IMG/VR virus record: IMGVR_UViG_3300027996_002186
Location: 1-64,000 of that record
Strand: one strand, 5' to 3'
DNA length: 64,000 nucleotides
Part shown: positions 1 to 64,000 of the stretch, in pieces
How the letters are laid out: every line of letters begins with the position of its first letter
Position numbering within the stretch: the stretch's first letter is position 1
The notes under the pieces: model-generated
The model's database searches: none
The model's input: the letters and a program-made list of their open reading frames with translations, nothing else
What the model was told of the DNA's origin: nothing
Made by a program: the position numbers and the translations under genes

Positions 1-1
1 T

Positions 2-700
2 TATCCTGAATTTAGGTACACTGCAAAAGCTAACACAGTAGTATATAATTATGCTGACGGTGGAATGCCTGGCCCATTAGGTTGGAGAAATAACCTCAGA
101 CCTAATATGAGGCTTGGGTTTGGTGGCGGTGGTGGTTCACTACCAATTGAATTATTATCCTTTGGTGTTGAGTCTAACGATGCAAATGATGTGGTGGTTG
201 AATGGACTACAGCATCACAGAGCAACAATGACTACTTTACAGTTCAACGAAGTGTTGATGGATATGAGTGGGAGGAAGTAACTAAAATCACTGGTTGTGG
301 TAACTGTAATAGTCAGATAGATTACACATATTTAGACAGGAATCCATATACTGGCGTTTCATATTATAGATTGATGCAAACAGATTATGATGGAGTATTT
401 GAAATATTTGCACCACAGTCCGTTACTATCGCAAACAATCAAACAATAGGATTACATATTATACCTAATCCTGCAATAGATAACATCCAATTAGAGTTAG
501 TATATCCAGATCCATTACATCGAGACTATAATCATGATGTACGAATATACAATTCTGATGGAGTAGAAGTTTATAAGAAGTTTTATATGGGTGAGTTAGA
601 GGATTTTAACATTGATATTAAGAAACTTAAAACTGGATATTATATCATAAACACTAAAGGCGATCGAGTTAAAGGTACTGGAAAGTTTATAAAAGAATAG
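2..700 (+). CDS. T9SS (Por) type A sorting domain protein, 5'-truncated by window edge
   Basis: Frame open from nt 2. LPIELLSF...W.TASQ.NNDYF.VQRS.DG..W...YYRL.QTDYDG Ig-like module, then PNPA...IYN..G...L.TGYYII...KFIKE C-terminal domain typical of Bacteroidota T9SS cargo. Confidence 0.85.
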   Translation, partial: YPEFRYTAKANTVVYNYADGGMPGPLGWRNNLRPNMRLGFGGGGGSLPIELLSFGVESNDANDVVVEWTTASQSNNDYFTVQRSVDGYEWEEVTKITGCGNCNSQIDYTYLDRNPYTGVSYYRLMQTDYDGVFEIFAPQSVTIANNQTIGLHIIPNPAIDNIQLELVYPDPLHRDYNHDVRIYNSDGVEVYKKFYMGELEDFNIDIKKLKTGYYIINTKGDRVKGTGKFIKE

Positions 701-717
701 GACGGTATATAATAACT

Positions 718-948
718 TTATAAAGTTTTGATTATATTTGATTGTTTTAAAATTTCACTTATATCTTTTTGATTATACCAAATATATTCACTATTGGGAT
801 AACTAACACCGAAAAAGGGACCAGTACCTTCCTTATCCGTTCTTTTATATAATGGTAGGTTTTTCCCACTTTGTAATATCACTCCTTCTTTATCTTTGTG
901 AATAAATCTAATACCTATCCTCGGTCTCAATACTTCTATATTCATCAT
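718..948 (-). CDS. hypothetical protein
   Basis: ORF; start moved to MMNIEV to avoid overlap with upstream gene. Confidence 0.55.
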   Translation of the reverse strand: MMNIEVLRPRIGIRFIHKDKEGVILQSGKNLPLYKRTDKEGTGPFFGVSYPNSEYIWYNQKDISEILKQSNIIKTL

Positions 949-961
949 TATATTTCTTTTA

Positions 962-1156
962 CTATATGAAAAGCCAACCCACAATATCCAGATTAGTATC
1001 ATTATCAATTTTTTCTTCTTTAAACTTCAAGAAGCTTTCTTTGTTTGCAAATTGAGCAACTGATTGGTTACCATTAGTTTTATTTTTAAAGTGAATATAA
1101 CCCACCATGCTATTCTTTTTAAGTTCTTCTACGTTTGGTATTTTTACTATCATCAT
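962..1156 (-). CDS. hypothetical protein
   Basis: ORF; ATGA overlap with upstream small gene. Confidence 0.6.
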   Translation of the reverse strand: MMIVKIPNVEELKKNSMVGYIHFKNKTNGNQSVAQFANKESFLKFKEEKIDNDTNLDIVGWLFI

Positions 1157-1326
1157 ATATTATTTTTATTTCGGAGAATTAATAGATTTTCCATTCTCAT
1201 TCGAAGTTCTATAATCTTATACTCATCTGTCTCAGATTCTATCATTTCTTCTACTATATCGATAGAAGAATCTATCATCATTGATGATAATGCTTCATCT
1301 ACTTCTTCATCTGTTAGTTGTTTCAT
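1153..1326 (-). CDS. small acidic hypothetical protein (57 aa, not in ORF track)
   Basis: MKQLTDEEVDEALSSMM...RNKNNI*; TAATATATA motif just upstream; TGA overlaps next ATG. Confidence 0.65.
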   Translation of the reverse strand: MKQLTDEEVDEALSSMMIDSSIDIVEEMIESETDEYKIIELRMRMENLLILRNKNNI

Positions 1327-1362
1327 ATTATTATATATTACTTAGTTCTGAAAGATGTTAAA

Positions 1363-2607
1363 TTACATTTCTCCTTTAAGTGTTTCTAATTGGTTACTGA
1401 CCTCAGTAAGTCTTAGATTTGAATCTTCGAATATACCATCAAAGTGTTCTTCTGATACTAAGGTTTGGTTCTTATCAACTCCAGTAGTGATAGTTTCGAT
1501 GTTATATTCTATTTCAGATAAGTTAGTCCATATCTTGTTTAGTGACTCTCCTAAATTTTCACCAATACTCGATATTTTATTTTCAACATCACTGAGGTCT
1601 AATATAGATACTTCATTTGATTGTTTAAGTTTCGACATACTTATACCCGATGTTATCATATACCTACCAAGTGATTTAGCGCTCGTGTTAGGTAAACTAG
1701 AATTCAATACATAAATATAAACTTTATAAGCTTGTTTAAGAGCTATTATATAATAATCACATAATTGATCTTCTTCCAACGTTCTATGATCAATTCCATT
1801 TTGACTAACTAATTTAATATTTCCTTTATCAGCACCATAATCAACAAATTTGATTTGATATGTATCTAGTCCATTTTCACCAATGACATCAGCTTTCTTA
1901 TTATCATCAGGTACCGTACCATTAAGAAGACCTCCTATAAAAGACTCAAATAAGAACCCAGCACTTGTAGCATTAAAATGATCTTTCATCTCTTGTAAGT
2001 ATTTCAATAGCATGATAGCTGATATCTTTTGTTGTATTACTTGTGTAGCATTTGAATTATTATATCCGCGGATGCCTAATGGGTTATTTAGTTTATTTAA
2101 CTTTTCTCTTAACCCAGTCAGCCCTGTTCTATTACTAAGTGGTTTAGAGAACCTTTTAATCTTTTTGATAACCTCCATATCAATCTTAACATTGACCCAA
2201 CCACTCGCCTCAGTATCGATTATATTAGAATATTCTGGTATAGATGGTGTCGGATCAGTTTCATCCTCCCAGTCTTTGTTTCTTACCCATGGATTACCCA
2301 ATTCATCAGTAACCACTTCTCCATCAAAGTTTCTCAATTGGTGATTTCCATTAAAATCAAATCCAACTAAAAATCCATTCTTGTCGATACCACCAATATA
2401 TTCATGTTCTCTATTTCTTCTTAATTTATCAGTGTTATAATTCCAGTCCTTATCAATAATTATCTCAATTAAGTTACCACCTCTTCTGATATTTACTATA
2501 TGTCCTTTCTTCTTAACTAATCTACCATCATTACCAATTATCTTATCAAGAACTTTTATACTTGTTCCTAATTCCTTTTTTTCGTTAAATCTTTTTAGGT
2601 GTTTCAT
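1363..2607 (-). CDS. N-terminal-motif protein with putative PD-(D/E)XK nuclease-like domain
   Basis: Starts MKHLKRFNE; GFLFESF...KADV...TYQIK resembles the E...D...(E/Q)xK restriction-endonuclease motif order. Confidence 0.55.
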   Translation of the reverse strand: MKHLKRFNEKKELGTSIKVLDKIIGNDGRLVKKKGHIVNIRRGGNLIEIIIDKDWNYNTDKLRRNREHEYIGGIDKNGFLVGFDFNGNHQLRNFDGEVVTDELGNPWVRNKDWEDETDPTPSIPEYSNIIDTEASGWVNVKIDMEVIKKIKRFSKPLSNRTGLTGLREKLNKLNNPLGIRGYNNSNATQVIQQKISAIMLLKYLQEMKDHFNATSAGFLFESFIGGLLNGTVPDDNKKADVIGENGLDTYQIKFVDYGADKGNIKLVSQNGIDHRTLEEDQLCDYYIIALKQAYKVYIYVLNSSLPNTSAKSLGRYMITSGISMSKLKQSNEVSILDLSDVENKISSIGENLGESLNKIWTNLSEIEYNIETITTGVDKNQTLVSEEHFDGIFEDSNLRLTEVSNQLETLKGEM

Positions 2608-2612
2608 TGACA

Positions 2613-2622
2613 TATATATTAA
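2613..2622 (-). promoter_or_regulatory. TTAATATATA putative late promoter (example)
   Basis: 5 nt upstream of ATG at 2607; motif recurs dozens of times. Confidence 0.6.
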
Positions 2623-2674
2623 AAATAAATACTAGATTTGATATACACAATTTGGCGAAATCATCAGAAATACA

Positions 2675-2706
2675 AAAAGGCCCTGAGTAAAACTCAGAAC
2701 CTTTTT
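2675..2706 (-). terminator. intrinsic terminator after csp gene
   Basis: - strand aaaggttctgagt-ttt-actcagggcctttt hairpin (with G-U pairs) and U tail. Confidence 0.75.
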
Positions 2707-2732
2707 AATTGATTTTTCTAATTGATTTTTAA

Positions 2733-2930
2733 TTAATCAACTAACCCAACATCAACAGCAGTCTTGCCTTTACGACCCTCACCTTCTGTGTATGTTACCT
2801 TATCAGATTCTCTTATCTCCACACCTTCTAATAGTCCTGTTATGTGTACGAAGATATCTTCGCCTGTTTCATCATTATTAATGAATCCGAATCCTTTCGA
2901 ATCATTGAAAAATTTTACTGTTCCTTGCAT
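2733..2930 (-). CDS. cspA: cold-shock domain protein
   Basis: GTVKFFN..KGFGFI (RNP1) and DIFVHIT (RNP2) motifs, 65 aa. Confidence 0.95.
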   Translation of the reverse strand: MQGTVKFFNDSKGFGFINNDETGEDIFVHITGLLEGVEIRESDKVTYTEGEGRKGKTAVDVGLVD

Positions 2931-2979
2931 TATTTATTTATTTATTTTATTCTTTACTCAAAATGAGCTTGTTATTTAC

Positions 2980-3007
2980 ATTATACGTTGTTATTATAAT
3001 TAGTTTA
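2980..3007 (-). promoter_or_regulatory. TAAACT-N16-TATAAT promoter-like element (third class)
   Basis: Same spacing at 15434-15461(+), 42000-42027(-), 47496-47523(+). Confidence 0.5.
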
Positions 3008-3072
3008 ATAATTTATCATTTTTTTACGATACACAATTATAAAATTATAAATAAGTTTTTAATATATACTTT

Positions 3073-3483
3073 ATGAATCATATAAAATCATATAAAATAT
3101 TTGAATCCGAGTTGGGTTATGTTAGTAAACCAATCGATATAAAGTTCGATATAAAGACTGCTAAATTTGATTATAATAGAAATACAAAATATAGACATGG
3201 TATTGATAGGGTTATTAATGATGATGAAATAATTGAAATTGTCGAAAAGGGTATGGAAAAATTAACCATTGATTTGATGAATGATAATTTGGATATTGGT
3301 GATAGATTCGTGTTGAAAGGTGAGGGTTTTGATGGTGATATGTTAAATTTAGTTTGTCAGTTAAATCCTGGTGAGAATTTTTTCACATTGATGATCATAA
3401 CTGCTATGCGTAAAGAGGATTTCACAGGACATAGAAATCAATATATCTTGAATGTAGATACACAACAACATCATTACGAATAA
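3073..3483 (+). CDS. N-terminal-motif hypothetical protein
   Basis: MNHIKSYKIFES; TTAATATATA at 3059-3068. Confidence 0.8.
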   Translation: MNHIKSYKIFESELGYVSKPIDIKFDIKTAKFDYNRNTKYRHGIDRVINDDEIIEIVEKGMEKLTIDLMNDNLDIGDRFVLKGEGFDGDMLNLVCQLNPGENFFTLMIITAMRKEDFTGHRNQYILNVDTQQHHYE

Positions 3484-4313
3484 TGAGATATTTAAATAAA
3501 TATAATATCTATAAAGGTGATTTCTTGTTAGAAAGTTTGAATGAGTCTATTGATGTAGGTTCTTTTACATCTAAAATAAAAAATTATCTAAGTAATTTGA
3601 ATAAGAATCAAATAAAAGAATACTATAAAAAATTCATTGAAAAGGTATCAAAACTACCAAAAACAACAAAAAAGGCTATTTTAATAGGAGTTATACCAAT
3701 ATTTGCGTTAAATCTTAGTTCTGCTGACTTAGAACAATCAAGTGATCCAGTTGTTATAGAGGTTGTTAGTGAAGTAGAAACTTTAGAAGTGCAAGAACCA
3801 GTAGAAGAAATTGTAGAAGATAATTTCAAAAAAGGTTATGATTTTGTTTTAACACAAAACGGGTGGGATTCTATACGAGATGAAGAGAAATTAAGATTAT
3901 ATCCGTATGATATAGGTGATGGTAAAATAACAGTTGGATGGGGACATGCCGAAGATATCACTACATCTAAATATAAGATAGGTAATAAGATAAGTAAAGA
4001 GGAAGCTCAGAAATTATTAAAAGATGATTTGACATTAGCTGCTGATGCTGTTAGGCAAGTTTTCGTGGAGTGGAAAGAGAAGGATATAGATGTTGAAATA
4101 ACACAAGATATGTTTGATGCTTTAGTTTCAATAACATTTAACATTGGTGTTGGTGGTATGAGAAATTCGGACTTTATACAAGACTTAAAGAAAGGAGATT
4201 ATAAAGCTTGTGCTAATAGTATGAGAATACATAAGAGTAATCTATTTGAGAAGTTCCCTGGGTTAGAAACAAGACGAGGTAGAGAAGCTGATATTTACTT
4301 GAAAAATTATTAA
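3483..4313 (+). CDS. GH24 (phage lysozyme) with N-terminal motif extension
   Basis: EEKLRLYPYDIGDGKITVGWGH (E-x8-D-x5-T triad), FDALVSITFNIG, GLETRR..E; N-term MRYLNKY...LLESLNES. Confidence 0.9.
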   Translation: MRYLNKYNIYKGDFLLESLNESIDVGSFTSKIKNYLSNLNKNQIKEYYKKFIEKVSKLPKTTKKAILIGVIPIFALNLSSADLEQSSDPVVIEVVSEVETLEVQEPVEEIVEDNFKKGYDFVLTQNGWDSIRDEEKLRLYPYDIGDGKITVGWGHAEDITTSKYKIGNKISKEEAQKLLKDDLTLAADAVRQVFVEWKEKDIDVEITQDMFDALVSITFNIGVGGMRNSDFIQDLKKGDYKACANSMRIHKSNLFEKFPGLETRRGREADIYLKNY

Positions 4314-4333
4314 ATAAAAAAATAAATAATATC

Positions 4334-4615
4334 ATGAAGACGGAAGAAGAATTATCAAAAGAAAGTCAACCACAATATTTCACTTGGTTGTGGAGGAATA
4401 AAAAAACAGAGATATTACTTACCTTTGTTGGTATTGTATCATGTATTTTAACTACACCGATAATACTAGATCCTATGAACGAAAACCCAATTATTGTAAT
4501 GATTTTAGCTTTTATTGCAATATATGGATTTACTGTTGGTATGGCATTACAACCATACACAATATATAAAAAATTAGTTAAGATGAATTATTGGTCACGT
4601 AATTCTCCTTATTAG
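4334..4615 (+). CDS. two-TM membrane protein (holin candidate by position only)
   Basis: Two hydrophobic helices; directly follows lysozyme. Confidence 0.55.
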   Translation: MKTEEELSKESQPQYFTWLWRNKKTEILLTFVGIVSCILTTPIILDPMNENPIIVMILAFIAIYGFTVGMALQPYTIYKKLVKMNYWSRNSPY

Positions 4616-4633
4616 AAATAATATATAGAAAGT

Positions 4634-4930
4634 ATGAAATACTTAAAGACATTTGAAAATTATGGAATAGTAGAATCTGTTTCTTTCAATAGAAAGGATA
4701 AGGCTAGAATACTAACATTAAATGATAGAGCTACTGATGAGGATCACTTAATTAGACTAGCTGTTAATATGGCGAACGCTATTGGTAGAAATGTTGAAAA
4801 AGGAAGTGAGAACGAATATATCTCTGGTAAGAAAGCCTTTCAAAGAGGATTAGCAGCAGAAGATGAGAACTTCCACGAGGTAGCTCAGATATTTTTTGAT
4901 AGAGCAAAAGAATTGGGATTCGAAGAATAA
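4634..4930 (+). CDS. N-terminal-motif hypothetical protein
   Basis: MKYLKTFENYGIVES; TAATATATA at 4619-4627. Confidence 0.8.
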   Translation: MKYLKTFENYGIVESVSFNRKDKARILTLNDRATDEDHLIRLAVNMANAIGRNVEKGSENEYISGKKAFQRGLAAEDENFHEVAQIFFDRAKELGFEE

Positions 4931-6316
4931 TCATATAAATCTATACTTTTGAGAATTATAATTTTTCTCGAATTGTTCTTGTGATAATTCCACACCCCCA
5001 TGAATTGTCATTCCTAAAGTCTTTCCATTTAGAAAGTTTCCGACAGCAGACCTATCACACCCAATATTGAATCCATTTGTAACGCTACTAGTCAATGTAG
5101 TTATAGTTATAGTATCTTCTAATACACCATTAATGTATAATTTAGCGTTTCCATTTTCAACCGCTGAACATCCTATGTGATACCACGTATTTATTACAGG
5201 CGTAGTTGTAGCCGTCAAATTATCATTCACCGAAGCGTTTATTACAGTCGCTCTTAGTAAGTTTGGATTACCCGCATTAATCCTGATTAAAAAGTTTCTA
5301 TTGTTAGCATTATCATTATATTCAGACCGATACTCGCCTAAAAATGCGTTTATATAGATCCATTGCTCAAAACTAAAGGTAGATCCTATATCAGCAACAG
5401 GTAGAATCGGAAAACTTACATATTCGTCCGTGCCATCCATATCCAAAACCCCATCGGTTATGGTTAAACCATTTCGAAGCTCTCCTATCATTGTTGGATC
5501 TACTATATTCTTTATCAGATTACTTCCCCACTTATTAGTAAGTTGATTCGACTTCGTAATTATTTGACTTGACGTGTACACACCTTCTGCTACGAACATT
5601 TCCCCGTAAAATATATTGCCTGATCCCGTTAATGTCGATTGACCGTGACCTAAATAAGTAGCGCCTAAAGTCGCTAAAATAGCAGTTGCAGATGCGTTTA
5701 TTGGTTTAGTTCCATAAGACACACCATCAACAAATAATTCCATTAACTTATTTGATATTGATATTTTCAATGCGTAAATGTGTAAACTATCTATACTTTG
5801 GTCGGGTATTGTCCAAGTCGAAACTTCTTGCGTAGCCGTTCCTTGCCATTTATTAACACTCCTAAAAGTTGTTGATGTCGTGTGATTAATTGTTATTCCG
5901 TTAACTAATGGATTGATTGAAGTTGGCATTGAAAATATATTTCCATTGCTATAATCGAATGTGGAATACATTATAAGTAACTCCAAAATACCATCTGCAC
6001 TATATGAAGATGTTTGCACACCATTAGATGAGGTAACATCGTACCCGACACTTAAATTTCGATTGCTATAGTTCTCGTAAAATATAAACTCTTCGCCTAC
6101 TGCCGAGGTTCCCGTATAGCCATTTCCACTTTGGTCGGGAACTACCAATATATTATCGAGATTATTTAATCCCGTTATCTTAGAAAAATCCCAATGGAGT
6201 TTAATATTTGAATCAACTACATCTGGATAATTGGTTACCACAGATAGTTTATTACCCGTATCAGATTGAAACGTTCCTGAACTTGTTATTGCTGATTTAA
6301 ATCCTCCTGTGCTCAT
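4931..6316 (-). CDS. LamG/concanavalin-like virion fibre protein (two lectin-like domains)
   Basis: DGTDEYV, SFEQWIY, WYHI....KLYINGVL; C-term NYNSQKYRFI. Confidence 0.8.
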   Translation of the reverse strand: MSTGGFKSAITSSGTFQSDTGNKLSVVTNYPDVVDSNIKLHWDFSKITGLNNLDNILVVPDQSGNGYTGTSAVGEEFIFYENYSNRNLSVGYDVTSSNGVQTSSYSADGILELLIMYSTFDYSNGNIFSMPTSINPLVNGITINHTTSTTFRSVNKWQGTATQEVSTWTIPDQSIDSLHIYALKISISNKLMELFVDGVSYGTKPINASATAILATLGATYLGHGQSTLTGSGNIFYGEMFVAEGVYTSSQIITKSNQLTNKWGSNLIKNIVDPTMIGELRNGLTITDGVLDMDGTDEYVSFPILPVADIGSTFSFEQWIYINAFLGEYRSEYNDNANNRNFLIRINAGNPNLLRATVINASVNDNLTATTTPVINTWYHIGCSAVENGNAKLYINGVLEDTITITTLTSSVTNGFNIGCDRSAVGNFLNGKTLGMTIHGGVELSQEQFEKNYNSQKYRFI

Positions 6317-7044
6317 AAGTATCTATGTTTTTGTACTTCGTAATTATATAGTATCTGTTCGGGAGTTAATACTGCACTATGTATAGTTGTTAGACCGAGA
6401 GTTCCTTGAAGTGTATATTGATTAAAGGCATTTAGTTGCAACCTACCTAATACCCATATATTATTTACTAAATCCGTACCGTACTGCGTTATGGGATTAA
6501 TTGAATCGCTAACATCAGCAACCTTAACCCCATTAATAAACATTTCAGCATCCAATACATCTGAGGGTGCAGTATAAACTATGTTCATCCAATCTCCTTG
6601 ATTATAAGGAACTGTTGCGGGAATAGACCCATTACCCGAACCACCTTTTATTAACTGATTAAGGCAATTAACCGACACTTCATTTGATGCTGCTTGTCCA
6701 CTATTTCGACCCATACTTATTACCACAGCACCGCTTGAGCGACTTATGATATATGAACTAAAGATATTTCTTTCTTCTTGAACCCAAGTGGAAAGTGTAT
6801 AAGGTCTATCTGCTGCTCCTAAAGTTATTTGTGCTAATGGACTACTCGCTACATTCACTTGGTCATCGACACCATCAAAAACTATACCTTTGTCAGAGAA
6901 TGTTGTACCATTTTCTAAAAGGAGTTCTCTATGCTCAACAACATCTCTTATAGTAGTAGCGTCTTTACGCATAATTAAATTAGCACCATCAAAAGAGTAC
7001 CTTAGATTGTCCTTTACTATTGATTTACGTGCGAAGTGTCCCAT
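6313..7044 (-). CDS. LamG-like virion protein
   Basis: IVFDGVDDQV, TLSTWV, WMNIVYT, MFINGV; C-term NYEVQKHRYL. Confidence 0.8.
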   Translation of the reverse strand: MGHFARKSIVKDNLRYSFDGANLIMRKDATTIRDVVEHRELLLENGTTFSDKGIVFDGVDDQVNVASSPLAQITLGAADRPYTLSTWVQEERNIFSSYIISRSSGAVVISMGRNSGQAASNEVSVNCLNQLIKGGSGNGSIPATVPYNQGDWMNIVYTAPSDVLDAEMFINGVKVADVSDSINPITQYGTDLVNNIWVLGRLQLNAFNQYTLQGTLGLTTIHSAVLTPEQILYNYEVQKHRYL

Positions 7045-7045
7045 C

Positions 7046-7306
7046 TTATCCTTCTATAAGCCCTATTGGTAATGTCCATTCTACCGTTGCCATTACTGCT
7101 AATATCTCTTCGTGAGTGTATGTAGGTATGGTTGGTGTAATTACTGATACACTACTTGGTATATCTCCCTCCCATTTTAATACAAATTCTGTTTCATCAA
7201 TATTCTTACGAACTGTATCAGCAGATGTCTGTTGGACTTGTGAATAATCTACGTTATTTAATTCAGCTATCGGTGCTATTGCGTATGTCTTATTATTGTG
7301 TGCCAT
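7046..7306 (-). CDS. small conserved phage protein of LamG cassettes
   Basis: VDYSQV.QTS..TVRK..D.T.FVLKW.G; embedded between LamG genes. Confidence 0.7.
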   Translation of the reverse strand: MAHNNKTYAIAPIAELNNVDYSQVQQTSADTVRKNIDETEFVLKWEGDIPSSVSVITPTIPTYTHEEILAVMATVEWTLPIGLIEG

Positions 7307-7314
7307 AACTTTCT

Positions 7315-8034
7315 TTAATTTATATATCTTGATTTTTGTGCTTCGTAATTATCTAGTGCTTCTGCTTGGGTTAATTCTTTGTTGTAGATAACTAACTTTT
7401 TAAGACTTCCTTCTAAATAATTTGCAGACTCGTTAAATCTTCTACCGATTACAAATCTAGCATTTGCACCAATCGCTATTGGAGAAGCACTTAAAGTATC
7501 ATAGAATGTGACTAAAGTATCTTCAACGCCATCAGTATAAATGTGTATGCCCGAAACTAAACTACTACCATCATAAGTAACTACGTGGTGGTGTATTCCA
7601 TCGTTATACGTGTTTGTTGTTCTTACTGCAACCCCATTAGTAGTCGGTGTATTAACTAAACTGAAACCTAAAGCACCTAAAGGGGTATTTCGATATAACA
7701 CTCCCCAACCTCTGTATGAATTATCAGTTCCTTGTCTGCCACATACCCAATCAAATACCGAACCCGTAGATTTATCTATCCAAAATTCAATAGTAAATGA
7801 ATCAGTCCTCTCGAACTTGGCAAAGTCTTCATCAGCAAAATCAATCCATTGGTCAACACCATCAAGTTCCATTCCATCATCAACTACTGTAATTCCGTTT
7901 TGAAAAGTTCCATCATTACGAGCCACTAAGTCACGAATGGTACTGCCTGAATTCGGATAAGATACTTTATTGTCAGCATCTATAAGTAACCCAGAATTTG
8001 TTACTATTGGTATTTTATGATAGTGTACTCCCAT
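7315..8034 (-). CDS. LamG-like virion protein
   Basis: SYPNSGSTIRDL, DGVDQWI, FTIEFW, HHHVVTYDGS, IYNKELT; C-term NYEAQKSRYIN. Confidence 0.85.
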   Translation of the reverse strand: MGVHYHKIPIVTNSGLLIDADNKVSYPNSGSTIRDLVARNDGTFQNGITVVDDGMELDGVDQWIDFADEDFAKFERTDSFTIEFWIDKSTGSVFDWVCGRQGTDNSYRGWGVLYRNTPLGALGFSLVNTPTTNGVAVRTTNTYNDGIHHHVVTYDGSSLVSGIHIYTDGVEDTLVTFYDTLSASPIAIGANARFVIGRRFNESANYLEGSLKKLVIYNKELTQAEALDNYEAQKSRYIN

Positions 8035-8048
8035 AATTATGATATTTT

Positions 8049-8726
8049 TTATACTATTGTTGTGTTAAATACACTTGTTACTATCCACGCAGCTACTGTT
8101 GCCTCATATATTAGTTCTACTGAATCTCCTATATCGTTAAATGTTATAGTTGTATATCCTAAAAGGCTTGTGGGTGTTAGTGTTACTTTATCAGTAGGAT
8201 CACCTTCAGTAGTATATAATATTGTTATTCTCTGACCTTCAATACCATTTGGTAAGTCTAAAAAATCTGATGTGGTTGTGGTTGTTATTTTAGTAATACT
8301 TTTTGTAACATCTATACTTGCTGTAGTTCCTGTTGATGTTATGGTATAACTATTTAGATTTACGTCTATTGTGTTTGTGCTTAAAGTAGTATCTCCCGTC
8401 ACATCATTATAGTTTAACTCTAAAGGAACACCACTCGTTTGAAATGGATTTCCCATTTGAATTAACCAATCGGCATCCGCATACATAATATCATTACCAC
8501 TTACATCGGCTACTCCAAATAGTTGACCATCTTTATCGTCAGTGATTGTGAATAGACCTCCCGTAGTTCCATCAAAAGTAATGTTAGAAGCAGCAACTCC
8601 TGCTGTTGCTGATTGAACAATTTTAATAGCGTCAGATTCCAATGCCGCAGTTGATATAAACTTTAAATCACCATCTAGTTTTATATCACCATCTAGTATT
8701 TCCGCATTTCCGTATATTTTTGCCAT
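8049..8726 (-). CDS. putative virion structural/fibre protein
   Basis: Thr/Gly-rich beta-type composition; first gene of LamG operon, behind TTAATATATA at 8777-8786. Confidence 0.65.
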   Translation of the reverse strand: MAKIYGNAEILDGDIKLDGDLKFISTAALESDAIKIVQSATAGVAASNITFDGTTGGLFTITDDKDGQLFGVADVSGNDIMYADADWLIQMGNPFQTSGVPLELNYNDVTGDTTLSTNTIDVNLNSYTITSTGTTASIDVTKSITKITTTTTSDFLDLPNGIEGQRITILYTTEGDPTDKVTLTPTSLLGYTTITFNDIGDSVELIYEATVAAWIVTSVFNTTIV

Positions 8727-8839
8727 ATCCCGTTATTTATTTTACAATCGACTTAAAATATATAATTGTAATATAGTATATATTAATTTTTTAATAAAAA
8801 ATAGTTTGTGTTTCTAAATAATACGAAAAATAAATAAAA

Positions 8840-9535
8840 TTACTTACAGTGATAACAATTCTTACCAAAATTTTCACACCATTGGTCTATTGTGCAGAAA
8901 GCTTCCATATATTTAATATATCCCCTTAACCCTTGGCATATAAATTTATCCCAGTAATTATACTTTATTGTATAATTCCATAAATCAATTTCACTCCAAT
9001 TATACTTATCTTTTATATACTTAGCCACTTGATATCCAGTTCTATCAGCACCGGCTGTGCAGTGTATAAGAACTTTACCCCTTCTTAAATATGGTTGTAT
9101 AATATCTAAGGATTCAACATAACCACTATCTTTCTTATAACCCAAATGTGCATTAACCCATACAAACTTTTTACCTAAACTTTCAACCAATTTTCTCTCA
9201 GAGTTAATACCAACACCAGTACCTTCTAACGCATTCATTCTAACTACAACATCTATATCATAATTAGTTATTATTGACTTTAATTGAGATAGTGATGGTT
9301 GGTTTGTTCTAAAAACATTGTTACCACCAGGAACAGTATCAAATTTAGATGGTAGGTTATTTATCCTAATAAATGTGTCCTTTACAACCTCACCCACCTC
9401 ATTGTTATTTTCAACATTTTCAGTTAATTTATAATTACTAATAGAAACACCTTGATTATTTGAATAAATTGATAAAATTATAAAACTTGATATAAGTAAT
9501 AAAGATGATATTAATATAATATTTATTCTTGACAT
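8840..9535 (-). CDS. protein tyrosine/dual-specificity phosphatase with N-terminal signal anchor
   Basis: VLIHCTAGADRTG (HCxxGxxR) motif. ATG is cat at 9533-9535 and stop is tta at 8840, so the gene is on - (ORF track says +). Confidence 0.85.
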   Translation of the reverse strand: MSRINIILISSLLLISSFIILSIYSNNQGVSISNYKLTENVENNNEVGEVVKDTFIRINNLPSKFDTVPGGNNVFRTNQPSLSQLKSIITNYDIDVVVRMNALEGTGVGINSERKLVESLGKKFVWVNAHLGYKKDSGYVESLDIIQPYLRRGKVLIHCTAGADRTGYQVAKYIKDKYNWSEIDLWNYTIKYNYWDKFICQGLRGYIKYMEAFCTIDQWCENFGKNCYHCK

Positions 9536-9623
9536 ATGATATATATCACACTAAAAATATGTATATTGTATTTATAGTTGAAACTATTTAAAATTAGTTA
9601 CATATACAATAAAAATAAAAATT

Positions 9624-9842
9624 ATGAAAGATTACAAAAAATGGACAGAAGACGAAGTAGCTTTAGTTAGAGCTGCAATTAAAAACAATGCAGAGGATAT
9701 GAACTATCTAACCAAAGCACTTAACAGAACAGAGGGTAGTGTATCTTGTAGATTGGGAAGGGAAAGAATGTCAATGGGTTTAGAATCAAACTATACTGGT
9801 GAAACTATTGGTCATGTTAAGACAGAACCTATTTTAATATAA
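9624..9842 (+). CDS. small Myb/SANT-like HTH DNA-binding protein
   Basis: KKWTEDE...L.......LNRTEGSV..R pattern. Confidence 0.55.
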   Translation: MKDYKKWTEDEVALVRAAIKNNAEDMNYLTKALNRTEGSVSCRLGRERMSMGLESNYTGETIGHVKTEPILI

Positions 9843-9871
9843 ACAAATTAAAAAATTATACTATAATTTTA

Positions 9872-9959
9872 GTCGATGAGGTGGTGTGGGTTACGCGATC
9901 CTTAGACGTAAGGATTGGTCTTAAATGGCTAATTAGGGTTCGATTCCCTGACATCGACC
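9872..9959 (+). tRNA. non-canonical tRNA-like element (anticodon not assignable)
   Basis: Acceptor GTCGATG/CATCGAC, T arm TAGGG-TTCGATT-CCCTG, long variable arm; anticodon-position hairpin has a 4- or 8-nt loop; no encoded CCA. Confidence 0.55.
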
Positions 9960-9984
9960 TCCGGTTTTAATAAAGTTAGACAAG

Positions 9985-10821
9985 TTATGATAGTTGGTAT
10001 TCGGAAAACTTCAATATCTTACTTTCATTGAAGTAATTATCCACTGGGTTTATTTCTTTGCTATATGATACCTCAGTTTCGATTTCTTCATCAGGAAATA
10101 GTTTAGGAAACTTTATATTCTTTATCTTATCTATAACTCTCTTAACCGCTAATATACCAATATCATTAAATGATTTCAACCCTTTGATTATATCAACCAT
10201 GAAATGTTTTATAGCAAAAACACCAACACCAATACCAGTTACTATTAATTTACCGACACCATCAGTAGATATCGCAGTTAAAATTGATGATATTGAAGTA
10301 TCACTTTGTTGACCAATATCATTAAATATCAACGCAAATGGTACAAATAAGGCTGTATAAGCAAACATTTCACCAAAAGATGTTACTATTTTACCCAATT
10401 TAGATGATATAAAGTTAAAAACGTTCTTAATACCTTTCATTGATGTTATAAGTGGTTTTATTAAATGAAATATATTTTCATTCTTTAATTTGGTAATTAA
10501 GTCTTTATATTTCTCTTTAGGTTCACTTAATAAAATACCCATTAAACAAACAGTTAAATAAACAATACTTGATTTGGAAATCTCTTGTGGTAATTCCATT
10601 TCTGTTACAAGCTTCTCTATTATAGGATATAATCCCTTAACAGCTGGAGCGAAAACAAACACAAATGAATATTCATAACCTAATTGATTCATAAGTTTTT
10701 TAACACTACCATCCGGTTCTTCCTTATTATGATGATGAACAGCTGCTTGTCCCGGTGTCTTATTTTCCAATAAAAAATTACATTCTCTTTCTGTGATATA
10801 ATCACTATACTTATTAATCAT
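9985..10821 (-). CDS. N-terminal-motif membrane protein
   Basis: MINKYSDYITE...LLEN; several hydrophobic helices; on - strand (ORF track says +). Confidence 0.75.
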   Translation of the reverse strand: MINKYSDYITERECNFLLENKTPGQAAVHHHNKEEPDGSVKKLMNQLGYEYSFVFVFAPAVKGLYPIIEKLVTEMELPQEISKSSIVYLTVCLMGILLSEPKEKYKDLITKLKNENIFHLIKPLITSMKGIKNVFNFISSKLGKIVTSFGEMFAYTALFVPFALIFNDIGQQSDTSISSILTAISTDGVGKLIVTGIGVGVFAIKHFMVDIIKGLKSFNDIGILAVKRVIDKIKNIKFPKLFPDEEIETEVSYSKEINPVDNYFNESKILKFSEYQLS

Positions 10822-10840
10822 ACACTATATATAAATATAT

Positions 10841-10930
10841 CTAGATACTTTTCGAAATGTTAGCGAATAGATATTTTATATCAAGTGTATTGATAGATTC
10901 GAATAATTTATATCAACTTATATACTTCAT
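10841..10930 (-). pseudogene. relic of an N-terminal-motif gene
   Basis: TTAATATATA-gagca-ATG then MKYIS*YKLFESINTLDIKYLFANISKSI*. Confidence 0.7.
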
Positions 10931-10956
10931 TGCTCTATATATTAATAACGAATTAG

Positions 10957-10964
10957 TATATTTG
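10957..10964 (+). promoter_or_regulatory. Bacteroidota-type -7 box TATATTTG
   Basis: TAnnTTTG consensus ahead of a structured leader and ORF 11100. Confidence 0.6.
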
Positions 10965-10968
10965 TTAT

Positions 10969-11094
10969 ATGAATTGGTACGACTAATTCACCCTATGTGA
11001 AGGTAGGTAAATTTCAAACATGACTTCTCCTCTCTGTTTGTTTCGCCTAGCTGAGCGAGCTCCACTTTTTTGTAGGAAGCGAATCAGTTTTTTT
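10969..11094 (+). ncRNA. candidate structured leader/ncRNA
   Basis: Serial hairpins (TGAATTGG/CTAATTCA; CAAACA/TGTTTG; TTCGC/GCGAA), locally GC-richer, ends in T-run. Confidence 0.35.
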
Positions 11095-11099
11095 ATTAT

Positions 11100-11366
11100 A
11101 TGATAATATTTAATACCATAAAGAAAGCAGAACATTATGTCTCCTACTGTAACAAGAAGGTTGATCGGGAAGAGGGTGGATATGATTGGTCCTCTGTAAG
11201 AACTTTTATAGAGGGTGAATATATTATATGCAATAGCTCCGGTGATGGTTGTGGTTGTGGGTGTGATGATTATATGTATGATTATAATGAAGTAATTGGT
11301 CGTATAAAATCGTATGATAAAAAAAGTATTCGTGGTAATAAACTAAAACAGATCATCGGTTTTTGA
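11100..11366 (+). CDS. hypothetical protein with C-terminal RxxK(L/I)xxI tag
   Basis: GCGCGC cluster; ends IRGNKLKQIIGF. Confidence 0.7.
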   Translation: MIIFNTIKKAEHYVSYCNKKVDREEGGYDWSSVRTFIEGEYIICNSSGDGCGCGCDDYMYDYNEVIGRIKSYDKKSIRGNKLKQIIGF

Positions 11367-11434
11367 ACAGATTTGAACAGAAAAAAATCTACAATATCTC
11401 AATAAATAAATAATTTATATTAATATATATAAAT

Positions 11435-11944
11435 ATGTTATTAAAGTATAAACTTTTTTTAGAAAAAAAATTCGATTCTAGAAAAGATATTGAGGGTTAT
11501 GTAGATGCCAATGAATTGGTTGGACAAAGACTTTGGTTTCATACCAATAGGACTAATCGTAATAACGGTAATAATGGGATGATTGGTGTTTATAGTACAT
11601 CACCTTCTGGTAGAAAAAAGGGTTTAGCTGGTAGGTATACGAATGAAGTTAGACTAACAGATCCTATTTTCTTTCAGACCTCAATAGCAGGATCTGATAC
11701 TATAAAGGCTACAAAAAAGAGAGGTTTAATAGCAGGAGTTTCGGGTGTAGTTGTTGAAACAAATAATGATATAAATAATATGATTCCGATAACTTACAAC
11801 CCCAACGAAAATGGGTATTTTCATGAGGTGGGAGATGTGGATGCAAAAGAAATAATATCGGGTAGTGAGGTATATTTCAACTCAACAGAAGATGGACAAT
11901 GGTTTATCTATGTGAAAAATCCCGTGTATCAATTACTCAAATAG
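11435..11944 (+). CDS. N-terminal-motif phage protein
   Basis: MLLKYKLFLE; TTAATATATA upstream. Confidence 0.8.
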   Translation: MLLKYKLFLEKKFDSRKDIEGYVDANELVGQRLWFHTNRTNRNNGNNGMIGVYSTSPSGRKKGLAGRYTNEVRLTDPIFFQTSIAGSDTIKATKKRGLIAGVSGVVVETNNDINNMIPITYNPNENGYFHEVGDVDAKEIISGSEVYFNSTEDGQWFIYVKNPVYQLLK

Positions 11945-12149
11945 AAAATAAACCGAGTTCCGATTCAAATATTACTCCAAAAATATATAAGCCAAAAAAT
12001 TGGTCGTTGAGTAGCACTGGATTTATAACAATACCAAATTATTGGATTGAAGGAAGACAACCAGATTTACGTTTAGATATCTACGACATATACTTTCTTA
12101 AAGTGGTAATATTAATTTATGATATGTTTATTTTTAATATATAACTATA

Positions 12150-12704
12150 ATGAAACACCTTATAAGATATAATGAGTCTGATGAGTCTGATGATAATAAA
12201 TTAGATATTAAGTATATAGAATCTTGCTTTGCTGAATTAATAGATAATTATATTGATTATAATAATGGTTATTTAGGAAGAAATAGTTGGACGAAAAATC
12301 CTATTACTAGTAGTTTAGAATATGGTGCTGAGGATTATTACAGTAATGAAAGTTGGTCTATTAGGTTATTACTTGAAGGAACACCAACAAATATGTCTGA
12401 TGATCTATCCGATGGTAGTATAAAAACATCAGGGGTTCATAGATCATCATATAGAATTGGATATAAGTTAGGTAAGTTAGTCAAGGACGCAAATGAAAAA
12501 CTTGAGATATTAAAGGAAATTGAAGTGGGTGTTAAACGAATTAAGGAAAAATACCCATCATATAATATAGATTTCAATAAACAATTTACACATAGTAAGG
12601 ATACACAAACCACGATACAAGAATTTATAGTTGTTGGTATTAGTCAACCACATTCAGATCGTTTACGACAGGTTAAATATAACTGGAAAGACGCGAATAT
12701 TTAA
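12150..12704 (+). CDS. N-terminal-motif protein, paralog family
   Basis: MKHLIRYNES; YIESCFAELIDN. Confidence 0.8.
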   Translation: MKHLIRYNESDESDDNKLDIKYIESCFAELIDNYIDYNNGYLGRNSWTKNPITSSLEYGAEDYYSNESWSIRLLLEGTPTNMSDDLSDGSIKTSGVHRSSYRIGYKLGKLVKDANEKLEILKEIEVGVKRIKEKYPSYNIDFNKQFTHSKDTQTTIQEFIVVGISQPHSDRLRQVKYNWKDANI

Positions 12705-13054
12705 AAGATAATTGTATTAATTTTATATCCTCTTTCAAACATTTTATAAGCTCTCAGAAAATCTTCTTGTTTCGTAAATAAGCTTATTAAATAGTTTTCA
12801 AATTCTACACCAGTGTAACCATCCATGAGCGAGTTTCTAATTCCTCCTACCTTTATAACAATACCTTCATAATCAAAGACAGAATGATCAGTGTCTATAT
12901 CAATACTAAAATTACTCAAAAGGAATCCTATGTGTTTCGCTTTTTCTAAGTATTCTAATCCGATTTTATCATCATAATCACCACACATTATATCATTGAG
13001 GTTTTCACTTAAACCTCCAAAAGTTTTAAATGGTGTTTTATCCAAATGTTTCAT
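12701..13054 (-). CDS. hypothetical protein with C-terminal tag
   Basis: Ends ERGYKINTIIF; TATATTTG box at 13147-13154(-). Confidence 0.7.
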   Translation of the reverse strand: MKHLDKTPFKTFGGLSENLNDIMCGDYDDKIGLEYLEKAKHIGFLLSNFSIDIDTDHSVFDYEGIVIKVGGIRNSLMDGYTGVEFENYLISLFTKQEDFLRAYKMFERGYKINTIIF

Positions 13055-13178
13055 TTAATAAATTTACTGTGTATAATATAATCGACATACACATCAACCA
13101 TATTAAAAACTTGTTAATATTTTCTTTATACTTTTTATACATATCACAAATATAAGGATTATTATTAATATATAACAT

Positions 13179-13610
13179 ATGAAACATCTCAAAAGAATAA
13201 ATGAGTTATATCTAACATCAGATGTGTCTAGTGTTATAGATGATATATTATTGGAGATTAATGATATACCTAAGTTTGTTGGTCTTAATTGGAATCATAC
13301 GGATCGTTTGGGTCGGGCATCTGAACATAGTTTTTTGGTTATTATTAAGTTGAGTGAGGGTATAGAAGATGGTATGGATTATGGTGTTGGTTTAGATGAG
13401 GAAATAACAGAAACTATTAAAAGGTTATTAGAATTTATGACAAGCAATCGATATGAATACTTGATGGAATTTGGAACAGATAACATACCACCTGGTACTT
13501 CAAAAAAAGAATTAAGTGATTATATTAGGAAGTTTGAATATAGTGAATTATCTGATAATGATTTAACTATGTGGGTGGATGAATTTATAAGAATAACTTT
13601 TACAAAATGA
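13179..13610 (+). CDS. N-terminal-motif protein, paralog family
   Basis: MKHLKRINE; VIDDILLEIND...TIKRLLEFM. Confidence 0.8.
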   Translation: MKHLKRINELYLTSDVSSVIDDILLEINDIPKFVGLNWNHTDRLGRASEHSFLVIIKLSEGIEDGMDYGVGLDEEITETIKRLLEFMTSNRYEYLMEFGTDNIPPGTSKKELSDYIRKFEYSELSDNDLTMWVDEFIRITFTK

Positions 13611-14026
13611 GATACATGAAAACATATGAATCATTTGGGAATCCCTTTGGTAACAGTCCGAGGGATAGACGAATCAAGTTGTACAGTTTCCCCAGGGCAA
13701 CACTTTTACTTGAAATCGAGGATATTCTAAGAGAGTTAGAGGATAATAATATACGTGTTGAGGTATATTTTTGGGATGGTGTTGAGGTTTTCTTAACCAG
13801 TAGAAACGAACATGAAGTTAGAAGAGGCTTACTAGCTCCTGATACATTCCCATATGAGGTTATAAAACCTAATATAGAGCATCTAGTTTCTTTCTTAGAA
13901 GAAATTGGATATAAAATTAAAAGTATTCATAATATTGTTAATCTTGAATCAAGAGGATCAATAACTCAATATCCTGATTTGGATGGTGAAGAAATAGGTA
14001 GATTGGAATTTAGATTTATCAAATAA
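13607..14026 (+). CDS. N-terminal-motif protein, paralog family
   Basis: MRYMKTYES; EIEDILRELEDNN...IEHLVSFLEEIGY. Confidence 0.8.
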   Translation: MRYMKTYESFGNPFGNSPRDRRIKLYSFPRATLLLEIEDILRELEDNNIRVEVYFWDGVEVFLTSRNEHEVRRGLLAPDTFPYEVIKPNIEHLVSFLEEIGYKIKSIHNIVNLESRGSITQYPDLDGEEIGRLEFRFIK

Positions 14027-14207
14027 TTAATTACTTTATAAACAATACAACATTTAATTTTTAGTTCCATTTTTCTAATTCATATTCCTTTAAGGTTATC
14101 CAAATACCAAGTATTCTATGTTGTAAAGCTCTAGTAGTAACTAAACAAGTTGCCTTGCGGTTTCGGATAGTAAAAATATTTTTAGTTTTTATTCTATACA
14201 TAGTTAA

Positions 14208-14567
14208 TTATTTTAAAATACTATTGATTTTTTCATCACGAATCTCTAATAGTAGTTGATCTTTATCAAACTCAGGGTAAGCAAATTCACCGACACATAC
14301 TTGTGTGTGTCCATCTTTGACATAGAGTTCCCAAGCATCTCCAATACCTTGTCCAATACCAGATATCTTAAAAATATTATCTGGTTTGGTTTTAGAAAAT
14401 TTAATTATATCTTCTTCGTATGAATACCACTCACACCATGAATCTGCGTCTGAATCACCATATCTATCAAAGGCGTATTTAGCACTATCAGAAAAATTTC
14501 TAAATTTATTAATTAACTTATTACTACCCTCCACAATAGTAAATTGATACTTTGTTAAATATGACAT
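14208..14567 (-). CDS. phage hypothetical protein with C-terminal tag
   Basis: Start MSYLTKY; ends IRDEKINSILK. Confidence 0.75.
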   Translation of the reverse strand: MSYLTKYQFTIVEGSNKLINKFRNFSDSAKYAFDRYGDSDADSWCEWYSYEEDIIKFSKTKPDNIFKISGIGQGIGDAWELYVKDGHTQVCVGEFAYPEFDKDQLLLEIRDEKINSILK

Positions 14568-14624
14568 TAAACCAAATCTTTTATATCTTTGAATAAAAAT
14601 AATAATCACCCCTCGATAATATCA

Positions 14625-14828
14625 TTAAACTTTATATTTTTCAAGGTAAGTATCAAATGTTTTATCACATAAATCATTTCTAAAACCTTTAATAATAGTC
14701 TTATAGAAATATCCCGTATGTCTTTTAGCATACAAGTCAATAACATTACTAGCGTTACCGCAATCATTCATAGTTTCACAACCAGAAATAATTTCAGTTA
14801 CTTTATCAATTTCAAAATCTGTGTTCAT
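14625..14828 (-). CDS. hypothetical protein
   Basis: ORF downstream of TACATTTG box at 14864-14871(-). Confidence 0.65.
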   Translation of the reverse strand: MNTDFEIDKVTEIISGCETMNDCGNASNVIDLYAKRHTGYFYKTIIKGFRNDLCDKTFDTYLEKYKV

Positions 14829-14909
14829 AGTTTATATTTTTTAATTATTACTTTATTTATATACAAATGTAAGGATATTATCATACTAATACAAATTAAT
14901 ATATACTTT

Positions 14910-15050
14910 ATGGAAGGAATGAGGAAAATTATTATGTTTAGTCTTGTAATGATAGTGTTAAGTTCTTGTGGAGTACTCAAGGGTGGTAAAGGTAAATGTG
15001 AGTGTGAGGACTGGGGTCGAAGAGAGTCTGAAAAGACTGATAGTGTATGA
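14910..15050 (+). CDS. small lipoprotein
   Basis: MRKIIMFSLVMIVLSS-C lipobox; TTAATATATA at 14896-14905. Confidence 0.6.
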   Translation: MEGMRKIIMFSLVMIVLSSCGVLKGGKGKCECEDWGRRESEKTDSV

Positions 15051-15436
15051 AATACCTAAAAAAATTCAATGATATAAGATTCGAAATAGAAGAATCTGAT
15101 TCAACTAAAATACGTATGTATGATGTTGATGAAAAAGTTGGTTATTCATCAGTAACTATAAAGGATAATATTTTTGATAAATGGAATTTACATGATGATT
15201 TAGAAGTTGATCCGATAAAAAATACTAAAAGCTTATACATTCTAGGAATATCAATGAGGAATAGGAGAACAGGTTATGGTTCTAATTTAATAAACTATAT
15301 TGAGGAATATGCTAATAAGAAAGGATGTGAATACATCACACTAAGTTCTATTACCGATGCTTTGGGGTTCTGGAAAAAAATGGGATATGAAGTTTATAGT
15401 ATGGGTGATTACTATTCAATGTATAAGAAGTTATAA
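15047..15436 (+). CDS. GNAT N-acetyltransferase with N-terminal motif
   Basis: RRTGYGSNLI acetyl-CoA motif A and ALGFWKKMGY motif B; starts MKYLKKFND. Confidence 0.85.
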   Translation: MKYLKKFNDIRFEIEESDSTKIRMYDVDEKVGYSSVTIKDNIFDKWNLHDDLEVDPIKNTKSLYILGISMRNRRTGYGSNLINYIEEYANKKGCEYITLSSITDALGFWKKMGYEVYSMGDYYSMYKKL

Positions 15437-15465
15437 ACCTTATTGATATTGCTTATATAATGTTT

Positions 15466-15783
15466 ATGGATTTAGTAGAAATAAGATATGTTGGTGATAA
15501 GAGTTGGTCAGTTGTAACTCGATTCTTAGCAACAGGGATGTCTGGGATTGAAATGAGAGAGATTGATAAAAATGGACCTAAATTAACTCTAATCAACAAT
15601 CTAAATAAAGAATTTATCAAAGAGCGTACTTGTAATTGGGAGAAGGAGGATTATGAATACACAACACCATGTGGTGTTAATTTCGATTGTGATAAAGTTA
15701 CTAAAATTAACGATAATAACCTTGGTTATGTCCTCCACTACTGTCCAAATTGTGGTGGTAAGTTAGATTTAAATCTAATTTAA
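15466..15783 (+). CDS. zinc-ribbon protein
   Basis: TPCG...YCPNCGGKL. Confidence 0.7.
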   Translation: MDLVEIRYVGDKSWSVVTRFLATGMSGIEMREIDKNGPKLTLINNLNKEFIKERTCNWEKEDYEYTTPCGVNFDCDKVTKINDNNLGYVLHYCPNCGGKLDLNLI

Positions 15784-15792
15784 ATCTATTGG

Positions 15793-16260
15793 TTAACTTT
15801 TACCTATTCTCCATGCGTTTTTAACAACTCTTTTAATTTTAGTAGAATCTTCATAGTTACCAATTACGACACCATCTTTGATAGTGAATGCGTGTGATGT
15901 AACTTGTAGTATGTAAGTACCTTTATCATATTCTTTTATGAAAGTACCAACAGTCATTTTACTCTTACCATTGTTAGTTTTTAAGTGGTTTTTATTAATG
16001 GTATTTACCGTTTTTCGATTTAATCTAAGGTTATCATTATTCATACCATTCATACCTGGTGCGAATCCATATGTTCCTTTTTTATTTTTACGGCTGAATT
16101 TATTACAGACCCATTTATGTGATTTATCGTATGTCATACCAGATGCGGATGCAATGGCTCTAACAACACAGTCATTATTTTCTTTTTTAGCAATAACCGA
16201 ATCTCTGTATCCGTTAATCGCGGCTGATGAAGATGTATAAGGAATTTTTTTTGTTTTCAT
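15793..16260 (-). CDS. phage protein with DCxxRA...H motif (possible papain-like fold)
   Basis: NDCVVRAIA...GTYILQVTSHAFTIKDG. Confidence 0.6.
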   Translation of the reverse strand: MKTKKIPYTSSSAAINGYRDSVIAKKENNDCVVRAIASASGMTYDKSHKWVCNKFSRKNKKGTYGFAPGMNGMNNDNLRLNRKTVNTINKNHLKTNNGKSKMTVGTFIKEYDKGTYILQVTSHAFTIKDGVVIGNYEDSTKIKRVVKNAWRIGKS

Positions 16261-16313
16261 AGTAGTGATTTTTATTTCTACTAAGATACGGAATTTATAT
16301 CAATTAAAAAAAT

Positions 16314-16826
16314 TTATTTATTAAGTATTTTATTAAGTTTAGTATCTCTTAGTGTTGATTTACCTATAATATTGTGTATTTTCTTCATTGATTTATCACA
16401 ATTATCTTTTGAATTTTTATTAAATTCATTTTTATAATCAGCATACTTTTGGTAAAAGAATTTATAATCTTTTTCCTTTATATCTCCTTTGTGTGAGAAG
16501 AAGGTACCAGCTGATAAATAGATTGCGGATATTGTAAATATCCCACCTTCAATTTTATACTTTACTTTTAAGTCTACCTTATTTTTAGAAAATTTTATTT
16601 CTTCATAGTTCACTCCCAAATCCCAATTATCAATTTGTACTGAATGGAATATGTCCTCGAATGTGTCTTCAATATATTTGTCCTCGTTGAAGCTTTTTAT
16701 TTCAACAAATTCATCCTTTATGTTTTTTGGAATTACTTTTGATTTTTTTCCTTTATTCATCTTAATACCCAAATAGGAATATGTACATAATATGGCAATA
16801 ATTCCTATAAGTAATAATATATTCAT
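16314..16826 (-). CDS. membrane-anchored protein with C-terminal tag
   Basis: N-terminal TM; ends LRDTKLNKILNK. Confidence 0.75.
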   Translation of the reverse strand: MNILLLIGIIAILCTYSYLGIKMNKGKKSKVIPKNIKDEFVEIKSFNEDKYIEDTFEDIFHSVQIDNWDLGVNYEEIKFSKNKVDLKVKYKIEGGIFTISAIYLSAGTFFSHKGDIKEKDYKFFYQKYADYKNEFNKNSKDNCDKSMKKIHNIIGKSTLRDTKLNKILNK

Positions 16827-16843
16827 TTTGTAATTTTTTTTAA

Positions 16844-17033
16844 TATTGTTTTCATTAAAGTAGTCTAATGAAAGATTAACTTACTGATATCAATGAACCT
16901 CACTGTGTTGAATTTAACAGACTCTTTAAGAGGTTTGATAGTCTTAGTAGTATTCTCTATAATAGTTAGCTCAGTCCTCTAAAAAGACACCCAGTTGTGA
17001 TTCTTAGTCTATCAACCGGGTTATTGTTTTCAT
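16844..17033 (-). ncRNA. candidate structured element between 12-bp direct repeats
   Basis: ATGAAAACAATA repeated at both ends; internal hairpins; no ORF. Confidence 0.35.
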
Positions 17034-17035
17034 TT

Positions 17036-17509
17036 TTATTTTTCAAAATAATCAGTTAATTCATCCTTCAATATCTCTCTATATTTTAGAGTTCCTATTC
17101 CGTTATCTAGATAAATCCATATTATTGGTTTCATTTTACTAATGAATTCTCTCATTTCATCAGTAGCAACTTCTGACCACCTTTCATCTAAGACAGATAA
17201 ATTATCAACCTTGATGTAATATCTACTACCAACTTTACAACTACCAGATGGGATTTCTTTTATACAAGTATATAACTCAACCAAATCATTATCGATATCG
17301 ATATTACATTTAATATCTTCTTCTTTAGATAATTCAGATTTTAAATCTATAAGATCTGTCTTATGTTTGAGCAAATACTCTTTAATAATTGGATCATTAT
17401 CATCAAAAATATTTAATGCGTTAGTTAATACTACATGTTTGTTTTCTAAATTAGCAGCATTCTCAAAGTCTGATTCGAATTGTTCTATTGTGTAAGAAGT
17501 TTCTATCAT
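17036..17509 (-). CDS. hypothetical protein
   Basis: 157-aa ORF. Confidence 0.75.
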   Translation of the reverse strand: MIETSYTIEQFESDFENAANLENKHVVLTNALNIFDDNDPIIKEYLLKHKTDLIDLKSELSKEEDIKCNIDIDNDLVELYTCIKEIPSGSCKVGSRYYIKVDNLSVLDERWSEVATDEMREFISKMKPIIWIYLDNGIGTLKYREILKDELTDYFEK

Positions 17510-17545
17510 GTGTATAATTTTAGAGGGGATATTAACCCCCTATTT

Positions 17546-17734
17546 TTACGAAAGAATACCTTTTCCAAGAATAAGTGGAGAAGCATCTTTGTTTGTTGTT
17601 ATGGTAAAAAGATTTTCATATTCCTTTATGATAAGAGCTTTATCACCGAACATTTTTTTATAGTTCTCTCTAGCATAAGCTTCAACTTCATCTCTTACTG
17701 AATCTTCCATTATAATTTCTTCTTTTCTTTTCAT
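17546..17734 (-). CDS. hypothetical protein
   Basis: 62-aa ORF in - strand gene run. Confidence 0.65.
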   Translation of the reverse strand: MKRKEEIIMEDSVRDEVEAYARENYKKMFGDKALIIKEYENLFTITTNKDASPLILGKGILS

Positions 17735-17783
17735 TTCTTTTCTTTTTATAGGTTTATAATTGAATACAAAAATACAAATCTAT

Positions 17784-18041
17784 TTAATATATTCCTAATT
17801 TATTTAACTTTTTTATTCTATTATTAATTTTTTTTATTCTATACTGAGTATTTTTATAATTATTCATTATACAACTCTTCATAACAAGAGCCATATAGTC
17901 AAACTCTTTAGTGTTCTTGTTTGGTTTATAATGATGATAATGGTGTAACTTGGTTTTGTTAATAATGTCTTTTTTATTAATAAACCCAGTTATACCTGAA
18001 TTTTTGACCAACCTTTCATATAAATCATCAAAATCTAACAT
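17784..18041 (-). CDS. hypothetical protein, C-terminal tag variant
   Basis: Ends NRIKKLNKLGIY. Confidence 0.6.
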   Translation of the reverse strand: MLDFDDLYERLVKNSGITGFINKKDIINKTKLHHYHHYKPNKNTKEFDYMALVMKSCIMNNYKNTQYRIKKINNRIKKLNKLGIY

Positions 18042-18050
18042 TTTATAAAA

Positions 18051-18248
18051 CTACTTTCCATTTATATTTGATGCTATTGACAAAACCTCATAACTACAAC
18101 CATTATCAGAATTTTCATTCATAACTTCAGCAAGTTTATTTGCTACGTTTACTTGTGGTATTTCTAATACCTCACTATAACCATTTGTTAAAAATACATG
18201 GCTCTTCTTACCACTTTTGATAAGGGTTTTTTTAATTACATAAATCAT
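18051..18248 (-). CDS. hypothetical protein
   Basis: 65-aa ORF. Confidence 0.65.
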   Translation of the reverse strand: MIYVIKKTLIKSGKKSHVFLTNGYSEVLEIPQVNVANKLAEVMNENSDNGCSYEVLSIASNINGK

Positions 18249-18311
18249 ATTTCTCTATTTTTTAATTTTCAATTATACAAAAAGTCTATTTTATAAATAT
18301 AAGTAAATTAT

Positions 18312-18569
18312 TTACAATACCTTTCTAATTCTTACTTTTTTATATTTAAATTTTTCAATAACTATTGTATCTGTACAAGACCAATTAGACTCTTCTATAT
18401 AAATACAAAATTTATCACAATTATAATCTTCATAGTGTGAGTGATGTGATGGTATTGTTATAGTATCCTCTATTACTAAAATTTCCACACCATCATGAAC
18501 ATAATGTTCTGTGGTTTTACAAGATGTGAATATTATTGTAAGTGTTAGTAAGTATATTAATATCTTCAT
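18312..18569 (-). CDS. lipoprotein
   Basis: MKILIYLLTLTIIFTS-C lipobox. Confidence 0.7.
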   Translation of the reverse strand: MKILIYLLTLTIIFTSCKTTEHYVHDGVEILVIEDTITIPSHHSHYEDYNCDKFCIYIEESNWSCTDTIVIEKFKYKKVRIRKVL

Positions 18570-18597
18570 TTTATTATTTTTATCTATTACTATTTGA

Positions 18598-18831
18598 TTA
18601 ATACCATATTTGAAAATATCTGAAAATATTCCCGGGCTCTTCTTTATCCATTGATAAGTAAATTGGTAGATTTTGGTCATGGTCATTATCCATTATTTGA
18701 ATATCACTATCTGATATATGAAGTATTTCATATTCCTTACCAGGTGTTAAAAGAACAGTCATTGGGTAAATACAAGTTAGTTTTTCACCAACTGATATTT
18801 TTCTACTATTAATTGATATTTTCTTTGACAT
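18598..18831 (-). CDS. hypothetical protein
   Basis: TATCTTTG box (18836-18843) 4 nt upstream of ATG. Confidence 0.7.
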   Translation of the reverse strand: MSKKISINSRKISVGEKLTCIYPMTVLLTPGKEYEILHISDSDIQIMDNDHDQNLPIYLSMDKEEPGNIFRYFQIWY

Positions 18832-18854
18832 ATAACAAAGATAAGGAAAATATA

Positions 18855-19289
18855 TTAAAGTTTACGATATTTTAATATTATATCTATATGTGATGTTTCC
18901 ATATCTTTGATATGTTTTAATTTGGAATATGAATGTTTTTTATTCATACGAGAGTCATCTATATGATTAAATTCTCTATATGTTAACTTCCAAAGTTCTA
19001 ACCCATATTCTTTCTGTAAGAGTGGTAATGCGAAGTTAAGAACTCCCATAACATCATAGACTTTAAATCTACTAAAACTTGGTAAGGTATATCTTTCTAC
19101 AATCTTATCGATTTCTATTTTAACGTGTGGTGTCAATTCCATATTCATTTTAACTTCAACAGTAAACCCCAAATCACTTAATTCGATTAGAGATTCCTCC
19201 ACAACATATTTTAAATCTGTTGAAGTATCCTTCTTTTTCTTAAAGAAAGAAAAGTTATTAAATAATTCATATGTTTTGATATACTCCAT
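18855..19289 (-). CDS. N-terminal-motif protein, paralog family
   Basis: MEYIKTYELFNN; VVEESLIELSDLGFTVEV. Confidence 0.8.
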   Translation of the reverse strand: MEYIKTYELFNNFSFFKKKKDTSTDLKYVVEESLIELSDLGFTVEVKMNMELTPHVKIEIDKIVERYTLPSFSRFKVYDVMGVLNFALPLLQKEYGLELWKLTYREFNHIDDSRMNKKHSYSKLKHIKDMETSHIDIILKYRKL

Positions 19290-19312
19290 TGTTTATATAT
19301 TATTTAGGTATT

Positions 19313-20017
19313 TCATTTATTCTTAAATATTTCTAAATCTTTGAAGATGGTATCCAATAACATCTTTAATCCTTTTTTAGAACTAACAATATAATTAATA
19401 TATTCTTTAAGGACCTTTTCATTATTACATTGTAGTTTTAATAAATATGATTCTCTTCCTTGTAAACAAGAGATTGGGTGTATCTCAAAATGTAAGTTAT
19501 CAACTTGTGTGTAACTCTTATTATTAACAGGGCTAACTTCATCTAATGAATTATATGGTGATGATAGTTCTGGTTTATATTCATTATTAGTATAAGTTAT
19601 AAATTTATACTTACCATCATCTTCCAAACCATATTTATCATCTGTTGTGAAGTCGGTATGCCAATCATCTATATAATTGATTTGATCAAATCCTATATCA
19701 ATTGTATTCGCAGTCGTTGACCAATAACTTTTTTCCAAAGATTTATCATAAAATGATAATTGTTCTAAAACTTGCATCAATGTTTTGAATGTATAATGTT
19801 TATAAGCATTAGCACCACTTGGTCCCTCACTATCTTTATTACCATCATATTTTGTTATGATGTATTGTTCTTCGTGTTTATAGAAAAGGAATTTAATACC
19901 ATCGACAGCCATTACATGAAATCTAGTAATTCCATTATCTATTAAAGTATAATCTAATTCATTATCTTTTATAAATTGTATAATCTTATCTTTATCCTCT
20001 TTGGTGATTTCTATCAT
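19313..20017 (-). CDS. hypothetical protein
   Basis: 234-aa ORF behind the palindromic late motif. Confidence 0.8.
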   Translation of the reverse strand: MIEITKEDKDKIIQFIKDNELDYTLIDNGITRFHVMAVDGIKFLFYKHEEQYIITKYDGNKDSEGPSGANAYKHYTFKTLMQVLEQLSFYDKSLEKSYWSTTANTIDIGFDQINYIDDWHTDFTTDDKYGLEDDGKYKFITYTNNEYKPELSSPYNSLDEVSPVNNKSYTQVDNLHFEIHPISCLQGRESYLLKLQCNNEKVLKEYINYIVSSKKGLKMLLDTIFKDLEIFKNK

Positions 20018-20020
20018 AGT

Positions 20021-20040
20021 TTTATATATTAATATATAAA
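20021..20040. promoter_or_regulatory. palindromic bidirectional late-promoter motif
   Basis: Perfect 20-bp palindrome TTTATATATTAATATATAAA between divergent ATGs at 20017 and 20043. Confidence 0.7.
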
Positions 20041-20042
20041 GT

Positions 20043-20489
20043 ATGAAATACTTGAGAACTTATAAAATATTTGAGTCTGTTGATTTGGTTGAGTTGGAAT
20101 CAACCGTGGATGATATATCTTTAGAGATAAAGGATTTGGGCTATGAAGTAATGATTTATATGCTAAGGAACTTCGTTAGTGTTGAAGTAATATCAAAAAG
20201 GTCAGAAAATCTTTATTCTAAATGGACGCAAGATAGGGAGAATTTTTCAAAGAAGGAATATAATAAGTGTTCTGAGGTTTTGGATAGATTGGAAGATTTT
20301 TTGAAATCGGAAGGTATGTTAATTTATTCAAAGAACTTAATTCGGGTATCACAAGTTAATTACTCAAATTATTCACAATTCGAACATGGTGTATGTGATC
20401 AAGGGTATGATAGCACAGGTACTTGGGAATATAACGTGATGTATCATCTTCCACCTCCAAAACCTTTATATCCAAGAAAAATAAAGTAA
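20043..20489 (+). CDS. N-terminal-motif protein, paralog family
   Basis: MKYLRTYKIFES; VDDISLEIKDLGYEV...LDRLEDFLKSEG. Confidence 0.8.
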   Translation: MKYLRTYKIFESVDLVELESTVDDISLEIKDLGYEVMIYMLRNFVSVEVISKRSENLYSKWTQDRENFSKKEYNKCSEVLDRLEDFLKSEGMLIYSKNLIRVSQVNYSNYSQFEHGVCDQGYDSTGTWEYNVMYHLPPPKPLYPRKIK

Positions 20490-20494
20490 TAGTT

Positions 20495-21190
20495 ATGATA
20501 AATTGGCAAGGGTATGAGTGGTTGAGTGAAGAGAGATGGGGAGAATATCACCCAAATAAACCTATTGTTTGGTATGATCCATCAGCTATTGAGATAGACT
20601 CCCTCGATGTTCTAAAACTAAAATGTAGGTCTAATCCAAAAACTTTTGATGATATTATCATCCCAATTGGTACCGGTTTGATATCTTGTACTACTGAGTT
20701 TGGATATGGTAAGTTTGAGATATGTGCTAAGTTACCAGATGGTCCTTTTGTTTGGCCAGCATTTTGGATGTGGTCTTTTGATTCTTGGCCACCAGAAATA
20801 GATGTATTTGAGGGTTATACTAATAAAAGGAATAGTTATTTTAATTGGAGTTTACGTTCTTTACTTGGTAAATTCTGGGCAGTTAATTCGAATATACATC
20901 TTGGATCATCACCAGATAATTATATGATGGGTGCAAAATCTCATTGGTTGGGTTGGAAAAGTCCAAGTAAAGTTTTTAATAAGTATGGTGTAATTTGGAC
21001 AGATAAAGAAATAAAAATATTATTTAATGATAGAGTTGTTAGGGAAATAAAAGATGAAAAGGTTATAATCCAGTTACGGGGTAAGAAGATGAATGTTATA
21101 ATAAATAATTCTATACAAGATGGTTATATGGAAACTGATAGACCGGCTCATGAAATGATAGTTAAATATTTCACATACGAAAAATACTAA
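20495..21190 (+). CDS. glycoside hydrolase family 16
   Basis: YGKFEICAKLP..WPAFW...WPPEIDVFE (ExDxxE catalytic motif). Confidence 0.9.
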   Translation: MINWQGYEWLSEERWGEYHPNKPIVWYDPSAIEIDSLDVLKLKCRSNPKTFDDIIIPIGTGLISCTTEFGYGKFEICAKLPDGPFVWPAFWMWSFDSWPPEIDVFEGYTNKRNSYFNWSLRSLLGKFWAVNSNIHLGSSPDNYMMGAKSHWLGWKSPSKVFNKYGVIWTDKEIKILFNDRVVREIKDEKVIIQLRGKKMNVIINNSIQDGYMETDRPAHEMIVKYFTYEKY

Positions 21191-21270
21191 CCAAATAATT
21201 CATTGGTTAAGTCTTTGTTTTTGTGTGGTAAAGAATAAGATGTTGATAATACAAATTAATATATACAATA

Positions 21271-21477
21271 ATGAAAAATTTGAAAGAGAGTGATAGTTGG
21301 GCTGGTTCTAATTACGCTTATAACCAAACAATAGTACCTAGAAATACTGAGATATTTAAAGTAAATGATCCTATATCCTATAAGTGTGATAGTTGTGAGT
21401 TTGAATTTTTCACTTATACTAAAGAGCAAGACTACTGTACCCTTTGTGGATCAGAAGATATAAAACAAATAAATTAA
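21271..21477 (+). CDS. small zinc-ribbon protein
   Basis: CDSC...CTLCGS; starts MKNLKES; TTAATATATA upstream. Confidence 0.7.
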   Translation: MKNLKESDSWAGSNYAYNQTIVPRNTEIFKVNDPISYKCDSCEFEFFTYTKEQDYCTLCGSEDIKQIN

Positions 21478-21479
21478 TA

Positions 21480-21836
21480 ATGAAATTAAAAAGATTTAAT
21501 GAGGATATCACAGATGATTCTGTTATACCAACAGGAATTCCCAATCCAGAGAATGATATGTTCCAAACAAGTATATTTGCTGATATAGAAGGTGATTTGG
21601 AAGATATGTCACCCGGAGAAGCAGAAGATTATCTATCAAGTATAATTGTTTTCTGTAACCAACAGATTAAAGGCATCATTGAGGAAGAAGTGGATGAAGA
21701 AGAAGTGGATGAAGAAGATGAAAGAAGATATGATGATAGAGAAAATTATGGTACAGATGATGAATCAAGATATGATGATACAGTAGCACGTAACATCAGA
21801 AATTATAAATACGGAAACCATCCTGATGAAAAATAA
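21480..21836 (+). CDS. acidic N-terminal-motif protein
   Basis: MKLKRFNED; EEEVD tandem repeat. Confidence 0.75.
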   Translation: MKLKRFNEDITDDSVIPTGIPNPENDMFQTSIFADIEGDLEDMSPGEAEDYLSSIIVFCNQQIKGIIEEEVDEEEVDEEDERRYDDRENYGTDDESRYDDTVARNIRNYKYGNHPDEK

Positions 21837-22071
21837 TAATAAAATAATGAAAAAAATAATTAAAAAAGTAAAGTGTTATTTTGAGAAAGTTAAGAACTTC
21901 TTAAATAGATTTAATCTAATAAATGGTTGGAAAAATGGATCAGGTTCTAAACAAGGAGATAAATATATTCTCGAATTAAGACTTGGTAAGTTAACTGTGG
22001 TTGAGTTGGATATTGATTTGAATAAATCATTTAGATTAACATTATTTAACTTTGCTATATCCTTTAAGTAA
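21826..22071 (+). CDS. hypothetical protein
   Basis: ORF. Confidence 0.6.
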   Translation: MKNNNKIMKKIIKKVKCYFEKVKNFLNRFNLINGWKNGSGSKQGDKYILELRLGKLTVVELDIDLNKSFRLTLFNFAISFK

Positions 22072-22072
22072 A

Positions 22073-22327
22073 TCACTTTAATGCTTTATATGACTCGTTA
22101 TACATGAAATGATATAACATGCCTATGATCATGGAAAAGATGCCTATGATTAGTATTGGTGATATAATAACACCAATGCTTTTATATCTAAACATAGATA
22201 AAAGTAATACAAGTCCACCCAAAGATAAAAACAATAATGTTTTTATCTTAATTGATGATAAAAATTTATCTACATCACCACCATAATTGGTATCTACTAT
22301 TTTCTTAACTTCCTTTTCAAATTCCAT
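22073..22327 (-). CDS. two-TM membrane protein
   Basis: Hydrophobic helices. Confidence 0.7.
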   Translation of the reverse strand: MEFEKEVKKIVDTNYGGDVDKFLSSIKIKTLLFLSLGGLVLLLSMFRYKSIGVIISPILIIGIFSMIIGMLYHFMYNESYKALK

Positions 22328-22668
22328 TATTTACTTAATTTATCCTTTAGTTTTATTAATCCAAACATTTGTTCTTCTCCTCGGCCATCGAATTTACGTT
22401 TATTATTTAATATCCATTCTAAATCAACAATTCTTTTATTACAATTCTTTATATAGTAAACACCATACTTAATTCTTGAAGATTTAAGGTTATTCCAATC
22501 AGCAATCATAACTTCGTCTATATCAATATTTTTATTTTTTAGAAGAACCTTCATGAAATTAAACGACCTTATAGTAAGTTGTGTTTTTATATCAACTATA
22601 TTTTTACCTCCTTTGAAGGATTGTATTATGGTTCTATCAACCATCTGTAATATTTTTTCTGGACTCAT
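22327..22668 (-). CDS. hypothetical protein
   Basis: TATATTTG box (22673-22680) 4 nt upstream of ATG. Confidence 0.7.
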   Translation of the reverse strand: MSPEKILQMVDRTIIQSFKGGKNIVDIKTQLTIRSFNFMKVLLKNKNIDIDEVMIADWNNLKSSRIKYGVYYIKNCNKRIVDLEWILNNKRKFDGRGEEQMFGLIKLKDKLSK

Positions 22669-22837
22669 ATTACAAATATAGTAAATTAATTTGAATATAT
22701 AAAGTTTATGTCGGATTTTTTTATGGTACTATCAAATATAAACAAATGATATAAAATAAACAAATGATATATTATTTAATATATAGGTGTGTTAGTTTTG
22801 CTATTTGTGTAATGATATTTAATTTAAAATAAAAGTT

Positions 22838-23092
22838 ATGGGAGAAGATAATCATAAGAAGGATCAACAAGAAGTTATTAAAAAACAAGCTAGTTATCTC
22901 GAAAAGTCTATAAAGGAAAAGACAAAGGAACTGAAATTTGTACAAAACACCTGTAAACATCCAGAAGAATCGATAAAACTTAAAGATATGAATCCAAGTG
23001 GTGCATCTGATATAAGAAAATGTTGTGATTCTTGTGGACATGTTTTAGGATATCCGAGTAAAACTGAAATGGATAATTGGATAGGTAAATAA
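22838..23092 (+). CDS. coiled-coil/zinc-binding hypothetical protein
   Basis: CKH...CDSCG. Confidence 0.7.
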   Translation: MGEDNHKKDQQEVIKKQASYLEKSIKEKTKELKFVQNTCKHPEESIKLKDMNPSGASDIRKCCDSCGHVLGYPSKTEMDNWIGK

Positions 23093-23100
23093 TTACTTTT

Positions 23101-23553
23101 CTATATTAATCTATTATCATTTAGTAAACCAGTACCCAAAGCCGCGGTAGTAGCTAATACATCACATCTTTCATTTTCTTCATGTCCGTTGTGCCCCTTA
23201 ACCCAATTAAAATTTATATTGAAATTGTTGTGTATGTTTAAGTATCTTCTCCAAAGGTCTTCATTTTTCTTACCGCCAAAGTTTTTCTTCTTATCCCAAT
23301 TAAAAACCCATCCTTTGCTAATAGAGTCAACGACATATTTTGAATCAGAATAAACTTCTATTCTATATTTGGTATTTTTAATTGCTTCTAAAGCAACGAT
23401 TATAGCAAGTAACTCCATTCGGTTATTCGTTGTGTGGATATATCCTTGTGATAGTTCTTTGACTTTACCTTTGAACTTCATGACAACTCCATAACCACCC
23501 GGACCAGGGTTACCACGAGAACTACCATCTGTATATATGTAAATTTTATCCAT
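23101..23553 (-). CDS. rnhA: ribonuclease HI
   Basis: YTDGSSRGNPGPGG, TTNNRMEL, SDSKYV, WVKGH.G..ENERCD. Confidence 0.97.
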   Translation of the reverse strand: MDKIYIYTDGSSRGNPGPGGYGVVMKFKGKVKELSQGYIHTTNNRMELLAIIVALEAIKNTKYRIEVYSDSKYVVDSISKGWVFNWDKKKNFGGKKNEDLWRRYLNIHNNFNINFNWVKGHNGHEENERCDVLATTAALGTGLLNDNRLI

Positions 23554-23861
23554 TATATTTTTATGGATTTCCATACCTCCACGGGGTTATTTTTTTGTTC
23601 AACTTTGAAAACACTTTTAAATGGTGTTTTGAAAACTCTAACTGTTATACCTGTTTTTGAATTAGAAAATTCTTTGATTGATTTAAAATCATCTGTTCCA
23701 TAAGAATATAAAGATTTGAATCTCTTGTCGATTTCGCCTTTTTTATTTATGCGATTAATCAAATAACAAAAAGAGTTTGATTCTTTAATTCCTGTATAAA
23801 ACCTAGTCATTACTAATCTACGTTTGGTATCTACTTTTGGGGAAAATTTTTTGTATCTCAT
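23553..23861 (-). CDS. basic hypothetical protein
   Basis: TATCTTTG box (23866-23873) upstream. Confidence 0.7.
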   Translation of the reverse strand: MRYKKFSPKVDTKRRLVMTRFYTGIKESNSFCYLINRINKKGEIDKRFKSLYSYGTDDFKSIKEFSNSKTGITVRVFKTPFKSVFKVEQKNNPVEVWKSIKI

Positions 23862-23889
23862 AATACAAAGATACGGAAAATAATCCGAA

Positions 23890-24615
23890 TTACAAAATCG
23901 ACTTTATCTCATTTACTTTATCCTCACTCAATAACTTAGACATAACTCTCCAAAATATATCATCATTATCAGCCATTGATTCTGATAATCTAAAAATAGG
24001 AATTGGTTTTTCTATATTTTTTAATTCCATCTCAAAGATATAAAACAACATAAATTCTTTAGATATCAAAATAACTTCTGGATTATCAACTAACAATTTA
24101 TCATAATTATCACTTTTCATTATATCAAATGATGCTGGGTAAAAATGTTCGATAAGTCTGTTATATAAATGGAATCCAATAGATGCTTTAGTATCACCAA
24201 ATAATTTAGTATTAGCTTCTATTCTAGATGTTCTATTTATAACAGTCCCAACATAAGTATTTAATAAACCTGTTCCAACTTCCCATATGTTACCGGAGTC
24301 AGATCCTATACCAAATGATGCTTTTACTCCAGTGATACTAACAAAGTCATTACATAATTTATTTAAAGCTCTGTGTGTTGATAATAGATAAGCGTATCCT
24401 TCAATATAATTTTTATCTGATAAAAATATTGTTAATACTCCATCACCGGTTGTACCCATATGTATATCATCGGATATAATATTAGCTATATCTGATTGTA
24501 TTTGATAATAAGACTCGATGAAATTTAAAAATTCATTGGATTGTTTATATTGAAAGTTTTCAAATAACCCACTAAAATTCCTGATATCTGTTAATATTGT
24601 AGTCGCTGATTTCAT
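23890..24615 (-). CDS. class III nucleotidyl (adenylate/guanylate-type) cyclase, stand-alone catalytic domain
   Basis: TDIRNFS, GDGVL, GIGSDSG, YVGTVINRTSRIE motifs. Confidence 0.85.
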   Translation of the reverse strand: MKSATTILTDIRNFSGLFENFQYKQSNEFLNFIESYYQIQSDIANIISDDIHMGTTGDGVLTIFLSDKNYIEGYAYLLSTHRALNKLCNDFVSITGVKASFGIGSDSGNIWEVGTGLLNTYVGTVINRTSRIEANTKLFGDTKASIGFHLYNRLIEHFYPASFDIMKSDNYDKLLVDNPEVILISKEFMLFYIFEMELKNIEKPIPIFRLSESMADNDDIFWRVMSKLLSEDKVNEIKSIL

Positions 24616-24664
24616 AAATACAAAGATAGATAAATTTTATCATATATCAATATATTATAAGTAT

Positions 24665-24934
24665 TTATATTTTATTCCTAGATTTTTCTTCTTTACCACA
24701 AAAAAAACATTTAATATATCTTTTATCATCACTACCAACTATCCTTTTATCACATTGACTTAGACACTTAGCCTGTGGTATAACTTCTTCTTTACCAACT
24801 AACTTAATTCTATTTGGTTTGAAGAATTTAATCACAACATCATCACCATTTTCAGAAACGACCTTACCTAATCTACCTCTCACAGTAACTATATCATCTT
24901 TTGTGAATTCTTCAAATAATTTTAAATGTAACAT
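24665..24934 (-). CDS. N-terminal-motif protein, SH3/KOW-like plus zinc ribbon
   Basis: MLHLKLFEEF; CxxxC...CFFC. Confidence 0.75.
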   Translation of the reverse strand: MLHLKLFEEFTKDDIVTVRGRLGKVVSENGDDVVIKFFKPNRIKLVGKEEVIPQAKCLSQCDKRIVGSDDKRYIKCFFCGKEEKSRNKI

Positions 24935-24985
24935 AAGTTATATATTATAATTAATATATAAAGAAATAATAAAAAATATAATTAT

Positions 24986-25372
24986 ATGAAATATTTAAAG
25001 AAATTTTTCGAAGACCTTGAGGAAGCTCAAGAAGAAGTAGTACAGGCACAGAGTGAAGGTGATATGGATGCTTGTATTGAGGCTTGTAATAAATGTGCTG
25101 AGATATGTAAAAGGTGTGCTGATGAGTGTGCTAAGAATGATAATGAAGAGTGTGCTAAGAATTGTACAGAATGTGCTTTATTATGTGAATTATGTGCTAC
25201 AGCTTGTGAGAGTGGATCAACTAGATCTAAAGATATCTGTGAGTTGTGTGTAGATTGTTGTAAAGACTGTGTTGAGTCATGTGATGATTGTGGTTCAGAA
25301 ACTTGTACAGAATGTTCAGCGGCTTGTAATGTTTGTATAGAAGAGTGTATGATGTGTCTTGAGTCCATGTAA
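24986..25372 (+). CDS. Cys-rich four-helix-bundle Cu-storage-like protein (Csp/DUF326) with N-terminal motif
   Basis: Regular CxxxC/CxxC helices (CIEACNKCAEICKRCADEC...); starts MKYLKKFFE. Confidence 0.75.
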   Translation: MKYLKKFFEDLEEAQEEVVQAQSEGDMDACIEACNKCAEICKRCADECAKNDNEECAKNCTECALLCELCATACESGSTRSKDICELCVDCCKDCVESCDDCGSETCTECSAACNVCIEECMMCLESM

Positions 25373-25390
25373 AAAAAATATTTAGAAAGT

Positions 25391-25543
25391 ATGCTTAATC
25401 GAAAATATATAACGGAGTCTGAATTTATTAATTGGCTTAAGGGATATTTAGATGCTATTGATGCTAATAGTATAACCTACAAAGAGTATGAAAAAATATT
25501 AGAAAAATTAGTATTAGTCAAGCCTAAAGATTACGAAGATTGA
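25391..25543 (+). CDS. small hypothetical protein (50 aa, not in ORF track)
   Basis: MLNRKYITESEFINWLKGYLDA...DYED*. Confidence 0.55.
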   Translation: MLNRKYITESEFINWLKGYLDAIDANSITYKEYEKILEKLVLVKPKDYED

Positions 25544-25565
25544 GTCTAAACTCATTACAATATTA

Positions 25566-26180
25566 TTAATTTTTTATAATCCCTAAATCTTTTAATGCTA
25601 GATAACCAAAGTAAGCTCCGAATAGAGCCATAAATAAGAATCCTGACATAACACTAACGATAATTAATAACACTGATGTTACTAAAGAAACTTTAGCCGC
25701 TATTGAAAATGCTTGTCCTCGGTTGATTCCTAATTTTCTACTTTTTATTGATAATAAATCTCTTAAAATTCTACCACCATCCATTGGATATATTGGGAGA
25801 ATGTTAAATACGAACAGTAATAGGTTAACCATCATAAATGAATCAATGAATGTGTTTGGATAAACAAAACTAATCAACATTCCAATGAAATATAGAGTTA
25901 GATTACTTATTGGACCTGCGGCCGTGATTGGAATAGAATCTCTCTCGTGTATATTAGAATCAATAGAGGCAGATCCACTAAATAAACCAACCTCAATACC
26001 ATATACTCTATAACCCCTTCTGTTAGCTACAAAAGCGTGTGCCATTTCATGCAATATTACTGATATAAAAATTGAAACTGCAATCGGTATTGGTGTTATT
26101 ATAAATATAATCAGGAAGAGTAGGTTCAGATTAACTGGTGTTCCCTGGAATGTAAATAACTTAAATATTAAATTTGTCAT
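25566..26180 (-). CDS. site-2 protease (M50) membrane metalloprotease
   Basis: HEMAH, AAGP, FNILPIYPMDGG. Confidence 0.93.
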   Translation of the reverse strand: MTNLIFKLFTFQGTPVNLNLLFLIIFIITPIPIAVSIFISVILHEMAHAFVANRRGYRVYGIEVGLFSGSASIDSNIHERDSIPITAAGPISNLTLYFIGMLISFVYPNTFIDSFMMVNLLLFVFNILPIYPMDGGRILRDLLSIKSRKLGINRGQAFSIAAKVSLVTSVLLIIVSVMSGFLFMALFGAYFGYLALKDLGIIKN

Positions 26181-26296
26181 AACTAATTTTTCTTTGCTTT
26201 ATATTTCATTTATACAAATATAGTTATATTATATCAAGAACCATAAAAAGTGTTTAATTATTTAATATATAATTGTATAAAAATCACTACAAAAAC

Positions 26297-26512
26297 ATGG
26301 CATTACCGATGGTATCTTTTAAGGAATTTGTAAAAAACCCAATAGTGGCTCTATTATTTATGTGCTTAATGGCTATTGGATATTTATATATTGATAATAA
26401 ATCAACATTAACCACACAAATAGAGACTCTACAAGTAGAAGTAATTAACTTAAAGAAGGATTATAAAGAATTGAATGATAAATTCATAGAAACAATACAA
26501 AAAATGAAATGA
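26297..26512 (+). CDS. TM plus coiled-coil protein (lysis/spanin-like candidate)
   Basis: Single TM then heptads; late motif upstream. Confidence 0.6.
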   Translation: MALPMVSFKEFVKNPIVALLFMCLMAIGYLYIDNKSTLTTQIETLQVEVINLKKDYKELNDKFIETIQKMK

Positions 26513-27096
26513 AAAATTTTTTAGTTATATTTTCAGCATTTTGTTTATTATTAACATTAGTGGTAATAATCAGAAGTAATCAACATATGTATGAACACGA
26601 TTATGAAGATGCTCAATCTAATATAGATAGTATGAAAATTGAAAAAGACAGTCTATTTCAATTAGCGGATGATGTGTTAGATATCGTTTTTCATGAAAAA
26701 GAAATGAAGGACTCTATCGTTAGTAATTTAGACTATCAAGTTAAGAATAGTGAAATTACTATCGAACAACAGGTTCGTCAACTAAAGGAATTATTAAGGG
26801 AATCTAATGAATCTAATGAATTTGCATTAGAACAAAAGGATATAGCTATACAGGTACAGAGAATGGCTCAATTAGAAAAGGAAAAAGCTGAAATGGCAAG
26901 AATGATATCACAGAAAAAATATCAAGAACTTCTAAAAGAGAATATGATGTTATTGGAAGAGATAAAGAACTTTAAGGAACTTACTGAAAAAGTTGTGTTA
27001 GATAATATCGAAATATCTGATACTTTAAGTGTTGATGATATAGATATCAAAAAGGATAAGAAGAAGAAAAACAAGAAGAAAAAGAATAAAAATTAA
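26509..27096 (+). CDS. membrane-anchored coiled-coil protein
   Basis: N-terminal TM, long coiled coil, poly-Lys tail. Confidence 0.7.
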   Translation: MKNFLVIFSAFCLLLTLVVIIRSNQHMYEHDYEDAQSNIDSMKIEKDSLFQLADDVLDIVFHEKEMKDSIVSNLDYQVKNSEITIEQQVRQLKELLRESNESNEFALEQKDIAIQVQRMAQLEKEKAEMARMISQKKYQELLKENMMLLEEIKNFKELTEKVVLDNIEISDTLSVDDIDIKKDKKKKNKKKKNKN

Positions 27097-27154
27097 TCTA
27101 AAAATTTGATTAGTTTATCATCTCTATTTAAATCTTTATATCCACTAAAATTAT

Positions 27155-27886
27155 TTACAAAATTATTATGATTGGTAAATGATCTGATAATTTTCTTTTA
27201 TCATTTTTATATTCAAACTCAAAAACCTCAGAATGGTTTATCTTAATACCCCTTTCTACAAAGAAATGGTCATAACTATTTTTACTAATACTACCATCCC
27301 TTTTGAATGTGGTCGGCTCACCCACCAAAGGACATTGGAAATTTACCAATAGTGGTATATAAATTATATGTTTAGATGTTAGATTAAAATCCCCACAAAG
27401 TATTCCATCTTTATAGTTATATAAATGTTTTATTTCTCCTTGTGGGTTTTTTGACGCTGGTACAATGTGAACTTGTCTTATTATAATTTCCTCACATTTA
27501 TATTTGAAGTGAGCAATATAAGGTTCTCTATTAATCGAATCCTCTAATGTTACATCTAAGTAAGCTGTGTCTAATTCAACATCTTTACTATAAAGGTAAG
27601 CGTATCTTTCTGTTCCTCTACCAGTAGTCTTGTCGGATATAACATAATTATAATTTAATATGTTTGCTAATTGTATAATACAAGAGTCCCCATACTTATT
27701 TGTCACCAATTCCTGAATAGCTATTATATCAGCATTTGATTGTATCATAACATCAGCTATTGCTGGTACAATGGTATCTTTCTTGAATTTTGATTCTCCT
27801 AAATATTGTATATTCCAAGACATAATAACCTGAGAGAAGGTTATAGTTGGAAGTAAAAGTGATAGTATTAAGATTATTTTTTTCAT
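27155..27886 (-). CDS. secreted endonuclease/exonuclease/phosphatase (DNase I-like)
   Basis: Signal peptide; SWNI, DIIAIQE, ERYAY, GDFN, YDHF, SDHLP. Confidence 0.92.
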   Translation of the reverse strand: MKKIILILSLLLPTITFSQVIMSWNIQYLGESKFKKDTIVPAIADVMIQSNADIIAIQELVTNKYGDSCIIQLANILNYNYVISDKTTGRGTERYAYLYSKDVELDTAYLDVTLEDSINREPYIAHFKYKCEEIIIRQVHIVPASKNPQGEIKHLYNYKDGILCGDFNLTSKHIIYIPLLVNFQCPLVGEPTTFKRDGSISKNSYDHFFVERGIKINHSEVFEFEYKNDKRKLSDHLPIIIIL

Positions 27887-27948
27887 GTAGTTATATATAA
27901 AGATATACCCTTGTAAATTATTAGACTATTTATTTAATATATAAATAC

Positions 27949-29415
27949 ATGAAATCTTACACAGAGTTTCTTTTAGAAAAAAAGGAAAATGATTTATTGG
28001 AATTACTCAATGAGGCTGTATTTATTATGGCACCGGAAATGAGTGATATAATAGATGAGTTATATAATAGTGAAGAGGGTTATTCTAAAATAGCTAAATG
28101 TTTCTATATGTTAGATATGGAAGACATAGACACTCAGATAAGTTATCTAAACTTAGGAGATGATAATTCAACTATAACATTCCTAAAACCAGAAAAAGTT
28201 GATAAGATAAGAAAGGAAAAAGAATGGACAATAAATGATGTGTGGGTAAATGTCAAAGGTAATGGTATTAGAGTTGGGAGGTTAACTAGAAAGGTTATCG
28301 AACTTTATAATAAATCAAGAAGTGTAAAAACCACTAAAGCGACTAATTCTTCCATAAGTGATGTTAAATTTACAGATCAAGAAATCGAGAAGTTTGTAAA
28401 TGCTTACAAATCTCAATATGATTTTAATAATAATATAATGGATAATTTTAGTTTAGTATCAAGTGAAGATGATATTAAAGAAGCTTATTTAGAAGATAAT
28501 TATTATAGTGGTGATGGTACACTTGGTGGTTCTTGTATGAGAAACGATGATGCTCAAAATTACCTTGAATTATATCATAATACATCAGTAAATCTATTGG
28601 TATTGAAATCAGCAAATAATAAAATTATGGGAAGATCTGTTATATGGACCCTAAGTGATGGTAGGAAATTTATGGATAGAACTTACACGAATAGAGATTC
28701 TGATGTTGATTTGTTTATAAAATATGCTCAAGAGAATAGATATATTTATAAAGCGGAACAAGACTCACGAGCCCACACTTATTTTTATGAACCTGGTGAT
28801 AATTATAACAACAGCTCATTTATACAATTGGAATCAAAAGTTTATGAATTTAGTATTGGTAATAATGGGGGCGAGGAATTTCCTTATATGGACACAATGA
28901 AATATCTTTACTGGGAAGAAGGTATTATACGCAATTATAAAGATAAATCAAATTATTATATCAAATTGGAAGATGTTGATGGTTGGTGTGATTGTGCTGA
29001 ATGTGATGGCGAAGGTAGAGAAGAATGTAATAAGTGTGATGGTGATGGTAACAATACATGTGAAGATTGTCGTGGGTATGGGTATGAGGAATGTAGTAGA
29101 TGTAATGGATATGGTGATAATATGTGTAAAGAATGTGATGGTGATGAGGAAGTTGAGTGTGAAGAATGTGATGGTGAAGGTTATATAGATGGGGAAACGT
29201 GTGGTACTTGTGGTGGATCCAGTAAGGTTACTTGTGTTACTTGTGATGGATATGGTACAGAAAATTGTTCAAATTGTGATGGTGATGGTAGAGAAGAATG
29301 TGGTGAGTGTAATAACAACGGAACAATTGAATGTGAGACTTGTGATGGTGATGGTGAAGGTGAATGTAGTAGATGTGGGGGATATTCTCATAGAGATTTT
29401 TTTGTTAGTAATTGA
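27949..29415 (+). CDS. N-terminal-motif protein with 12 DnaJ-type CxxCxGxG repeats
   Basis: MKSYTEFLLE; LGGSCM..GRSVIW..FMDRTYT core; paralog of 38632..40113. Confidence 0.85.
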   Translation: MKSYTEFLLEKKENDLLELLNEAVFIMAPEMSDIIDELYNSEEGYSKIAKCFYMLDMEDIDTQISYLNLGDDNSTITFLKPEKVDKIRKEKEWTINDVWVNVKGNGIRVGRLTRKVIELYNKSRSVKTTKATNSSISDVKFTDQEIEKFVNAYKSQYDFNNNIMDNFSLVSSEDDIKEAYLEDNYYSGDGTLGGSCMRNDDAQNYLELYHNTSVNLLVLKSANNKIMGRSVIWTLSDGRKFMDRTYTNRDSDVDLFIKYAQENRYIYKAEQDSRAHTYFYEPGDNYNNSSFIQLESKVYEFSIGNNGGEEFPYMDTMKYLYWEEGIIRNYKDKSNYYIKLEDVDGWCDCAECDGEGREECNKCDGDGNNTCEDCRGYGYEECSRCNGYGDNMCKECDGDEEVECEECDGEGYIDGETCGTCGGSSKVTCVTCDGYGTENCSNCDGDGREECGECNNNGTIECETCDGDGEGECSRCGGYSHRDFFVSN

Positions 29416-29533
29416 TCAAGAAGAATTTGATTATTTATCAAACACATACACAATTCTATATTAGAGGATCATAAATTCAACATATTAGTTGATAAGACAG
29501 AAAACGGAACAAAAAATAAAAATTAAAAGATGA
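29411..29533 (+). pseudogene. possible relic of a histidine kinase C-terminus
   Basis: Fragments IDQEEFDYLSNTYT / ILEDHKFNILVDKTENGTK / IKIKR* joined across two frame shifts; the last stop overlaps the response-regulator ATG. Confidence 0.45.
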
Positions 29534-29964
29534 TAGATTCAATTTTATTAGTGGATGATGAAGACTTATTTCACTTGGTTTTCGAAGATGCGTGTAGCTT
29601 ATTAGATATAACGTTATCATTAGAAAGTTTAACATCTGCTGATGAAGCAGAAAATCTATTCAAAGAATATTTTCAAAATAAAAATATCGATAAACCAGAA
29701 TGTGTATTCGTAGATTTGAATATAATCGGATCATCATTCGATGGTATAGAATTAATTAGAAAGATTAATTTCGAATATGGTAATGGTGTTGTTCTTGGTA
29801 TAATTTCATCATCAGGTGAAGTAGAAGAGCAATCAAAGGCTATAGGGGCTGGTGCTCAATTCTGGATAATTAAATCAGATGATATAGAACCTAGATTGGA
29901 AGAGTTTAGAAAGGACTACAAAGGTTATAAGAACCGAACAAACCCATTTAAAATATATAAATAA
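29530..29964 (+). CDS. stand-alone response regulator receiver domain
   Basis: ILLVDDE, FVDLN (phospho-Asp), DGIELI, ISSS, WIIK. Confidence 0.9.
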   Translation: MIDSILLVDDEDLFHLVFEDACSLLDITLSLESLTSADEAENLFKEYFQNKNIDKPECVFVDLNIIGSSFDGIELIRKINFEYGNGVVLGIISSSGEVEEQSKAIGAGAQFWIIKSDDIEPRLEEFRKDYKGYKNRTNPFKIYK

Positions 29965-29966
29965 TA

Positions 29967-30647
29967 ATGAAAATTAAAGTTGATAAAGGAACTAGGAAAC
30001 AATTACTTGATATCTATAAATCAAAAAGGATTTATTTAGAGGGTAATATTTTGAAGTTAATTGATTGTGATGGTGATGAAGAATTTCAACTTTATGTGGA
30101 GGCCGCTATCAATAAAGATAAGGAGGTAAGAAGGAAAAGATTAGATATAACCAAAAGAGTACAGTCACAGAATACTGAACTAGTAAATGGTCAGAATGAA
30201 AATGATAGAGTAAATAAACAACTAATAAAAGCTTTAGATGAAGCTGAAAAATCTAAATCTCGAGCAGTTAGTGCGAAGGATGAAGCAGAGAAATCTAAAG
30301 ATGAGGCTAATGAATTGAGATTAGAAGCAGAGGAAGCGAGGGTAGAATCTGAAAAAGCTAGAATGGAATCTGATAACGCTAAAAATTCTGCTGAAAATGA
30401 TTTAGAATTAATACAAAAGAAAAGTCAATTTGAATTAATAGGCACGATTGTTAAAGTTTCACTTTGGGTTATTTTGGGAGTTGGTGTATCAACAACTTTA
30501 ATATACACAACAGCTTTATTCTTAGGTGTGGATACAACCGGATTATTTACAACTTGGAGCAATATAATTGGTATTTTATTAACAAATTCATTTAGTATAA
30601 TTGGTACGATAATGGGTGTTAAATATGCACTTGGTAATAAGGAATAA
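29967..30647 (+). CDS. coiled-coil protein with two C-terminal TM helices
   Basis: AE(K/E)(S/A)K repeats, two hydrophobic helices; co-transcribed with RR. Confidence 0.8.
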   Translation: MKIKVDKGTRKQLLDIYKSKRIYLEGNILKLIDCDGDEEFQLYVEAAINKDKEVRRKRLDITKRVQSQNTELVNGQNENDRVNKQLIKALDEAEKSKSRAVSAKDEAEKSKDEANELRLEAEEARVESEKARMESDNAKNSAENDLELIQKKSQFELIGTIVKVSLWVILGVGVSTTLIYTTALFLGVDTTGLFTTWSNIIGILLTNSFSIIGTIMGVKYALGNKE

Positions 30648-30656
30648 AATATAGTT

Positions 30657-30935
30657 TTAGATATTTAATCTTTTGTATTTTTTTGATTCTACCCAACGAA
30701 CTATAAATCTACCAGATCCACTATATCTTGAGTTAGTATCACATATAAGTTTATTTGTTTTTTTATTGAATTTAAAATCCACCTTTCTAAGTTCATCACA
30801 TACGACTTGTGATACTTTTAGTACATATATTTTCTTACCGACTCCAAAATCGTAACAAAAGAGACCGTTCAGTCCTCTCATCTCAATGAAACTAGATTTT
30901 GAGTTATTCTTAACTGCACTAGAAAGTAAATTCAT
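30657..30935 (-). CDS. hypothetical protein
   Basis: ORF, ATGA-coupled. Confidence 0.6.
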   Translation of the reverse strand: MNLLSSAVKNNSKSSFIEMRGLNGLFCYDFGVGKKIYVLKVSQVVCDELRKVDFKFNKKTNKLICDTNSRYSGSGRFIVRWVESKKYKRLNI

Positions 30936-31159
30936 ATTTTATGTAATAATTTATGTAATATTCTAAGTTGTGATAAATCTGAATTTGCATCCTCAACACT
31001 CTTATAAAGAAATAATATTTTTTCAGTATTACTCTTTTTATATTCTAGTCTAAATTCATCATCTATTAGAATTACTTTCATGTCATTTAATGAATTCTGA
31101 TCTCTTAGAATTTCATAGAAGTCTGTCTGGAAGGCGTAATTTTTTAGTTTTTGTAACAT
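30932..31159 (-). CDS. hypothetical protein
   Basis: ORF. Confidence 0.65.
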   Translation of the reverse strand: MLQKLKNYAFQTDFYEILRDQNSLNDMKVILIDDEFRLEYKKSNTEKILFLYKSVEDANSDLSQLRILHKLLHKI

Positions 31160-31298
31160 AATTATTTTTTATAAAGATAGGTATGTTATTATTACTAAAG
31201 AAATTTAAAAAGTTTTAATTATTTATACACATATAAAAAATTATACTAATCTATATAATTCATAATATTTGTATATATTTGATATAAATACAATTCAA

Positions 31299-31496
31299 AT
31301 GAATAAATTTAAGAAAGGACAAAGAGTATTTTACCTTTTGATGGGTAGTACTTGTCAATCGAATATTGTGGATTTTTATACTAAAGATGGTATAATCTTT
31401 TACGTTGATGATTTATTTGATAATATTAAAGAATTTTATTTATTCACGAATAGAAAGAGTTGTATAGAATTTCACCAAAATAGTTTTAAAAGTTAA
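31299..31496 (+). CDS. hypothetical protein
   Basis: MNKFKKGQRV; TATATTTG upstream. Confidence 0.6.
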   Translation: MNKFKKGQRVFYLLMGSTCQSNIVDFYTKDGIIFYVDDLFDNIKEFYLFTNRKSCIEFHQNSFKS

Positions 31497-31506
31497 TATA
31501 TACAAT

Positions 31507-31707
31507 ATGAAAAATATAAAAACATTTGAAAACTACGAGTACGAAAATTTCACATATAGTGATATGGAATTCGCTAAAGAATTATACGAAGAAGGTATGA
31601 CTGACCCAAAAGACATTGCTAGAGAAATGGATTGGAAAGATGATATGGATGAAGCAACAGTTAAACAGATGATATACACAATGAAAAAAAGTGGAGAGAT
31701 AACATGA
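31507..31707 (+). CDS. N-terminal-motif protein, HTH-like
   Basis: MKNIKTFENYEYE; AKELYEEG..PKDIAREM. Confidence 0.75.
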   Translation: MKNIKTFENYEYENFTYSDMEFAKELYEEGMTDPKDIAREMDWKDDMDEATVKQMIYTMKKSGEIT

Positions 31708-32177
31708 AATATTTAAAGAAATTTGATAAAATAGATGAGTCTATTCATGATGGGATGGTAAATGTTATTAGAAATATTCTAAGAGAAACTTATGACTCTA
31801 ATAATGAGGCTAGTATAACTGATGTTATAAATAAATTTGCTGATAAATTATTCATTGATGTTTCTGATAGAGAAGCTTTCTCAACTAGTATAATCGGTGA
31901 GATTATGGAAGAAAGTTTAAATGAATCTAGGATATATGACTATAAAATACTACCGGATGAAGCCTTAAAGGAATTAGAGATGTATGTTGATTATAATGAT
32001 ACTGATAATAAAATAGAGGTTGTTCCGGATCCAAGAGTTGATGGGTCTTTTGCTGTTAAAGTTTATAGAATAAATGATGACTATACTTTCCATTTATTGT
32101 GGAACAGAGGTGCTTATGATGAGGTTGAGTTTGATACATTCCCACCAATATCAAGTGACTTAAAGTTTTTTACCTGA
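31704..32177 (+). CDS. N-terminal-motif protein
   Basis: MKYLKKFDKIDES; internal SLNES. Confidence 0.8.
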   Translation: MKYLKKFDKIDESIHDGMVNVIRNILRETYDSNNEASITDVINKFADKLFIDVSDREAFSTSIIGEIMEESLNESRIYDYKILPDEALKELEMYVDYNDTDNKIEVVPDPRVDGSFAVKVYRINDDYTFHLLWNRGAYDEVEFDTFPPISSDLKFFT

Positions 32178-32201
32178 TAAAAAATCATAATAATATAACA
32201 A

Positions 32202-32597
32202 ATGAAAACTTTAAATAAATTAAAATTATACGAGGAGTTTGTGGAAGAACCAACTATTAATCATTCATATATAAAGGCTAAGATGAAAGAATTATCTGAG
32301 TTAGTAAACTATACCTTAAAAAGTGATTTTGATAAAGGCGCTCATTTTGAATATGGTATAACAGAAGATGATGTAGAAATTACATTGGTGTATAGAAATC
32401 ACGAAATAGAGAATTCTATAACATTACAGATACTTTTTAACCTAGACTCATTGATATTAGGATTCTATATGGGAGGTCCTGTTGACTATGAGGGCCACGA
32501 AGAACACTTTAGGGTGTCTTCAATAGAAGAAGGTATGGAATGTATAGAAAAGAAAATTTACGACGCTATAGGTGTCTCTGAGAAGAAAGAAATATGA
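32202..32597 (+). CDS. N-terminal-motif protein
   Basis: MKTLNKLKLYEEFVEE. Confidence 0.8.
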   Translation: MKTLNKLKLYEEFVEEPTINHSYIKAKMKELSELVNYTLKSDFDKGAHFEYGITEDDVEITLVYRNHEIENSITLQILFNLDSLILGFYMGGPVDYEGHEEHFRVSSIEEGMECIEKKIYDAIGVSEKKEI

Positions 32598-33475
32598 AAC
32601 ACTTAACAACACATAACGAAGGTTTATTCAATTGGAGAAGAAATAGGGGTAAGGAACCTTTACATAGAGGATTCTCTAAAGATGATATGTACATATCCAG
32701 TGGTATTGGATATAAGAAAAGGATTGGTACATCACAATTAAAGGATTCTAATACTTTTTACTCTATCCGTTTTCCTGATATGTCTTTAAATATGATAAAA
32801 CAACACATAGTTTCTAAGAGAGATATTCATTCTAAAGGTATATTTGGTGACTTTGGTAGTTATAGAACAGACGGGCCTCGATATAGAGAAAAGAGTTGGG
32901 TTAAGAGCACATCTGTTTGGTATGATTGTGGGAATATATTTAACTCTCTTAGAAATATATCAGATCAATGTGGGTATAGTTTGAATCAGTCTGTTCATGT
33001 TACATCTACACAAAAAGATACTAAGATAGTAGAAATAGTAAACTTTTCTTTTTATAAATTAACTGGTATTTTATCAGATGGTATTGATGAATGTTTAACA
33101 CTTTTATATAAGGTTGAAGAAGATGATAATTATTATCAGATAGGTCAGATAGAAAAAATAGAAGATAGTCCAGAAAGAAATATAGTGGATGAGGTTATAG
33201 AGGAAAATTTCTTGGAACTTATGGATGATGGTTTAATTACCTTTAAATCAGAGGAAATAAAAATAAAGGGTGTTGTTAATTATAAATGTTATGTTAAAGT
33301 ATCAAAAGATATGACACCACAAGTTCTATTTAAGATATCAGAATGTTTATTAGTTGCTGCTCAAAGGTTGAATGATATTAACATTGATATTGATATAAAG
33401 TCTATGCAACATTCAGAAGATAGAAATACAAGAACTGGTACAACTGATATTGAGTTTACTGCTATTCAAAGATAA
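32594..33475 (+). CDS. N-terminal-motif protein, paralog-family domain at C-terminus
   Basis: MKHLTTHNEG; VIEENFLELMDDG. Confidence 0.8.
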   Translation: MKHLTTHNEGLFNWRRNRGKEPLHRGFSKDDMYISSGIGYKKRIGTSQLKDSNTFYSIRFPDMSLNMIKQHIVSKRDIHSKGIFGDFGSYRTDGPRYREKSWVKSTSVWYDCGNIFNSLRNISDQCGYSLNQSVHVTSTQKDTKIVEIVNFSFYKLTGILSDGIDECLTLLYKVEEDDNYYQIGQIEKIEDSPERNIVDEVIEENFLELMDDGLITFKSEEIKIKGVVNYKCYVKVSKDMTPQVLFKISECLLVAAQRLNDINIDIDIKSMQHSEDRNTRTGTTDIEFTAIQR

Positions 33476-34007
33476 ATCCTAAATCTCTTAGTCTATCACC
33501 GTGGTCAAAAGCAAATCCATTTTTATTCATTTGATTTAATTCTTCAATCGAAAACCATCTAGCTGATTGAGCATCATCCATACCGATTATATTGTTACCC
33601 ATATCTCCAGGAATCTCAACAGTAAACGAATGAGCTTCTACCCATGATGTATCACTATTTCTAGGATCTCTATTCTTATCATCAAAAACTCCTAATAGTT
33701 TGAATTTAGAATCTTCTATTTCCGATAGGTCTAATCCCGTCTCTTCTAGAATTTCTCTTTTACCAGCTTGTAACTCAGTCTCTAACCCAGGTTCCCATTC
33801 ATTACCCCGATTAGCAGTAGTATCAACAAAACCACCAGGAATACTCCATTTATTTGGTTCTGCCTTAACAGACTCACCTCTTTGTATTAATAATACTTGT
33901 TGTGTACCATCAACTGTTCTAGTTACGATAGTATCAGCGGTTGGGTTTGGACCAACATATCTTAATGATGGCTTGTCGAATGACTCAAATGTTTTTACAA
34001 ATTTCAT
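33462..34007 (-). CDS. NUDIX hydrolase (ADP-ribose pyrophosphatase/NadM-NrtR-like) with N-terminal motif
   Basis: VLLIQR, WSIPGGFVD, AGKREILEETGL, RDPR, GMDDA..ARW, AFDH; starts MKFVKTFES. Confidence 0.92.
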   Translation of the reverse strand: MKFVKTFESFDKPSLRYVGPNPTADTIVTRTVDGTQQVLLIQRGESVKAEPNKWSIPGGFVDTTANRGNEWEPGLETELQAGKREILEETGLDLSEIEDSKFKLLGVFDDKNRDPRNSDTSWVEAHSFTVEIPGDMGNNIIGMDDAQSARWFSIEELNQMNKNGFAFDHGDRLRDLGFIFE

Positions 34008-34043
34008 AGTGTATATATTATAAAATTTTTATATATTTGTAGG

Positions 34044-34466
34044 ATGAGTAAATTATACGGAGTTGCTTTAATAACCAATTCCAAAATTAGAGATTTGATA
34101 TTGAGTTATGTTTTAGACGAAGAATCATTCAACAAGAATGATTATGTTTATGATGGTGAGTATGATTATATTATTGATATCAATAACACACTCAATACAG
34201 ATATCTCTAGATATACAAAGGTTTATAAAACATTAAATGGGGCTAAAAGACTAAGAGATAGTTTTGGAACAGATTCAGTAATGAGACTAAGGTACGCCAT
34301 ACCAGCAGGTGTTGGTTGGAAACGAGAATATAATACACCGACACATCAAGCTGTTATTATTGATATAACAAAAAAGTGGGATGATATAATCGATAAAAGA
34401 ATTGAAGAACGTACTAAAATCTTTAATAAAGATATAGAGAGGTTAAAATCAAAGAAGTCCAAATAA
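34044..34466 (+). CDS. hypothetical protein
   Basis: TATATTTG (34032-34039) 4 nt upstream of ATG. Confidence 0.75.
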   Translation: MSKLYGVALITNSKIRDLILSYVLDEESFNKNDYVYDGEYDYIIDINNTLNTDISRYTKVYKTLNGAKRLRDSFGTDSVMRLRYAIPAGVGWKREYNTPTHQAVIIDITKKWDDIIDKRIEERTKIFNKDIERLKSKKSK

Positions 34467-34874
34467 CAAGTAAGCAACTTGTATAATCAACCCAATAATC
34501 ATAAAAATAGTTCTATTTCTATAAGTCATTATCTTTGTTAACTTAGCAGTTGAAGTTGTTGATTGTGATTTCCATTTTAATGGATAAACTTTAGAATCTA
34601 TTCTATTTCTAGTAACATAATAACTTCCATTATGGAAGAAACTAAATACTAAAGCCATACCAACAGTATTTAGTATAGAGAACCACCCAATGGTAAATGA
34701 TAACATAACTCCTATTAATATAAGTATTATACCTCTTTGTGATGCGAACACAGGGTGTATTTCAAAGTCATTTTTAGATTTTGAAATTCCCTTGAAATAC
34801 CAATAAAAACCTTCTCTAAATCCCTCTAACATTGAATATAATATCCAAAGTATATTTGTTATTAATACTATCAT
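34449..34874 (-). CDS. multi-TM membrane protein
   Basis: 3-4 hydrophobic helices. Confidence 0.75.
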   Translation of the reverse strand: MIVLITNILWILYSMLEGFREGFYWYFKGISKSKNDFEIHPVFASQRGIILILIGVMLSFTIGWFSILNTVGMALVFSFFHNGSYYVTRNRIDSKVYPLKWKSQSTTSTAKLTKIMTYRNRTIFMIIGLIIQVAYLLFGLL

Positions 34875-34879
34875 AATTA

Positions 34880-35893
34880 TTATTTTTCTACTTTTACTCT
34901 AAAGTACAATTCATAAACATCAAAGACTTTAGTAACATCTCTTGAAAATCTTTTTGGTTCAGTAACAATCTTAAATGTTTTTTGTTCTTCATACCAATAA
35001 AATATTGTTATTAATATATTACCATCATTATCAATAATCTTATATCCCCGCTCGGCACTATGTGATTGTATATGTGGTCTAGATGCTTTAACTGGTACTA
35101 ATTTTAATTCATGGCTTTCGATTTTACTGTAAAACTTAGTAACCCAAGTGTTGAATAAAGACATTAGTTGTTCTCTATTATCAGATTTACCACTATCCAT
35201 AGCAGTTTTTATAGCCCATTCCGATGGTAGTAAATCATTATTTAATATTCTTATTTCATTTGGTAAAGTTCTAAGTTGTGCTTTATATTCATAAGTATCA
35301 CCACTTGGTCTTCTCCAAGTAGAATCGAAACTTAATGAATACCCTTCTATTCGAGCACCATCTAGGTCACGGTACCTAACACCTCTGTGGTGATGGTCAT
35401 CCACTATCTGTAAAGATTTTAATATATCTTCTACACCTTCATAATTAATAAAGGAATCACTTTGCTCTCTATCGAAAATTATTCTTATTGTAATATGATT
35501 TATATTTCTAATTGAATAATACACACTGGCTTTACCATCAAGCATTGATTTTATCCTATGTATTGAGTTATAGATAGAGTCTATTATATTTAACTCTGAT
35601 TCGAAATAAACACTCCCATTCCAATTCCTAACATCACCAGATCCACCATCAGATATAGATTTATCATTAATCGTTCTATCAAGTTCTATTTCGATACCTG
35701 GATAATAATCTTTAACATCTCTAGTTCTTCTGTGTGGGTAACCTGTTGATAGTGATATGTAAACAGGATCTATCATATAAGTATATCCCAAATCAACCAT
35801 ATCGATAAATATTTCCTCGATATTATCATCATCAGCATTTATTCTTGATAACAAGTCTTCTTTACTTTCTAATATTTGGGAAAATTTTCTCAC
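34880..35893 (-). CDS. N-terminal-motif protein, paralog family
   Basis: GTG start MRKFSQILES; IEEIFIDMVDLGY. Confidence 0.8.
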   Translation of the reverse strand: MRKFSQILESKEDLLSRINADDDNIEEIFIDMVDLGYTYMIDPVYISLSTGYPHRRTRDVKDYYPGIEIELDRTINDKSISDGGSGDVRNWNGSVYFESELNIIDSIYNSIHRIKSMLDGKASVYYSIRNINHITIRIIFDREQSDSFINYEGVEDILKSLQIVDDHHHRGVRYRDLDGARIEGYSLSFDSTWRRPSGDTYEYKAQLRTLPNEIRILNNDLLPSEWAIKTAMDSGKSDNREQLMSLFNTWVTKFYSKIESHELKLVPVKASRPHIQSHSAERGYKIIDNDGNILITIFYWYEEQKTFKIVTEPKRFSRDVTKVFDVYELYFRVKVEK

Positions 35894-35927
35894 ATAGATA
35901 TATATTAAAATAAATCTATTTAAATTG

Positions 35928-35956
35928 AAAAACCCACCGTTACAGCGGTGGGTTTT
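35928..35956. terminator. intrinsic terminator
   Basis: AAAACCCACCG-TTACAG-CGGTGGGTTTT. Confidence 0.85.
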
Positions 35957-36114
35957 ATTAACTCCTCGTTACAAGTATTAACTATTTTCTTACACCTGAG
36001 AACTTGCTAAACCTGGACTCACGGATTCACTTTTCAAGTAGAAAAGCTAACATCGTGTTAGAGAAGGAAATGAATTAAAGTTGTTTAATTCTGAATGTCT
36101 TTCTTTTTATTTAT
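35928..36114 (-). ncRNA. candidate ~185-nt ncRNA
   Basis: TATATTTG box (36119-36126), ORF-free hairpin series, then terminator. Confidence 0.5.
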
Positions 36115-36204
36115 ATTACAAATATAGTGAAAAGTTTTTAATAAAAAATAAAATTTTACATTTTTAATATATAATACTCATATTAGTTAAAATAAAAACA
36201 ATAA

Positions 36205-36594
36205 ATGGGTCATATAGAGAAATTTAAGAGTTTTAGTAGAAGAAAAGTGGATAAAATAAGGAATCTTACTTGGGATGATGTTAAATCATTCGGTAATAAG
36301 AGTTGGGTTTACCTTAAACGTGAGAGTGATGAGACAAAACAAGCCGCTATGATTCTAAACAAAATGATATCTGGTAAAGATGTTACTAACAACGAAAAGA
36401 AATTCTTAAAAGAACAGAGCAAAGACCTTGTTAGGATAATATCAACCGGTGCTTTACCTATACCAATCACAGCTATCTTGGTATCTCTTGGTAAGAAATA
36501 TAATTTTGAAGTTTTTCCTGGTGATCAAAAAGAATTAAAAGCTCTTATCGAAAAGGAAAAGGAAGAGTTGGGTGTTGCTATCGAAGAAGAATAA
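36205..36594 (+). CDS. N-terminal-motif protein, weakly LETM1-like
   Basis: MGHIEKFKSF; EKKFLKEQSKDLVRII..LP followed by hydrophobic stretch. Confidence 0.7.
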   Translation: MGHIEKFKSFSRRKVDKIRNLTWDDVKSFGNKSWVYLKRESDETKQAAMILNKMISGKDVTNNEKKFLKEQSKDLVRIISTGALPIPITAILVSLGKKYNFEVFPGDQKELKALIEKEKEELGVAIEEE

Positions 36595-36627
36595 TTAAAC
36601 CACCAATATTATCGGTGGTCTAAACTA

Positions 36628-37386
36628 TTATTTTAAGTGGGGTAATACTTCTTTTGCGTAGTAATCATCAAACCCTTCAAGTAATCCAGTAATTGGAGTA
36701 CTCTTATCAGTTATAATGATTTCATCAATGAAACCAAAGTCTAAAGCTTCTTGTGAGTTTAACCACTTATCTCTTCTAGCACTTTCTAATACTTCATCAA
36801 AAGATTTACCACTATTCTCAGCTAACATCTTAAATAAGATATAATTATACTTCTCAGATTCCATTTGTGAGATGCGATTATCAGCAACATGTCCTTGTGC
36901 ACCACTCGATACTTGGTGAATCATAACCTTTGAGAAATTCAAAGATGAACGTTTGCCTTTTGTACCAGATGATAATAGAATAGAACCCATAGATGCTGCC
37001 ATACCTGTGTTGATAGTTTCAATATCACAATCGATATATCTCATTACATCAACCATAGATAATCCACTTTTAACTGAACCACCTGGTGAATCAATGTGCA
37101 TCCTAATATCTCTTTTCTCCGCTGCTCCTTCTTCTACGGAATCAAGATACATCAATTGTGCTTGTACAACAGTTGACATATTATCATTCACAACACCAGC
37201 AACCCATAAAATTCTTTCTCTCATTAATCTAGAGAAAATATCCATTTGAGTTACTCTCATTTCTCTTTCTTCAAGTATGTATGGTGTCATACTATTCTCC
37301 ATTTGTTTTTGGTAATAGTGTAAGTTCATAGAAGATAACCCCTCACTCTTTGCGTACTTATTAAAATCTTTCCCGTAATCTATCAT
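36628..37386 (-). CDS. clpP: ATP-dependent Clp protease proteolytic subunit
   Basis: MDIFSRLMRERI, IDSPGGSV, GMAASMG (catalytic Ser), VMIHQ, RDKWL. Confidence 0.97.
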   Translation of the reverse strand: MIDYGKDFNKYAKSEGLSSMNLHYYQKQMENSMTPYILEEREMRVTQMDIFSRLMRERILWVAGVVNDNMSTVVQAQLMYLDSVEEGAAEKRDIRMHIDSPGGSVKSGLSMVDVMRYIDCDIETINTGMAASMGSILLSSGTKGKRSSLNFSKVMIHQVSSGAQGHVADNRISQMESEKYNYILFKMLAENSGKSFDEVLESARRDKWLNSQEALDFGFIDEIIITDKSTPITGLLEGFDDYYAKEVLPHLK

Positions 37387-37472
37387 ATTTCTTAATTTAG
37401 TTATTAATCATATAAAGAATAATCAAAAAAGTTTAATTGTTATTTAATTACTTTATCCTTATATTTGTGATT

Positions 37473-37781
37473 GTGAAAAAGAGTTTAATACTTAAAGGTA
37501 AGAGTGAAATCGATAATTTGTTTACAACTGGGTATCCAGTTTCAAGTGATTTTGTATTTGCTAAAGTTTTATCTTCTGATTCAACTAAATTCCTATTCGC
37601 TGTTTCATCTAAGAAATTTAGAAGAGCAGTTGATAGAAATAGAATAAAAAGGTTGATGAGAGAAGTTACTCGTAAAATAGATATAAGTGGTGTTAAAATT
37701 GCTTTTATCTACACCGGAAAATATTTACCGACATACTCAGAAGTAGAATTATCCATCAAATCAATAATCGGTAAAATATGA
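37473..37781 (+). CDS. rnpA: ribonuclease P protein component
   Basis: LK.K.EI..LF..G; FAVSSKKFRRAVDRNRIKRLMRE (RNR motif); GTG start 5 nt after TATATTTG (37460-37467). Confidence 0.9.
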   Translation: MKKSLILKGKSEIDNLFTTGYPVSSDFVFAKVLSSDSTKFLFAVSSKKFRRAVDRNRIKRLMREVTRKIDISGVKIAFIYTGKYLPTYSEVELSIKSIIGKI

Positions 37782-37886
37782 CATATTAAGGAATCTTAAC
37801 AATATAGTAACAATAAGATAGCACCATTTTATACATTTTTTTGACTTTTAGGTATATATAAAATCAAATAAAAATGTATAAAATAA

Positions 37887-38504
37887 ATGAATCTTAAAAT
37901 AAAATTATTATCATTACTAATGTTATTCACATTTAGTGGTATTTCTCAAATAAATTATGAAAATTGGTCAACTCTGAATGTTTGTGGTGGTGTAAGTGAT
38001 AAATTCAAGGTATACATGGAATTAGAACAAAGGTTCAATCATACAAACAAAAAAATAAGATATCTACATGGTGATATTGGATTGGTATATAAAGTAGGTG
38101 ATAAATTATCTATTGGTGGTTATTACAGAGAGTTATATGAAACTAAAAAGGGTGTTCGTGTTTCTGAAATTAGACCACATTTGGATATCTTTTATAAATT
38201 CAATAAGAATTGGAAAGTAAGAATAAGAAATGAATATCAAATAAAAGAATTTGATGATGATATTTATAGACTGAGAATAAGAGGTACTTACAAATTGAAC
38301 AAATTTGAAAATTTCAATCCATTAATACAAACAGAGGTTTTTTTAACACCAAATGGGTTAGTTAGGAATAGATTAAATATAGCGACCTCAATAAAGGTAG
38401 GTGATAAATTAATTATAGAACCTGGTTACTTATTAGAATCTAATAATAAGTCAGGATGGACTAACATACACATTTTGTGGGTTAATACAAAAATTAAATT
38501 TTAA
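37887..38504 (+). CDS. DUF2490-like outer-membrane beta-barrel protein
   Basis: Signal peptide, alternating beta-strand pattern, E.RP and R.R.E motifs, terminal Phe. Confidence 0.75.
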   Translation: MNLKIKLLSLLMLFTFSGISQINYENWSTLNVCGGVSDKFKVYMELEQRFNHTNKKIRYLHGDIGLVYKVGDKLSIGGYYRELYETKKGVRVSEIRPHLDIFYKFNKNWKVRIRNEYQIKEFDDDIYRLRIRGTYKLNKFENFNPLIQTEVFLTPNGLVRNRLNIATSIKVGDKLIIEPGYLLESNNKSGWTNIHILWVNTKIKF

Positions 38505-38631
38505 TAGTTTATTTAAGTAAATTACAATATTCTTTGAAGTGTTTGATTCTATCATATAATTTTATTGAAAAATAAAGCCGCTGATGCTAAAGGATATTTA
38601 TCAACCACTATATTAAAAGGTGTGGTTATGG

Positions 38632-40113
38632 TTATTGACAATCATAACAAGGTCGTTCACCTCTCCCACTACAATCAGAACATTCTATGGTTGAATTACC
38701 ATCACATTCAGTACAATCTACTTTACCCCTAGCATCACAATCCTCACAATCTACATCATGTTCTTCACCATCAGATCCTTCTTCTGTTATAGTTCCTCCA
38801 CCATCACAATTTGAACAATTTTCTGTACCATATCCGTCACATTCTGGACAGTCTCTTTCACCACTACCACCACAATCATAACATTCCACTTCGCCTCCAC
38901 CACCACATCCCTCACATCTATAATGTGAGCCTTCAGTATCTTCTAATATATAACAATTACCACATTCATCTATTGATAGTGTACCATTATCTTTATTCCA
39001 ATATTTCAAAGTGTCTAAGTAAGGATATTTTTCATATTCACCTGGTTTTATATCCACGATTATGTTCAAATTTGTATCATCACCATTAGGATCAATACAA
39101 CTACCATTGGCGTTGGATGCGTTTCCACGTTTTGTATACCAACCATTCTCTTTAGCATAATCCTTAAATAATTGAACATCAGAATCATTGGCTGTGTATA
39201 TTCTATCCATAAATCTTTTACCATCTCTCAATTTCCAAAGTAATGCTCTTCCTAAAATTTTATCTGTATCATCATCTGATTTATAAATAACCAAAGTACA
39301 AACTTCTGGATTAGAAATATAGATATCAAAAAATTCCTCATCAACAGCGGACATACAAGAACTACCTAATACGCCCCTCCTTGTCGAGTAATGTGAATAG
39401 TGATACCAATATCCTATTTTATCACCAGTAACTTCTTCAAATAGTGAAAATTTATCATTAAATTTATCAATTGTTGCTTTATATAAATTAACAAATACTT
39501 CAATATCCTTATCAAGGAATTCTATATCATTAGTTTTAAGTAATGCTCTAATAGCTCTACCTACTTTAACTTCTTGTCTATTCGTTGACCAAATTTTATC
39601 CAATCTATCATCAACCTTTCTAATCTTTTCGGCATTTATGACCAATTCTGTACTTGGGAATTTAACATAAACAAATCTCTTACCCGATTCTTCCGAAACT
39701 GTTTCTTTAATAATTTCTCCTAGTTCATCATTTTCTGGTTTTATCAATTCCTCACCAGGTGTGAATCCTAAAGCATCGAAAATAGTTTTATTTTTATATT
39801 CTCCTCCTTCATTTTTATTAAAAGTTAACCAACCACCATTATTACCAACAAATCTAACCTTAATATTTTCCTCACTCAGTATTTGTTGTGCTCTTCTATC
39901 TGGTATAAATGATACTTTATCATTTTTATCCATTACTATATCAAAATAATTAGACCTAACGTCTAAATCTTTATTCTCAACATCTAAAAGTGATTTGGAT
40001 ACTGGGTTCTCTATTTTTGAAAGAGTGAGTCTAAATTTATCAGAATAAACGACATCCGACTCCAATATTAACTCTAATGACTCATTTATGAAATCAAAAT
40101 ACTTTTTTAACAT
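38632..40113 (-). CDS. N-terminal-motif protein with 8 DnaJ-type CxxCxGxG repeats
   Basis: MLKKYFDFINESLELILES; LGSSCM..GRALLW..FMDRIYT core; paralog of 27949..29415. Confidence 0.85.
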   Translation of the reverse strand: MLKKYFDFINESLELILESDVVYSDKFRLTLSKIENPVSKSLLDVENKDLDVRSNYFDIVMDKNDKVSFIPDRRAQQILSEENIKVRFVGNNGGWLTFNKNEGGEYKNKTIFDALGFTPGEELIKPENDELGEIIKETVSEESGKRFVYVKFPSTELVINAEKIRKVDDRLDKIWSTNRQEVKVGRAIRALLKTNDIEFLDKDIEVFVNLYKATIDKFNDKFSLFEEVTGDKIGYWYHYSHYSTRRGVLGSSCMSAVDEEFFDIYISNPEVCTLVIYKSDDDTDKILGRALLWKLRDGKRFMDRIYTANDSDVQLFKDYAKENGWYTKRGNASNANGSCIDPNGDDTNLNIIVDIKPGEYEKYPYLDTLKYWNKDNGTLSIDECGNCYILEDTEGSHYRCEGCGGGGEVECYDCGGSGERDCPECDGYGTENCSNCDGGGTITEEGSDGEEHDVDCEDCDARGKVDCTECDGNSTIECSDCSGRGERPCYDCQ

Positions 40114-40151
40114 AATTATATTTCAGTTTTTATATATATTAAATACTATTT

Positions 40152-40433
40152 ATGAAATATATTAAACCATATAAAATTTTTGAATCAAGATACACTCTTG
40201 AGGAATACTTATATGCTGTTTCACAAGAATTTAGTAAGTATAATATCTCTGCGGTCGGTGTTCGAGAGTTGTTAGATAATTATAAAGTAGCTATCGAAGA
40301 TGCTATATCAAGTGATGTTGATCCATATACATTTGTAAAAAATATTGCTAATGATATGCAATTATCTGATAATGGTGGTTTCATGAGTCATGACACACCG
40401 CCTCCGCAACCAACAACGATTAAATATCTATAA
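40152..40433 (+). CDS. N-terminal-motif protein
   Basis: MKYIKPYKIFES. Confidence 0.8.
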   Translation: MKYIKPYKIFESRYTLEEYLYAVSQEFSKYNISAVGVRELLDNYKVAIEDAISSDVDPYTFVKNIANDMQLSDNGGFMSHDTPPPQPTTIKYL

Positions 40434-40526
40434 TCTATATCTTTTTTCTCATTATATAGGAAAACATAAACTTGAGCAGATTATTGAATTGAAAAGTTAA
40501 TATATACAGAAAGTATTAATTTTATT

Positions 40527-40907
40527 ATGAGAATAAAGAGATTCAATGAAATAGAAAAATCAGGAGAAATATCTGAAGGTATAGATGCTGATATCTTAGG
40601 TATCACAACTAACACTGGTAGAAGAACCGGAACTAGAAGTCCTAATAGAAGAACTCAATACTTTTATGATTACTATACTGGTAAGAAAATTAGTGGTAAA
40701 TCTAAATATGAATTAAACTCTAAAGTTTTTGACTTGGCTAAGAGAGATGATGAACTTGGTTTATTAGCTCAATTTTGTTTACAAGTTGAAAGAGATTCAA
40801 TGACTACTGATTATAGTATTACAGGACAAATGGATAAAGGTGGTTTGTCTGATGAATTTATACAAAAGATTAAAAATATCAGTGATAATATTGAAGGTGA
40901 AGAGTAA
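40527..40907 (+). CDS. N-terminal-motif protein
   Basis: MRIKRFNE...EISEG; TTAATATATA upstream. Confidence 0.8.
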   Translation: MRIKRFNEIEKSGEISEGIDADILGITTNTGRRTGTRSPNRRTQYFYDYYTGKKISGKSKYELNSKVFDLAKRDDELGLLAQFCLQVERDSMTTDYSITGQMDKGGLSDEFIQKIKNISDNIEGEE

Positions 40908-40918
40908 ATAAACTTGTT

Positions 40919-41140
40919 TCAATTTAATCTAACTATAACACACCCATAATTTGTAGGGTGATCAATAACATTAAAATTATAATCATAACAAGTTTCTTTA
41001 ACGATTTCTTTCATACGATTACTAATACCCGTTATAATTTCAATCTCAATCTCATTTTTTTGCATCATTTCCCAAAAGAAGGTATCTAACCTCCTTGACA
41101 CAAACTCATGTTTAATTCCATGTAAATCTAACTTTTTCAT
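40919..41140 (-). CDS. small Smr/MutS2-domain protein
   Basis: KLDLHG...IITG...NYG.VIV. Confidence 0.75.
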   Translation of the reverse strand: MKKLDLHGIKHEFVSRRLDTFFWEMMQKNEIEIEIITGISNRMKEIVKETCYDYNFNVIDHPTNYGCVIVRLN

Positions 41141-41157
41141 TTTAATATATATCTTAT

Positions 41158-41412
41158 ATGAGATATCTGAGAACATACAAAAAGTTTACGGAAAATGCTT
41201 ACGTAGCAGCATCCACTGCTGGTTCTGGTAGTGTAGTTGCTGCTCAACCTGGATCCTTACCTGGTACATTCGGAACAGATGGGTCTGGTGATATTGGGTT
41301 TACCTTTAAGAAGGAGAAAAGAAAAAAAGGTGATGTTACCGAGGTTAGTGATTTGAGAGACCTAGAAGAGGTTGAAATTGAGAAGGTTGATGATATAAAA
41401 ATCAAAAATTAA
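41158..41412 (+). CDS. N-terminal-motif protein
   Basis: MRYLRTYKKFTEN; TTAATATATA at 41142-41151. Confidence 0.8.
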   Translation: MRYLRTYKKFTENAYVAASTAGSGSVVAAQPGSLPGTFGTDGSGDIGFTFKKEKRKKGDVTEVSDLRDLEEVEIEKVDDIKIKN

Positions 41413-41427
41413 TAAGTTATTTAAAAT

Positions 41428-41696
41428 AAAAAAGAAACTGATTTACATCTGTGTGATCAGATATAATTTCAGTCTCTTTTCTTACGAGTCCAGAAGTTCA
41501 CAATTTCATTTACTCTACTACACACCTTTTAATTCAACCGTATCGGTATAGCTAATACTAATCTACTGCGGATTAAACAGATAAAGAATCCATAACCTCG
41601 GTAAAAGTTATCCCAATTTTCATCACAAGTTACCGCGAGTGATTTATATGAGAGTGATTAAACACTTTTTTAATTTCGGTATAAATTAAATACCTT
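41428..41696 (-). ncRNA. candidate ~265-nt structured ncRNA
   Basis: TATATTTG box (41701-41708); ORF-free; potential kissing loops; long terminal hairpin plus U-run. Confidence 0.5.
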
Positions 41697-41709
41697 AATA
41701 CAAATATAG

Positions 41710-41985
41710 TTATTTTATTTTAATATTTGATCTTTTTTTATTATTATATTTCTGAGCTTTCTCCTTGATATCGGTCAGAGACATACCAAATATTAATGCG
41801 ATTATTATTATAACTACTGACAATAAAGCAGTTGATATGATAATCAAAAATGGTATCCATAATGGAGATGTTACCCACCACCAAGACCAAGTTGCGACCA
41901 TACCTACTTCAGCTAATTTTAATCCCAAAAATAGGAGGAAAATTAACACAGGTAAACTCAAACCACTGTTATTAGATTTTGACAT
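41710..41985 (-). CDS. membrane protein (WSWWWVxxPLW family)
   Basis: LKL.....WSWWWVTSPLWIP motif. Confidence 0.8.
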   Translation of the reverse strand: MSKSNNSGLSLPVLIFLLFLGLKLAEVGMVATWSWWWVTSPLWIPFLIIISTALLSVVIIIIALIFGMSLTDIKEKAQKYNNKKRSNIKIK

Positions 41986-42057
41986 ACAATCTTTTTTATT
42001 TTATACCTATTTCTTATAATAAGTTTTCTATTTTTTTTTGTGAATATATGAGATTGA

Positions 42058-42252
42058 TTATGTAACTGAGACTTTTCTTATTTCAATGTATTCACTTTCA
42101 TATCCATCATATAAGTCTTTCCTATCCAAAGTCCAACGGCTCACACCCAATTGCTCATTACCATAATGAGCGTATAATTTTCCGAGGTTAACAAACACCT
42201 CTACTCTGTTCGTCAATTTCCAACGAATATAAATTATAGTTTGACTTCTCAT
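42058..42252 (-). CDS. hypothetical protein
   Basis: 64-aa ORF. Confidence 0.6.
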   Translation of the reverse strand: MRSQTIIYIRWKLTNRVEVFVNLGKLYAHYGNEQLGVSRWTLDRKDLYDGYESEYIEIRKVSVT

Positions 42253-42276
42253 ATATATTATAAAAAGAAGAGAGAA

Positions 42277-43056
42277 TTATACTCTCTCTTCCCAAAGTTC
42301 ACCAATATTAAGTAATCGATGTTGTATACCATACATATTTATAGTAGCACTTCTGTGGAAGTGACCATAATAGTGGTGTGTGATATCATTACCATTTAAT
42401 CTCAATAAATGAAACATATCTGTTATTTGATTTCGTTCAAATAACAGATCGGTTTTTAATTCTGTATCACCAGTATCTCTAATTATACCTTCAACAAAAG
42501 GACCAAGTCCAATGCTATTATCAACAGGACAATAATCGGGTGAGTTATGTGTAACTACAATATCGATGTCTTTCATGTTAGCTATTTTATCACGATCTAA
42601 TACGAATACTTCATCTTTCCACCAACTTTGACCTGGGTGTATTGTATAGTCACCTTTTCTTTGTTTATCAGTTCTTCTCCAATTTCTATCAACACTCACA
42701 GCACCACCAACACAAAGTATATTTTTTGTTTCGGTAAATCCTAATGTATCTAATTCTAAATTAAGGATGGTGTAGTCTGGAATAAGTTTAATATTACTAA
42801 ATCCAAATGGGTCATTATCGAAATAAGGTTTGAAGTCATGATTACCACGAATTGCGTATAACATGATGTTATTCTTCTCAAGAATAGTATTTACATATCC
42901 TAATGTTCGGCGCTCTTTCTCAAGAGTAGCAAAACCAACACCAAAGTCACCAACTTGAATTATGATAGCATCTTTTATATCATACTGCTTAACATATTGA
43001 TTAATCAAGTTAAAATTTCCGTGGATATCACCGAGATATAAAATTCTTTTTTTCAT
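42277..43056 (-). CDS. calcineurin-like metallophosphoesterase
   Basis: GDIHG, GDFG, RGNHD, VTHNSP, YGHFH; TATATTTG at 43061-43068. Confidence 0.93.
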   Translation of the reverse strand: MKKRILYLGDIHGNFNLINQYVKQYDIKDAIIIQVGDFGVGFATLEKERRTLGYVNTILEKNNIMLYAIRGNHDFKPYFDNDPFGFSNIKLIPDYTILNLELDTLGFTETKNILCVGGAVSVDRNWRRTDKQRKGDYTIHPGQSWWKDEVFVLDRDKIANMKDIDIVVTHNSPDYCPVDNSIGLGPFVEGIIRDTGDTELKTDLLFERNQITDMFHLLRLNGNDITHHYYGHFHRSATINMYGIQHRLLNIGELWEERV

Positions 43057-43122
43057 ATTACAAATATAAGTAAAATTTACAGAAGGCAAAAATTATTTAT
43101 AGTATATCATGATGTTACATGA

Positions 43123-43335
43123 TTAACTTATACTTTTGAACCTTTTTTTACCACTCTCTACATTAGAATTCCAATTATCGAGGGGTCTAGCATGGTATGA
43201 TCCGAAAAGAATTGATTTGTAGATAACTAGCTTATCACCATTCTCGCTATGTGGGGCCATAAATAAAAATTCATATACACCACCTTTATAATGCCTGTAT
43301 TTCCCACCAGGCTCGGGATATTTTACTTTTTCCAT
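43123..43335 (-). CDS. DUF1653-like protein
   Basis: GKYRHYKGG.Y.....HSE....VIYK.......RP. Confidence 0.85.
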   Translation of the reverse strand: MEKVKYPEPGGKYRHYKGGVYEFLFMAPHSENGDKLVIYKSILFGSYHARPLDNWNSNVESGKKRFKSIS

Positions 43336-43366
43336 ATAAATAATATGTAGTAAGTAAGTGAAAGTT

Positions 43367-43810
43367 TTAATTTTTTATTAAATATCTCACAACAGAATCC
43401 CAATTTTCGAATTTATCAGAACCAAAGTGTAACCACTCTCCTTCAAATTCTGGTTGTCCATCAGCGTCACTATCATCAATTAGGTATTCACCCTTCAATA
43501 ATGATTTGTCACCACACAGAACCATTCTTTGAACAACGTCAAATCCTAAGTGGTCCCAAATCCATTGTGCCTTTTCTGTGAAACAATTTACGTTTCTAAA
43601 TGAAGGTCTTGTTAGAATCCAAACATCATATTTTTCTTCTAGTTTCCTAAATGAATCAATTGCACCAGGCATTTCTTCTAATTTAAGAAAAAATCCCCAT
43701 TGAGATTGTGGATATTTTTGCTCAGGATATTTTTCTAAAGCTTCTGATGCGGCTTTGAAAAAATCACAAAGGACTCCATCCATATCTACGTAAACTTTTT
43801 TTCTTTTCAT
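43367..43810 (-). CDS. 5'(3')-deoxyribonucleotidase (HAD, NT5C-like)
   Basis: YVDMDGVLCDF, EK..W, DKSLLKGEYLIDD. Confidence 0.92.
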   Translation of the reverse strand: MKRKKVYVDMDGVLCDFFKAASEALEKYPEQKYPQSQWGFFLKLEEMPGAIDSFRKLEEKYDVWILTRPSFRNVNCFTEKAQWIWDHLGFDVVQRMVLCGDKSLLKGEYLIDDSDADGQPEFEGEWLHFGSDKFENWDSVVRYLIKN

Positions 43811-43965
43811 AATATTTCTTTTAATTTTCTACTTCGAAAAATGTTACTTTCTATGAAATAACAAGTAAGGTACTTATAAGTGTGTTCATAATATAATATA
43901 CAGAATTAATATATAATATTATAATTATAGTTGATAATTATAGATTAGTTTAAATAAGGAACAAC

Positions 43966-44499
43966 ATGAAACATATAAAAAGATTTGATGAGGTTATTAA
44001 AGTCGATATTAAAGTCGGTGATACTGTCCTTGGTGGTCGATTTAAGAATAAGAAAACCCTTGTTAAGAAAATAGGTAAAAATAAAAAAGGTGATATAACT
44101 ATTAATGATAAGCCTTTGCTTAAATATAGAATCATAAAAGAAGATGTTGATATTAAAGATGTTGTTACTTATTACTTATCACATTTAATAGATGATGGAT
44201 TCGTAGCTTATGATGGAGATGAATTTATAAGAATTTTCAAACCAAAGTATGGTGATGTTTATACTTATACGAATTTAATAGAATTTAATTTTGCTGAAAT
44301 AGCTGGTGATATAATCAGGTTTGTTAATTCAGTGGACGATATTAAAAATATATCATATATGACAATTGCTGAAAAACCAAAAGAGTATAAAATGCAAGGT
44401 GGTGGTGTGTTATTTGATAATTTGGAAAGAAATGTTATTGATATTAATAATTTAGAACAAGTCAATATGGATATGTATTCATTGACTATATTATTTTAA
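43966..44499 (+). CDS. N-terminal-motif protein, paralog-family domain
   Basis: MKHIKRFDE; internal IIKE-D; YLSHLIDDGF. Confidence 0.8.
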   Translation: MKHIKRFDEVIKVDIKVGDTVLGGRFKNKKTLVKKIGKNKKGDITINDKPLLKYRIIKEDVDIKDVVTYYLSHLIDDGFVAYDGDEFIRIFKPKYGDVYTYTNLIEFNFAEIAGDIIRFVNSVDDIKNISYMTIAEKPKEYKMQGGGVLFDNLERNVIDINNLEQVNMDMYSLTILF

Positions 44500-44551
44500 T
44501 ATAATGTAAACTTTTACATGGTCAAGAAATAAAAGAAATAAATCTTTAAAA

Positions 44552-44815
44552 ATGTCAAAATCAGAAAACGTTAAAGTTAAGAAGAAAACCACTAAGAAAC
44601 CTAGTGCTAAAAAAACTACTCAGAAGAAAGTAGTTAAGAAACCTAAAGTTATTAAAGACCTAAGTTTATGGGCCTTAAACGAGAATAACGAAATCGAAAA
44701 AGTTATTGTACCACTTAAATATAAATTGGATTATATTAAAAGATTCGGTGTTATGGAAATAACAAATAAAACGGAGTTAAAAACTTGGTTAGAAAATATT
44801 AAATTAGTAGGATGA
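44552..44815 (+). CDS. Lys-rich hypothetical protein
   Basis: Histone-like basic N-terminus. Confidence 0.7.
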   Translation: MSKSENVKVKKKTTKKPSAKKTTQKKVVKKPKVIKDLSLWALNENNEIEKVIVPLKYKLDYIKRFGVMEITNKTELKTWLENIKLVG

Positions 44816-45258
44816 TTAAAATATCAATGGGTTCGGACCATGCTGGTTTTGAATTAAAACAGGAAATTAAAAAATACCTTCACACACTTGGTAATAAAGT
44901 TGAAATAAGTGATAAGGGTTGTTTTGTTGAGGAAAGGTGTGACTACCCAGACTATGCACATTTAGTTGCAGAAGATGTTGAAAAAGATATATGTGATTTT
45001 GGTATATTAGTTTGTGGATCAGGTAATGGTATAAATATGTCAGCTAATAAATGGGATGGTGTTAGATCTGCATTATGTTGGAACTCCGAAATAGCTAATA
45101 TGGCGAGACTTCATAACGATGCTAATATACTAACACTACCTGGGAGATATATTTCGGTAGAAGACGCAATAGAGTGTGTGTGTGAGTTTATGAAGACCGA
45201 ATTTGAAGGTGGTAGACACTCCGATAGAGTTGAAAAAATATCTATTTGTAGATCCTAA
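44812..45258 (+). CDS. rpiB: ribose-5-phosphate isomerase B
   Basis: GSDHAGFELK, DYPD, CGSGNG, ANK..GVR, ARLHNDAN, FEGGRH..RV. Confidence 0.96.
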   Translation: MIKISMGSDHAGFELKQEIKKYLHTLGNKVEISDKGCFVEERCDYPDYAHLVAEDVEKDICDFGILVCGSGNGINMSANKWDGVRSALCWNSEIANMARLHNDANILTLPGRYISVEDAIECVCEFMKTEFEGGRHSDRVEKISICRS

Positions 45259-45363
45259 AATTGGTAAAAATAAATTCGATGAAATTTATTAAAATTTCAA
45301 GGTTTTGGTATAAAGTGATAATATAAAGTTAATAGATATATTACAAAAAATAACATCTTACTT

Positions 45364-45597
45364 ATGAAAAATTTCGATAACAACCTTAGAGAATTTACTA
45401 TTTCACATTTAAATGGAAATAAAATAGATGAAGATTATAAATTTCTTGTTGAGAAATTTATTTTTTATATGGATGCTTATTGTGCTGAAATGAAAACCAC
45501 AGATAGTGAAGTTTTAAACAATGATAAGTTATATAAAACGGTATCTTCTCTTTTTAAGAGTGTTATTATGGAGAAGCAACTTAATATGGTTGTTTAA
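45364..45597 (+). CDS. hypothetical protein
   Basis: 77-aa ORF. Confidence 0.7.
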   Translation: MKNFDNNLREFTISHLNGNKIDEDYKFLVEKFIFYMDAYCAEMKTTDSEVLNNDKLYKTVSSLFKSVIMEKQLNMVV

Positions 45598-45999
45598 TTA
45601 AAAGTTTGTGTGTGCTACACCATCACCGAATGTAACATATTCCTTTTCTTTTTCTTTTGTAAAAGAAAGATATTTATCAATAGGATAATGTTCACGATCT
45701 TCGGTATCTTTTTCGAACCATTCTGATATTTTCATTAAGTCACGTATCCTCTCAATTATATCTTTTAGGTTTGAAGAATCTGGTGTTTCCTTATATTCTT
45801 TCCATTGAATTCTAACAAATATTTGATCACTTTTGGGTAACATCTTACTAACATTTATAGAAAATCCTTCGTCTTCCAATTCCATACAAATATCCTTTAT
45901 CGTTTGTACCAAACAATCTGTTTCTTCGTTATCATATCCCATTCTACAAGGTTTGGAAACGTTTGAGTTAAATTCATTTATAGATTTTAGATATCTCAT
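45598..45999 (-). CDS. N-terminal-motif protein, paralog family
   Basis: MRYLKSINEF; TIKDICMELEDEGF...IIERIRDLM. Confidence 0.8.
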   Translation of the reverse strand: MRYLKSINEFNSNVSKPCRMGYDNEETDCLVQTIKDICMELEDEGFSINVSKMLPKSDQIFVRIQWKEYKETPDSSNLKDIIERIRDLMKISEWFEKDTEDREHYPIDKYLSFTKEKEKEYVTFGDGVAHTNF

Positions 46000-46517
46000 T
46001 TTTCGTAAGGAGCAAATATGTGTTCCCAGGGGATAATATCTTCTGTGTGATACATAGCAATATCAAATCTAATACCATGTTCACCATCACCTTGAAATAC
46101 CGAGGACTCTAAAGAAAAATTAAGTATTTTGAATTTATACCCAAAATCTTTTATTTTAATTAACGAATCAGAAAACTCATTAAAGAATTCAATTGTACTA
46201 GACATTTGTTTATCATTTACATCTCTAATTGATGATGATAAATCATCAAATCTTAATCTAAGTGTATATCCTTTATAAAGAGGTTTATCTATGTAATTTA
46301 TTCTATCTCTAACTTCAAAGTTTTCATCAACTAAAGTATGTGTTGAGTTTTTAATTCCTATAATTTTACCACCTAAATCAACCAATTCTAAGAAAAATTC
46401 TTTTAACTCACCATCTCTATTATATTCAGATCTCATGATAGCTAATTCAAACCAACCATCTCCCTCGCCCGATTCGTTTATCATCTCTACATTATTATAA
46501 TTCTTTAAGTATTTCAT
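45996..46517 (-). CDS. N-terminal-motif protein, paralog family
   Basis: MKYLKNYNNVEMINES; LKEFFLELVDLG. Confidence 0.8.
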   Translation of the reverse strand: MKYLKNYNNVEMINESGEGDGWFELAIMRSEYNRDGELKEFFLELVDLGGKIIGIKNSTHTLVDENFEVRDRINYIDKPLYKGYTLRLRFDDLSSSIRDVNDKQMSSTIEFFNEFSDSLIKIKDFGYKFKILNFSLESSVFQGDGEHGIRFDIAMYHTEDIIPWEHIFAPYEK

Positions 46518-46527
46518 TAACTATATA

Positions 46528-46748
46528 TTATTTTCCTTTGAAGAAATTCCAAAATCCACCGACTTTCTTTTTAGGATATTCAACTGCTTGTGGTTTGATT
46601 GGTTCTTCTGGTTTATTTAACTCTCCATTACTATACCACATATTTCTCTTATCTTTAGATAGTCTTGGTATTCTGGGGAATCGGTGTTGACTCCATTTTT
46701 ATTTAATATCGATTTAGCGTATGCTATATTTTCATTAATAATACTCAC
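46528..46748 (-). pseudogene. internally deleted/frameshifted late gene relic
   Basis: TTTATATATA-caac-GTG: MSIINENIAYAKSIL...KIREICGIVMES* then out-of-frame tail ELNKPEEPIK...GGFWNFFKGK*. Confidence 0.5.
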
Positions 46749-46765
46749 GTTGTATATATAAAAAC

Positions 46766-46800
46766 AAAAAAACCCAATCACTTTTGGTGATTGGGTTTTT
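46766..46800. terminator. intrinsic terminator after slyD-like gene
   Basis: AAAAACCCAATCAC-TTTTG-GTGATTGGGTTTTT. Confidence 0.88.
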
Positions 46801-46819
46801 ATATCAATATGTTTGGTTA

Positions 46820-47266
46820 TTAAGCCTCTGTTGTCTCAGTAGCAGTTGCTTGAATATCAATAACTTCAATGTCAAATTGGATATCTTTCCCAGCTAACGG
46901 GTGATTACCATCAATCACAATGTGATTTTCTTTAATCTCTTTAACTTTTACTGGTGTACTTTGACCATTGTCTGATTGTGCTTCAAGTGTTAATCCAACT
47001 TCAACATCCCCAGGCATTTGGTCTTTAGGTACTTCTACAATTAGGTCTTCTCTTACTGGTCCGTAAGCATCTTCTGGTGTTAAAAACTCTGTGTTGACTT
47101 TATCTCCTATATTTTTACCGATTAAAACGTCTTCAAATCCCGGAATTATTTGTCCAGAACCAATTTGAAACGTTAAGGGATCTCTTCCCTGTGATGTGTC
47201 AAAAGTTGTTCCATCAGTTAATTTACCAGTATAATGAACGCTAACTACATTTCCATTTTCTATCAT
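46820..47266 (-). CDS. slyD: FKBP-type peptidyl-prolyl isomerase (SlyD/FkpB-like)
   Basis: VSVHYTGKL.DG..FDTS, G.GQIIPGFE, PEDAYG, IDGNHPLAGK. Confidence 0.93.
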   Translation of the reverse strand: MIENGNVVSVHYTGKLTDGTTFDTSQGRDPLTFQIGSGQIIPGFEDVLIGKNIGDKVNTEFLTPEDAYGPVREDLIVEVPKDQMPGDVEVGLTLEAQSDNGQSTPVKVKEIKENHIVIDGNHPLAGKDIQFDIEVIDIQATATETTEA

Positions 47267-47527
47267 AATAATTAATTTATTTTTAAGTTATATTATTAAT
47301 TCTTTTTTTGTTGTTATAATTGGTTAATTAATAACCATTTTTTATATTTAAGTGTGTTACTTAGAAAGTCATCTATTTCATATTCAACTGAATCTGTTGG
47401 TACCTCAATTATTAATATATTATCTTTTATAATCATAATTCTTAAATGTTTGTATATTTATATATTTTTCTTAAATGTTTTTGTTAATTATATATTAAAC
47501 TTTTTGTTATTATTAATTAGAATTAAT

Positions 47528-48217
47528 GTGAGAGAATCTTTCGAAGAATATAAAAAAACAATAGAAACCTTAATTATCAACTTCAAATATCTATATGATG
47601 GTGATGTTAAATCATCTAGTAATAAATCATACTCTGGTAGTATATCACATAAAAACACTTCACCTAGTTTTGTTATAAATTGTATAAATCAAATATACGA
47701 TGAAAGTATTCAATCGATGATCGATAAGTCAATACCAATGAGTATAGGATTAAAAACTGAACCATTGATAGGTAAACCAAGTAATGTGGCTGATAATATA
47801 TTTTATTATATTGATAAATTAAAAACAAACTCATTCAAACCTCTTTATGTTTTTTGTTCATATAATGGAAGAAAATTATTTGGTATAACTAAAGAAATTA
47901 ATAAAAACAAGCCTTTCCCGGGACACTTTTATGATATAGAAAAGTATCATAGTAGATCATATGACTTATATTTATCACCTATACTAATTAATGATAAAGA
48001 AGATGATATTGAGATTTATGTAACTGACAAATCAATACAAAGCTTAGTTTATTCTATACAAAATATGGATTATAAAATTTCAAAAGATGATGAATCATAC
48101 AAACATACAATGTCTTATCATTTTTATGATTGTGACTTTACCTGTTATAAATTGATAATCAAGGATGTATCTAAATGGAGGGATGAGAAAATAAATGAAA
48201 TATTAAATGAGAATTGA
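47528..48217 (+). CDS. hypothetical protein with C-terminal tag
   Basis: Probable GTG start after TAAACT-N16-TAGAAT; ends WRDEKINEILNEN. Confidence 0.75.
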   Translation: MRESFEEYKKTIETLIINFKYLYDGDVKSSSNKSYSGSISHKNTSPSFVINCINQIYDESIQSMIDKSIPMSIGLKTEPLIGKPSNVADNIFYYIDKLKTNSFKPLYVFCSYNGRKLFGITKEINKNKPFPGHFYDIEKYHSRSYDLYLSPILINDKEDDIEIYVTDKSIQSLVYSIQNMDYKISKDDESYKHTMSYHFYDCDFTCYKLIIKDVSKWRDEKINEILNEN

Positions 48218-48614
48218 TTGTGATAGTTTGGATTTTGGATTGGAATGTTATGATCCAAGTTCTTTAGAGGAACGAAATAGATTAAAATCTAGTAAATTAG
48301 TTAAGGATTTATTGAAAATAAATAATAAAATGGAACCTAGAAGAAACTATATGGTTATATCAATGAATGTCTTTAATCTATTAGAGTATCACGATAGATT
48401 TGAACATATAAAATTATCTAGTAAAAAAGAAATAGGCCCATTAACACTTGTTGGTTATATAGGTGGTTTAGATTGTTATGTAGATTTAAATATGAAACAT
48501 AATAACATACTATTACATTACGATAAACAAGTTATTCGTAATCTTAGATTAGAATCTATATTAGATGATAGTAATATTATTGATGATGAGGTTGAAATTG
48601 AAGTGATAATTTAA
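48207..48614 (+). CDS. hypothetical protein
   Basis: Near-terminal IRNLRLESILD tag variant. Confidence 0.75.
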   Translation: MRIDCDSLDFGLECYDPSSLEERNRLKSSKLVKDLLKINNKMEPRRNYMVISMNVFNLLEYHDRFEHIKLSSKKEIGPLTLVGYIGGLDCYVDLNMKHNNILLHYDKQVIRNLRLESILDDSNIIDDEVEIEVII

Positions 48615-48647
48615 CTGGACTAAAAGATTTTTATCTCACCTAACATA

Positions 48648-50648
48648 TTATTTATTATTGTTATTGAATTTCTCAAATTTAGCGATAATCTTTTTATTTG
48701 TATTATCGATAGTCATTAAGCTTTTCCTATCCGTTTTCATTCCTTTTCCAGCACCGGCCCTAATAAATTCTTCTTTTGTTACTGTTGATGGTGTACCATC
48801 GTTATTAACTAATTGATATTCGAAATTTTCATTAGTATCTTGTCCTAATAACTTAACACCTTTGGTATCATAATCAACATCCTCTCCAGATCTAGCAGTA
48901 TCTATCTTTTCTTTAAGAGCATTTACAAAATCTCTAGCTATCTTCTTTAATACATCAACATATTTATCTGTATCATAAGCTATTTTCATCATAGCTTTAT
49001 TATATTTTAATAGATTAAGACCAGCGATATTTGTAATTGATGGGTGACCTCCACTATTTCTTATTACAATTTCCCATACTGGAATTTTGAGATTATTTAA
49101 TAGTGTTTTTTGTTCGTAAGATAAATCTTTATGTAAAACATTCATAGCTTCTTCTAATCCATCTTCTTTAATATCAACATTAAGAATAGTTCTACCCTCT
49201 TTCTTAAATACACAATCAGAATAAAAAGCTTCTAAATCAGAATATTTAAATCCAACACCTTCGTATGAATCACCTTCATCCTTCTTCATTTTTTTCCAAT
49301 CTTGTGAATTTTCAAATTCATTCTTAATTGATTCTAATGATATATAATACTTACTCATCATTGGTTCATACTTAGCTAATACTTCTTTAGAGATTTCTCC
49401 TAAGTTAATATCTTTAAGTATTTTCTCCTTAAATGGATTACAAGAAACTTGTACAAGACCCATTGGCCAAACAATACAGATAAATTCCGCATCCGGGAAA
49501 TTCTTAAATGGTGTATATCTATCATAAGAACCTGGTTTAATCATACTACCACCTCCATATTGCATAAGTATTTTATAATCTTCATCAATATGAATACCCT
49601 TTATAGAACTCTTACCATTGAGAGCTTTTCTTCCTAACCAAGTAACGCTATAAACATTTTTCGGTTTATCTTCAATATAATTTTTATCAAATAATCTATC
49701 AACATACTTAACATACTCTTCGTTAGATATTCCTAGCTTCTTAGCTAATTCAACATCTTGAGAGGCTGGCATTCTGTGTATATTTTTTAGGATGCTTAAT
49801 TCGGTTCTACCAATTTCCATAACATCACCACTTTCACTTTCAACGAATCCGTAATCCTTCATTCTCTCGATATAGTTAGTAAGGTTTGTTTTTATTTCTT
49901 CTGGTGTTGCTAATCTACCAAGCTTATCGCTTGTTTTTGCATTATTAATATAATGTCTAATATTGTTAAACATTGAGTATAAACTCGCAGTTGAGTCTAA
50001 TAATAAACACTCAAGTATATTCTTATTTATGTGATCTCTTTTACCATCTAATGATTTAACAGTTATTCTTTTATTCTTATAAGCTAATAATAATCTATTA
50101 ACCACTAATCCCATCATAAATCTATTCTTTTGTGGTGTTTCTGCCTTTTCATATTTGAATATAGAATTTTGAACATCTTCTGGCTTAATATTATTTCTCA
50201 AGAAATCTGCTGAATCAATTGTTTGAATCATTTTTATATCTTGTGCCGTGAATATATCTGAATATGAAACTTCACCTGATATAATCTCAACATTTGATCT
50301 AGCTGATTTGAAATATGTTGATTCTGTGTCCTCAGCACCAACTTGTTTATCATGATGATCCGATTGTATATGGAACATTGGTTTACCGTGTGCGAAATCA
50401 ACTAAAACTTTTAATGTATCAGGTCTTCCGTTTTTAACAGCATACTCTAATCCACCATATTGAATGATATGACAATCAACTGTTTCTATTTGATAGTAAT
50501 TTTTTAAGAATACACTCATAGCTAATGCTGATGTTACTCCATCTAAATCTTTGTGAAAGTATATCTCACATTCTTTATATCCTTTAGTTATAGCTTTTAT
50601 GTTTCTTAAACCTACTTCCTCGTTTACAAACTCAGTATATTTTTTCAT
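48648..50648 (-). CDS. DHH-family phosphoesterase-like protein with winged-helix insertion and N-terminal motif
   Basis: HKDLDG, VDF, SDHH, DSAD, GGH motifs; ELAKKLGIS...L...NYI...Y.VT.LG wHTH; starts MKKYTEFVNEE. Confidence 0.75.
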   Translation of the reverse strand: MKKYTEFVNEEVGLRNIKAITKGYKECEIYFHKDLDGVTSALAMSVFLKNYYQIETVDCHIIQYGGLEYAVKNGRPDTLKVLVDFAHGKPMFHIQSDHHDKQVGAEDTESTYFKSARSNVEIISGEVSYSDIFTAQDIKMIQTIDSADFLRNNIKPEDVQNSIFKYEKAETPQKNRFMMGLVVNRLLLAYKNKRITVKSLDGKRDHINKNILECLLLDSTASLYSMFNNIRHYINNAKTSDKLGRLATPEEIKTNLTNYIERMKDYGFVESESGDVMEIGRTELSILKNIHRMPASQDVELAKKLGISNEEYVKYVDRLFDKNYIEDKPKNVYSVTWLGRKALNGKSSIKGIHIDEDYKILMQYGGGSMIKPGSYDRYTPFKNFPDAEFICIVWPMGLVQVSCNPFKEKILKDINLGEISKEVLAKYEPMMSKYYISLESIKNEFENSQDWKKMKKDEGDSYEGVGFKYSDLEAFYSDCVFKKEGRTILNVDIKEDGLEEAMNVLHKDLSYEQKTLLNNLKIPVWEIVIRNSGGHPSITNIAGLNLLKYNKAMMKIAYDTDKYVDVLKKIARDFVNALKEKIDTARSGEDVDYDTKGVKLLGQDTNENFEYQLVNNDGTPSTVTKEEFIRAGAGKGMKTDRKSLMTIDNTNKKIIAKFEKFNNNNK

Positions 50649-50698
50649 ATTATTTTTCATATCAGTATAATAATTTTCTTTATTCTTTATATATTAAA

Positions 50699-51142
50699 TT
50701 AGACAACGTATTTTATTTTTATGTCTTCTATTCGATGCATAAATATTTTAAGTTGATATCCCACTACCTTTGACTTCGAAATATACCATCCAAAATCACC
50801 CAATCTATCATTTGTGGTTTCTATTATTTCTTTAAATTCACTAGATTTTATATAATCTTCTAATTCTTCTTTTTGTCTTCCGACATCATTAGCATTCCGT
50901 TGAACCAATTCCTGAAAGACACATCTTATATAAGGTATAGATTCTATAACCATTTTACCATCCTCTTTATCAACTGATGTATCTCTTTGGATAAGATTTT
51001 TATCAAAGTATGTTGATGTATTATATCCAGCATCCGATATATCAACAAACATATCCTCAATGTATTCCTTTGTTAATCCATTATAATGTTCTTCCTTTGG
51101 TACTAACATTTCCCAACCTTCGAATGTCTTTAAATATTTCAT
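50699..51142 (-). CDS. N-terminal-motif protein, paralog family
   Basis: MKYLKTFEG; YIEDMFVDISDAGY. Confidence 0.8.
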   Translation of the reverse strand: MKYLKTFEGWEMLVPKEEHYNGLTKEYIEDMFVDISDAGYNTSTYFDKNLIQRDTSVDKEDGKMVIESIPYIRCVFQELVQRNANDVGRQKEELEDYIKSSEFKEIIETTNDRLGDFGWYISKSKVVGYQLKIFMHRIEDIKIKYVV

Positions 51143-51149
51143 TATTTCA

Positions 51150-52544
51150 TTATTTCTTTAAGAATTGCTTACCATATGATTTCATAATACCCTTATCAGT
51201 TCCTTTCTCTCCATCAGCATCAAACTTAGTATCAAAGAAGTTATTATAATCAGTAACAATCTTAACATCTGAATCCATTGTTGCATAAGGACCTAGTTTA
51301 CCTGATCGATAAACACCACCTCTCATATCACCATTTAAATAACCTCCTACAAAATAACAATTGGTTAATTTACTACGCTCAACATTACAATTTAATATCT
51401 TTGTATCTTCTGCATCAGAGTTATTTAATTTTGATTTAGATACTTGTGAATTTATTATGTTAGTTCCCATAAAGAAACAATCATCAAATATACCCTCGAC
51501 ATTACAGTTTATTAATTCATATCCTTTTATGGTAGATGTTCCTTTTATATTAGCATCAACAACCTCCATGGTTTGATCAGTTGTTACATAATTGATAATA
51601 CACTCTTTCATATCTTCCGAACCTTCTATTATATTATAAAGTTTTGTATAAATTTTACCATAATATGCAGAAACGATATCATATGAGTGATTCTGGTCTA
51701 TTTGTATTTGTATAGTTGGAAAATCGATTATAAAATTATCATAACTTGATAAGTTCTTATAATTCAATATATTTTCTTCTAAATAATCTTCTAATTTATT
51801 AATATCTTCTGAATTGAAATCAGATCTAACTGAATCATAAACATTAATAATAAATCTTTCCAAGAAGTAAATTAATTGTCCAATATTTTTCTCGTAATCT
51901 TCACCCCCGATATATCTAAATTCTAACCTTTGTGTTTCTCTGGTATTACTTATGTTAGTGAAGTTTATACCATAATATTTATCATTTGGTAATCTCATGT
52001 TGTTTTTAACAACACCAATTGGTATGTTAAAAAAATCATATTCCTTAAATGGAATCATTTTCTTAATACTCTTAGCATAAACATTTGATTTCCTTGATGG
52101 ATAAGCTCTGTATATCTCTTCTTCATCAGTATTTAATATTAATTTTAATACATTTAGATCATTTAGATCCATATCATCATCAGTAAAAGATATATTAAAG
52201 TGTACTGATGACTTCTCATTTGTATATCCATAATTTTGTATGAACTTTAGAATCTTAATTAAGAAGTATTTAGCATTATAAAAATCCATTGGTCCAGTCA
52301 CTATTTCAACCATATTGGAACCACCAGATAAATCAGGTTCTATTTTGAAATTATTTGCATCTGGTTTGAAGTCTGAGTGATATTGTCTAAATCCCCAAAC
52401 TTTCACTGGATTAAGTTCCTGATTCAATAATTCAAGTGTTTTATAATAAGATAAATCCTTTAAATAAAATTCAAACTCGAAACCAACTTGTGATTTTTTG
52501 AGCTTGTTTGTTTGGCTTAGAAATTTATCAGAGTATTTTCTCAT
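51150..52544 (-). CDS. putative amidoligase (COOH-NH2 ligase family) with C-terminal beta-helix
   Basis: VGFEFEF, EPDLS, EIVTGP, SSVHFNIS, KYYGIN, LEFR; pentapeptide-like tail. Confidence 0.75.
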   Translation of the reverse strand: MRKYSDKFLSQTNKLKKSQVGFEFEFYLKDLSYYKTLELLNQELNPVKVWGFRQYHSDFKPDANNFKIEPDLSGGSNMVEIVTGPMDFYNAKYFLIKILKFIQNYGYTNEKSSVHFNISFTDDDMDLNDLNVLKLILNTDEEEIYRAYPSRKSNVYAKSIKKMIPFKEYDFFNIPIGVVKNNMRLPNDKYYGINFTNISNTRETQRLEFRYIGGEDYEKNIGQLIYFLERFIINVYDSVRSDFNSEDINKLEDYLEENILNYKNLSSYDNFIIDFPTIQIQIDQNHSYDIVSAYYGKIYTKLYNIIEGSEDMKECIINYVTTDQTMEVVDANIKGTSTIKGYELINCNVEGIFDDCFFMGTNIINSQVSKSKLNNSDAEDTKILNCNVERSKLTNCYFVGGYLNGDMRGGVYRSGKLGPYATMDSDVKIVTDYNNFFDTKFDADGEKGTDKGIMKSYGKQFLKK

Positions 52545-52725
52545 AATAGTATATATTAAAAATAAATATTCTAATAAGTTCGAAGAGAATGTTATATTTC
52601 AATATATATGATTATGAAATCTTGTAACAAATGTGAATTTTATAAAATGACACCAATAAGTATAATAAAGTCTTTAGATAACCTATTATACACTAAAGAT
52701 AATTCAAAATTAAATAAAATATAAT

Positions 52726-53115
52726 ATGGAATTCTTTTGTGTATATTGCAAGACTCGCAAGAAGTTTGATAAGTTTGTTAAAGTTAACAAAATTAAAAAT
52801 AAGTATATTGTTGATATACGAAGGATTGTTGATGAAGAAGAAGTCGATTTCACTGATGATAAGACTTACCTCAAAATATTAATCTTTAATAAAATTCAAC
52901 AAGCAATAGATAAGAAAAAGGATATTTACTATATTCCAGATTTTGACAAAGACTTTGCAATCGAGAAATTATTAAACCTTAAAAAGATATTAGCCGAGAA
53001 TAACTTCAATGTTCTCATTTTTTACAACGAATTCAGAAAGAATCCAGAAATAATGGATGATGTTCTATCAAACCTTTCTAAATTTTCAAATTCGCAAATT
53101 ATTCGCGATTATTAA
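52726..53115 (+). CDS. hypothetical protein
   Basis: 129-aa ORF. Confidence 0.75.
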   Translation: MEFFCVYCKTRKKFDKFVKVNKIKNKYIVDIRRIVDEEEVDFTDDKTYLKILIFNKIQQAIDKKKDIYYIPDFDKDFAIEKLLNLKKILAENNFNVLIFYNEFRKNPEIMDDVLSNLSKFSNSQIIRDY

Positions 53116-53183
53116 ATAAATAAAGATGTATAATTATTAGTAGAGATTACTAATAATTAATATATACTAAAAAGATATTATAT

Positions 53184-55003
53184 ATGGCAATATTAGGAGG
53201 ATCACCACTAGGACTTATAGGTATTAAAAGTACCCCATCTAGAGATGGTATGTCAACTTTTAATGCTGGGAACTCTCGTAATGTTAATGTTAATAAATAT
53301 AACACAGGTAAACCTAATGAGGGTAGTGCTAAAGGAGGAATGGTATCATTATTCAGTGGTGGTAATGTTGTAAAAGCGTGGGGTAATATTAAAGCTGCAG
53401 GGACCGAGATGGATTCAACTGGACTTACGGATAATTCAAAGGAACTTCTAGATCAACATTACACAACAATGATATTTATGATACTAGTGTGTTAAATTTA
53501 ATAGAGAAATTATCAACTACTCCAGCAAGGCTAAGACCATCTGATTTTGCTTATCTCAAAGATTTAGGTCGTTATCCAAATAATAGACTAATGATAGCTA
53601 GAAGATTTGGTGGAGCAATTGGTGATGATATTATCGGAAAATCTAGAAAGCCGGACGTACAGGCGCTGTTGATAACATGGAAACCAGAGGGTGAAGAATT
53701 TTTTGAAATTTCATTTAGTGAAGACTGGGAAGATGCTGCTGCTGATTTTACTGGTATAATAAATGAAATGGGTGAAGACTTCTTGGGTAAGAGTGTTGGT
53801 AGCGGTATGGGAGCTGCTTTGGGATCTATACCACTCCCTGGATTCACAGAAGGTTTACAAAGACAATTCATGAAAAATTTAGGGATATTTGATAAGCTCC
53901 CAACAAATTCTAAAGGTATCGAGATTTTACCAGCAGGTAACCCTAATATAATTAAAATGGCCAAGAAAAGGAAAACTATCAATGCTGCTGACAAGGGTAG
54001 TGGTTTGAAATGTAGCTTTGCGGTGAAAATGGTGTGTGAATATGAGCAGAAGTTTATTTCGGGTATAGATCCAACAATTGTTTGGCAGGATTTATTAGGC
54101 ACTATGTTAAGGTTCGGTACTTCTAAAAAATCAAGTTATGGATTATCAAAAGATTTTGTTAAAAAAGTAGGTGAATGGTCTACAGATCCAGGTAAAGCTG
54201 TCGCATTTATTGCTAAAAAACTTTCATCCGCGGTCAATGCAATCGCTGATGAAGTTTATGAATTAATTGCAGCCATGACAGAAGATAAAGATGATAAAGA
54301 GGATAGGTTAGAAGAAGAAGCTGCTGAAGCAGGTAATCTAGCTACGGCGTTCTTCAAAGGCTTACTCGCTGATATTAAGAGCTCAGTTGAATCAACTGTT
54401 CTTAAATATAAACATGATATAATGGGTGTTGCTAACGCATTATCTGGTATGCCGTCAACACCTTGGCATATAACAATTGGAAACCCATTAAGACCTATGT
54501 TTTGTTCAGGTGATATGTTAGTTGAGGACACCAGATTAATCGTTGGTGCGGATTTAGCATTTAATGATCTACCATCTAAAATAAGAGTTGAGTTTACTCT
54601 GAAAAATTCTAGACCTTGGGGTTTAGGTGAAATAGCTAGTAAATTTAATACTGGTAATATACGTACTGTGAATACTATTAGGGATTTTTCATCATTAAAA
54701 GCTGGTCAAACTTTACACAACTCACCACTTGAGAATGTTCCAACTCCAAAGGCCGAACCAGTGGGATCAGGACCCGGGGTTTCTAATACAGCCGCTGGTG
54801 TTGATAATACCAATAGTGGAGTAACAACTGAAAACAAAGAAGTGGAAGTGGTTGTTCCTGAGGCTGGAAGTGGATCAGAACCTGAATCTGTTGTAACCGA
54901 TGGAGAGACCACATCCCCTACTGAAGTACAAGTAGCCGCCGAAGCCGCTGCCGCCACAGCCGCCGCAGCCGCAGCACCAGAATCAGAAACACCTGCCCCA
55001 TAA
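53184..55003 (+). CDS. putative baseplate/tail protein, split by a -1 frameshift near 53435
   Basis: Second ORF's frame is open back to TTC AAA GGA ACT at ~53435; TTAATATATA at 53157-53166; PWHITIGNP..P; precedes gp53-like gene. Confidence 0.65.
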
Positions 55004-55018
55004 AAATAATTAATATAA

Positions 55019-55546
55019 ATGAACTTTAAATCACTTGCTGAGTATATAGGAATAAATAAGTATCGAGAATTAGGTGATAATGAAGATGTTTTTTATGATT
55101 TGTTTTCATCTACGTTTAAGTATAATCAACGTATAGTATTATCAGAATATAGAGTTCCTAAGGGGTTTGATATGAGATTAGATTTGGTGTTTCAGGAAAT
55201 GTATAATTTAGAGCCTAATGAAGTTGGTAATTATTTAGAAGATATGGATGTTATATACTTTATCAATAATATTGATAATCCACTTAATATAAAGGAAGGA
55301 CTTGTATTAAAATATCCGCCCGATTTGGGTAACCTACGTGAGTTTAGAGTTCTTAATGTTGATGATGATATTAATCATAAAGATAGAGTGAAAGAGAAAT
55401 TAGCATACCCTAATAAGTCAACTCGTAAAGATAAGTCTAGAGAAAATTTTGTCAAAAATGGGTATTCACTACCACCAGTAGTATTAGAAACACCCAGGCC
55501 ACCAGTTTCAGTAAAAGATGGTAAATTCAATATTGGTGGACTTTGA
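55019..55546 (+). CDS. baseplate wedge gp53/LysM-like protein
   Basis: Y.V.....MRLDLV....Y.......INNIDNPLNIKEG..LKYP. Confidence 0.7.
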   Translation: MNFKSLAEYIGINKYRELGDNEDVFYDLFSSTFKYNQRIVLSEYRVPKGFDMRLDLVFQEMYNLEPNEVGNYLEDMDVIYFINNIDNPLNIKEGLVLKYPPDLGNLREFRVLNVDDDINHKDRVKEKLAYPNKSTRKDKSRENFVKNGYSLPPVVLETPRPPVSVKDGKFNIGGL

Positions 55547-55565
55547 TAAATTTTATAAATAGTTT

Positions 55566-57683
55566 ATGGCTAAAGAACCGGATGTATCAGTAAGAGTTAG
55601 AGCAATTAATACAAATCTAGATGAGAGGCACTCAGGGTTGGGTGATATAGAGGTTCGTGTTATTCATGAGGGTGGTAAAAAATATAAAGTCGCTTGGATT
55701 CCTAAGGGTGGATACGGATATGTTACGGAATTTAAAAAGAAAGGCAAATATGAATTATACACTGCTGAAAACTTTATACATGCTGTGATTTATCAAGCAA
55801 CTAAGATTAAACTTGGAGGAAATTCTTCTATCGTTGATGTTAATGATTATAAATTATTTGGTGATGATCAATATTATGAGATAATACAAAATCCCTTTGA
55901 GCAAAATCCCCCATTGTATAGATCTTTTGGTAATGATCCATATTATTTAAATAATCAAACTAAAGTCAGTATATTTTGGTTTATAGGTGATAAACAATCT
56001 ATATCTAGATTGGAGTTTAGTAAAACTTATGCACAAACTGAAGCAGTTAACTCAGTTAATGCGGTAACTGGGAATTTCGAACTTCGGGCGACATTTGGAG
56101 GTACAGAGGGTGTGTGGTCAGGTGGTGCTCTTTGGAGTCTTCCTAATGGTCGAGAGAAATTACGAAATACCAGAGATACAAATGGTGAGGGTATATTTAG
56201 TGAGGGTAATACATATGATGACAAGGCTGCTTGGGGTCAAATTTATGGATTATATATTGAATCTGATAATACATATGAAGACCCGTTAAATATTATAGAA
56301 TATAAGAAATGTGATATAAAGAAATATGTCTTGATAGAGCATAAAGAATCCGGTGAGAAATTCACACTTGAGGAGAATATGACAGATTTCGTGGGCCCCT
56401 TCACAGGAGAAATAGAAAAACAATATGGGTTTGAAATAGATGGGGAAATACTCGATGTGGAAATACTCGAGTCTATCTTGACTATTTGGAAAAAAAAGGT
56501 TGCTGATTATGATGCACTTGATGTTTGTTATAAGGACTATGGGAATACCAAAGGTAAGGATTTACCTAAACACTTTTCTTGTAATGAGGTTGAGTATAGA
56601 AGTCCTATACAAATAGAACCAAAAGAACCGGAACCTACACCAAACGAAGAATCTGTACAAACACAGGGCACACCAAAGATTAAACTGAGTGTTGTTTTAC
56701 CGGAAGATTTCGAGTTGAAGGTTAAAGAAGATTTAGATGAGGTTAAAGTTTATATAGGTGATCCACCATCAGATGGTTTTGTTTTCCAGGATGATTTTGA
56801 TAATCTAGAAGAGTTGGATCCTGAATATATGGAGTCTGATTTTGAAGGAAGTCAAGAGGTGATAAATACACCAGAAGAGGTTGAAGAAAATATGGAGGTT
56901 GCTAAAGTTGATAATACTGGACCTCCTTCCGCTGTAATATCAACTGGTGATTTTACGTGCTCTGAGCCCCGTCAATCATCCGATAGCACCTTTCAGAATA
57001 ATAAAGTACCTTATTATTTCCAATATGATACTAGATGGAATTATGTCATATTTGGATTATCGAAGGAAAAACAGTTTATAGAGGATGAAATCTTACCAGC
57101 GCTTTCAAGAGGTTCTTCAGGTAAGCTATATACTGTTAATTTTAAAGGAAGTAGTTATAAGATACAATGTGATCATAGAAGTGGGGATAAAGGGTATTCC
57201 GGAATTGGAGGTGGTGGGTGTGGTCCTACTAGTTTGGCTATGGTTAGTAATTACTGGGCAAAAAGGAATGGTAAAGGAGTTTATACATCCCCTGTAAAAA
57301 CAGCAAAAATGATATGTGATCTAGCTATCAGTGCTCGACCTGGTCCACCATGTAGCGGTACTGCCATGCGTACAGTAGAAAAAAAATGTAATGACACACT
57401 ATCTTCGTTATTCGGTTTTAAATTACGGAAAGTCAGTAAGGAGCAAGCGATTTCTAGAATTAAAAGTGGAAATCCAGTTATATGGCAATGTAGGCAAGGA
57501 TCAGGTTACAACAAAACGGGTGGTAAGAAGAAGTATGGTGGTCATTATATGGTGATATCCGAATTTAGAGATGGTAAATTTTGGGTAAGTGATCCTGGTA
57601 ATAAATCCAAAAAGGGTATTGTATATTTAGATTCCACGTTGAGTACTTGTAAAGGTTATTACTTTGAATGTTATAAGGCATAA
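55566..57683 (+). CDS. virion protein with C-terminal C39-like cysteine peptidase
   Basis: YYFQYD.RW, GCGPTSLAMV, GHYMVI, VSDPG (Q, C, H, D). Confidence 0.8.
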   Translation: MAKEPDVSVRVRAINTNLDERHSGLGDIEVRVIHEGGKKYKVAWIPKGGYGYVTEFKKKGKYELYTAENFIHAVIYQATKIKLGGNSSIVDVNDYKLFGDDQYYEIIQNPFEQNPPLYRSFGNDPYYLNNQTKVSIFWFIGDKQSISRLEFSKTYAQTEAVNSVNAVTGNFELRATFGGTEGVWSGGALWSLPNGREKLRNTRDTNGEGIFSEGNTYDDKAAWGQIYGLYIESDNTYEDPLNIIEYKKCDIKKYVLIEHKESGEKFTLEENMTDFVGPFTGEIEKQYGFEIDGEILDVEILESILTIWKKKVADYDALDVCYKDYGNTKGKDLPKHFSCNEVEYRSPIQIEPKEPEPTPNEESVQTQGTPKIKLSVVLPEDFELKVKEDLDEVKVYIGDPPSDGFVFQDDFDNLEELDPEYMESDFEGSQEVINTPEEVEENMEVAKVDNTGPPSAVISTGDFTCSEPRQSSDSTFQNNKVPYYFQYDTRWNYVIFGLSKEKQFIEDEILPALSRGSSGKLYTVNFKGSSYKIQCDHRSGDKGYSGIGGGGCGPTSLAMVSNYWAKRNGKGVYTSPVKTAKMICDLAISARPGPPCSGTAMRTVEKKCNDTLSSLFGFKLRKVSKEQAISRIKSGNPVIWQCRQGSGYNKTGGKKKYGGHYMVISEFRDGKFWVSDPGNKSKKGIVYLDSTLSTCKGYYFECYKA

Positions 57684-57778
57684 AATCTCACATTAGTTAT
57701 TACGGAGATAACGAGTTCTATGATAGTTTATCAAACTAATCGAGTGGTTATTTAAGAACAAGAATACTATCAATATAA

Positions 57779-57997
57779 TTACCAAGTTCTGATAGAACTT
57801 AAAGGTGTATTTCCTGAGTTAGGAGCTGCATCTACAAGTACTAATAAATTAGATAAAGCTAATTCATATGTTGTTCCGGTAGCGGATAAATTAACTTCCG
57901 GCATAATAGCAATGAATAATCCGGGATCGTTTCTTCCTGAAGTAGCAAGTCCGGATGGTTGATAATGTATGTTTATTAGATATGTAGGATTTACCAT
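57779..57997 (-). CDS. small protein, tandem duplicate copy 2
   Basis: MVNPTYLINI.Y.PS...MPEVNLSATG.TYELAL.NLL.LVDAAPN..N.PLSSIRTW. Confidence 0.8.
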   Translation of the reverse strand: MVNPTYLINIHYQPSGLATSGRNDPGLFIAIMPEVNLSATGTTYELALSNLLVLVDAAPNSGNTPLSSIRTW

Positions 57998-58018
57998 TTT
58001 AAGTATTTTTAATTATTT

Positions 58019-58273
58019 TTACCAAGTTCTGATAGAACTTAAAGGTCCATTTACTGGGTTAGGAGCTGCATCCACAAGTATTAATAAATTATCTAAAGCT
58101 AATTCATATGTTGATCCAGTAGCGGATAAATTAACTTCCGGCATACCAGCAACGAAACAAGCAGGTCCATATGTGTTTACTGATGATGTTACACCACCAA
58201 CATTTACGAGTTGTTGTCCACTAAGATGAGATGGACTATAAGATATGTTTATTAGATATGAAGGATTTACCAT
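58019..58273 (-). CDS. small protein, tandem duplicate copy 1
   Basis: Near-identical to copy 2 except the central loop; TTAATATATA at 58295-58304. Confidence 0.8.
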   Translation of the reverse strand: MVNPSYLINISYSPSHLSGQQLVNVGGVTSSVNTYGPACFVAGMPEVNLSATGSTYELALDNLLILVDAAPNPVNGPLSSIRTW

Positions 58274-58311
58274 TTTAATTAGTATATTTTTAATTATATA
58301 TTAATTTTCAA

Positions 58312-59856
58312 TTATATAAATTTATCGAAATCACTTTTTCTGATAAGTGTGTATGTAAAGGTATCTTTATTTGTAACTTTTACTTGATTTTCACAATTAT
58401 TCATAAACTGTTTAAATTGTCTAGATTTCTTAAATACCTGACAGCCTTTCGACCAGTTATAAACATTATTAGAACTACCACCTTTACTAGATCTGTGTAT
58501 ATTTATACCAAATGATCCTTCTTCTGTACTAGCTTTGAAGTTATATGCTCCATCTTTATCATTTCTGTGTACTATACTCTTGGCGTATTTTAGACATTTA
58601 TGATCTTTTTTACCCTGGTGTAATCCTATCTTATATTGATCGATATATTGACCAAGTGCTAACACAGCAACATTTTTCGGTAACTTCTTAGTCTTCGGTA
58701 TAAAACCTGGAGTTGTAGTTACATTATATTCCATCGATATCCATGTGTTATTCACATTTTTAAAGAAAACATAAATAGTATCATCAAATTTATTCGAAAC
58801 GGTTCCATCATCTTTAGTTCTAATACCAACTATATTCATCATACCAACTTGGTCATAAACCACATAACCCTTTGATTGCATAAACCTTACCCACTTATTT
58901 ACTTCCTCATTAGATTCTGTTGATGTCAGATCTATTGGTGGATTTGTGTTTTCTGCTGGTACATCGTCCGGTTCTCCATCCGTTGCTGGTGCAACATAAT
59001 CTTCATCATATTCTTGCTTAGGACCATCTAGAGGTTTGAAATCTTCATCAGTTTTAGCTGTCATATCATTTTCAATTCCTCCTACTTCTTCTGGACCCTT
59101 TGTTGAATCCCAAGCATCCCCTACTTGTGGATCATCTTGTCTTTCAGGGAAAGAGTGGCATCTAACAGCAGTTACTTTATTATTATCTACTATATTAACG
59201 TGATGTGATAGAAAGACCGGATCTCTCAAAGATTTATATTTTAATAGAACTGATATCATTTCTGGATTTGGTACAACCGGAGCTCCCAAGTTTCCTAAAT
59301 AAGGACCGGCTTTGCTACCCAATAGGTTATCCACAAACTCATCAAACCAATCCATCCAATGATTACCTAATATAGCTTGTTGTGAAGCACCAGCATCCCC
59401 AATATTAACATCTCTATTATTATCTTTAAGATTTAAATCAATTGTATCTTCTGTTATATTAATATTATTATACTTATAGTCTATTTTAAGTCCTTCATCA
59501 TCATTAACATAAATTTGTGTTTTGTGATCAAAAATCAAAGACTTCATCGATTTATAATTATCACCATCTAAAGATTCTAACTTCTTTTCTAAATTTACAT
59601 TGTAGTGATCTGAGAATATGAATTCTGGTTTATATTCATCACCTTGGTCAAAAACAACAATTAAAACTTTACCCTTTTCTGGTACATTAAATTCATTACC
59701 ATTTATATCTTTCCATGGTGTAGCCCAGGGTAAATCCTCTAGCTTCATTTCATCAAAAATATCCATAACCCTAACTTTAACTCTCCCGAGTTTCTTAGGA
59801 TCTGCATTGTCTTCGACAACACCTATATATGTTTTGTTAGCTTCTACTTTATTCAT
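58312..59856 (-). CDS. gp5/VgrG-like baseplate hub/spike protein (OB-fold) with C-terminal putative peptidoglycan-acting domain
   Basis: YIGVVEDN.DP.KLGRVKVRV...LPWA.P...VPEKG; C-term GINIH...WSKGCQVF (YkuD-like H/C pair). Confidence 0.8.
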   Translation of the reverse strand: MNKVEANKTYIGVVEDNADPKKLGRVKVRVMDIFDEMKLEDLPWATPWKDINGNEFNVPEKGKVLIVVFDQGDEYKPEFIFSDHYNVNLEKKLESLDGDNYKSMKSLIFDHKTQIYVNDDEGLKIDYKYNNINITEDTIDLNLKDNNRDVNIGDAGASQQAILGNHWMDWFDEFVDNLLGSKAGPYLGNLGAPVVPNPEMISVLLKYKSLRDPVFLSHHVNIVDNNKVTAVRCHSFPERQDDPQVGDAWDSTKGPEEVGGIENDMTAKTDEDFKPLDGPKQEYDEDYVAPATDGEPDDVPAENTNPPIDLTSTESNEEVNKWVRFMQSKGYVVYDQVGMMNIVGIRTKDDGTVSNKFDDTIYVFFKNVNNTWISMEYNVTTTPGFIPKTKKLPKNVAVLALGQYIDQYKIGLHQGKKDHKCLKYAKSIVHRNDKDGAYNFKASTEEGSFGINIHRSSKGGSSNNVYNWSKGCQVFKKSRQFKQFMNNCENQVKVTNKDTFTYTLIRKSDFDKFI

Positions 59857-59863
59857 TATATTC

Positions 59864-61720
59864 TTATCTTCTTTGACCGCCATTAGAGAATCCACCACCA
59901 ACTGCACCACCCAATGAGTCTCCTAAAAACCCAACTAAATCACCCCTTACATCATAGAAAAATCTTTGTGACACATTACTACCAGCATTCAATAATGAAC
60001 CTTGTTCTCCTGGGCCAAGCTCATATATATTTTTGGGTGGTGGTATCGTACCTCCCTGTAATGATATTGCTGCTTTATTTAATGTTCTGGCTAATAATTG
60101 TGCTTTTGTGTTTATAACACCTTGTAATTCTTTTTTAGCAGATGATACCAATCTATCCTTAGCTTTTTTTGCCGCAGCTTTAGCCTTTCCTTTAGATGCT
60201 TTCTTATCTCCTTCTAAACTTTCCCCATCACTCGGTGGATCATCAGCGGTTAGGACTTCAGGAGCCAGTATAATTTCTGTTGTTCCTAATTTATTTATAC
60301 TTTTTAAAACAAATGGTGATTCAACACCATTTTCTCTTAACTTATTTTTACCAACTGTGAAGAAATTTGGTATTGATGTGTCTCCAACTGATTGTGTTCC
60401 TCTTGCTCCTGGGTTACCAATTTTCCAAATAGCACCACTATCATAACCAACATAGCTACCAAAACCATCACCGGTTGGTACAAACTTTTCAAATTTAACG
60501 GCTGAGTATTTATAATCAAATGTTACTGGTGTTGTGCCTTGCGCAGCAATACTACCCATGTCTATCTGAGCTGGGTGAGGTAGTTGGTCAAAAAAGAATT
60601 GACATTCTCTTAGAGAATAAACATATCTAGATACATTATCCTTTATTATTTCTAAATTACCAGTCTCTACTGCTTTTCTAACCCTGTTAAAATTTCTACA
60701 TTCCGAAACTACTATATCACAATTAAATCTCAATAGATTCTCAGGAATCATTCCCTTACCATTTGGTTTAGACCAATATAATAATTTATAAAGATGTGTT
60801 AAAGTACCAACACTCAAAGAAACATCTTCCAAAAAGTCTAATGTTATGACATCTTTTCTATAATCAGTAATATATTTTAATGTTCCTGGTTTATTACTCT
60901 CTACTAAGAAGTTTAGACCTGTTATTTTTTGTATATAATAACCCATATAAGCTTTTTTACCCAATTGAAAAATTGATTTCGAGTTATCAAAACTAGCTGA
61001 GTTTACACCACTATTACTCATTGTTGTTTGTTCTGGATCAATCCTTAATGTTCCTTTTGTTTTGAAAAATTTCAAAAATTGTTGCTTAAAATCCTCATAT
61101 ACTGGTATCCTAGCGGCCATTTCATTTATTCCCTTATATTGATTTAAAAAATCTATCACAGATCCGTTTAATAATGGTGATGATATACCATCAATTATTA
61201 AATCAAATCCATACATAACCGGATCATTATTTTCGAATGGTGTTGCTTTGAATTGACTCAATCTTAAATCAGAAGCACCTTCTGAATTTTCAATTGGTGT
61301 TAACCCATCAATTATTTGTAAACCGTGTTTAAAATAATCCGTTTTATTATCATCAAATATCATATAATGATCTCTCATGGAATAAGGGATATCTTCTAAA
61401 TCTGCACTTGATTTCGGTAAATCTTTACTTTCGTTAAATCTATCCGTAGTATCTAAATCAATTAAACCATTTGGTGTTATTTTCTGACCTAACCAATCTT
61501 CATATTCATATTGTCCATATTTAATTTTAACAGCTTCTTGCTGCTTCCCAAAAACAGACAATGATGGTTGTATCAAAACTGGTGGTAAGAATCCAGAAGT
61601 TTTTGAAAAATCGGGATTTACTAATGTTTGTGGCCAAGGATTACTCACAAAAGCAATAATACTTGATGCTGAGTTAGATATTTTCTCTTTTAAATCTGTG
61701 ATTTTGTCGAATACTCCCAT
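59864..61720 (-). CDS. putative tail/baseplate structural protein
   Basis: 618-aa ORF directly upstream of gp5-like gene; TTAATATATA at 61728-61737. Confidence 0.65.
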   Translation of the reverse strand: MGVFDKITDLKEKISNSASSIIAFVSNPWPQTLVNPDFSKTSGFLPPVLIQPSLSVFGKQQEAVKIKYGQYEYEDWLGQKITPNGLIDLDTTDRFNESKDLPKSSADLEDIPYSMRDHYMIFDDNKTDYFKHGLQIIDGLTPIENSEGASDLRLSQFKATPFENNDPVMYGFDLIIDGISSPLLNGSVIDFLNQYKGINEMAARIPVYEDFKQQFLKFFKTKGTLRIDPEQTTMSNSGVNSASFDNSKSIFQLGKKAYMGYYIQKITGLNFLVESNKPGTLKYITDYRKDVITLDFLEDVSLSVGTLTHLYKLLYWSKPNGKGMIPENLLRFNCDIVVSECRNFNRVRKAVETGNLEIIKDNVSRYVYSLRECQFFFDQLPHPAQIDMGSIAAQGTTPVTFDYKYSAVKFEKFVPTGDGFGSYVGYDSGAIWKIGNPGARGTQSVGDTSIPNFFTVGKNKLRENGVESPFVLKSINKLGTTEIILAPEVLTADDPPSDGESLEGDKKASKGKAKAAAKKAKDRLVSSAKKELQGVINTKAQLLARTLNKAAISLQGGTIPPPKNIYELGPGEQGSLLNAGSNVSQRFFYDVRGDLVGFLGDSLGGAVGGGFSNGGQRR

Positions 61721-61779
61721 AATGATTTATATATTAAAAATATCCTACTCTAATAGAAGTTTGTTGAAAATTAAGGTGA

Positions 61780-63960
61780 TTAAGCAGGGGCGTATTTACC
61801 AGTACCATTTTTTTCGGCTCTAACATCATTATAAGTAGCTAAAGCAGCTTCACACTTCTTTATTCTTTCACCAGCGTGATGTTTGTAATAGTCCCTATTG
61901 GATACTCCGTTTTTATAGATTGCATCAGGCTTCTTTAGTGGTCGGCCGACTGAACCAGGAACCTCAAAGTCACATAAAATTGCTTCACAATAAGCACCTA
62001 TTGTTTGTGTTGGCTTACCACCCTTTTGGTTGATAAAAGTACCATTCTTTATCAACTTAGCTGAATTACCAGATGGAATACCAGCGAACATTTTTTGAAT
62101 TCTACCTCCTTTACCGGAGCTCTGAGTCAATTCAGATATTAAAAAGGCACATTGTGCCTCAAATAAATAAGGCACTGATTTCAAATATACTTCGAGTTTA
62201 TTTAAAGTATCTCTTCCAATCTTAACAGTTCCGCCTCCATGTGGTCTTGGATCTGTATCAAGGAATCCATTCTTCAAAGCTGAAGTCTTAACTCCTTTGT
62301 TAGTTAGATACTCACCACAAAATTTCTCCATGTTATATCTCCTTGAATATGTCCATTGAGCTAAGCCGAGACCAGAGAATACTTGACATTTACCTTTCTT
62401 ACACGTATAATGTTTTACTGATCCTTGTTTTGCGTTCTCTTTTGACCACCGTTTTGCACCCATCCCACCGGGTACTATGTAATTTGCTTGATTTTCAATA
62501 TTCCAAAATTTAAAACTTGATTCTGCATCGATATTACCACAGATACCAGCTGCTTGGTCTTTTGTAAACCCGCCCTCCTTGATTAACAATTCCATCAAAA
62601 TATAAATCGCCTGTCGTTTCGTTTGGTTGTTACTAGGTGATGCTGGTGTAGGAGGTTCACCAGTAGCTGGATCAGCGTCTGGATCATTGGATCCATTCTG
62701 TTCCCGCGCCTCATCCCGCTCCTCAGCTGCTTCTGCTTCTGCCTCCTCTTGACCTAAGAATGCAGTTTCTCGGTACTCATCGTCCAATTCACCAAGTTGT
62801 TCAAAATCATCCTGGAAAACAAACCCACCGGGTTCGATTAGTGTTAATTTACCAATTTTTGAATCTACTATTATTGATAAAGAATCTTCATATGATTTGA
62901 GAGAATCGTTACTAGTTGTTCCGCCGCTTGCACTTCCACTTGATAAAGGAAGAAACACTCCCTCAATTTCAACATTGAATGTTATTATATTTTTTTTTGA
63001 TTCTACATCACCGCTTTGTGAACCCGTAATTACAGGCGCGGGCTCTTCTACTTCTTCTTCTGGTAGTAATTTTATGGGGCTTTTATACTCTACTAATTCT
63101 CCTGAATAATATAAACCTTTTTCACTTTTAGCAGGTGTTGAATTAGCCGCCCCCAATCTACCACCACCTTCGGGGTTATATATGTTACAAGCCACACCAT
63201 TACCAAATATTTTATTAGTGTTCCCATCCTTCGCTGGCCACCTACCGAGTGATGTTTCCTGTGGATCTATCAACTCACATTGACCAACATTATAATTAGG
63301 TACTTTTTTATTCCAAGCAGATAGTATATCATTTATGATATCAACATCATCAACATTACCAGTATATTTCTTTTCTTGCTTCTCTAATTTTGTTGTGGTA
63401 GATTTCCCAGTATCGTCATAAGTCGTTTCATATCCAACCTTAGTAGATAATTCTAATAAATTATCCTCTGTTATATAAAGAACAGATTCTTCGGTCTTCC
63501 ATTGTGGATCAAAAGAAGGGTCACTAGGAGTCCGTATGGTTACCGACTTAATTATTCTAGATTTGATACTTTGATAAATTATCAAACCATTACCATCTCC
63601 AATACTACCATCACTATAATAGGATTGTGTGGGTGATACACCATCAGGTAATGCTAATTCATTACCTTCATCATCACTCCATTGTTCACCACCCAACATA
63701 GTATATGGACCAACAGTGCGCCCAAAGTATGTAGTATCTCCATTTTCATCGACCTGACTAGAAGATGCGCCGAAGTCTGGTGATGTCCATCTAATATCTA
63801 CCCTTGTTCCATTATTTAAATGATAATAATCGGATCCGAAGTTTCTTTTTCTAGCTATATTTACTGACCAGGGGTCCTGTATTATTTCAGAGCCTTTGGG
63901 TATTTTACCCGAGGCCGAATTCACATGCAACCAATCAGCTATGATTTCATCGGAACTCAT
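61780..63960 (-). CDS. virion protein with C-terminal phage tail lysozyme domain
   Basis: QAAGICGNIDAES.F, GLGLAQWT..RR, AQ..F...EL, FEVP; N-terminal scaffold paralogous to 55566..57683. Confidence 0.8.
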   Translation of the reverse strand: MSSDEIIADWLHVNSASGKIPKGSEIIQDPWSVNIARKRNFGSDYYHLNNGTRVDIRWTSPDFGASSSQVDENGDTTYFGRTVGPYTMLGGEQWSDDEGNELALPDGVSPTQSYYSDGSIGDGNGLIIYQSIKSRIIKSVTIRTPSDPSFDPQWKTEESVLYITEDNLLELSTKVGYETTYDDTGKSTTTKLEKQEKKYTGNVDDVDIINDILSAWNKKVPNYNVGQCELIDPQETSLGRWPAKDGNTNKIFGNGVACNIYNPEGGGRLGAANSTPAKSEKGLYYSGELVEYKSPIKLLPEEEVEEPAPVITGSQSGDVESKKNIITFNVEIEGVFLPLSSGSASGGTTSNDSLKSYEDSLSIIVDSKIGKLTLIEPGGFVFQDDFEQLGELDDEYRETAFLGQEEAEAEAAEERDEAREQNGSNDPDADPATGEPPTPASPSNNQTKRQAIYILMELLIKEGGFTKDQAAGICGNIDAESSFKFWNIENQANYIVPGGMGAKRWSKENAKQGSVKHYTCKKGKCQVFSGLGLAQWTYSRRYNMEKFCGEYLTNKGVKTSALKNGFLDTDPRPHGGGTVKIGRDTLNKLEVYLKSVPYLFEAQCAFLISELTQSSGKGGRIQKMFAGIPSGNSAKLIKNGTFINQKGGKPTQTIGAYCEAILCDFEVPGSVGRPLKKPDAIYKNGVSNRDYYKHHAGERIKKCEAALATYNDVRAEKNGTGKYAPA

Positions 63961-64000
63961 ATCTTTATACCTATTACCTTTATAATCCCCTTCACCTAGA

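What the first reader, a model, noticed from the sequence alone, without database searches (positions are those of the whole stretch)
27949..40113. Two paralogous tagged proteins with extended DnaJ-type zinc-finger rods (12 vs 8 CxxC)
Seen: a shared core (VGR..R...DIE.FVN.YK, G.LG.SCM, GR...W.L.DG..FMDR.YT..DSDV.LF..YA.EN, PY.DT.KY) and acidic CxxCxGxG arrays sharing the identical CDGYGTENCSNCDG. There is no J-domain. Known: DnaJ has four such repeats binding two Zn in a nested hairpin. Inference: 6-Zn and 4-Zn acidic rods of variable length (possible DNA mimics or rulers) on an uncharacterised, possibly catalytic (SCM) domain.
Basis: partly seen in the sequence, partly recalled or inferred. 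Interest (0 to 1): 0.6.

Follow-up and report, generated by a model that had tools for sequence, protein, structure and literature searches.

The report
Phage proteins with zinc-ladder tails
Two related genes of a 483-kb phage belong to a very large, unstudied phage protein family; their tails are unusually long zinc-stapled hairpins, and their first ten residues look like the T4 capsid-loading tag, so they may be carried in the phage head and delivered into the host with the DNA.

Summary
Window 27949-29415 (+, 488 aa) and 38632-40113 (-, 493 aa) are paralogs (34% identity, E 1e-45) with 12 and 8 C-terminal CxxCxGxG units and no J-domain.

They are two of seven paralogs in a 483-kb phage with a T4-type head. 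The family is phage-only, has at least 5,900 clusters and has no Pfam model.

Each protein has four parts:
- a 10-22 aa N-terminal tag resembling the T4 capsid targeting sequence;
- an alpha/beta N-domain with no match;
- a core of about 200 aa whose only structural matches are GNAT folds (Z about 6), without the CoA-binding signature and with an invariant Ser-Cys;
- an acidic tail.

In 211 homologs the zinc array nearly always has an even number of units (4-16), a strict 11-residue period and one longer spacer exactly in the middle. The AlphaFold arms superpose on BSD2. This supports a nested DnaJ-type hairpin stretched into a ladder of 2-8 zincs.

The tag motif also forms 11 tandem repeats in the phage's gp21-family prohead protease/scaffold protein. 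My best reading is head-packaged, protease-processed ejection proteins. The function of the core and the tail remains inferred.

The parts
27949..29415 (+). Gene 1 (P0001, 488 aa): tag, N-domain, GNAT-like core and a 12-unit zinc ladder
   Evidence: ORF and translation. Paralogy to gene 2, E 1e-45. AlphaFold2 full-length model, mean pLDDT 77.
27949..28014 (+). N-terminal tag of gene 1: residues 1-10 with Y4, F7, L8 and E10, and a second (L)xE site ending at the invariant E22
   Evidence: 7 of 10 residues are identical to the first ten residues of T4 IPII/IPIII. Y4, F7 and E10 are nearly invariant and E22 is invariant in 52 homologs. In T4, residues 4 and 7 are needed for targeting and 8 and 10 for cleavage (PMC9026906).
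28015..28374 (+). N-terminal alpha/beta domain of gene 1 (about residues 23-142); no match to any known family or fold
   Evidence: Secondary structure and pLDDT 70-90. No PHROG hit. No structural hit covering this range.
28375..28983 (+). Conserved core of gene 1 (about residues 143-345), GNAT-like fold, invariant S195-C196, R229, D243, Y246, P312-Y313-x-D315
   Evidence: Invariant columns. 49 of the top 50 chains in an exhaustive structural search are GNAT chains, Z up to 6.0, over model residues 161-336.
28993..29376 (+). Zinc ladder of gene 1: 12 CxxCxGxG units (residues 349-476) with an 11-residue period. The longer spacer (residues 408-417, nt 29170-29199) sits between units 6 and 7
   Evidence: Spacings. 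BSD2_CRD 34.7 bits when the tail is scanned alone. BSD2 chain 6ekb aligns 61 of its 62 residues to model 356..473, across both arms.
38632..40113 (-). Gene 2 (P0002, 493 aa): tag, N-domain, GNAT-like core and an 8-unit zinc ladder
   Evidence: ORF and translation. Exact sequence found on 40 contigs, the longest 551 kb.
40060..40113 (-). N-terminal tag of gene 2: residues 1-11 (Y5, F8, I9, E11), and a second (I)LE site ending at E18
   Evidence: Translation. Matches the tag pattern found at 25 ORF starts in this genome.
38917..39636 (-). Conserved core of gene 2 (residues 160-399), GNAT-like fold
   Evidence: AlphaFold2 model from a 46-sequence alignment: pLDDT 90, pTM 0.83. Foldseek returns only GNATs, probability up to 0.99. 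VIA Z 5.9-6.0.
38638..38916 (-). Zinc ladder of gene 2: 8 CxxCxGxG units (residues 400-492), 4 + 4 around a 23-residue central spacing. The protein ends one residue after the last unit
   Evidence: Spacings. BSD2_CRD 23.1 bits and DnaJ_CXXCXGXG 19.1 bits, both below their cut-offs.
29242..29283 (+). 42-nt patch shared with gene 2 (38800-38841, minus strand) that encodes the identical 14 residues
   Evidence: 41 of 42 bases identical with diverged flanks. One 1,875-bp public contig joins gene 1 to the end of gene 2 exactly at this patch.
48648..50660 (-). Another tagged ORF in the window (670 aa; weak DHH phosphoesterase and winged-helix matches); context for the tag
   Evidence: Tag listed. 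Pfam matches below cut-off.
9985..10821 (-). Another tagged ORF in the window (278 aa, no family match); context for the tag

Best explanation
Both genes encode members of a very large, phage-restricted family built from four parts.

1. Tag. A 10-22 residue N-terminal helix imitates one repeat of the phage's own prohead protease/scaffold protein. I infer that it docks the protein into the assembling head core, as the T4 capsid targeting sequence does. The gp21-family protease would then cut it off after (I/L/V)-x-Glu.

2. N-domain. An N-terminal alpha/beta domain of unknown role.

3. Core. A GNAT-like core that has lost the CoA pyrophosphate loop. It keeps an invariant pocket of Ser-Cys, Arg, Asp, Tyr and Pro-Tyr-x-Asp. 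I infer that it acts on a host or DNA-associated target, either as an enzyme using a donor other than acetyl-CoA or as a specific binder.

4. Tail. An acidic C-terminal appendage. In these two copies it is a DnaJ/BSD2-type zinc hairpin extended into a ladder. Two antiparallel arms of n/2 CxxCxGxG knuckles have an 11-residue pitch, and knuckle i pairs with knuckle n+1-i around one zinc. That gives 6 zincs in gene 1 and 4 in gene 2.

The ladder gives a thin, rigid, strongly negative rod whose length is set by the repeat number. I infer that the mature proteins stay in the head and enter the host with the DNA. The rod would then serve as a polyanionic, possibly nucleic-acid-mimicking, contact or spacer element.

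Shown: paralogy, family size, repeat arithmetic, fold matches, tag enrichment, and the tag-like repeats in the protease/scaffold protein. Inferred: zinc occupancy, packaging, cleavage, ejection and target.
For: Paralogy and family:
- The two genes are paralogs, E 1e-45.
- The genome holds 7 paralogs.
- The family has 5,915 clusters at E<=1e-3 and 2,687 at 1e-30.
- There is no Pfam, PHROG or PDB sequence match.
- Structural neighbours in BFVD and the ESM Atlas are all uncharacterised phage proteins.
- A strict DNA pattern for the core motif hits only 3 MAG contigs in 185,579 prokaryote genomes.

Ladder:
- 194 of 211 arrays have an even unit number.
- In 164 of 194 even arrays the unique longest spacer is the central one, against 23 expected by chance.
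- Arm spacings are mirror-symmetric more often than in shuffles: 0.10 against a mean of 0.05, above all 1000 shuffles.
- BSD2 aligns across both arms of the model, 356..473, Z 5.3.
- The length difference between the 12-unit and 10-unit relatives maps to the middle of the array.

Core:
- The model has pLDDT 90.
- Only GNAT chains appear at the top of Foldseek and of an exhaustive VIA search.

Tag:
- P0001 residues 1-10 match T4 IPII/IPIII at 7 of 10 positions, including 4, 7, 8 and 10.
- The tag pattern stands at 25 of 660 ORF starts, against about 2 expected.
- The 7-residue tag core occurs 73 times in all ORFs: 25 times within the first 12 residues, and 11 times in one protein.
- That protein is a head maturation protease, PHROG 207, E 3e-32. 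Its relatives are the gp21 proteins of T4-like phages.
- It lies between a T4-type portal and a T4-type major capsid gene.
- The repeats are kept in two related 636-735 kb phages.
- Other tagged ORFs include an Acb1-like 2H phosphoesterase fused to an exonuclease, and a T4 Rnl1-type RNA ligase. Those enzyme types would fit delivered counter-defence cargo.
Against: - No virion proteomics exist for this uncultured phage, so packaging and cleavage are unobserved.
- The tag helix (residues 4-20) is modelled as part of the N-domain at pLDDT about 70. It could simply be the first helix of the fold.
- Homologs in a roughly 100-kb phage lie among replication genes.
- The homologs in cultured Cellulophaga phage phi38:1 and Thermus phage TSP4 are annotated only as hypothetical proteins and lack an exact tag.
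- GNAT matches stay below Z 8, the level at which the tool warns of common arrangements.
- The GNAT motif A is absent on reading the alignment.
- The centre of the ladder is modelled at pLDDT 33-52.
- I could not read model coordinates, so Cys-Cys pairings were not inspected directly.
Confidence: 0.45

Rival explanations
1. The proteins are ordinary intracellular phage proteins made after infection, for example in replication or host takeover. The N-terminal motif is only the first helix of the family fold, or a favoured start-of-gene composition in a 30% GC genome. It is not a capsid-loading signal.
For: - A homolog in a 103-kb contig lies between DNA polymerase B, a helicase and DnaB.
- The phi38:1 and TSP4 homologs lie in early or middle-looking regions and are not annotated as structural proteins.
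- The tag helix is modelled within the N-domain.
Against: - The motif stands at the start of about 25 otherwise unrelated ORFs. That is 12-20 times more than at internal Met residues or in composition-preserving shuffles.
- The same 7-residue motif is repeated 11 times in the prohead protease/scaffold protein and is rare elsewhere.
- It matches the T4 targeting sequence at the positions shown by experiment to matter.
Confidence: 0.3
2. The zinc tail is a chaperone-type client- or partner-binding module, like the cysteine-rich domains of DnaJ and BSD2. It would work with the phage's own DnaK/DnaJ system rather than as an inert rod or mimic.
For: - The unit is the DnaJ/BSD2 motif.
- The genome encodes DnaK, a full type-I DnaJ and a second J-domain protein.
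- One paralog (362390-363685) lies directly beside the DnaK gene (360479-362260).
Against: - Five of the seven paralogs, and many relatives, replace the zinc array with plain acidic tails. This points to charge rather than a specific zinc-finger surface.
- The arrays are extremely acidic, about -2 per unit. I have not compared this with the charge of the DnaJ cysteine-rich domain.
- No J-domain is fused to any member seen.
Confidence: 0.15
3. The core is a working GNAT acyltransferase that modifies a host protein or small molecule with acetyl- or acyl-CoA.
For: Every top structural match is a GNAT, including the Legionella effector VipF (87 residues aligned at rmsd 2.4 A). The conserved polar residues lie on the strands and loops that form the GNAT active-site cleft, judged by secondary-structure position.
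Against: - No GNAT Pfam model matches any of the 46 members, even at E<=1.
- The beta4-alpha3 loop, which carries Q/R-x-x-G-x-G/A in GNATs (my knowledge of the family), reads T-x-x-D-S-D here, with no glycine.
- Z is only about 6.
Confidence: 0.15
4. The array is not one hairpin. Either neighbouring knuckles pair to give a string of independent small zinc beads, or the cysteines form disulfides.
For: The middle of the array is modelled with low confidence. The mirror symmetry of spacings is only weakly enriched.
Against: - With 10 or 14 units, neighbour pairing would have to bridge the long central spacer.
- Modules of four cannot tile 6, 10 or 14 units.
- The single longer spacer is central in 164 of 194 even arrays.
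- BSD2 superposes on residues drawn from both arms.
Confidence: 0.1

Closest known systems
Cysteine-rich zinc-finger domain of type-I DnaJ (PF00684) and of plant BSD2 (PF25436; PDB 6ekb)
   Same: - The repeat unit is the same, CxxCxGxG.
- The inferred topology is the same: a hairpin in which outer units share one zinc and inner units share another.
- The P0001 tail passes the BSD2_CRD cut-off.
- BSD2 superposes on both arms of the model.
   Different: - DnaJ and BSD2 have four units and two zincs. The phage's own DnaJ has spacings 14/26/14.
- Here there are 8 and 12 units, and 4-16 (rarely about 22) in relatives. The pitch is a strict 11 residues, the charge is about -2 per unit, and the protein ends right after the last unit.
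- No J-domain or DnaJ C-terminal domain is attached.
GNAT (GCN5-related N-acetyltransferase) fold superfamily
   Same: The order of strands and helices in the core matches. 49 of the 50 best chains in an exhaustive search are GNATs.
   Different: - There is no sequence-profile match.
- The CoA pyrophosphate-binding signature is replaced by a conserved acidic D-S-D.
- The invariant Ser-Cys lies in the alpha1-alpha2 loop.
- Z is only about 6.
T4 internal proteins IPI, IPII and IPIII (and Alt), loaded by the capsid targeting sequence and cut by prohead protease gp21
   Same: - The N-terminal decapeptide has an aromatic residue at 4 and 7, I/L at 8 and Glu at 10.
- The genome has a gp21-family protease, a gp20-type portal and a gp23-type capsid protein.
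- Diverse cargo proteins share only the tag.
   Different: - Apart from the tag I saw no resemblance between these proteins and T4 IPI, IPII or IPIII; I did not compare the mature regions directly.
- The proteins are 5-6 times larger than IPI.
- At least 25 tagged ORFs exist here, against a handful in T4.
- The tag equals a repeat of the protease-linked scaffold region. I have not seen this described, and I did not check it in T4.
- Packaging is unproven.
Acidic DNA-mimic anti-restriction proteins (T7 Ocr, ArdA)
   Same: They share only the idea: an elongated, rigid, strongly negative surface. This rests on my knowledge of Ocr and ArdA, not on a test.
   Different: No sequence or fold relation was found. 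The charge spacing was not compared with B-DNA because model coordinates could not be read.
PcfJ domain (PF14284) of conjugative elements
   Same: A language-model feature search listed a PcfJ cluster at score 0.80. To the eye, both families have a Cys-containing loop followed by a helix and strands.
   Different: Profile-profile comparison gave probability below 1% and aligned unrelated segments. The PcfJ profile I could build had low diversity. I treat this as not supported.

Membership tests
DnaJ/BSD2-type cysteine-rich zinc-finger domain | Repeated CxxCxGxG motif | tested here: met
   Over 1,536 units the consensus is C-x-x-C-D-G-x-G, with G6 at 92% and G8 at 90%. There are 12 units in P0001 and 8 in P0002.
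DnaJ/BSD2-type cysteine-rich zinc-finger domain | Score above the curated Pfam cut-off | tested here: inconclusive
   P0001 tail alone: BSD2_CRD 34.7 bits against a cut-off of 27 (passes), DnaJ_CXXCXGXG 17.4 against 32.7. P0002 tail: 23.1 and 19.1, both below cut-off. The phage's own DnaJ scores 45.6 bits as a positive control.
DnaJ/BSD2-type cysteine-rich zinc-finger domain | Nested hairpin: outer units share one zinc, inner units the next | tested here: inconclusive
   Consistent with the data: 194 of 211 arrays have even numbers, the spacer is central in 164 of 194 (23 expected), and BSD2 aligns to model 356..473 across both arms. Cys-Cys distances could not be read, and the centre of the model has low confidence.
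DnaJ/BSD2-type cysteine-rich zinc-finger domain | Zinc actually bound, one per two units | not testable with these tools
   Needs metal analysis of purified protein.
Type-I DnaJ (Hsp40) co-chaperone | J-domain and DnaJ C-terminal domains flanking the zinc domain | tested here: not met
   No PF00226 or PF01556 match in either protein. Both are found in the separate phage DnaJ gene.
GNAT superfamily | GNAT fold (mixed sheet with the beta4/beta5 splay and flanking helices) | tested here: inconclusive
   All top matches are GNATs: Foldseek probability up to 0.99, E 2.5e-3; VIA Z 5.9-6.1 with 87-126 residues aligned. These are below the Z 8 level the tool advises for trust.
GNAT superfamily | Motif A, Q/R-x-x-G-x-G/A, in the beta4-alpha3 loop that binds the CoA pyrophosphate | tested here: not met
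   Reading alignment A1 against the model's secondary structure, the loop consensus is T-x-x-D-S-D with no conserved glycine. The motif definition comes from my knowledge of the family.
GNAT superfamily | Match to a GNAT sequence profile | tested here: not met
   None of the 46 members matches any acetyltransferase Pfam model at E<=1.
T4-type capsid-targeted internal (ejection) proteins | N-terminal targeting decapeptide: aromatic residues at 4 and 7, L/I at 8, Glu at 10 | tested here: met
   P0001 has Y4, F7, L8 and E10, and 7 of 10 residues identical to T4 IPII/IPIII. P0002 has the same pattern shifted by one residue. The requirements are taken from PMC9026906. The positions are conserved in the family.
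T4-type capsid-targeted internal (ejection) proteins | A gp21-family prohead protease and a T4-type head module in the same genome | tested here: met
   PHROG 207 head maturation protease, E 3e-32. tblastn finds gp21 of T4-like phages. Portal PF07230, E 2e-56, and capsid PF07068, E 3e-26, lie adjacent.
T4-type capsid-targeted internal (ejection) proteins | Presence in virions, removal of the propeptide, delivery into the host | not testable with these tools
   The phage is uncultured and no proteomics are available. The one interaction fold I ran gave no verdict.
PcfJ domain (PF14284) | Profile-level sequence similarity | tested here: not met
   hhalign probability 0.2-0.3%, with unrelated segments aligned. 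There is no Pfam hit.

The most novel reading that the evidence does not exclude
Huge T4-type phages load dozens of different cargo proteins into the head with a short tag that copies one repeat of the protease-linked scaffold. One large cargo family carries a zinc ladder of tunable length: a rigid polyanionic rod of 2 to 8 or more zinc rungs. Once ejected with the DNA, the rod acts as a nucleic-acid decoy or molecular ruler against host defence nucleases, while the GNAT-like core modifies or binds the target.
Probability: 0.15. Interest if true: 0.85.

Novelty: new variant of a known kind. Interest (0 to 1): 0.6.

Why it matters
1. The zinc ladder would be a new architectural use of a familiar motif. 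A DnaJ-type two-zinc hairpin is extended, rung by rung, into rods whose length evolves in steps of two units. That is a natural example of a length-programmable metal-stapled scaffold, and it is easy to test by metal analysis and structure determination.

2. The core defines a family of about 6,000 clusters. It is confined to phages and has no name, no Pfam model and no known function, yet it is present in up to 15 places per genome in the largest phages known.

3. The link between the N-terminal tag and the repeats of the prohead protease/scaffold protein gives a concrete, testable rule for predicting which proteins huge uncultured phages carry in their heads. Here that set includes enzymes resembling Acb1 and RNA ligase 1, which would fit a counter-defence role. 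What these phages deliver at infection is currently an open question.

Tried and rejected
- Pfam, PHROGs and PDB sequence searches of the whole proteins, the core and the N-domain gave nothing above noise, apart from the zinc motif.
- A weak profile hit to the T4 MotA C-terminal domain (E about 0.1) was not backed by any fold search and was dropped.
- The PcfJ lead from the feature search failed profile-profile comparison.
- Pfam scans of ten long homologs found no informative fused domain. There was only one sub-threshold phosphoribosyltransferase match.
- Gene neighbourhoods of homologs in five other contexts showed no recurrent partner.
- A fold of the tag with the scaffold repeats returned 'no verdict' and counts neither way.
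- The search for related loci could not use the core alignment. A strict DNA pattern was used instead.
- A co-variation test of tag against scaffold repeat across phages was not decisive. The two relatives examined keep the same motif, and the one with degenerate repeats (LR756500) gave no family hit in the tblastn search with P0002.
- A chimeric protein joining gene 1 to the end of gene 2 is a single 1,875-bp contig. I regard it as a probable assembly artefact across the 42-nt shared patch.
- The reads tools were not used.
- No alternative genetic code was needed.

Full report
**Observation.** The two ORFs are real. Window 27949-29415 (+) encodes 488 aa (P0001) and 38632-40113 (-) encodes 493 aa (P0002). 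P0001 has 12 CxxC units at residues 349-476. P0002 has 8 units at 400-492, plus one stray CxxC at 384. The identical 14-residue string exists at residues 432-445 and 425-438. It is encoded by 41 of 42 identical bases amid diverged flanks. Neither protein has a J-domain.

**Where the window lies.** The window is the first 64 kb of a 483,262-bp virus record estimated 98% complete, with 29.6% GC. Its closest records are the 634-735 kb uncultured 'huge phages' LR745206 and LR756501-4. The genome has a T4-type head module:
- a gp20-type portal (PF07230, E 2e-56);
- a gp23-type major capsid protein (PF07068, E 3e-26);
- between them, a 713-aa protein whose first 230 residues are a head maturation protease (PHROG 207, E 3e-32), with tblastn relatives among the gp21 genes of T4-like phages.

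Genes around the two ORFs are a mix of accessory functions and give no functional clue. They include M50 peptidase, an EEP nuclease, a receiver domain, NUDIX, ClpP, the RNase P protein, DUF2490 and a metallophosphoesterase.

**The family.** A profile of the core finds seven paralogs in this genome. Only the two window copies carry zinc arrays. The other five end in other, mostly acidic, tails. A profile search of 1.84 billion representative proteins finds 5,915 clusters at E<=1e-3 and 2,687 at E<=1e-30. None of the hits with a source name is characterised. One is called 'putative hydrolase' in the 656-kb contig of an uncultured marine phage.

Structural neighbours among predicted viral proteins and ESM Atlas clusters are all uncharacterised phage proteins. 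Core-only relatives occur in cultured Cellulophaga phages (phi38:1 gp037) and in Thermus phage TSP4. Both end in acidic tails. A strict DNA pattern for the most conserved core motif hits only three MAG contigs among 185,579 prokaryote genomes. I therefore treat the family as phage-restricted. The caveat is that the pattern catches only part of the family. I found no paper that describes it.

**The zinc array.** Over 1,536 units from relatives the consensus is C-[SDE]-[ED]-C-D-G-[DS]-G-[ER]-[VI]-[ED]. This is the DnaJ/BSD2 unit, with two conserved glycines and mostly acidic variable positions. Scanned alone, the P0001 tail passes the BSD2_CRD cut-off (34.7 bits against 27). The P0002 tail does not (23.1). 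The phage's own canonical DnaJ scores 45.6 bits on the DnaJ model and has spacings 14/26/14.

The arithmetic of the arrays is the strongest evidence for their architecture:
- Of 211 arrays, 194 have an even number of units (4, 6, 8, 10, 12, 14 or 16; the mode is 10).
- The pitch is almost always exactly 11 residues.
- In 164 of the 194 even arrays the single longest spacer is the central one, where 23 would be expected by chance.
- The protein ends 0-1 residue after the last unit in 150 of the 211 arrays.
- Some arrays have palindromic spacings such as 11-13-11 | 11-13-11. Equality of mirror spacings is twice the shuffled mean and above all 1000 shuffles, though it is a weak effect.

Pairing of neighbouring units would have to cross the long spacer whenever n/2 is odd. 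Four-unit modules cannot tile 6, 10 or 14 units. A parallel arrangement is excluded because the spacer is short. Pairing of unit i with unit n+1-i in one antiparallel hairpin is the simple arrangement that fits. This is the DnaJ topology extended.

The full-length AlphaFold2 model (mean pLDDT 77) is confident for the outer rungs (about 77) and poor in the middle (33-52). BSD2 (6ekb) aligns 61 of its 62 residues to model residues 356..473, that is to both arms at once (Z 5.3, rmsd 4.8 A). I could not read coordinates, so individual zinc sites were not inspected.

Compared with 10-unit close relatives, the two extra units of P0001 map to the middle of the array, and the outer units align. This suggests growth at the hairpin tip. 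The tails carry net side-chain charges of -30 and -21. The mean over 205 tails is -22, about -2 per unit, before counting the zinc-thiolate sites.

**The core.** A model built from 46 diverse sequences has pLDDT 90 and pTM 0.83. Foldseek against the PDB returns only GNAT acetyltransferases (best E 2.5e-3, probabilities up to 0.99). An exhaustive alignment to 48,161 representative chains gives GNATs at Z 5.9-6.0. With the full-length model, 49 of the top 50 chains are GNATs and the remaining one is BSD2. The list is strikingly uniform, but Z is below the level at which the tool advises trust.

At the sequence level no acetyltransferase profile matches any member. The loop after strand beta4 binds the CoA pyrophosphate through Q/R-x-x-G-x-G/A in GNATs (my knowledge of the family). 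Here it is a conserved T-x-x-D-S-D. The invariant residues are a Ser-Cys pair in the alpha1-alpha2 loop, Arg on beta3, Asp and Tyr on beta4, and Pro-Tyr-x-Asp later. By their secondary-structure position they sit where GNATs build their substrate cleft. I read this as a GNAT-derived domain that keeps a functional pocket but probably not acetyl-CoA chemistry. The N-domain (about residues 23-142) has no match anywhere.

**The tag.** P0001 begins with a decapeptide that shares 7 of 10 residues with the first ten residues of T4 IPII and IPIII, which I read from the T4 record. According to a review of the T4 work, these ten residues are the capsid targeting sequence. Residues 4 and 7 are needed for targeting and residues 8 and 10 for processing. 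The protease gp21 cuts after L/I-x-Glu (PMC9026906; see also PMC3012670, and PMC5694885). P0001 has Y4, F7, L8 and E10. P0002 has the same pattern shifted by one residue. In 52 homologs Y4, F7 and E10 are nearly invariant, and a second Glu (E22, after L-x) is invariant.

A pattern for the tag stands at the first Met of 25 of the 660 ORFs of at least 70 aa in this genome. About 2 are expected from internal Met residues and 1.3 (maximum 4) from shuffled N-termini. The 7-residue core of the tag occurs 73 times in all ORFs. Twenty-five of these fall within the first 12 residues (3.7 expected). Eleven fall in a single protein, the prohead protease, whose middle part consists of 14-residue repeats that each contain the tag core and end in (I/L)-A-Glu. 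The same repeats are present in the proteases of LR756504 and LR756501. The capsid protein's N-terminal region carries a related string.

Other tagged ORFs include a 2H phosphoesterase (Acb1-like) fused to an exonuclease, a T4 Rnl1-type RNA ligase, and a weak DHH/winged-helix protein. I infer that the tag mimics one scaffold repeat, docks cargo into the head core, and is cut by the protease. This follows T4, where diverse internal proteins share only the targeting sequence and include the injected anti-restriction protein IPI*. Nothing here shows packaging directly.

**Most likely mechanism, and rivals.** My best reading (confidence 0.45) is that these are head-packaged, protease-processed ejection proteins with a GNAT-derived effector core. 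Their polyanionic C-terminal appendage is, in these two copies, a zinc ladder with 6 and 4 rungs. The recurrence of acidic tails in the non-zinc paralogs and in distant homologs suggests that negative charge is the common requirement, and that the ladder is a rigid, length-adjustable way to present it. A DNA-mimic or ruler role remains speculation.

The rivals are:
- an ordinary intracellular role, with the 'tag' being only the first helix of the fold (0.3);
- a chaperone-type zinc domain working with the phage's DnaK/DnaJ, one paralog being adjacent to dnaK (0.15);
- a true acyl-CoA transferase (0.15);
- a non-hairpin arrangement of the array (0.1).

**Comparison and novelty.** The tail works like, and is probably homologous to, the DnaJ/BSD2 cysteine-rich domain. 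It is not a DnaJ protein, and it exceeds the defining four-unit, two-zinc format by up to fourfold. The core resembles GNATs in fold only. The tag resembles the T4 targeting sequence in the residues that matter. I therefore rate the finding as a new variant of known kinds, attached to a large family that has no description.

**Limits.** There are no coordinates for the models, no proteomics and no expression data. The structural Z-scores are modest. The tag-scaffold interaction fold gave no verdict. Reads tools were not used.

Noticed in passing
Whole genome; in the window at 9985-10821 (-), 27949-29415 (+), 38632-40113 (-) and 48648-50660 (-): About 25 ORFs of the 483-kb genome start with the same short motif: an aromatic residue, two residues, an aromatic residue, I/L/V, one residue, Glu. 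Chance predicts about 2. The tagged ORFs include an Acb1-like 2H phosphoesterase fused to an exonuclease (genome 344043-345353) and a T4 Rnl1-type RNA ligase (358129-359394).
   Followed up: partly
Outside the window: genome 135766-137907 (+) = L004:7766-9907: The gp21-family prohead protease is fused to 11 tandem 14-residue repeats. Each repeat contains the tag motif and ends in (I/L)-A-Glu. The repeats are kept in two related 636-735 kb phages. The gene sits between a T4-type portal and a T4-type capsid gene.
   Followed up: partly
29242-29283 (+) and 38800-38841 (-): A 42-nt patch, identical at 41 of 42 bases, is shared by the two paralogs in inverted orientation about 9.5 kb apart. One 1,875-bp public contig encodes a chimera that switches from gene 1 to gene 2 exactly there. 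This is probably an assembly artefact, but recombination or inversion is not excluded.
   Followed up: partly
Outside the window: genome 360479-362260 (+), 352898-353989 (-), about 238563 (+): The phage encodes a full DnaK (E 2e-246), a complete type-I DnaJ (J-domain, four-unit zinc domain, C-terminal domain) and a second J-domain protein. A family paralog (362390-363685) lies next to dnaK.
   Followed up: partly
24986-25372 (+): A 128-aa ORF with ten CxxC pairs at 7-residue spacing, a different cysteine-rich type. It matches DUF326 just above its cut-off.
   Followed up: partly
25566-26180 (-), 27155-27886 (-), 29530-29964 (+), 33462-34007 (-), 36628-37386 (-), 37437-37781 (+), 37887-38504 (+), 42277-43089 (-): Cell-like accessory genes surround the two paralogs: M50 peptidase, an EEP-family nuclease/phosphatase, a stand-alone response-regulator receiver, NUDIX, ClpP, the RNase P protein subunit, DUF2490 (porin-like) and a metallophosphoesterase.
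   Followed up: no
Outside the window: L004:5280-7244 (-) and L004:11798-12187 (+): An RNase II/R-type protein (RNB domain, E 1e-110, with cold-shock and S1 domains) lies between the portal and protease genes. An NFACT-R RNA-binding domain protein follows the capsid gene.
   Followed up: no
Related proteins P0185, P0191, P0194, P0195, P0328: A subgroup of homologs (600-670 aa) carries about 19-22 CxxC units with irregular spacings in the second half. These may be two ladders in tandem or a different arrangement.
   Followed up: no

Follow-up and report, generated by a model that had tools for sequence, protein, structure and literature searches.

Between two genes of a 483-kb marine phage lies a gap of about 280 bases, and we asked whether this gap is merely spacer DNA or a gene for a structured RNA. 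The DNA analysed here (the window) comprises 64,000 nucleotides, positions 1 to 64,000 of IMG/VR virus record IMGVR_UViG_3300027996_002186. The record is 483,262 bp long, 98% complete by CheckV and has a G+C content of 30%. Its large terminase is 83% identical to that of the uncultured megaphage LR745206 and 72% identical to that of LR756502, while the nearest cultured phage is Tenacibaculum phage pT24 at 40%. LR745206 (subsurface, Japan) and LR756502 (lake, France) have been placed among the megaphages above 630 kb, as sisters to the marine Mar_Mega_1 and with unknown hosts (PMC9723777). The sequencing runs that hold the sequence of the window are marine. A first-pass annotation of the gap (41428-41708, - strand) had proposed a tertiary-structured phage RNA of roughly 265 nt, of unknown class and with kissing-loop potential. 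Our results support this interpretation.

A conserved element without coding potential

We first examined whether the described features were actually present. On the - strand, the region 41708-41428 lies between the stop codon of a 91-aa membrane protein gene (41985-41710, phrog_1374) and a convergent 84-aa open reading frame (ORF; 41158-41412). The sequence TATATTTG is found at 41708-41701. A first hairpin is formed by ATCAC (41643-41639) and GTGAT (41626-41622), and a second by ATAACTT (41611-41605) and AGGTTAT (41598-41592). The loop words CGGTAA (41635-41630) and TTACCG (41604-41599) are exact reverse complements. GGATT (41591-41587) and AATCC (41574-41570) follow, and a long interrupted terminal hairpin (41482-41428) ends in six U. 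The fold of this single sequence was only mildly better than those of shuffled sequences (z = -2.49, with 1 of 200 shuffles folding as well). The minimum free energy fold moreover uses some helices that the homologues described below do not keep. Its long-range helix and the pairing of the GAUGAAAA stretch with the P6 loop were both rejected on this basis.

We then examined whether the element corresponds to a known kind of gene. The longest ATG-started frame on the RNA strand is 16 codons, as the first-pass annotation had stated, and a 32-codon GTG frame lies on the + strand (41453-41551). No frame is conserved among the homologues, and reading TAG as Q, a recoding used by some megaphages but not indicated by anything in this genome, opened no frame. 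ARAGORN detected no tRNA or tmRNA gene in the whole window. A search of Rfam 15 gave no hits at gathering score in the 64-kb window. At E values up to 10, the only hit on the element was a chance mir-1252 match on the terminator hairpin, and no hit lay on the element in 8 homologous loci.

Homologues were searched for with four DNA patterns, and all hits were confirmed with covariance models. Two of the patterns fixed the two loop words; several identical copies were also obtained. We thus also searched without the loop words. A covariance model of the core, run over 21 related virus records, found a copy in a 436-kb record (G003). A pattern built on the joiner J6/7 and the P7 loop found loci L221, L213 and L227 (L-numbers designate individual loci), blastn with the G003 copy found LR756502, and a pattern built on the TATATTTG box and P1 found L259. 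The pattern built on J6/7 and the P7 loop also matched four times at a 75-nt spacing in L225 (3384-3662, IMGVR_UViG_3300013372_000873), indicating a tandem repeat that is unrelated to the RNA family and scored nothing with the core model. As a result, 16 sequences were obtained, 15 of them distinct in the core, with one copy per genome. All come from one clade of aquatic megaphages: LR745206, LR756502 and IMG/VR or JGI contigs whose large terminase is 72-83% identical to that of the window. The core is 72-89% identical across genomes whose flanks have diverged or been rearranged.

On the other hand, the strict pattern found no homologue in 185,579 prokaryote species genomes. It gave 7 chance hits, six of them in Actinomycetota, Acidobacteriota or Planctomycetota. 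No match was found in the more distant large phages LR756504, LR756501, LR756500 and pT24. A nearly complete relative (G004, IMGVR_UViG_3300032236_002285, 476 kb, 97% complete), whose terminase is 77% identical, lacks the RNA, the membrane protein gene and an AdoMet decarboxylase gene that neighbours the RNA in other loci. A weak model hit in G004 (L210) lies inside an ORF and lacks every flanking feature, and was treated as a false positive. The module is therefore accessory within the clade.

Covarying helices and complementary hexaloops

The structure was examined on a model-based alignment (A8). The six nested helices of the core and the loop-loop helix gave 95.3% standard pairs, against 32-46% when the partners were slid by 1-3 columns. 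Changes on both sides were found in 16 of 36 pairs, in 50 cells, and 0 of 500 shuffles reached this. An earlier count on alignment A5 agreed. Every nested helix of the core has compensatory changes. About 40 cells are G-U pairs, which would be A-C mismatches on the other strand, so the RNA is read from the - strand. These counts rest on few and closely related sequences (about six sub-clades and 1.45 effective sequences), and the nested helices were counted on an alignment fitted to the model.

The element contains about nine helices, more than the first-pass annotation had seen; it had missed P1, P2, P3, P7 and P8. P1, P2, P8 and the terminator hairpin lie outside the model, and their variants were read by eye. 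The 5' hairpin P1 (41678-41694; GGUAU/AUACC) displayed the compensatory variants GGUAA/UUACC, GGUUA/UAACC and GAUAU/AUAUC and the wobble variant GGUGU/AUACC, with no mismatch in 16 homologues. P2 (41653-41666; AGUG/CACU) is present only in the window, L105 and L096, where it covaries (AGUGA/UCACU, GGUGA/UCACC), and is deleted in the other homologues. P3 (41612-41652; 41652-41648 paired with 41616-41612) encloses P4 through an A-rich internal loop consisting of AUAA (41647-41644) and GAAAA (41621-41617). Three of its five pairs have changes on both sides (C-G/U-A, C-G/U-A and A-U/G-C), and AUAA is invariant.

P4 (41622-41643) is the first hairpin of the earlier annotation. Its stem (41643-41639 with 41626-41622), in which three pairs are compensatory (for example GUUAG/CUAAU in L221), is followed by a 2x2 pyrimidine internal loop, a closing pair G41636-C41629 and the loop L4, CGGUAA (41635-41630). 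The closing pair is G-C in 10 distinct sequences, A-U in 4 and other in 1. L4 is thus probably a hexaloop rather than the 12-nt loop proposed earlier. The internal loop itself (41637-41638 and 41627-41628; columns 16-17 and 26-28 of A8) displays a coupled change. The window, L096 and L221 have C on the 5' side and U on the 3' side, and eight sequences have U and C. As the three are not one clade, the swap happened more than once. In the class with a C-G central kissing pair, the same positions form Watson-Crick pairs. An alternative partner for this loop, GCGG/CCGC, is disfavoured, as L209, L213, L227, L233 and L259 have ACGG while CCGCAG stays invariant and its two Cs belong to P6.

P5 (41592-41611), the second hairpin of the earlier annotation, has a 7-bp stem and the hexaloop L5, UUACCG (41604-41599). 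Of its cells 99% are paired, and two pairs have changes on both sides (A-U to C-G or G-C). P6 (41570-41591; GGAUU/AAUCC) carries a 12-13-nt loop with a conserved AUCUGUU-like word. It is 100% paired with two compensatory pairs, one position showing four pair types. The single-stranded joiner J6/7 (41552-41569; GCAGUAGAU...) is nearly invariant in all homologues and no supported partner was found for it. A pseudoknot between the P6 loop (AUCU) and J6/7 (AGAU) is not supported, as L103 and L233 give C-A mismatches and there is no compensation. P7 (41518-41551; CUAUACC/G-GUGUGUAG, with one bulged U) is 100% paired, with changes on both sides in four of seven pairs, and its 19-nt loop holds the conserved word GAAYUAAAAG. 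P8 (41486-41515) is a two-tier hairpin with an outer stem GAGU/ACUC (variants AAGAU/AUCUU, GAGA/UCUC and GAAG/CUUC), an inner stem GAA/UUC (variant GAG/CUC) and a loop with a GUGA or GCGA (GNRA-like) word.

The 3' end (41423-41482) is read as an intrinsic terminator. The fold shows a hairpin of 23 base pairs (55 nt, 41482-41428) that takes in the six-U run. A simple terminator scan did not call it because its stem is interrupted; elsewhere the scan called, on both strands, a perfect 13-bp inverted repeat with a 6-nt loop (42418-42449). Near homologues show C-G to U-A compensation in the hairpin, and distant homologues have a hairpin of different sequence plus a U-run at the same place. The loops of the terminator hairpins (41434-41476, and the same place in L016, L209, L213 and L233) keep a similar word (UCACA, UCGCA, UCGCG) although the stems differ, raising the possibility that the 3' hairpins do more than terminate transcription.

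Concerning the kissing loops, L4 (CGGYAA) and L5 (UURCCG) are not part of the model, so the alignment is not fitted to them. All 15 distinct rows can form six Watson-Crick pairs. Five of the pairs never vary, and the central pair is U-A in 9 rows and C-G in 6, with no U-G or C-A intermediates. Two of twelve otherwise invariant loop positions vary, and the chance that these two are partners in the antiparallel register is 6 in 66. Taking into account that two of the four search patterns fixed the loop words, part of the invariance comes from how the sequences were found. A tree built without the two columns places LR756502 among the U-A sequences, and the switch then needs two events in every bootstrap tree. 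This suggests two origins, although an AU test does not reject a single one (p = 0.094).

Flanks, boundaries and presence in RNA libraries

We next examined whether the element is a gene of its own. The membrane protein gene lies upstream on the same strand in 8 of the 14 loci with shared flanking ORFs, directly next to the RNA in 7. In 5 loci a divergent AdoMet decarboxylase gene (PF02675) lies directly upstream, and the sequence upstream of L259 starts the same way. The RNA gene sits at a rearrangement boundary. When L108, L035, L109, L103, L211 and L259 are compared with the window, L001 and L096, the conserved block of neighbouring genes lies upstream and co-oriented in some genomes, and downstream and inverted in others. 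The downstream gene is convergent in the window and most loci and co-oriented in L213 and L227. In the window, the neighbourhood includes an Smr-like ORF (40919-41176) and a cluster of auxiliary metabolic genes encoding a calcineurin-like metallophosphoesterase (42277-43089, whose ORF contains the 13-bp inverted repeat), an NT5C-type 5' nucleotidase (43367-43810) and ribose-5-phosphate isomerase B (RpiB; 44812-45258). None of the neighbouring proteins is an evident RNA partner.

Conservation starts at the TATATTTG box (41701-41708), which matches the Bacteroidota-type -7 promoter element TAnnTTTG. T, A and TTTG are invariant and the two middle bases vary in all 16 homologues, while sequence upstream of the box is not conserved. 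The promoter reading is nevertheless weak, as the motif is not enriched in this genome (798 found against about 773 expected). A -33 TTTG is present in L209, L213, L227 and L233 but not in the window. The SusC-like gene reported for LR745206 (PMC9723777) and the terminase match to the Tenacibaculum phage add weak support. Alternatively, the box may be the conserved 5' leader of the RNA.

To look for a transcript, we examined marine sequencing runs. Six metatranscriptome runs held 0.21-0.39 of the sampled words of 41300-41850 (551 nt), whereas DNA-type runs held 0.77-1.00. Contigs of four RNA runs from three studies were then compared with 40900-42300. Each run gave a single contig, 100% identical to the window, at 41490-41706, 41491-41704, 41491-41679 and 41478-41645, and nothing lay on the flanking genes or elsewhere on the remaining 1.2 kb. 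DNA carry-over would cover the flanks equally. The element is therefore present as a discrete RNA, far more abundant than the mRNAs of its neighbours, although contigs give no strand, no true ends and no expression level. Two contigs from different studies begin inside the box (41706 and 41704) and three end at 41490 or 41491, before the terminator hairpin, which fits poorly with a start downstream of the box. A promoter further upstream, processing from the upstream mRNA, or assembly break points where strains diverge could each account for these ends.

Interpretation of the RNA

Taken together, the window region 41708-41423 (- strand) is best explained as a separate gene for an abundant, stable, structured non-coding RNA of about 265-280 nt, belonging to a so far undescribed family confined to one clade of aquatic megaphages, the relatives of LR745206 and LR756502. 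We give this reading a probability of about 0.8. In decreasing order of certainty, we infer that transcription starts from its own promoter, next to or upstream of the TAnnTTTG box, and stops at the terminal hairpin; that the kiss is intramolecular; and that the compact RNA acts in trans as a scaffold or decoy for a host or phage protein rather than as an antisense regulator. P3, P5 and P6 follow one another with 0-2 nt between them, and the conserved A-rich joiners AUAA and GAAAA could bend the P3/P4 arm so that L4 reaches L5, and would then lie along a groove. The long invariant single strands (the P6 loop, J6/7 and the GAAYUAAAAG word) would remain free for a partner. The proposed function is an inference only, as no partner protein, target or phenotype is known.

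Covariation cannot tell whether the loops pair within one molecule or between molecules. Head-to-tail pairing between molecules, building dimers, a closed ring or a cage during infection of marine Bacteroidota, is the strongest alternative, although we consider it unlikely and there is no direct evidence for it. L4 and L5 are complementary to each other but not to themselves, which allows head-to-tail chains. All six bases of both hexaloops pair, and all-paired kisses appear to stack head to head, which is awkward for two hairpins joined by 0-1 nt plus one short helix. The kissing loops of ROOL and GOLLD were first taken for tertiary contacts from covariation, and cryo-EM later showed them to be intermolecular bridges (PMC12286853). 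RNAs under 200 nt, such as manA, form a 60-mer (bioRxiv 10.64898/2026.07.01.735769). On the other hand, the internal loop of the P3/P4 arm could provide the bend needed for an intramolecular kiss, much as the kinked P2 arm seems to do in the lysine riboswitch, and the RNA is smaller than the known cage formers and not near tRNA genes.

A base-pairing regulatory RNA, in which L5, the P6 loop, J6/7 or the P7 loop is a seed and L4 masks L5 until it is needed, is somewhat less likely still. The long invariant single-stranded words and the stand-alone gene with a terminator are consistent with this possibility. However, in the phage's own genome no complementary site of 12 nt or more was found for any conserved segment beyond what its A+T-rich composition gives. 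L4 has no site of 10 nt or more and L5 only two 10-mers, about chance. Eight covarying helices and this size are also far more than seed-type sRNAs usually need. The L4 region of the window (CGCGGUAA, 41630-41637) may share 8 bases with the universal 530 loop of 16S rRNA, where L5 could then pair, but the word is not kept in most homologues (UGCGGUAA, ACGGCAA) and the resemblance is probably a coincidence.

It is doubtful that the element is instead a structured 3' UTR or processed 3' fragment of the membrane protein mRNA, or a cis-regulatory element. That gene lies about 55-80 nt upstream in 7 loci, and the RNA contigs begin 4-6 nt after its stop codon in the window. However, the RNA, its box and its terminator are intact where the upstream gene is divergent, no RNA contig covers the membrane protein gene, no downstream gene is consistently regulated and no riboswitch family matches. 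An A+T-rich spacer with chance hairpins, a small protein gene or a DNA-level site, for which only the modest single-sequence fold and the fact that the terminal hairpin also reads as a terminator on the + strand can be cited, is largely refuted by the conserved core, the covariation with strand-specific G-U pairs, the absence of a conserved frame and the restriction of the RNA contigs to the element.

We compared the RNA with known systems. As phi29 packaging RNA (pRNA, Rfam Phage_pRNA), a stand-alone phage RNA of 120-174 nt, probably does, it has two loops complementary to each other with the pairing kept by covariation. The resemblance is in principle only. There is no covariance-model match, pRNA loops pair over 4 nt and between molecules, the helix layout differs, and pRNA belongs to small phi29-like phages with protein-primed genomes, whereas this is a 483-kb megaphage with a Terminase_6N-type terminase. 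ROOL, GOLLD and manA RNAs are likewise phage or prophage encoded, abundant, of unknown function and equipped with conserved kissing loops detected by covariation (PMC12286853; bioRxiv 10.64898/2026.07.01.735769), and manA and GOLLD occur in marine samples. No Rfam model of them matches, the present RNA (about 270 nt) is much smaller than ROOL and GOLLD, which exceed 500 nt, and no tRNA genes lie in the 64 kb. The lysine (6 bp), purine and cobalamin riboswitches probably hold neighbouring arms together by a comparable loop-loop helix, but the present element is not upstream of any consistently regulated gene, ends in its own terminator, and has no family match or candidate ligand. HIV TAR-TAR* and ColE1 RNA I-RNA II, which likely pair through entire 6-7-nt loops, form between two different RNAs, while here both loops are in one transcript. 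The protein-sequestering 6S RNA, CsrB/RsmZ and Y RNA correspond to the functional model we favour, being abundant, stable, trans-acting and ending in a terminator. However, the element has no 6S-like long duplex with a central bubble, no repeated GGA loops, no Rfam match and no linked partner protein gene.

Megaphages with genomes of 480-640 kb are known only from metagenomes and most of their genes are unexplained. To our knowledge, within the literature we could search, no structured RNA other than tRNA and tmRNA has been described for this clade. No known RNA family or class can be assigned to the present element, although its mechanism may still turn out to be of a familiar kind. The compact RNA, with its covariation-supported fold and its presence in marine RNA libraries from three studies, is a ready target for asking what abundant phage RNAs do during infection. 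Its pair of fully complementary hexaloops makes directly testable whether natural loop-loop covariation reports tertiary or quaternary structure, a question recently reopened by the ROOL and GOLLD structures.

What the first reader, a model, noticed from the sequence alone, without database searches (positions are those of the whole stretch)
55566..63960. Paralogous tail proteins with swapped cell-wall-enzyme tips flank a gp5-like hub
Seen: 55566(+) and 61780(-) share Y.LNN.T.V.I.W, D..I...IL..W.KKV..Y, VEY[RK]SPI and GFVFQDDF..L.ELD.EY.E..F.G. One ends in a C39-like peptidase and the other in a tail lysozyme. The gp5-like gene between them ends in a third, YkuD-like H/C domain rather than a T4-type lysozyme. 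Inference: a modular tail-tip system with three different peptidoglycan chemistries on exchangeable C-termini.
Basis: partly seen in the sequence, partly recalled or inferred. Interest (0 to 1): 0.6.

Follow-up and report, generated by a model that had tools for sequence, protein, structure and literature searches.

The report
Swappable cell-wall enzymes on phage tail
In the tail-spike gene block of a 483-kb huge phage, two sister proteins and the gp5-like spike each end in a different cell-wall-cutting enzyme, and related phages have swapped the sisters' enzyme ends for at least ten other kinds, always just after one conserved acidic motif.

Summary
The proteins at 55566(+) and 61780(-) are true paralogues (BLASTP E 5e-12; all four quoted motifs present and collinear). 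One ends in a Peptidase_C39_2 domain with an intact Cys-His-Asp triad. The other ends in a Phage_lysozyme2 domain. The gp5-like gene (58312-59856, -) has the OB fold of phage and T6SS spikes and ends in a confidently modelled YkuD-fold domain (Z 8-9.6 to Pgp2, Csd6, DpaA, YkuD and Ldt enzymes) with His and Ser-x-Gly-Cys.

New here: the paralogues belong to a carrier family of about 42 members with three parts: head, invariant acidic junction motif, cell-wall hydrolase tail. The tails fall into at least 11 unrelated groups. Heads 85-99% identical carry unrelated tails. One near-identical contig shows a clean swap (C39_2 for GH108) starting inside the motif. A second head type, and in one relative the neighbouring structural protein itself, carry the same kinds of tails.

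Corrections: two genes lie between the paralogues; the 61780 gene starts outside the window; the gp5-like protein is a spike, not a hub, and its enzyme is not part of the swap system.

Virion location and activity on peptidoglycan are inferred, not shown. I rate it a new variant of a known kind, of moderate to high interest.

The parts
55566..57683 (+). Carrier 1 (P0001, 705 aa). It has a type-1 head, a junction motif, a predicted disordered acidic linker and a C39_2 cysteine-peptidase tail.
   Evidence: ORF. Paralogy. Pfam. Family survey. The AF2 model is poor, with residues 331-477 predicted disordered.
56778..56849 (+). Junction motif of carrier 1 (residues 405-428). It is an acidic motif ending in E-Y-x-E-x-x-F-x-G and marks the head/tail boundary.
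   Evidence: Conserved in all aligned family members. Found in only two proteins of the 483-kb genome. DNA similarity to contig L027 ends at window 56834, inside this motif.
56835..57776 (+). The swapped cassette. It holds the linker, the C39_2 tail and the first 93 bases after the stop codon. In the near-identical contig L027 it is replaced by a GH108 tail.
   Evidence: blastn: window 52900-56834 is 92.9% identical to L027, then there is no match, then 57777 onward is 97.6% identical. Protein comparison.
57156..57596 (+). Peptidase_C39_2 domain (residues 531-677) with Cys552, His660 and Asp676.
   Evidence: Pfam E 5e-14. The triad is invariant in all 7 tails of this type. Best fold matches, on a low-confidence model: PeiR pseudomurein endoisopeptidase Z 10.2 and the 3erv C39-like peptidase Z 9.9.
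57779..57997 (-). Small ORF (72 aa) downstream of the gp5-like gene. It is a paralogue of the next small ORF. Function unknown.
   Evidence: No Pfam match. Conserved at 97.6% in L027, so it lies outside the swapped cassette.
58019..58273 (-). Small ORF (84 aa), paralogue of the 72-aa ORF. Function unknown.
   Evidence: Internal DNA similarity.
58312..59856 (-). gp5-like central spike protein (514 aa from Met19). It has an N-terminal OB domain, a middle part that could not be modelled, an acidic and proline-rich linker, and a C-terminal YkuD-fold domain.
59626..59829 (-). OB-fold domain of the spike (Phage_base_V).
   Evidence: Pfam E 5e-8. Fold matches: phage P1 baseplate spike 9vzk_q Z 11.8, cyanophage A-1(L) 8kea_D Z 11.4, T4 gp5 1k28 Z 8.7, plus VgrG, PVC and AFP spikes.
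58315..58860 (-). YkuD-fold domain of the spike, with His472 and Ser487-x-Gly-Cys490 (numbering from the GTG start).
   Evidence: pLDDT above 90. Fold matches: Pgp2 Z 9.6, Csd6 9.3, Ldtfm 8.3, DpaA 8.2, B. subtilis YkuD 8.1. Motif conservation. It belongs to a family of more than 1600 mostly free-standing proteins of about 200 aa, some fused to PG_binding_1 or PG_binding_3.
59864..61720 (-). Conserved 618-aa protein (P0003) immediately upstream of the spike gene. Candidate hub or tube-initiator component; function not established.
   Evidence: Conserved next to the spike gene in every related locus whose stored DNA reaches upstream of it. No Pfam, PHROG or PDB sequence match. Weak language-model lead to tail-tube families, score 0.91.
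61780..64000 (-). Carrier 2 (P0005, 786 aa). Its first 47 residues are encoded beyond the window, with the start at genome position 64140. It has a type-1 head, a junction motif and a Phage_lysozyme2 tail.
62752..62823 (-). Junction motif of carrier 2 (residues 440-463).
62308..62598 (-). The part of the lysozyme-like tail that matches Pfam (residues 515-611). It includes Glu540 in a Glu-Ser pair.
   Evidence: Pfam E 6e-12. The Glu-Ser pair is shared with the related tail of P0013.
52726..55546 (+). Three conserved genes upstream of carrier 1, on the same strand: a 129-aa gene, a 606-aa gene (split in this assembly) and a 175-aa gene. In relatives, the 175-aa gene is always followed directly by either a type-1 carrier or the P6 structural protein.
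   Evidence: Synteny in 18 related loci. No family matches.

Best explanation
The window is the first 64 kb of a 483-kb huge phage. Its relatives are the Mahaphage-clade genomes of over 630 kb, which are predicted to infect Bacteroidetes. Bases 52.7-64 kb, together with about 2.4 kb beyond the window end, encode the central spike block of a contractile tail.

The spike protein has the gp5/VgrG OB fold. Where T4 gp5 has an internal lysozyme, this one has a YkuD-fold cysteine enzyme tethered at its C-terminus by a flexible linker. The YkuD fold is that of L,D-transpeptidases, L,D-carboxypeptidases and related amidases. A free-standing paralogue of this domain elsewhere in the genome is probably the endolysin. 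That mirrors the T4 pair of the gp5 lysozyme and gene e lysozyme.

Two paralogous carrier proteins flank the spike and its upstream partner gene. Each has three parts: a head of about 430-460 residues, an invariant acidic junction motif inside a disordered linker, and a cell-wall hydrolase tail. The tails here are a papain-like C39_2 peptidase and a lysozyme-like glycosidase.

I infer that the heads fix the carriers to the spike/hub assembly. I also infer that on infection the tethered enzymes cut the glycan strands and peptide stems locally, so that the tail tube can cross the wall.

Across related phages the tails are replaced as cassettes by recombination that begins at the junction motif. 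The tail tip can thus change its cell-wall chemistry without changing its structural parts.

Shown: paralogy, domain families and folds, catalytic residues, the motif, cassette exchange and synteny. Inferred: virion location, activity on peptidoglycan, which bonds are cut, and the role of the motif.
For: Genome and clade:
- Genome identity. Relatives. Clade and predicted host from PMC7162821.
- A contractile tail is likely. A 1309-aa ORF matches sheath domains in collinear order: Phage_sheath_1 at 2.8e-5 and Phage_sheath_1C at 4e-4.

Spike:
- OB fold.
- YkuD fold with His and Ser-x-Gly-Cys.
- Weak Tlde1_dom match, E 0.052.
- 9 of 71 family members carry peptidoglycan-binding domains.
- Free-standing paralogue of 243 aa, 36% identical, motif intact.

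Carriers:
- Paralogy.
- C39_2 with an invariant triad, and lysozyme2 with its Glu.
- Junction motif conserved in all members and unique to the two carriers in this genome.
- Eleven or more tail groups.
- Heads 99% identical with unrelated tails, and heads 55% identical with tails 98% identical.
- DNA breakpoint inside the motif.

Link to the tail:
- A carrier lies next to the spike gene in 14 of 18 distinct related loci.
- A second carrier type sits between P6 and P3, and its head is homologous to the N-terminus of the structural protein P6 (hhalign probability 99.4%).
- In LR756502 a GH19-like tail is fused to P6 itself.
- The P6 and spike genes are also neighbours inside the tail gene block of the cultured Dickeya jumbo myophage JA11.
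Against: - There is no proteomic or structural evidence that any of these proteins is in the virion.
- The head has no recognisable fold: the AF2 mean pLDDT is 50, and the PDB and Atlas searches found nothing.
- P3 and P6 match no known hub protein, so calling this a spike/hub block rests on the OB domain and on gene order.
- The homology of P6 to the JA11 protein is weak: 25% identity over 169 aa.
- The YkuD-like domain does not reach any Pfam threshold. In most relatives its cysteine is Ala or Ser, so the domain may bind rather than cut.
- C39_2 domains are a general protease family, so the substrate need not be peptidoglycan.
- The Phage_lysozyme2 match covers only the first half of the profile.
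Confidence: 0.6

Rival explanations
1. The two carriers are lysis enzymes. They would be oversized modular endolysins made late in infection that act on the wall from inside. Their place beside the spike gene would be incidental.
For: All tail types (C39_2, M15/VanY, GH108, GH19, GH24, CHAP-like) are also classic endolysin catalytic domains. PhaLP lists PF13529 in 260 phage lytic proteins. Domain shuffling is well known in endolysins. There is no direct virion evidence.
Against: - Heads of 300-470 residues with no wall-binding domain are unlike endolysins of Gram-negative hosts.
- Position within the conserved spike block is kept in 14 of 18 distinct related loci.
- A PGH tail is fused to the structural protein P6 in LR756502, and type-2 heads derive from the P6 N-terminus.
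- The genome has a separate free-standing candidate endolysin.
Confidence: 0.17
2. The carriers are packaged in the head or tail lumen and ejected with the DNA. The junction motif would be a protease cleavage site that frees the enzyme, as with T7 gp16 or T4 internal proteins.
For: The motif sits in a predicted disordered acidic stretch. It contains aromatic-x-Glu, loosely like prohead protease sites (my own knowledge of T4 gp21 sites). It is strictly conserved whatever the head or tail.
Against: - The motif occurs in only two proteins of the 483-kb genome. A general maturation signal would mark many virion proteins.
- The genes lie in a tail block, not a head block.
- No protease link was found.
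Confidence: 0.12
3. The system is a polymorphic-toxin-like arsenal aimed at competitors or at superinfecting phages' hosts, rather than an entry device.
For: The design is that of CdiA or Rhs toxins: a conserved head, a conserved junction motif and a hypervariable C-terminal enzyme.
Against: The swapped cassette holds no immunity gene. It ends 93 bases after the stop codon, and the next ORFs are conserved between the two phages. All tails that could be assigned to a family are cell-wall hydrolases, which suits entry or lysis. The element is a lytic-type huge phage.
Confidence: 0.04

Closest known systems
T4 cell-puncturing device (gp5 with gp27), and the paralogy between the gp5 lysozyme and the gene e endolysin
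   Same: The spike has an N-terminal OB fold (Pfam, and Z 8.7 to 1k28). The spike carries a wall-degrading enzyme. A free-standing paralogue of that enzyme lies elsewhere in the genome. The T4 paralogy is from my own knowledge.
   Different: The enzyme has a YkuD-fold His/Cys domain, not a GH24 lysozyme. It is at the C-terminus on a long flexible linker, not in the middle. No beta-helix needle could be seen. No gp27-like hub was recognisable.
T6SS evolved VgrG spikes and the Tlde1/Tae5 L,D-carboxypeptidase effectors (bioRxiv 10.1101/2020.02.18.954545, listed)
   Same: A contractile-machine spike with an OB fold carries or delivers a YkuD-like wall enzyme at its far end. There is a weak Tlde1_dom match over the catalytic region.
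   Different: The Tlde1 match is far below threshold (14 against 30 bits). This is a phage, with no immunity gene. The domain belongs to a large separate family that has no Pfam model.
Polymorphic toxins (CdiA with its VENN motif, Rhs, phage MuF toxins)
   Same: A conserved N-terminal part and a short invariant junction motif are followed by unrelated, horizontally exchanged C-terminal enzyme domains. Near-identical heads carry different tails.
   Different: The tails that could be assigned to a family are cell-wall hydrolases. There is no immunity gene. The motif is unrelated. The context is a tail module.
Modular virion-associated peptidoglycan hydrolases and modular endolysins (PhaLP, PMC8310338), for example the Staphylococcus phage 812 hub protein with a CHAP 'lytic cleaver' domain (9eum)
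   Same: Structural tail proteins end in a wall hydrolase. The same catalogue of catalytic domains is used, including PET_C39 (PF13529) and, rarely, YkuD.
   Different: The head family here is an orphan restricted to huge-phage metagenomes. Two carriers plus an enzyme-bearing spike sit in one block. Exchange is tied to a defined motif and is seen between genomes about 93% identical.
PeiR/PeiW pseudomurein endoisopeptidases (8z4h, 8z4n)
   Same: Best structural match of the C39_2 tail (Z 10.2; Foldseek 1.4e-4). It is a phage-derived papain-like enzyme that cuts a cell-wall peptide bond.
   Different: About 20% identity, and the model is of low confidence. The hosts would have murein, not pseudomurein. 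The Pfam family is C39_2, not C71.

Membership tests
T4 gp5-type central spike (tail-associated lysozyme) | N-terminal OB-fold domain | tested here: met
   Pfam PF04717, E 5e-8, 33.6 bits against a cut-off of 23.8. Z 8.5-11.8 to T4 gp5 and to P1, A-1(L), VgrG, PVC and AFP spikes.
T4 gp5-type central spike (tail-associated lysozyme) | Internal GH24 lysozyme domain | tested here: not met
   No Phage_lysozyme match at E up to 0.1. The only enzyme-like domain is C-terminal and has the YkuD fold.
T4 gp5-type central spike (tail-associated lysozyme) | C-terminal triple-stranded beta-helix needle | tested here: inconclusive
   In the monomer model residues 100-314 have pLDDT below 50 and mixed helix and strand. 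A trimer was not modelled.
YkuD / L,D-transpeptidase fold enzymes | YkuD catalytic-domain fold | tested here: met
   Model residues 333-510 align to more than 25 independent YkuD-fold entries at Z 7.3-9.6, including Pgp2, Csd6, Ldtfm, DpaA, B. subtilis YkuD and LdtMt1, 2, 3 and 5. Foldseek probability is 0.97-0.99 for 8qzg, 4xzz and 8ikr. Z values of 8-9 are only moderately above the tool's stated background.
YkuD / L,D-transpeptidase fold enzymes | Catalytic His, and Cys in a Ser/Thr-x-Gly-Cys motif | tested here: met
   His472 and Ser487-Lys-Gly-Cys490, spacing 18. His, Ser and Gly are invariant or nearly so, and Cys is at least 90% conserved in the free-standing family. That these residues overlay the YkuD active site was not checked residue by residue.
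YkuD / L,D-transpeptidase fold enzymes | Sequence match to Pfam YkuD (PF03734) or Tlde1_dom (PF10908) above threshold | tested here: not met
   No PF03734 match in any of 71 members. Tlde1_dom matched only in the window protein, E 0.052, 14.4 against 30.1 bits. A PDB profile search found nothing.
Peptidase_C39_2 (PF13529) | Profile match above the gathering score, and a Cys/His/Asp triad | tested here: met
   53.4 bits against 24, covering profile positions 5-142 of 143. Cys552, His660 and Asp676 are invariant in all 7 tails of this type. A papain-like fold is recovered even from a weak model.
Phage_lysozyme2 (PF18013) | Profile match above the gathering score, and a catalytic Glu | tested here: inconclusive
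   46.3 bits against 28.2, but only profile positions 6-68 of 140 are matched. Glu540 in a Glu-Ser pair is conserved with P0013. The fold was not modelled.
Virion-associated peptidoglycan hydrolase | Being a component of the virion | not testable with these tools
   Only indirect evidence: synteny with the spike gene, fusion of a tail to P6, and the P6 and spike genes as neighbours in the tail block of Dickeya phage JA11.
Virion-associated peptidoglycan hydrolase | Hydrolysis of peptidoglycan | not testable with these tools
   Needs enzyme assays on sacculi.
Polymorphic toxin systems | Conserved junction motif before a variable C-terminal domain | tested here: met
Polymorphic toxin systems | Cognate immunity gene travelling with the variable domain | tested here: not met
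   The exchanged segment (window 56835-57776) contains no further ORF, and the flanking small ORFs are conserved between the two phages.

The most novel reading that the evidence does not exclude
Huge phages of Bacteroidota may run a polymorphic-toxin-style diversification system for their tail-tip wall enzymes. In this reading the invariant acidic junction motif has two roles: it is the docking or processing signal that loads any tail onto the spike complex, and it is the recombination anchor for cassette exchange. The rapid turnover of wall chemistries, together with the decay of the spike's own YkuD-like active site in many lineages, would then record an arms race with host wall modifications or hydrolase inhibitors. 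In the same reading, the Pfam-less YkuD-fold family of more than 1600 clusters is a major unrecognised endolysin class of crAss-like and other Bacteroidota phages.
Probability: 0.3. Interest if true: 0.75.

Novelty: new variant of a known kind. Interest (0 to 1): 0.58.

Why it matters
Tail-borne wall hydrolases and modular lysins are known. This case adds three things.

1. Enzyme ends of structural proteins are swapped as cassettes between phages that are otherwise about 93% identical, at one defined motif. That gives a concrete, testable handle on how tail tips adapt to cell walls.
2. A gp5-like spike carries a YkuD-fold enzyme in place of a lysozyme, with a free-standing paralogue elsewhere in the genome. 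This repeats the T4 logic with a different chemistry, and parallels the T6SS Tlde1 effectors.
3. The spike's domain points to a very large, unannotated family found in crAss-like and other Bacteroidota phages. It may be their missing lysin and a source of new enzymes active against Bacteroidota walls.

Tried and rejected
Searches that found nothing:
- Sequence searches of P0001, P0005 and the profiles of the head family, P3 and P6 against the PDB gave nothing usable.
- PHROGs and Pfam gave nothing for the head, P3, P6 or the upstream genes.
- The AF2 model of P0001 was too poor to read the head (mean pLDDT 50). The wide VIA search matched only its C39 tail.
- The ESM Atlas search gave no usable hit for the head. 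For P3 it gave only a weak tail-tube lead.

Hypotheses tested and dropped:
- hhalign showed the type-1 head is unrelated to P3, P6 and the spike. It shares only the 16-column motif with type-2 heads.
- The YkuD-like domain does not occur among the carrier tails: an HMM of it matched none of them.
- The junction motif is not a general virion-processing signal: it occurs only twice in the genome.
- The spike linker has a loosely similar E-Y motif that is conserved among spikes. I do not count it as the same motif.
- The C-terminal extensions on relatives' spikes matched no family and no carrier tail.

Not run:
- Complex prediction, because there was no reason beyond neighbourhood to pick a pair.
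- Read laying and the look-up of sequencing runs, which were not needed.
- The large representative protein search and the third word search, because the word search and family scans had already answered the question.

Full report
**What the window is.** The window is bases 1-64000 of a 483,262-bp virus record estimated 98% complete. G+C is about 29%, there are many short genes on both strands, and no tRNAs were found. By tblastn the spike gene's closest relatives among deposited phage records are five huge uncultured-phage genomes, LR745206 and LR756501 to LR756504, of 635-735 kb. Al-Shayeb et al. place these in the Mahaphage clade and predict Bacteroidetes hosts (PMC7162821). A 1309-aa ORF about 42 kb past the window end matches sheath domains in collinear order, below Pfam thresholds, so a contractile tail is likely.

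**Checking the observation.**
- The ORFs are as described. BLASTP gives E 5e-12 over about 400 columns.
- The minus-strand gene continues past the window end to a start at genome position 64140, giving 786 aa. With the full protein, the N-termini also align, E 4e-8.
- Pfam gives Peptidase_C39_2 for the first protein (E 5e-14), Phage_lysozyme2 for the second (E 6e-12, first half of the profile only), and the Phage_base_V OB domain for the gp5-like protein (E 5e-8).
- Two genes lie between the paralogues: a conserved 618-aa gene and the gp5-like gene. Relatives of the gp5-like protein start to align at its Met19, which also removes the overlap with the upstream gene.

**The spike and its third enzyme.**
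- I folded the spike with an alignment of 14 full-length relatives and 70 members of its C-terminal family. The OB domain and the last 200 residues are confident; the latter have pLDDT above 90. The middle is not modelled in a monomer.
- The OB domain matches the spikes of phage P1 (Z 11.8), cyanophage A-1(L), T4 gp5 (Z 8.7), VgrG, PVC and AFP.
- The C-terminal domain matches more than 25 independent YkuD-fold entries at Z 7.3-9.6. The best are the L,D-carboxypeptidases Pgp2 and Csd6, then Ldtfm, DpaA and B. subtilis YkuD.
- The domain has His472 and Ser487-x-Gly-Cys490, the spacing and motif of L,D-transpeptidase active sites.
- It reaches no Pfam threshold. The only hint is Tlde1_dom at E 0.052 over the catalytic stretch. 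A PDB profile search found nothing.
- The domain belongs to a family of more than 1600 clusters. These are mostly free-standing proteins of about 200 aa with no Pfam label. They occur in crAss-like, Bacteroides, Tenacibaculum and Pseudoalteromonas phages, among others. Nine of 71 sampled members carry peptidoglycan-binding domains.
- The same genome encodes a free-standing paralogue of 243 aa, 36% identical, with the motif intact. It is probably the endolysin, as in the T4 pair of gp5 and gene e.
- In 10 related huge phages the spike's cysteine is Ala, and in others Ser. Those spikes carry extra C-terminal extensions of unknown type.
- In LR756501 the spike has no enzyme end at all.
However, this domain varies by presence and decay, not by swapping.

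**The carrier family.**
- A word search with the shared head found 26 relatives, and 13 more came from loci around spike homologues.
- All members share the acidic junction motif at the head/tail border.
- The 200-320 residues after the motif fall into at least 11 groups with no detectable similarity to one another. They are: C39_2 (7), VanY (5), an M15_4-like group (5), GH108 (4), Phage_lysozyme2 (2), two groups with weak CHAP/Amidase_6 signals (9 and 7), and four single tails (GH19-like, M15_4, a weak M15_3 match, and one with no match).
- Head and tail histories disagree repeatedly:
  - Heads 99.4% identical carry unrelated tails.
  - Three heads 90-96% identical carry three different tails.
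  - Heads only 55% identical carry tails 98% identical.
- A 5-kb contig matches window 52900-56834 at 92.9% DNA identity. It loses all similarity from inside the junction motif. It regains 97.6% identity at 57777, which is 93 bases after the stop codon. The segment in between encodes GH108 instead of C39_2. No other ORF travels with the cassette.

**A second head, and fusions.**
- In relatives, the slot between the large protein P6 and P3 (occupied here by carrier 2) holds proteins with a different head, the same junction motif, and tails of GH19-like, GH24 or SLT-plus-M15 type.
- That head is homologous to the N-terminal region of P6 (hhalign probability 99.4%). It shares only the motif with the type-1 head.
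- In LR756502 there are no separate carriers at this locus, and a GH19-like tail is fused to P6 itself.

**Is it a tail module?**
- In most related loci the gene order is: helicase, P6, slot 1 carrier, P3, spike, then on the opposite strand a carrier, a 175-aa gene, a 606-aa gene and a 129-aa gene. In four loci the order is simpler and collinear, without carriers.
- P6 and the spike OB domain are also adjacent in the cultured Dickeya jumbo myophage JA11. There they sit among genes annotated as tail tube, sheath and VgrG-like. The homology is weak.
- P3 and P6 match no known hub, and the head has no recognisable fold.
- Tail-tip location is therefore a reasoned inference, not a result.

**Mechanism and rivals.**
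- I favour, at about 0.6, a spike complex that carries three tethered wall enzymes for local digestion during entry. The junction motif would mark the boundary at which tails are exchanged, and probably serves as a docking or processing element.
- It is not a general processing signal, since it occurs only twice in the genome.
- The rivals are oversized endolysins (about 0.17), ejected internal proteins freed by cleavage at the motif (about 0.12) and a toxin-like arsenal (about 0.04). The last is weakened by the lack of any immunity gene.

**Comparison and novelty.**
- The system works like T4 gp5 and like evolved VgrG or Tlde1 delivery. Its diversification pattern is that of polymorphic toxins.
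- It is not a T4-type gp5, because there is no GH24 domain. By sequence criteria it is not a Pfam YkuD member.
- C39-like domains are already listed in 260 phage lytic proteins and YkuD domains in 10 (PhaLP). A phage hub protein with a cysteine-peptidase end has been solved (9eum).
- I therefore rate this a new variant of a known kind, with interest 0.58.

Noticed in passing
window 53184-55003 (indel at about 53434): The 103-aa and 504-aa ORFs are a single 606-aa ORF in two otherwise identical contigs (L007, L008). The window lacks one T in a short T run. This is a frameshift or an assembly error in a conserved gene of the spike block.
   Followed up: yes
genome 86074-86805 (L025:3074-3805, +), outside the window: A free-standing 243-aa paralogue of the spike's YkuD-like domain, 36% identical, with the His and Ser-x-Gly-Cys motif intact. 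It has an inserted stretch that looks to me like a peptidoglycan-binding repeat, although Pfam gave no match. It is a likely endolysin.
   Followed up: partly
L009, L012, L013, L015, L018, L020-L024 (spike genes at about 10000-12200 of each locus): In these related huge phages the spike's YkuD-like domain has Ala in place of the catalytic Cys (Ser in L014 and L019). The proteins also carry extra C-terminal extensions of 100-215 aa and at least three unrelated kinds, none matching a known family.
   Followed up: partly
window 57779-57997 and 58019-58273 (-): Two small paralogous ORFs (72 and 84 aa) lie directly downstream of the spike gene. They have no family match. One copy is present in the near-identical contig L027. 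A spike-tip or assembly role is possible but untested.
   Followed up: partly
window 52726-53115 (+): The 129-aa protein is 72-93% identical across the 16 related loci that hold it (84% or more in all but one), whereas its neighbours are 40-55% identical. It has no family match. Such strong constraint suggests a core structural part.
   Followed up: no
L002 (LR756502) 4507-7158: The P6 homologue of this 642-kb phage ends in a GH19-like domain homologous to a carrier tail (E 5e-24), but without the junction motif. This locus has no separate carriers.
   Followed up: partly
genome 105526-109458 (L026:5526-9458, -), outside the window: A 1309-aa ORF has weak, collinear matches to tail-sheath domains. 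It would be an unusually long sheath protein.
   Followed up: partly
genome 66454-68058 (L006:5454-7058, -), just outside the window: A UvsW-like helicase gene (ResIII/DEAD, Helicase_C and UvsW_N matches) borders the spike block in most relatives. Structural genes and a replication gene sit together here, which is unusual.
   Followed up: no
window 48648-50660 (-): A 670-aa protein has weak DHH phosphoesterase and winged-helix (HTH_45/MarR) matches, all below Pfam thresholds. It is conserved in most relatives, though only partly in some.
   Followed up: no
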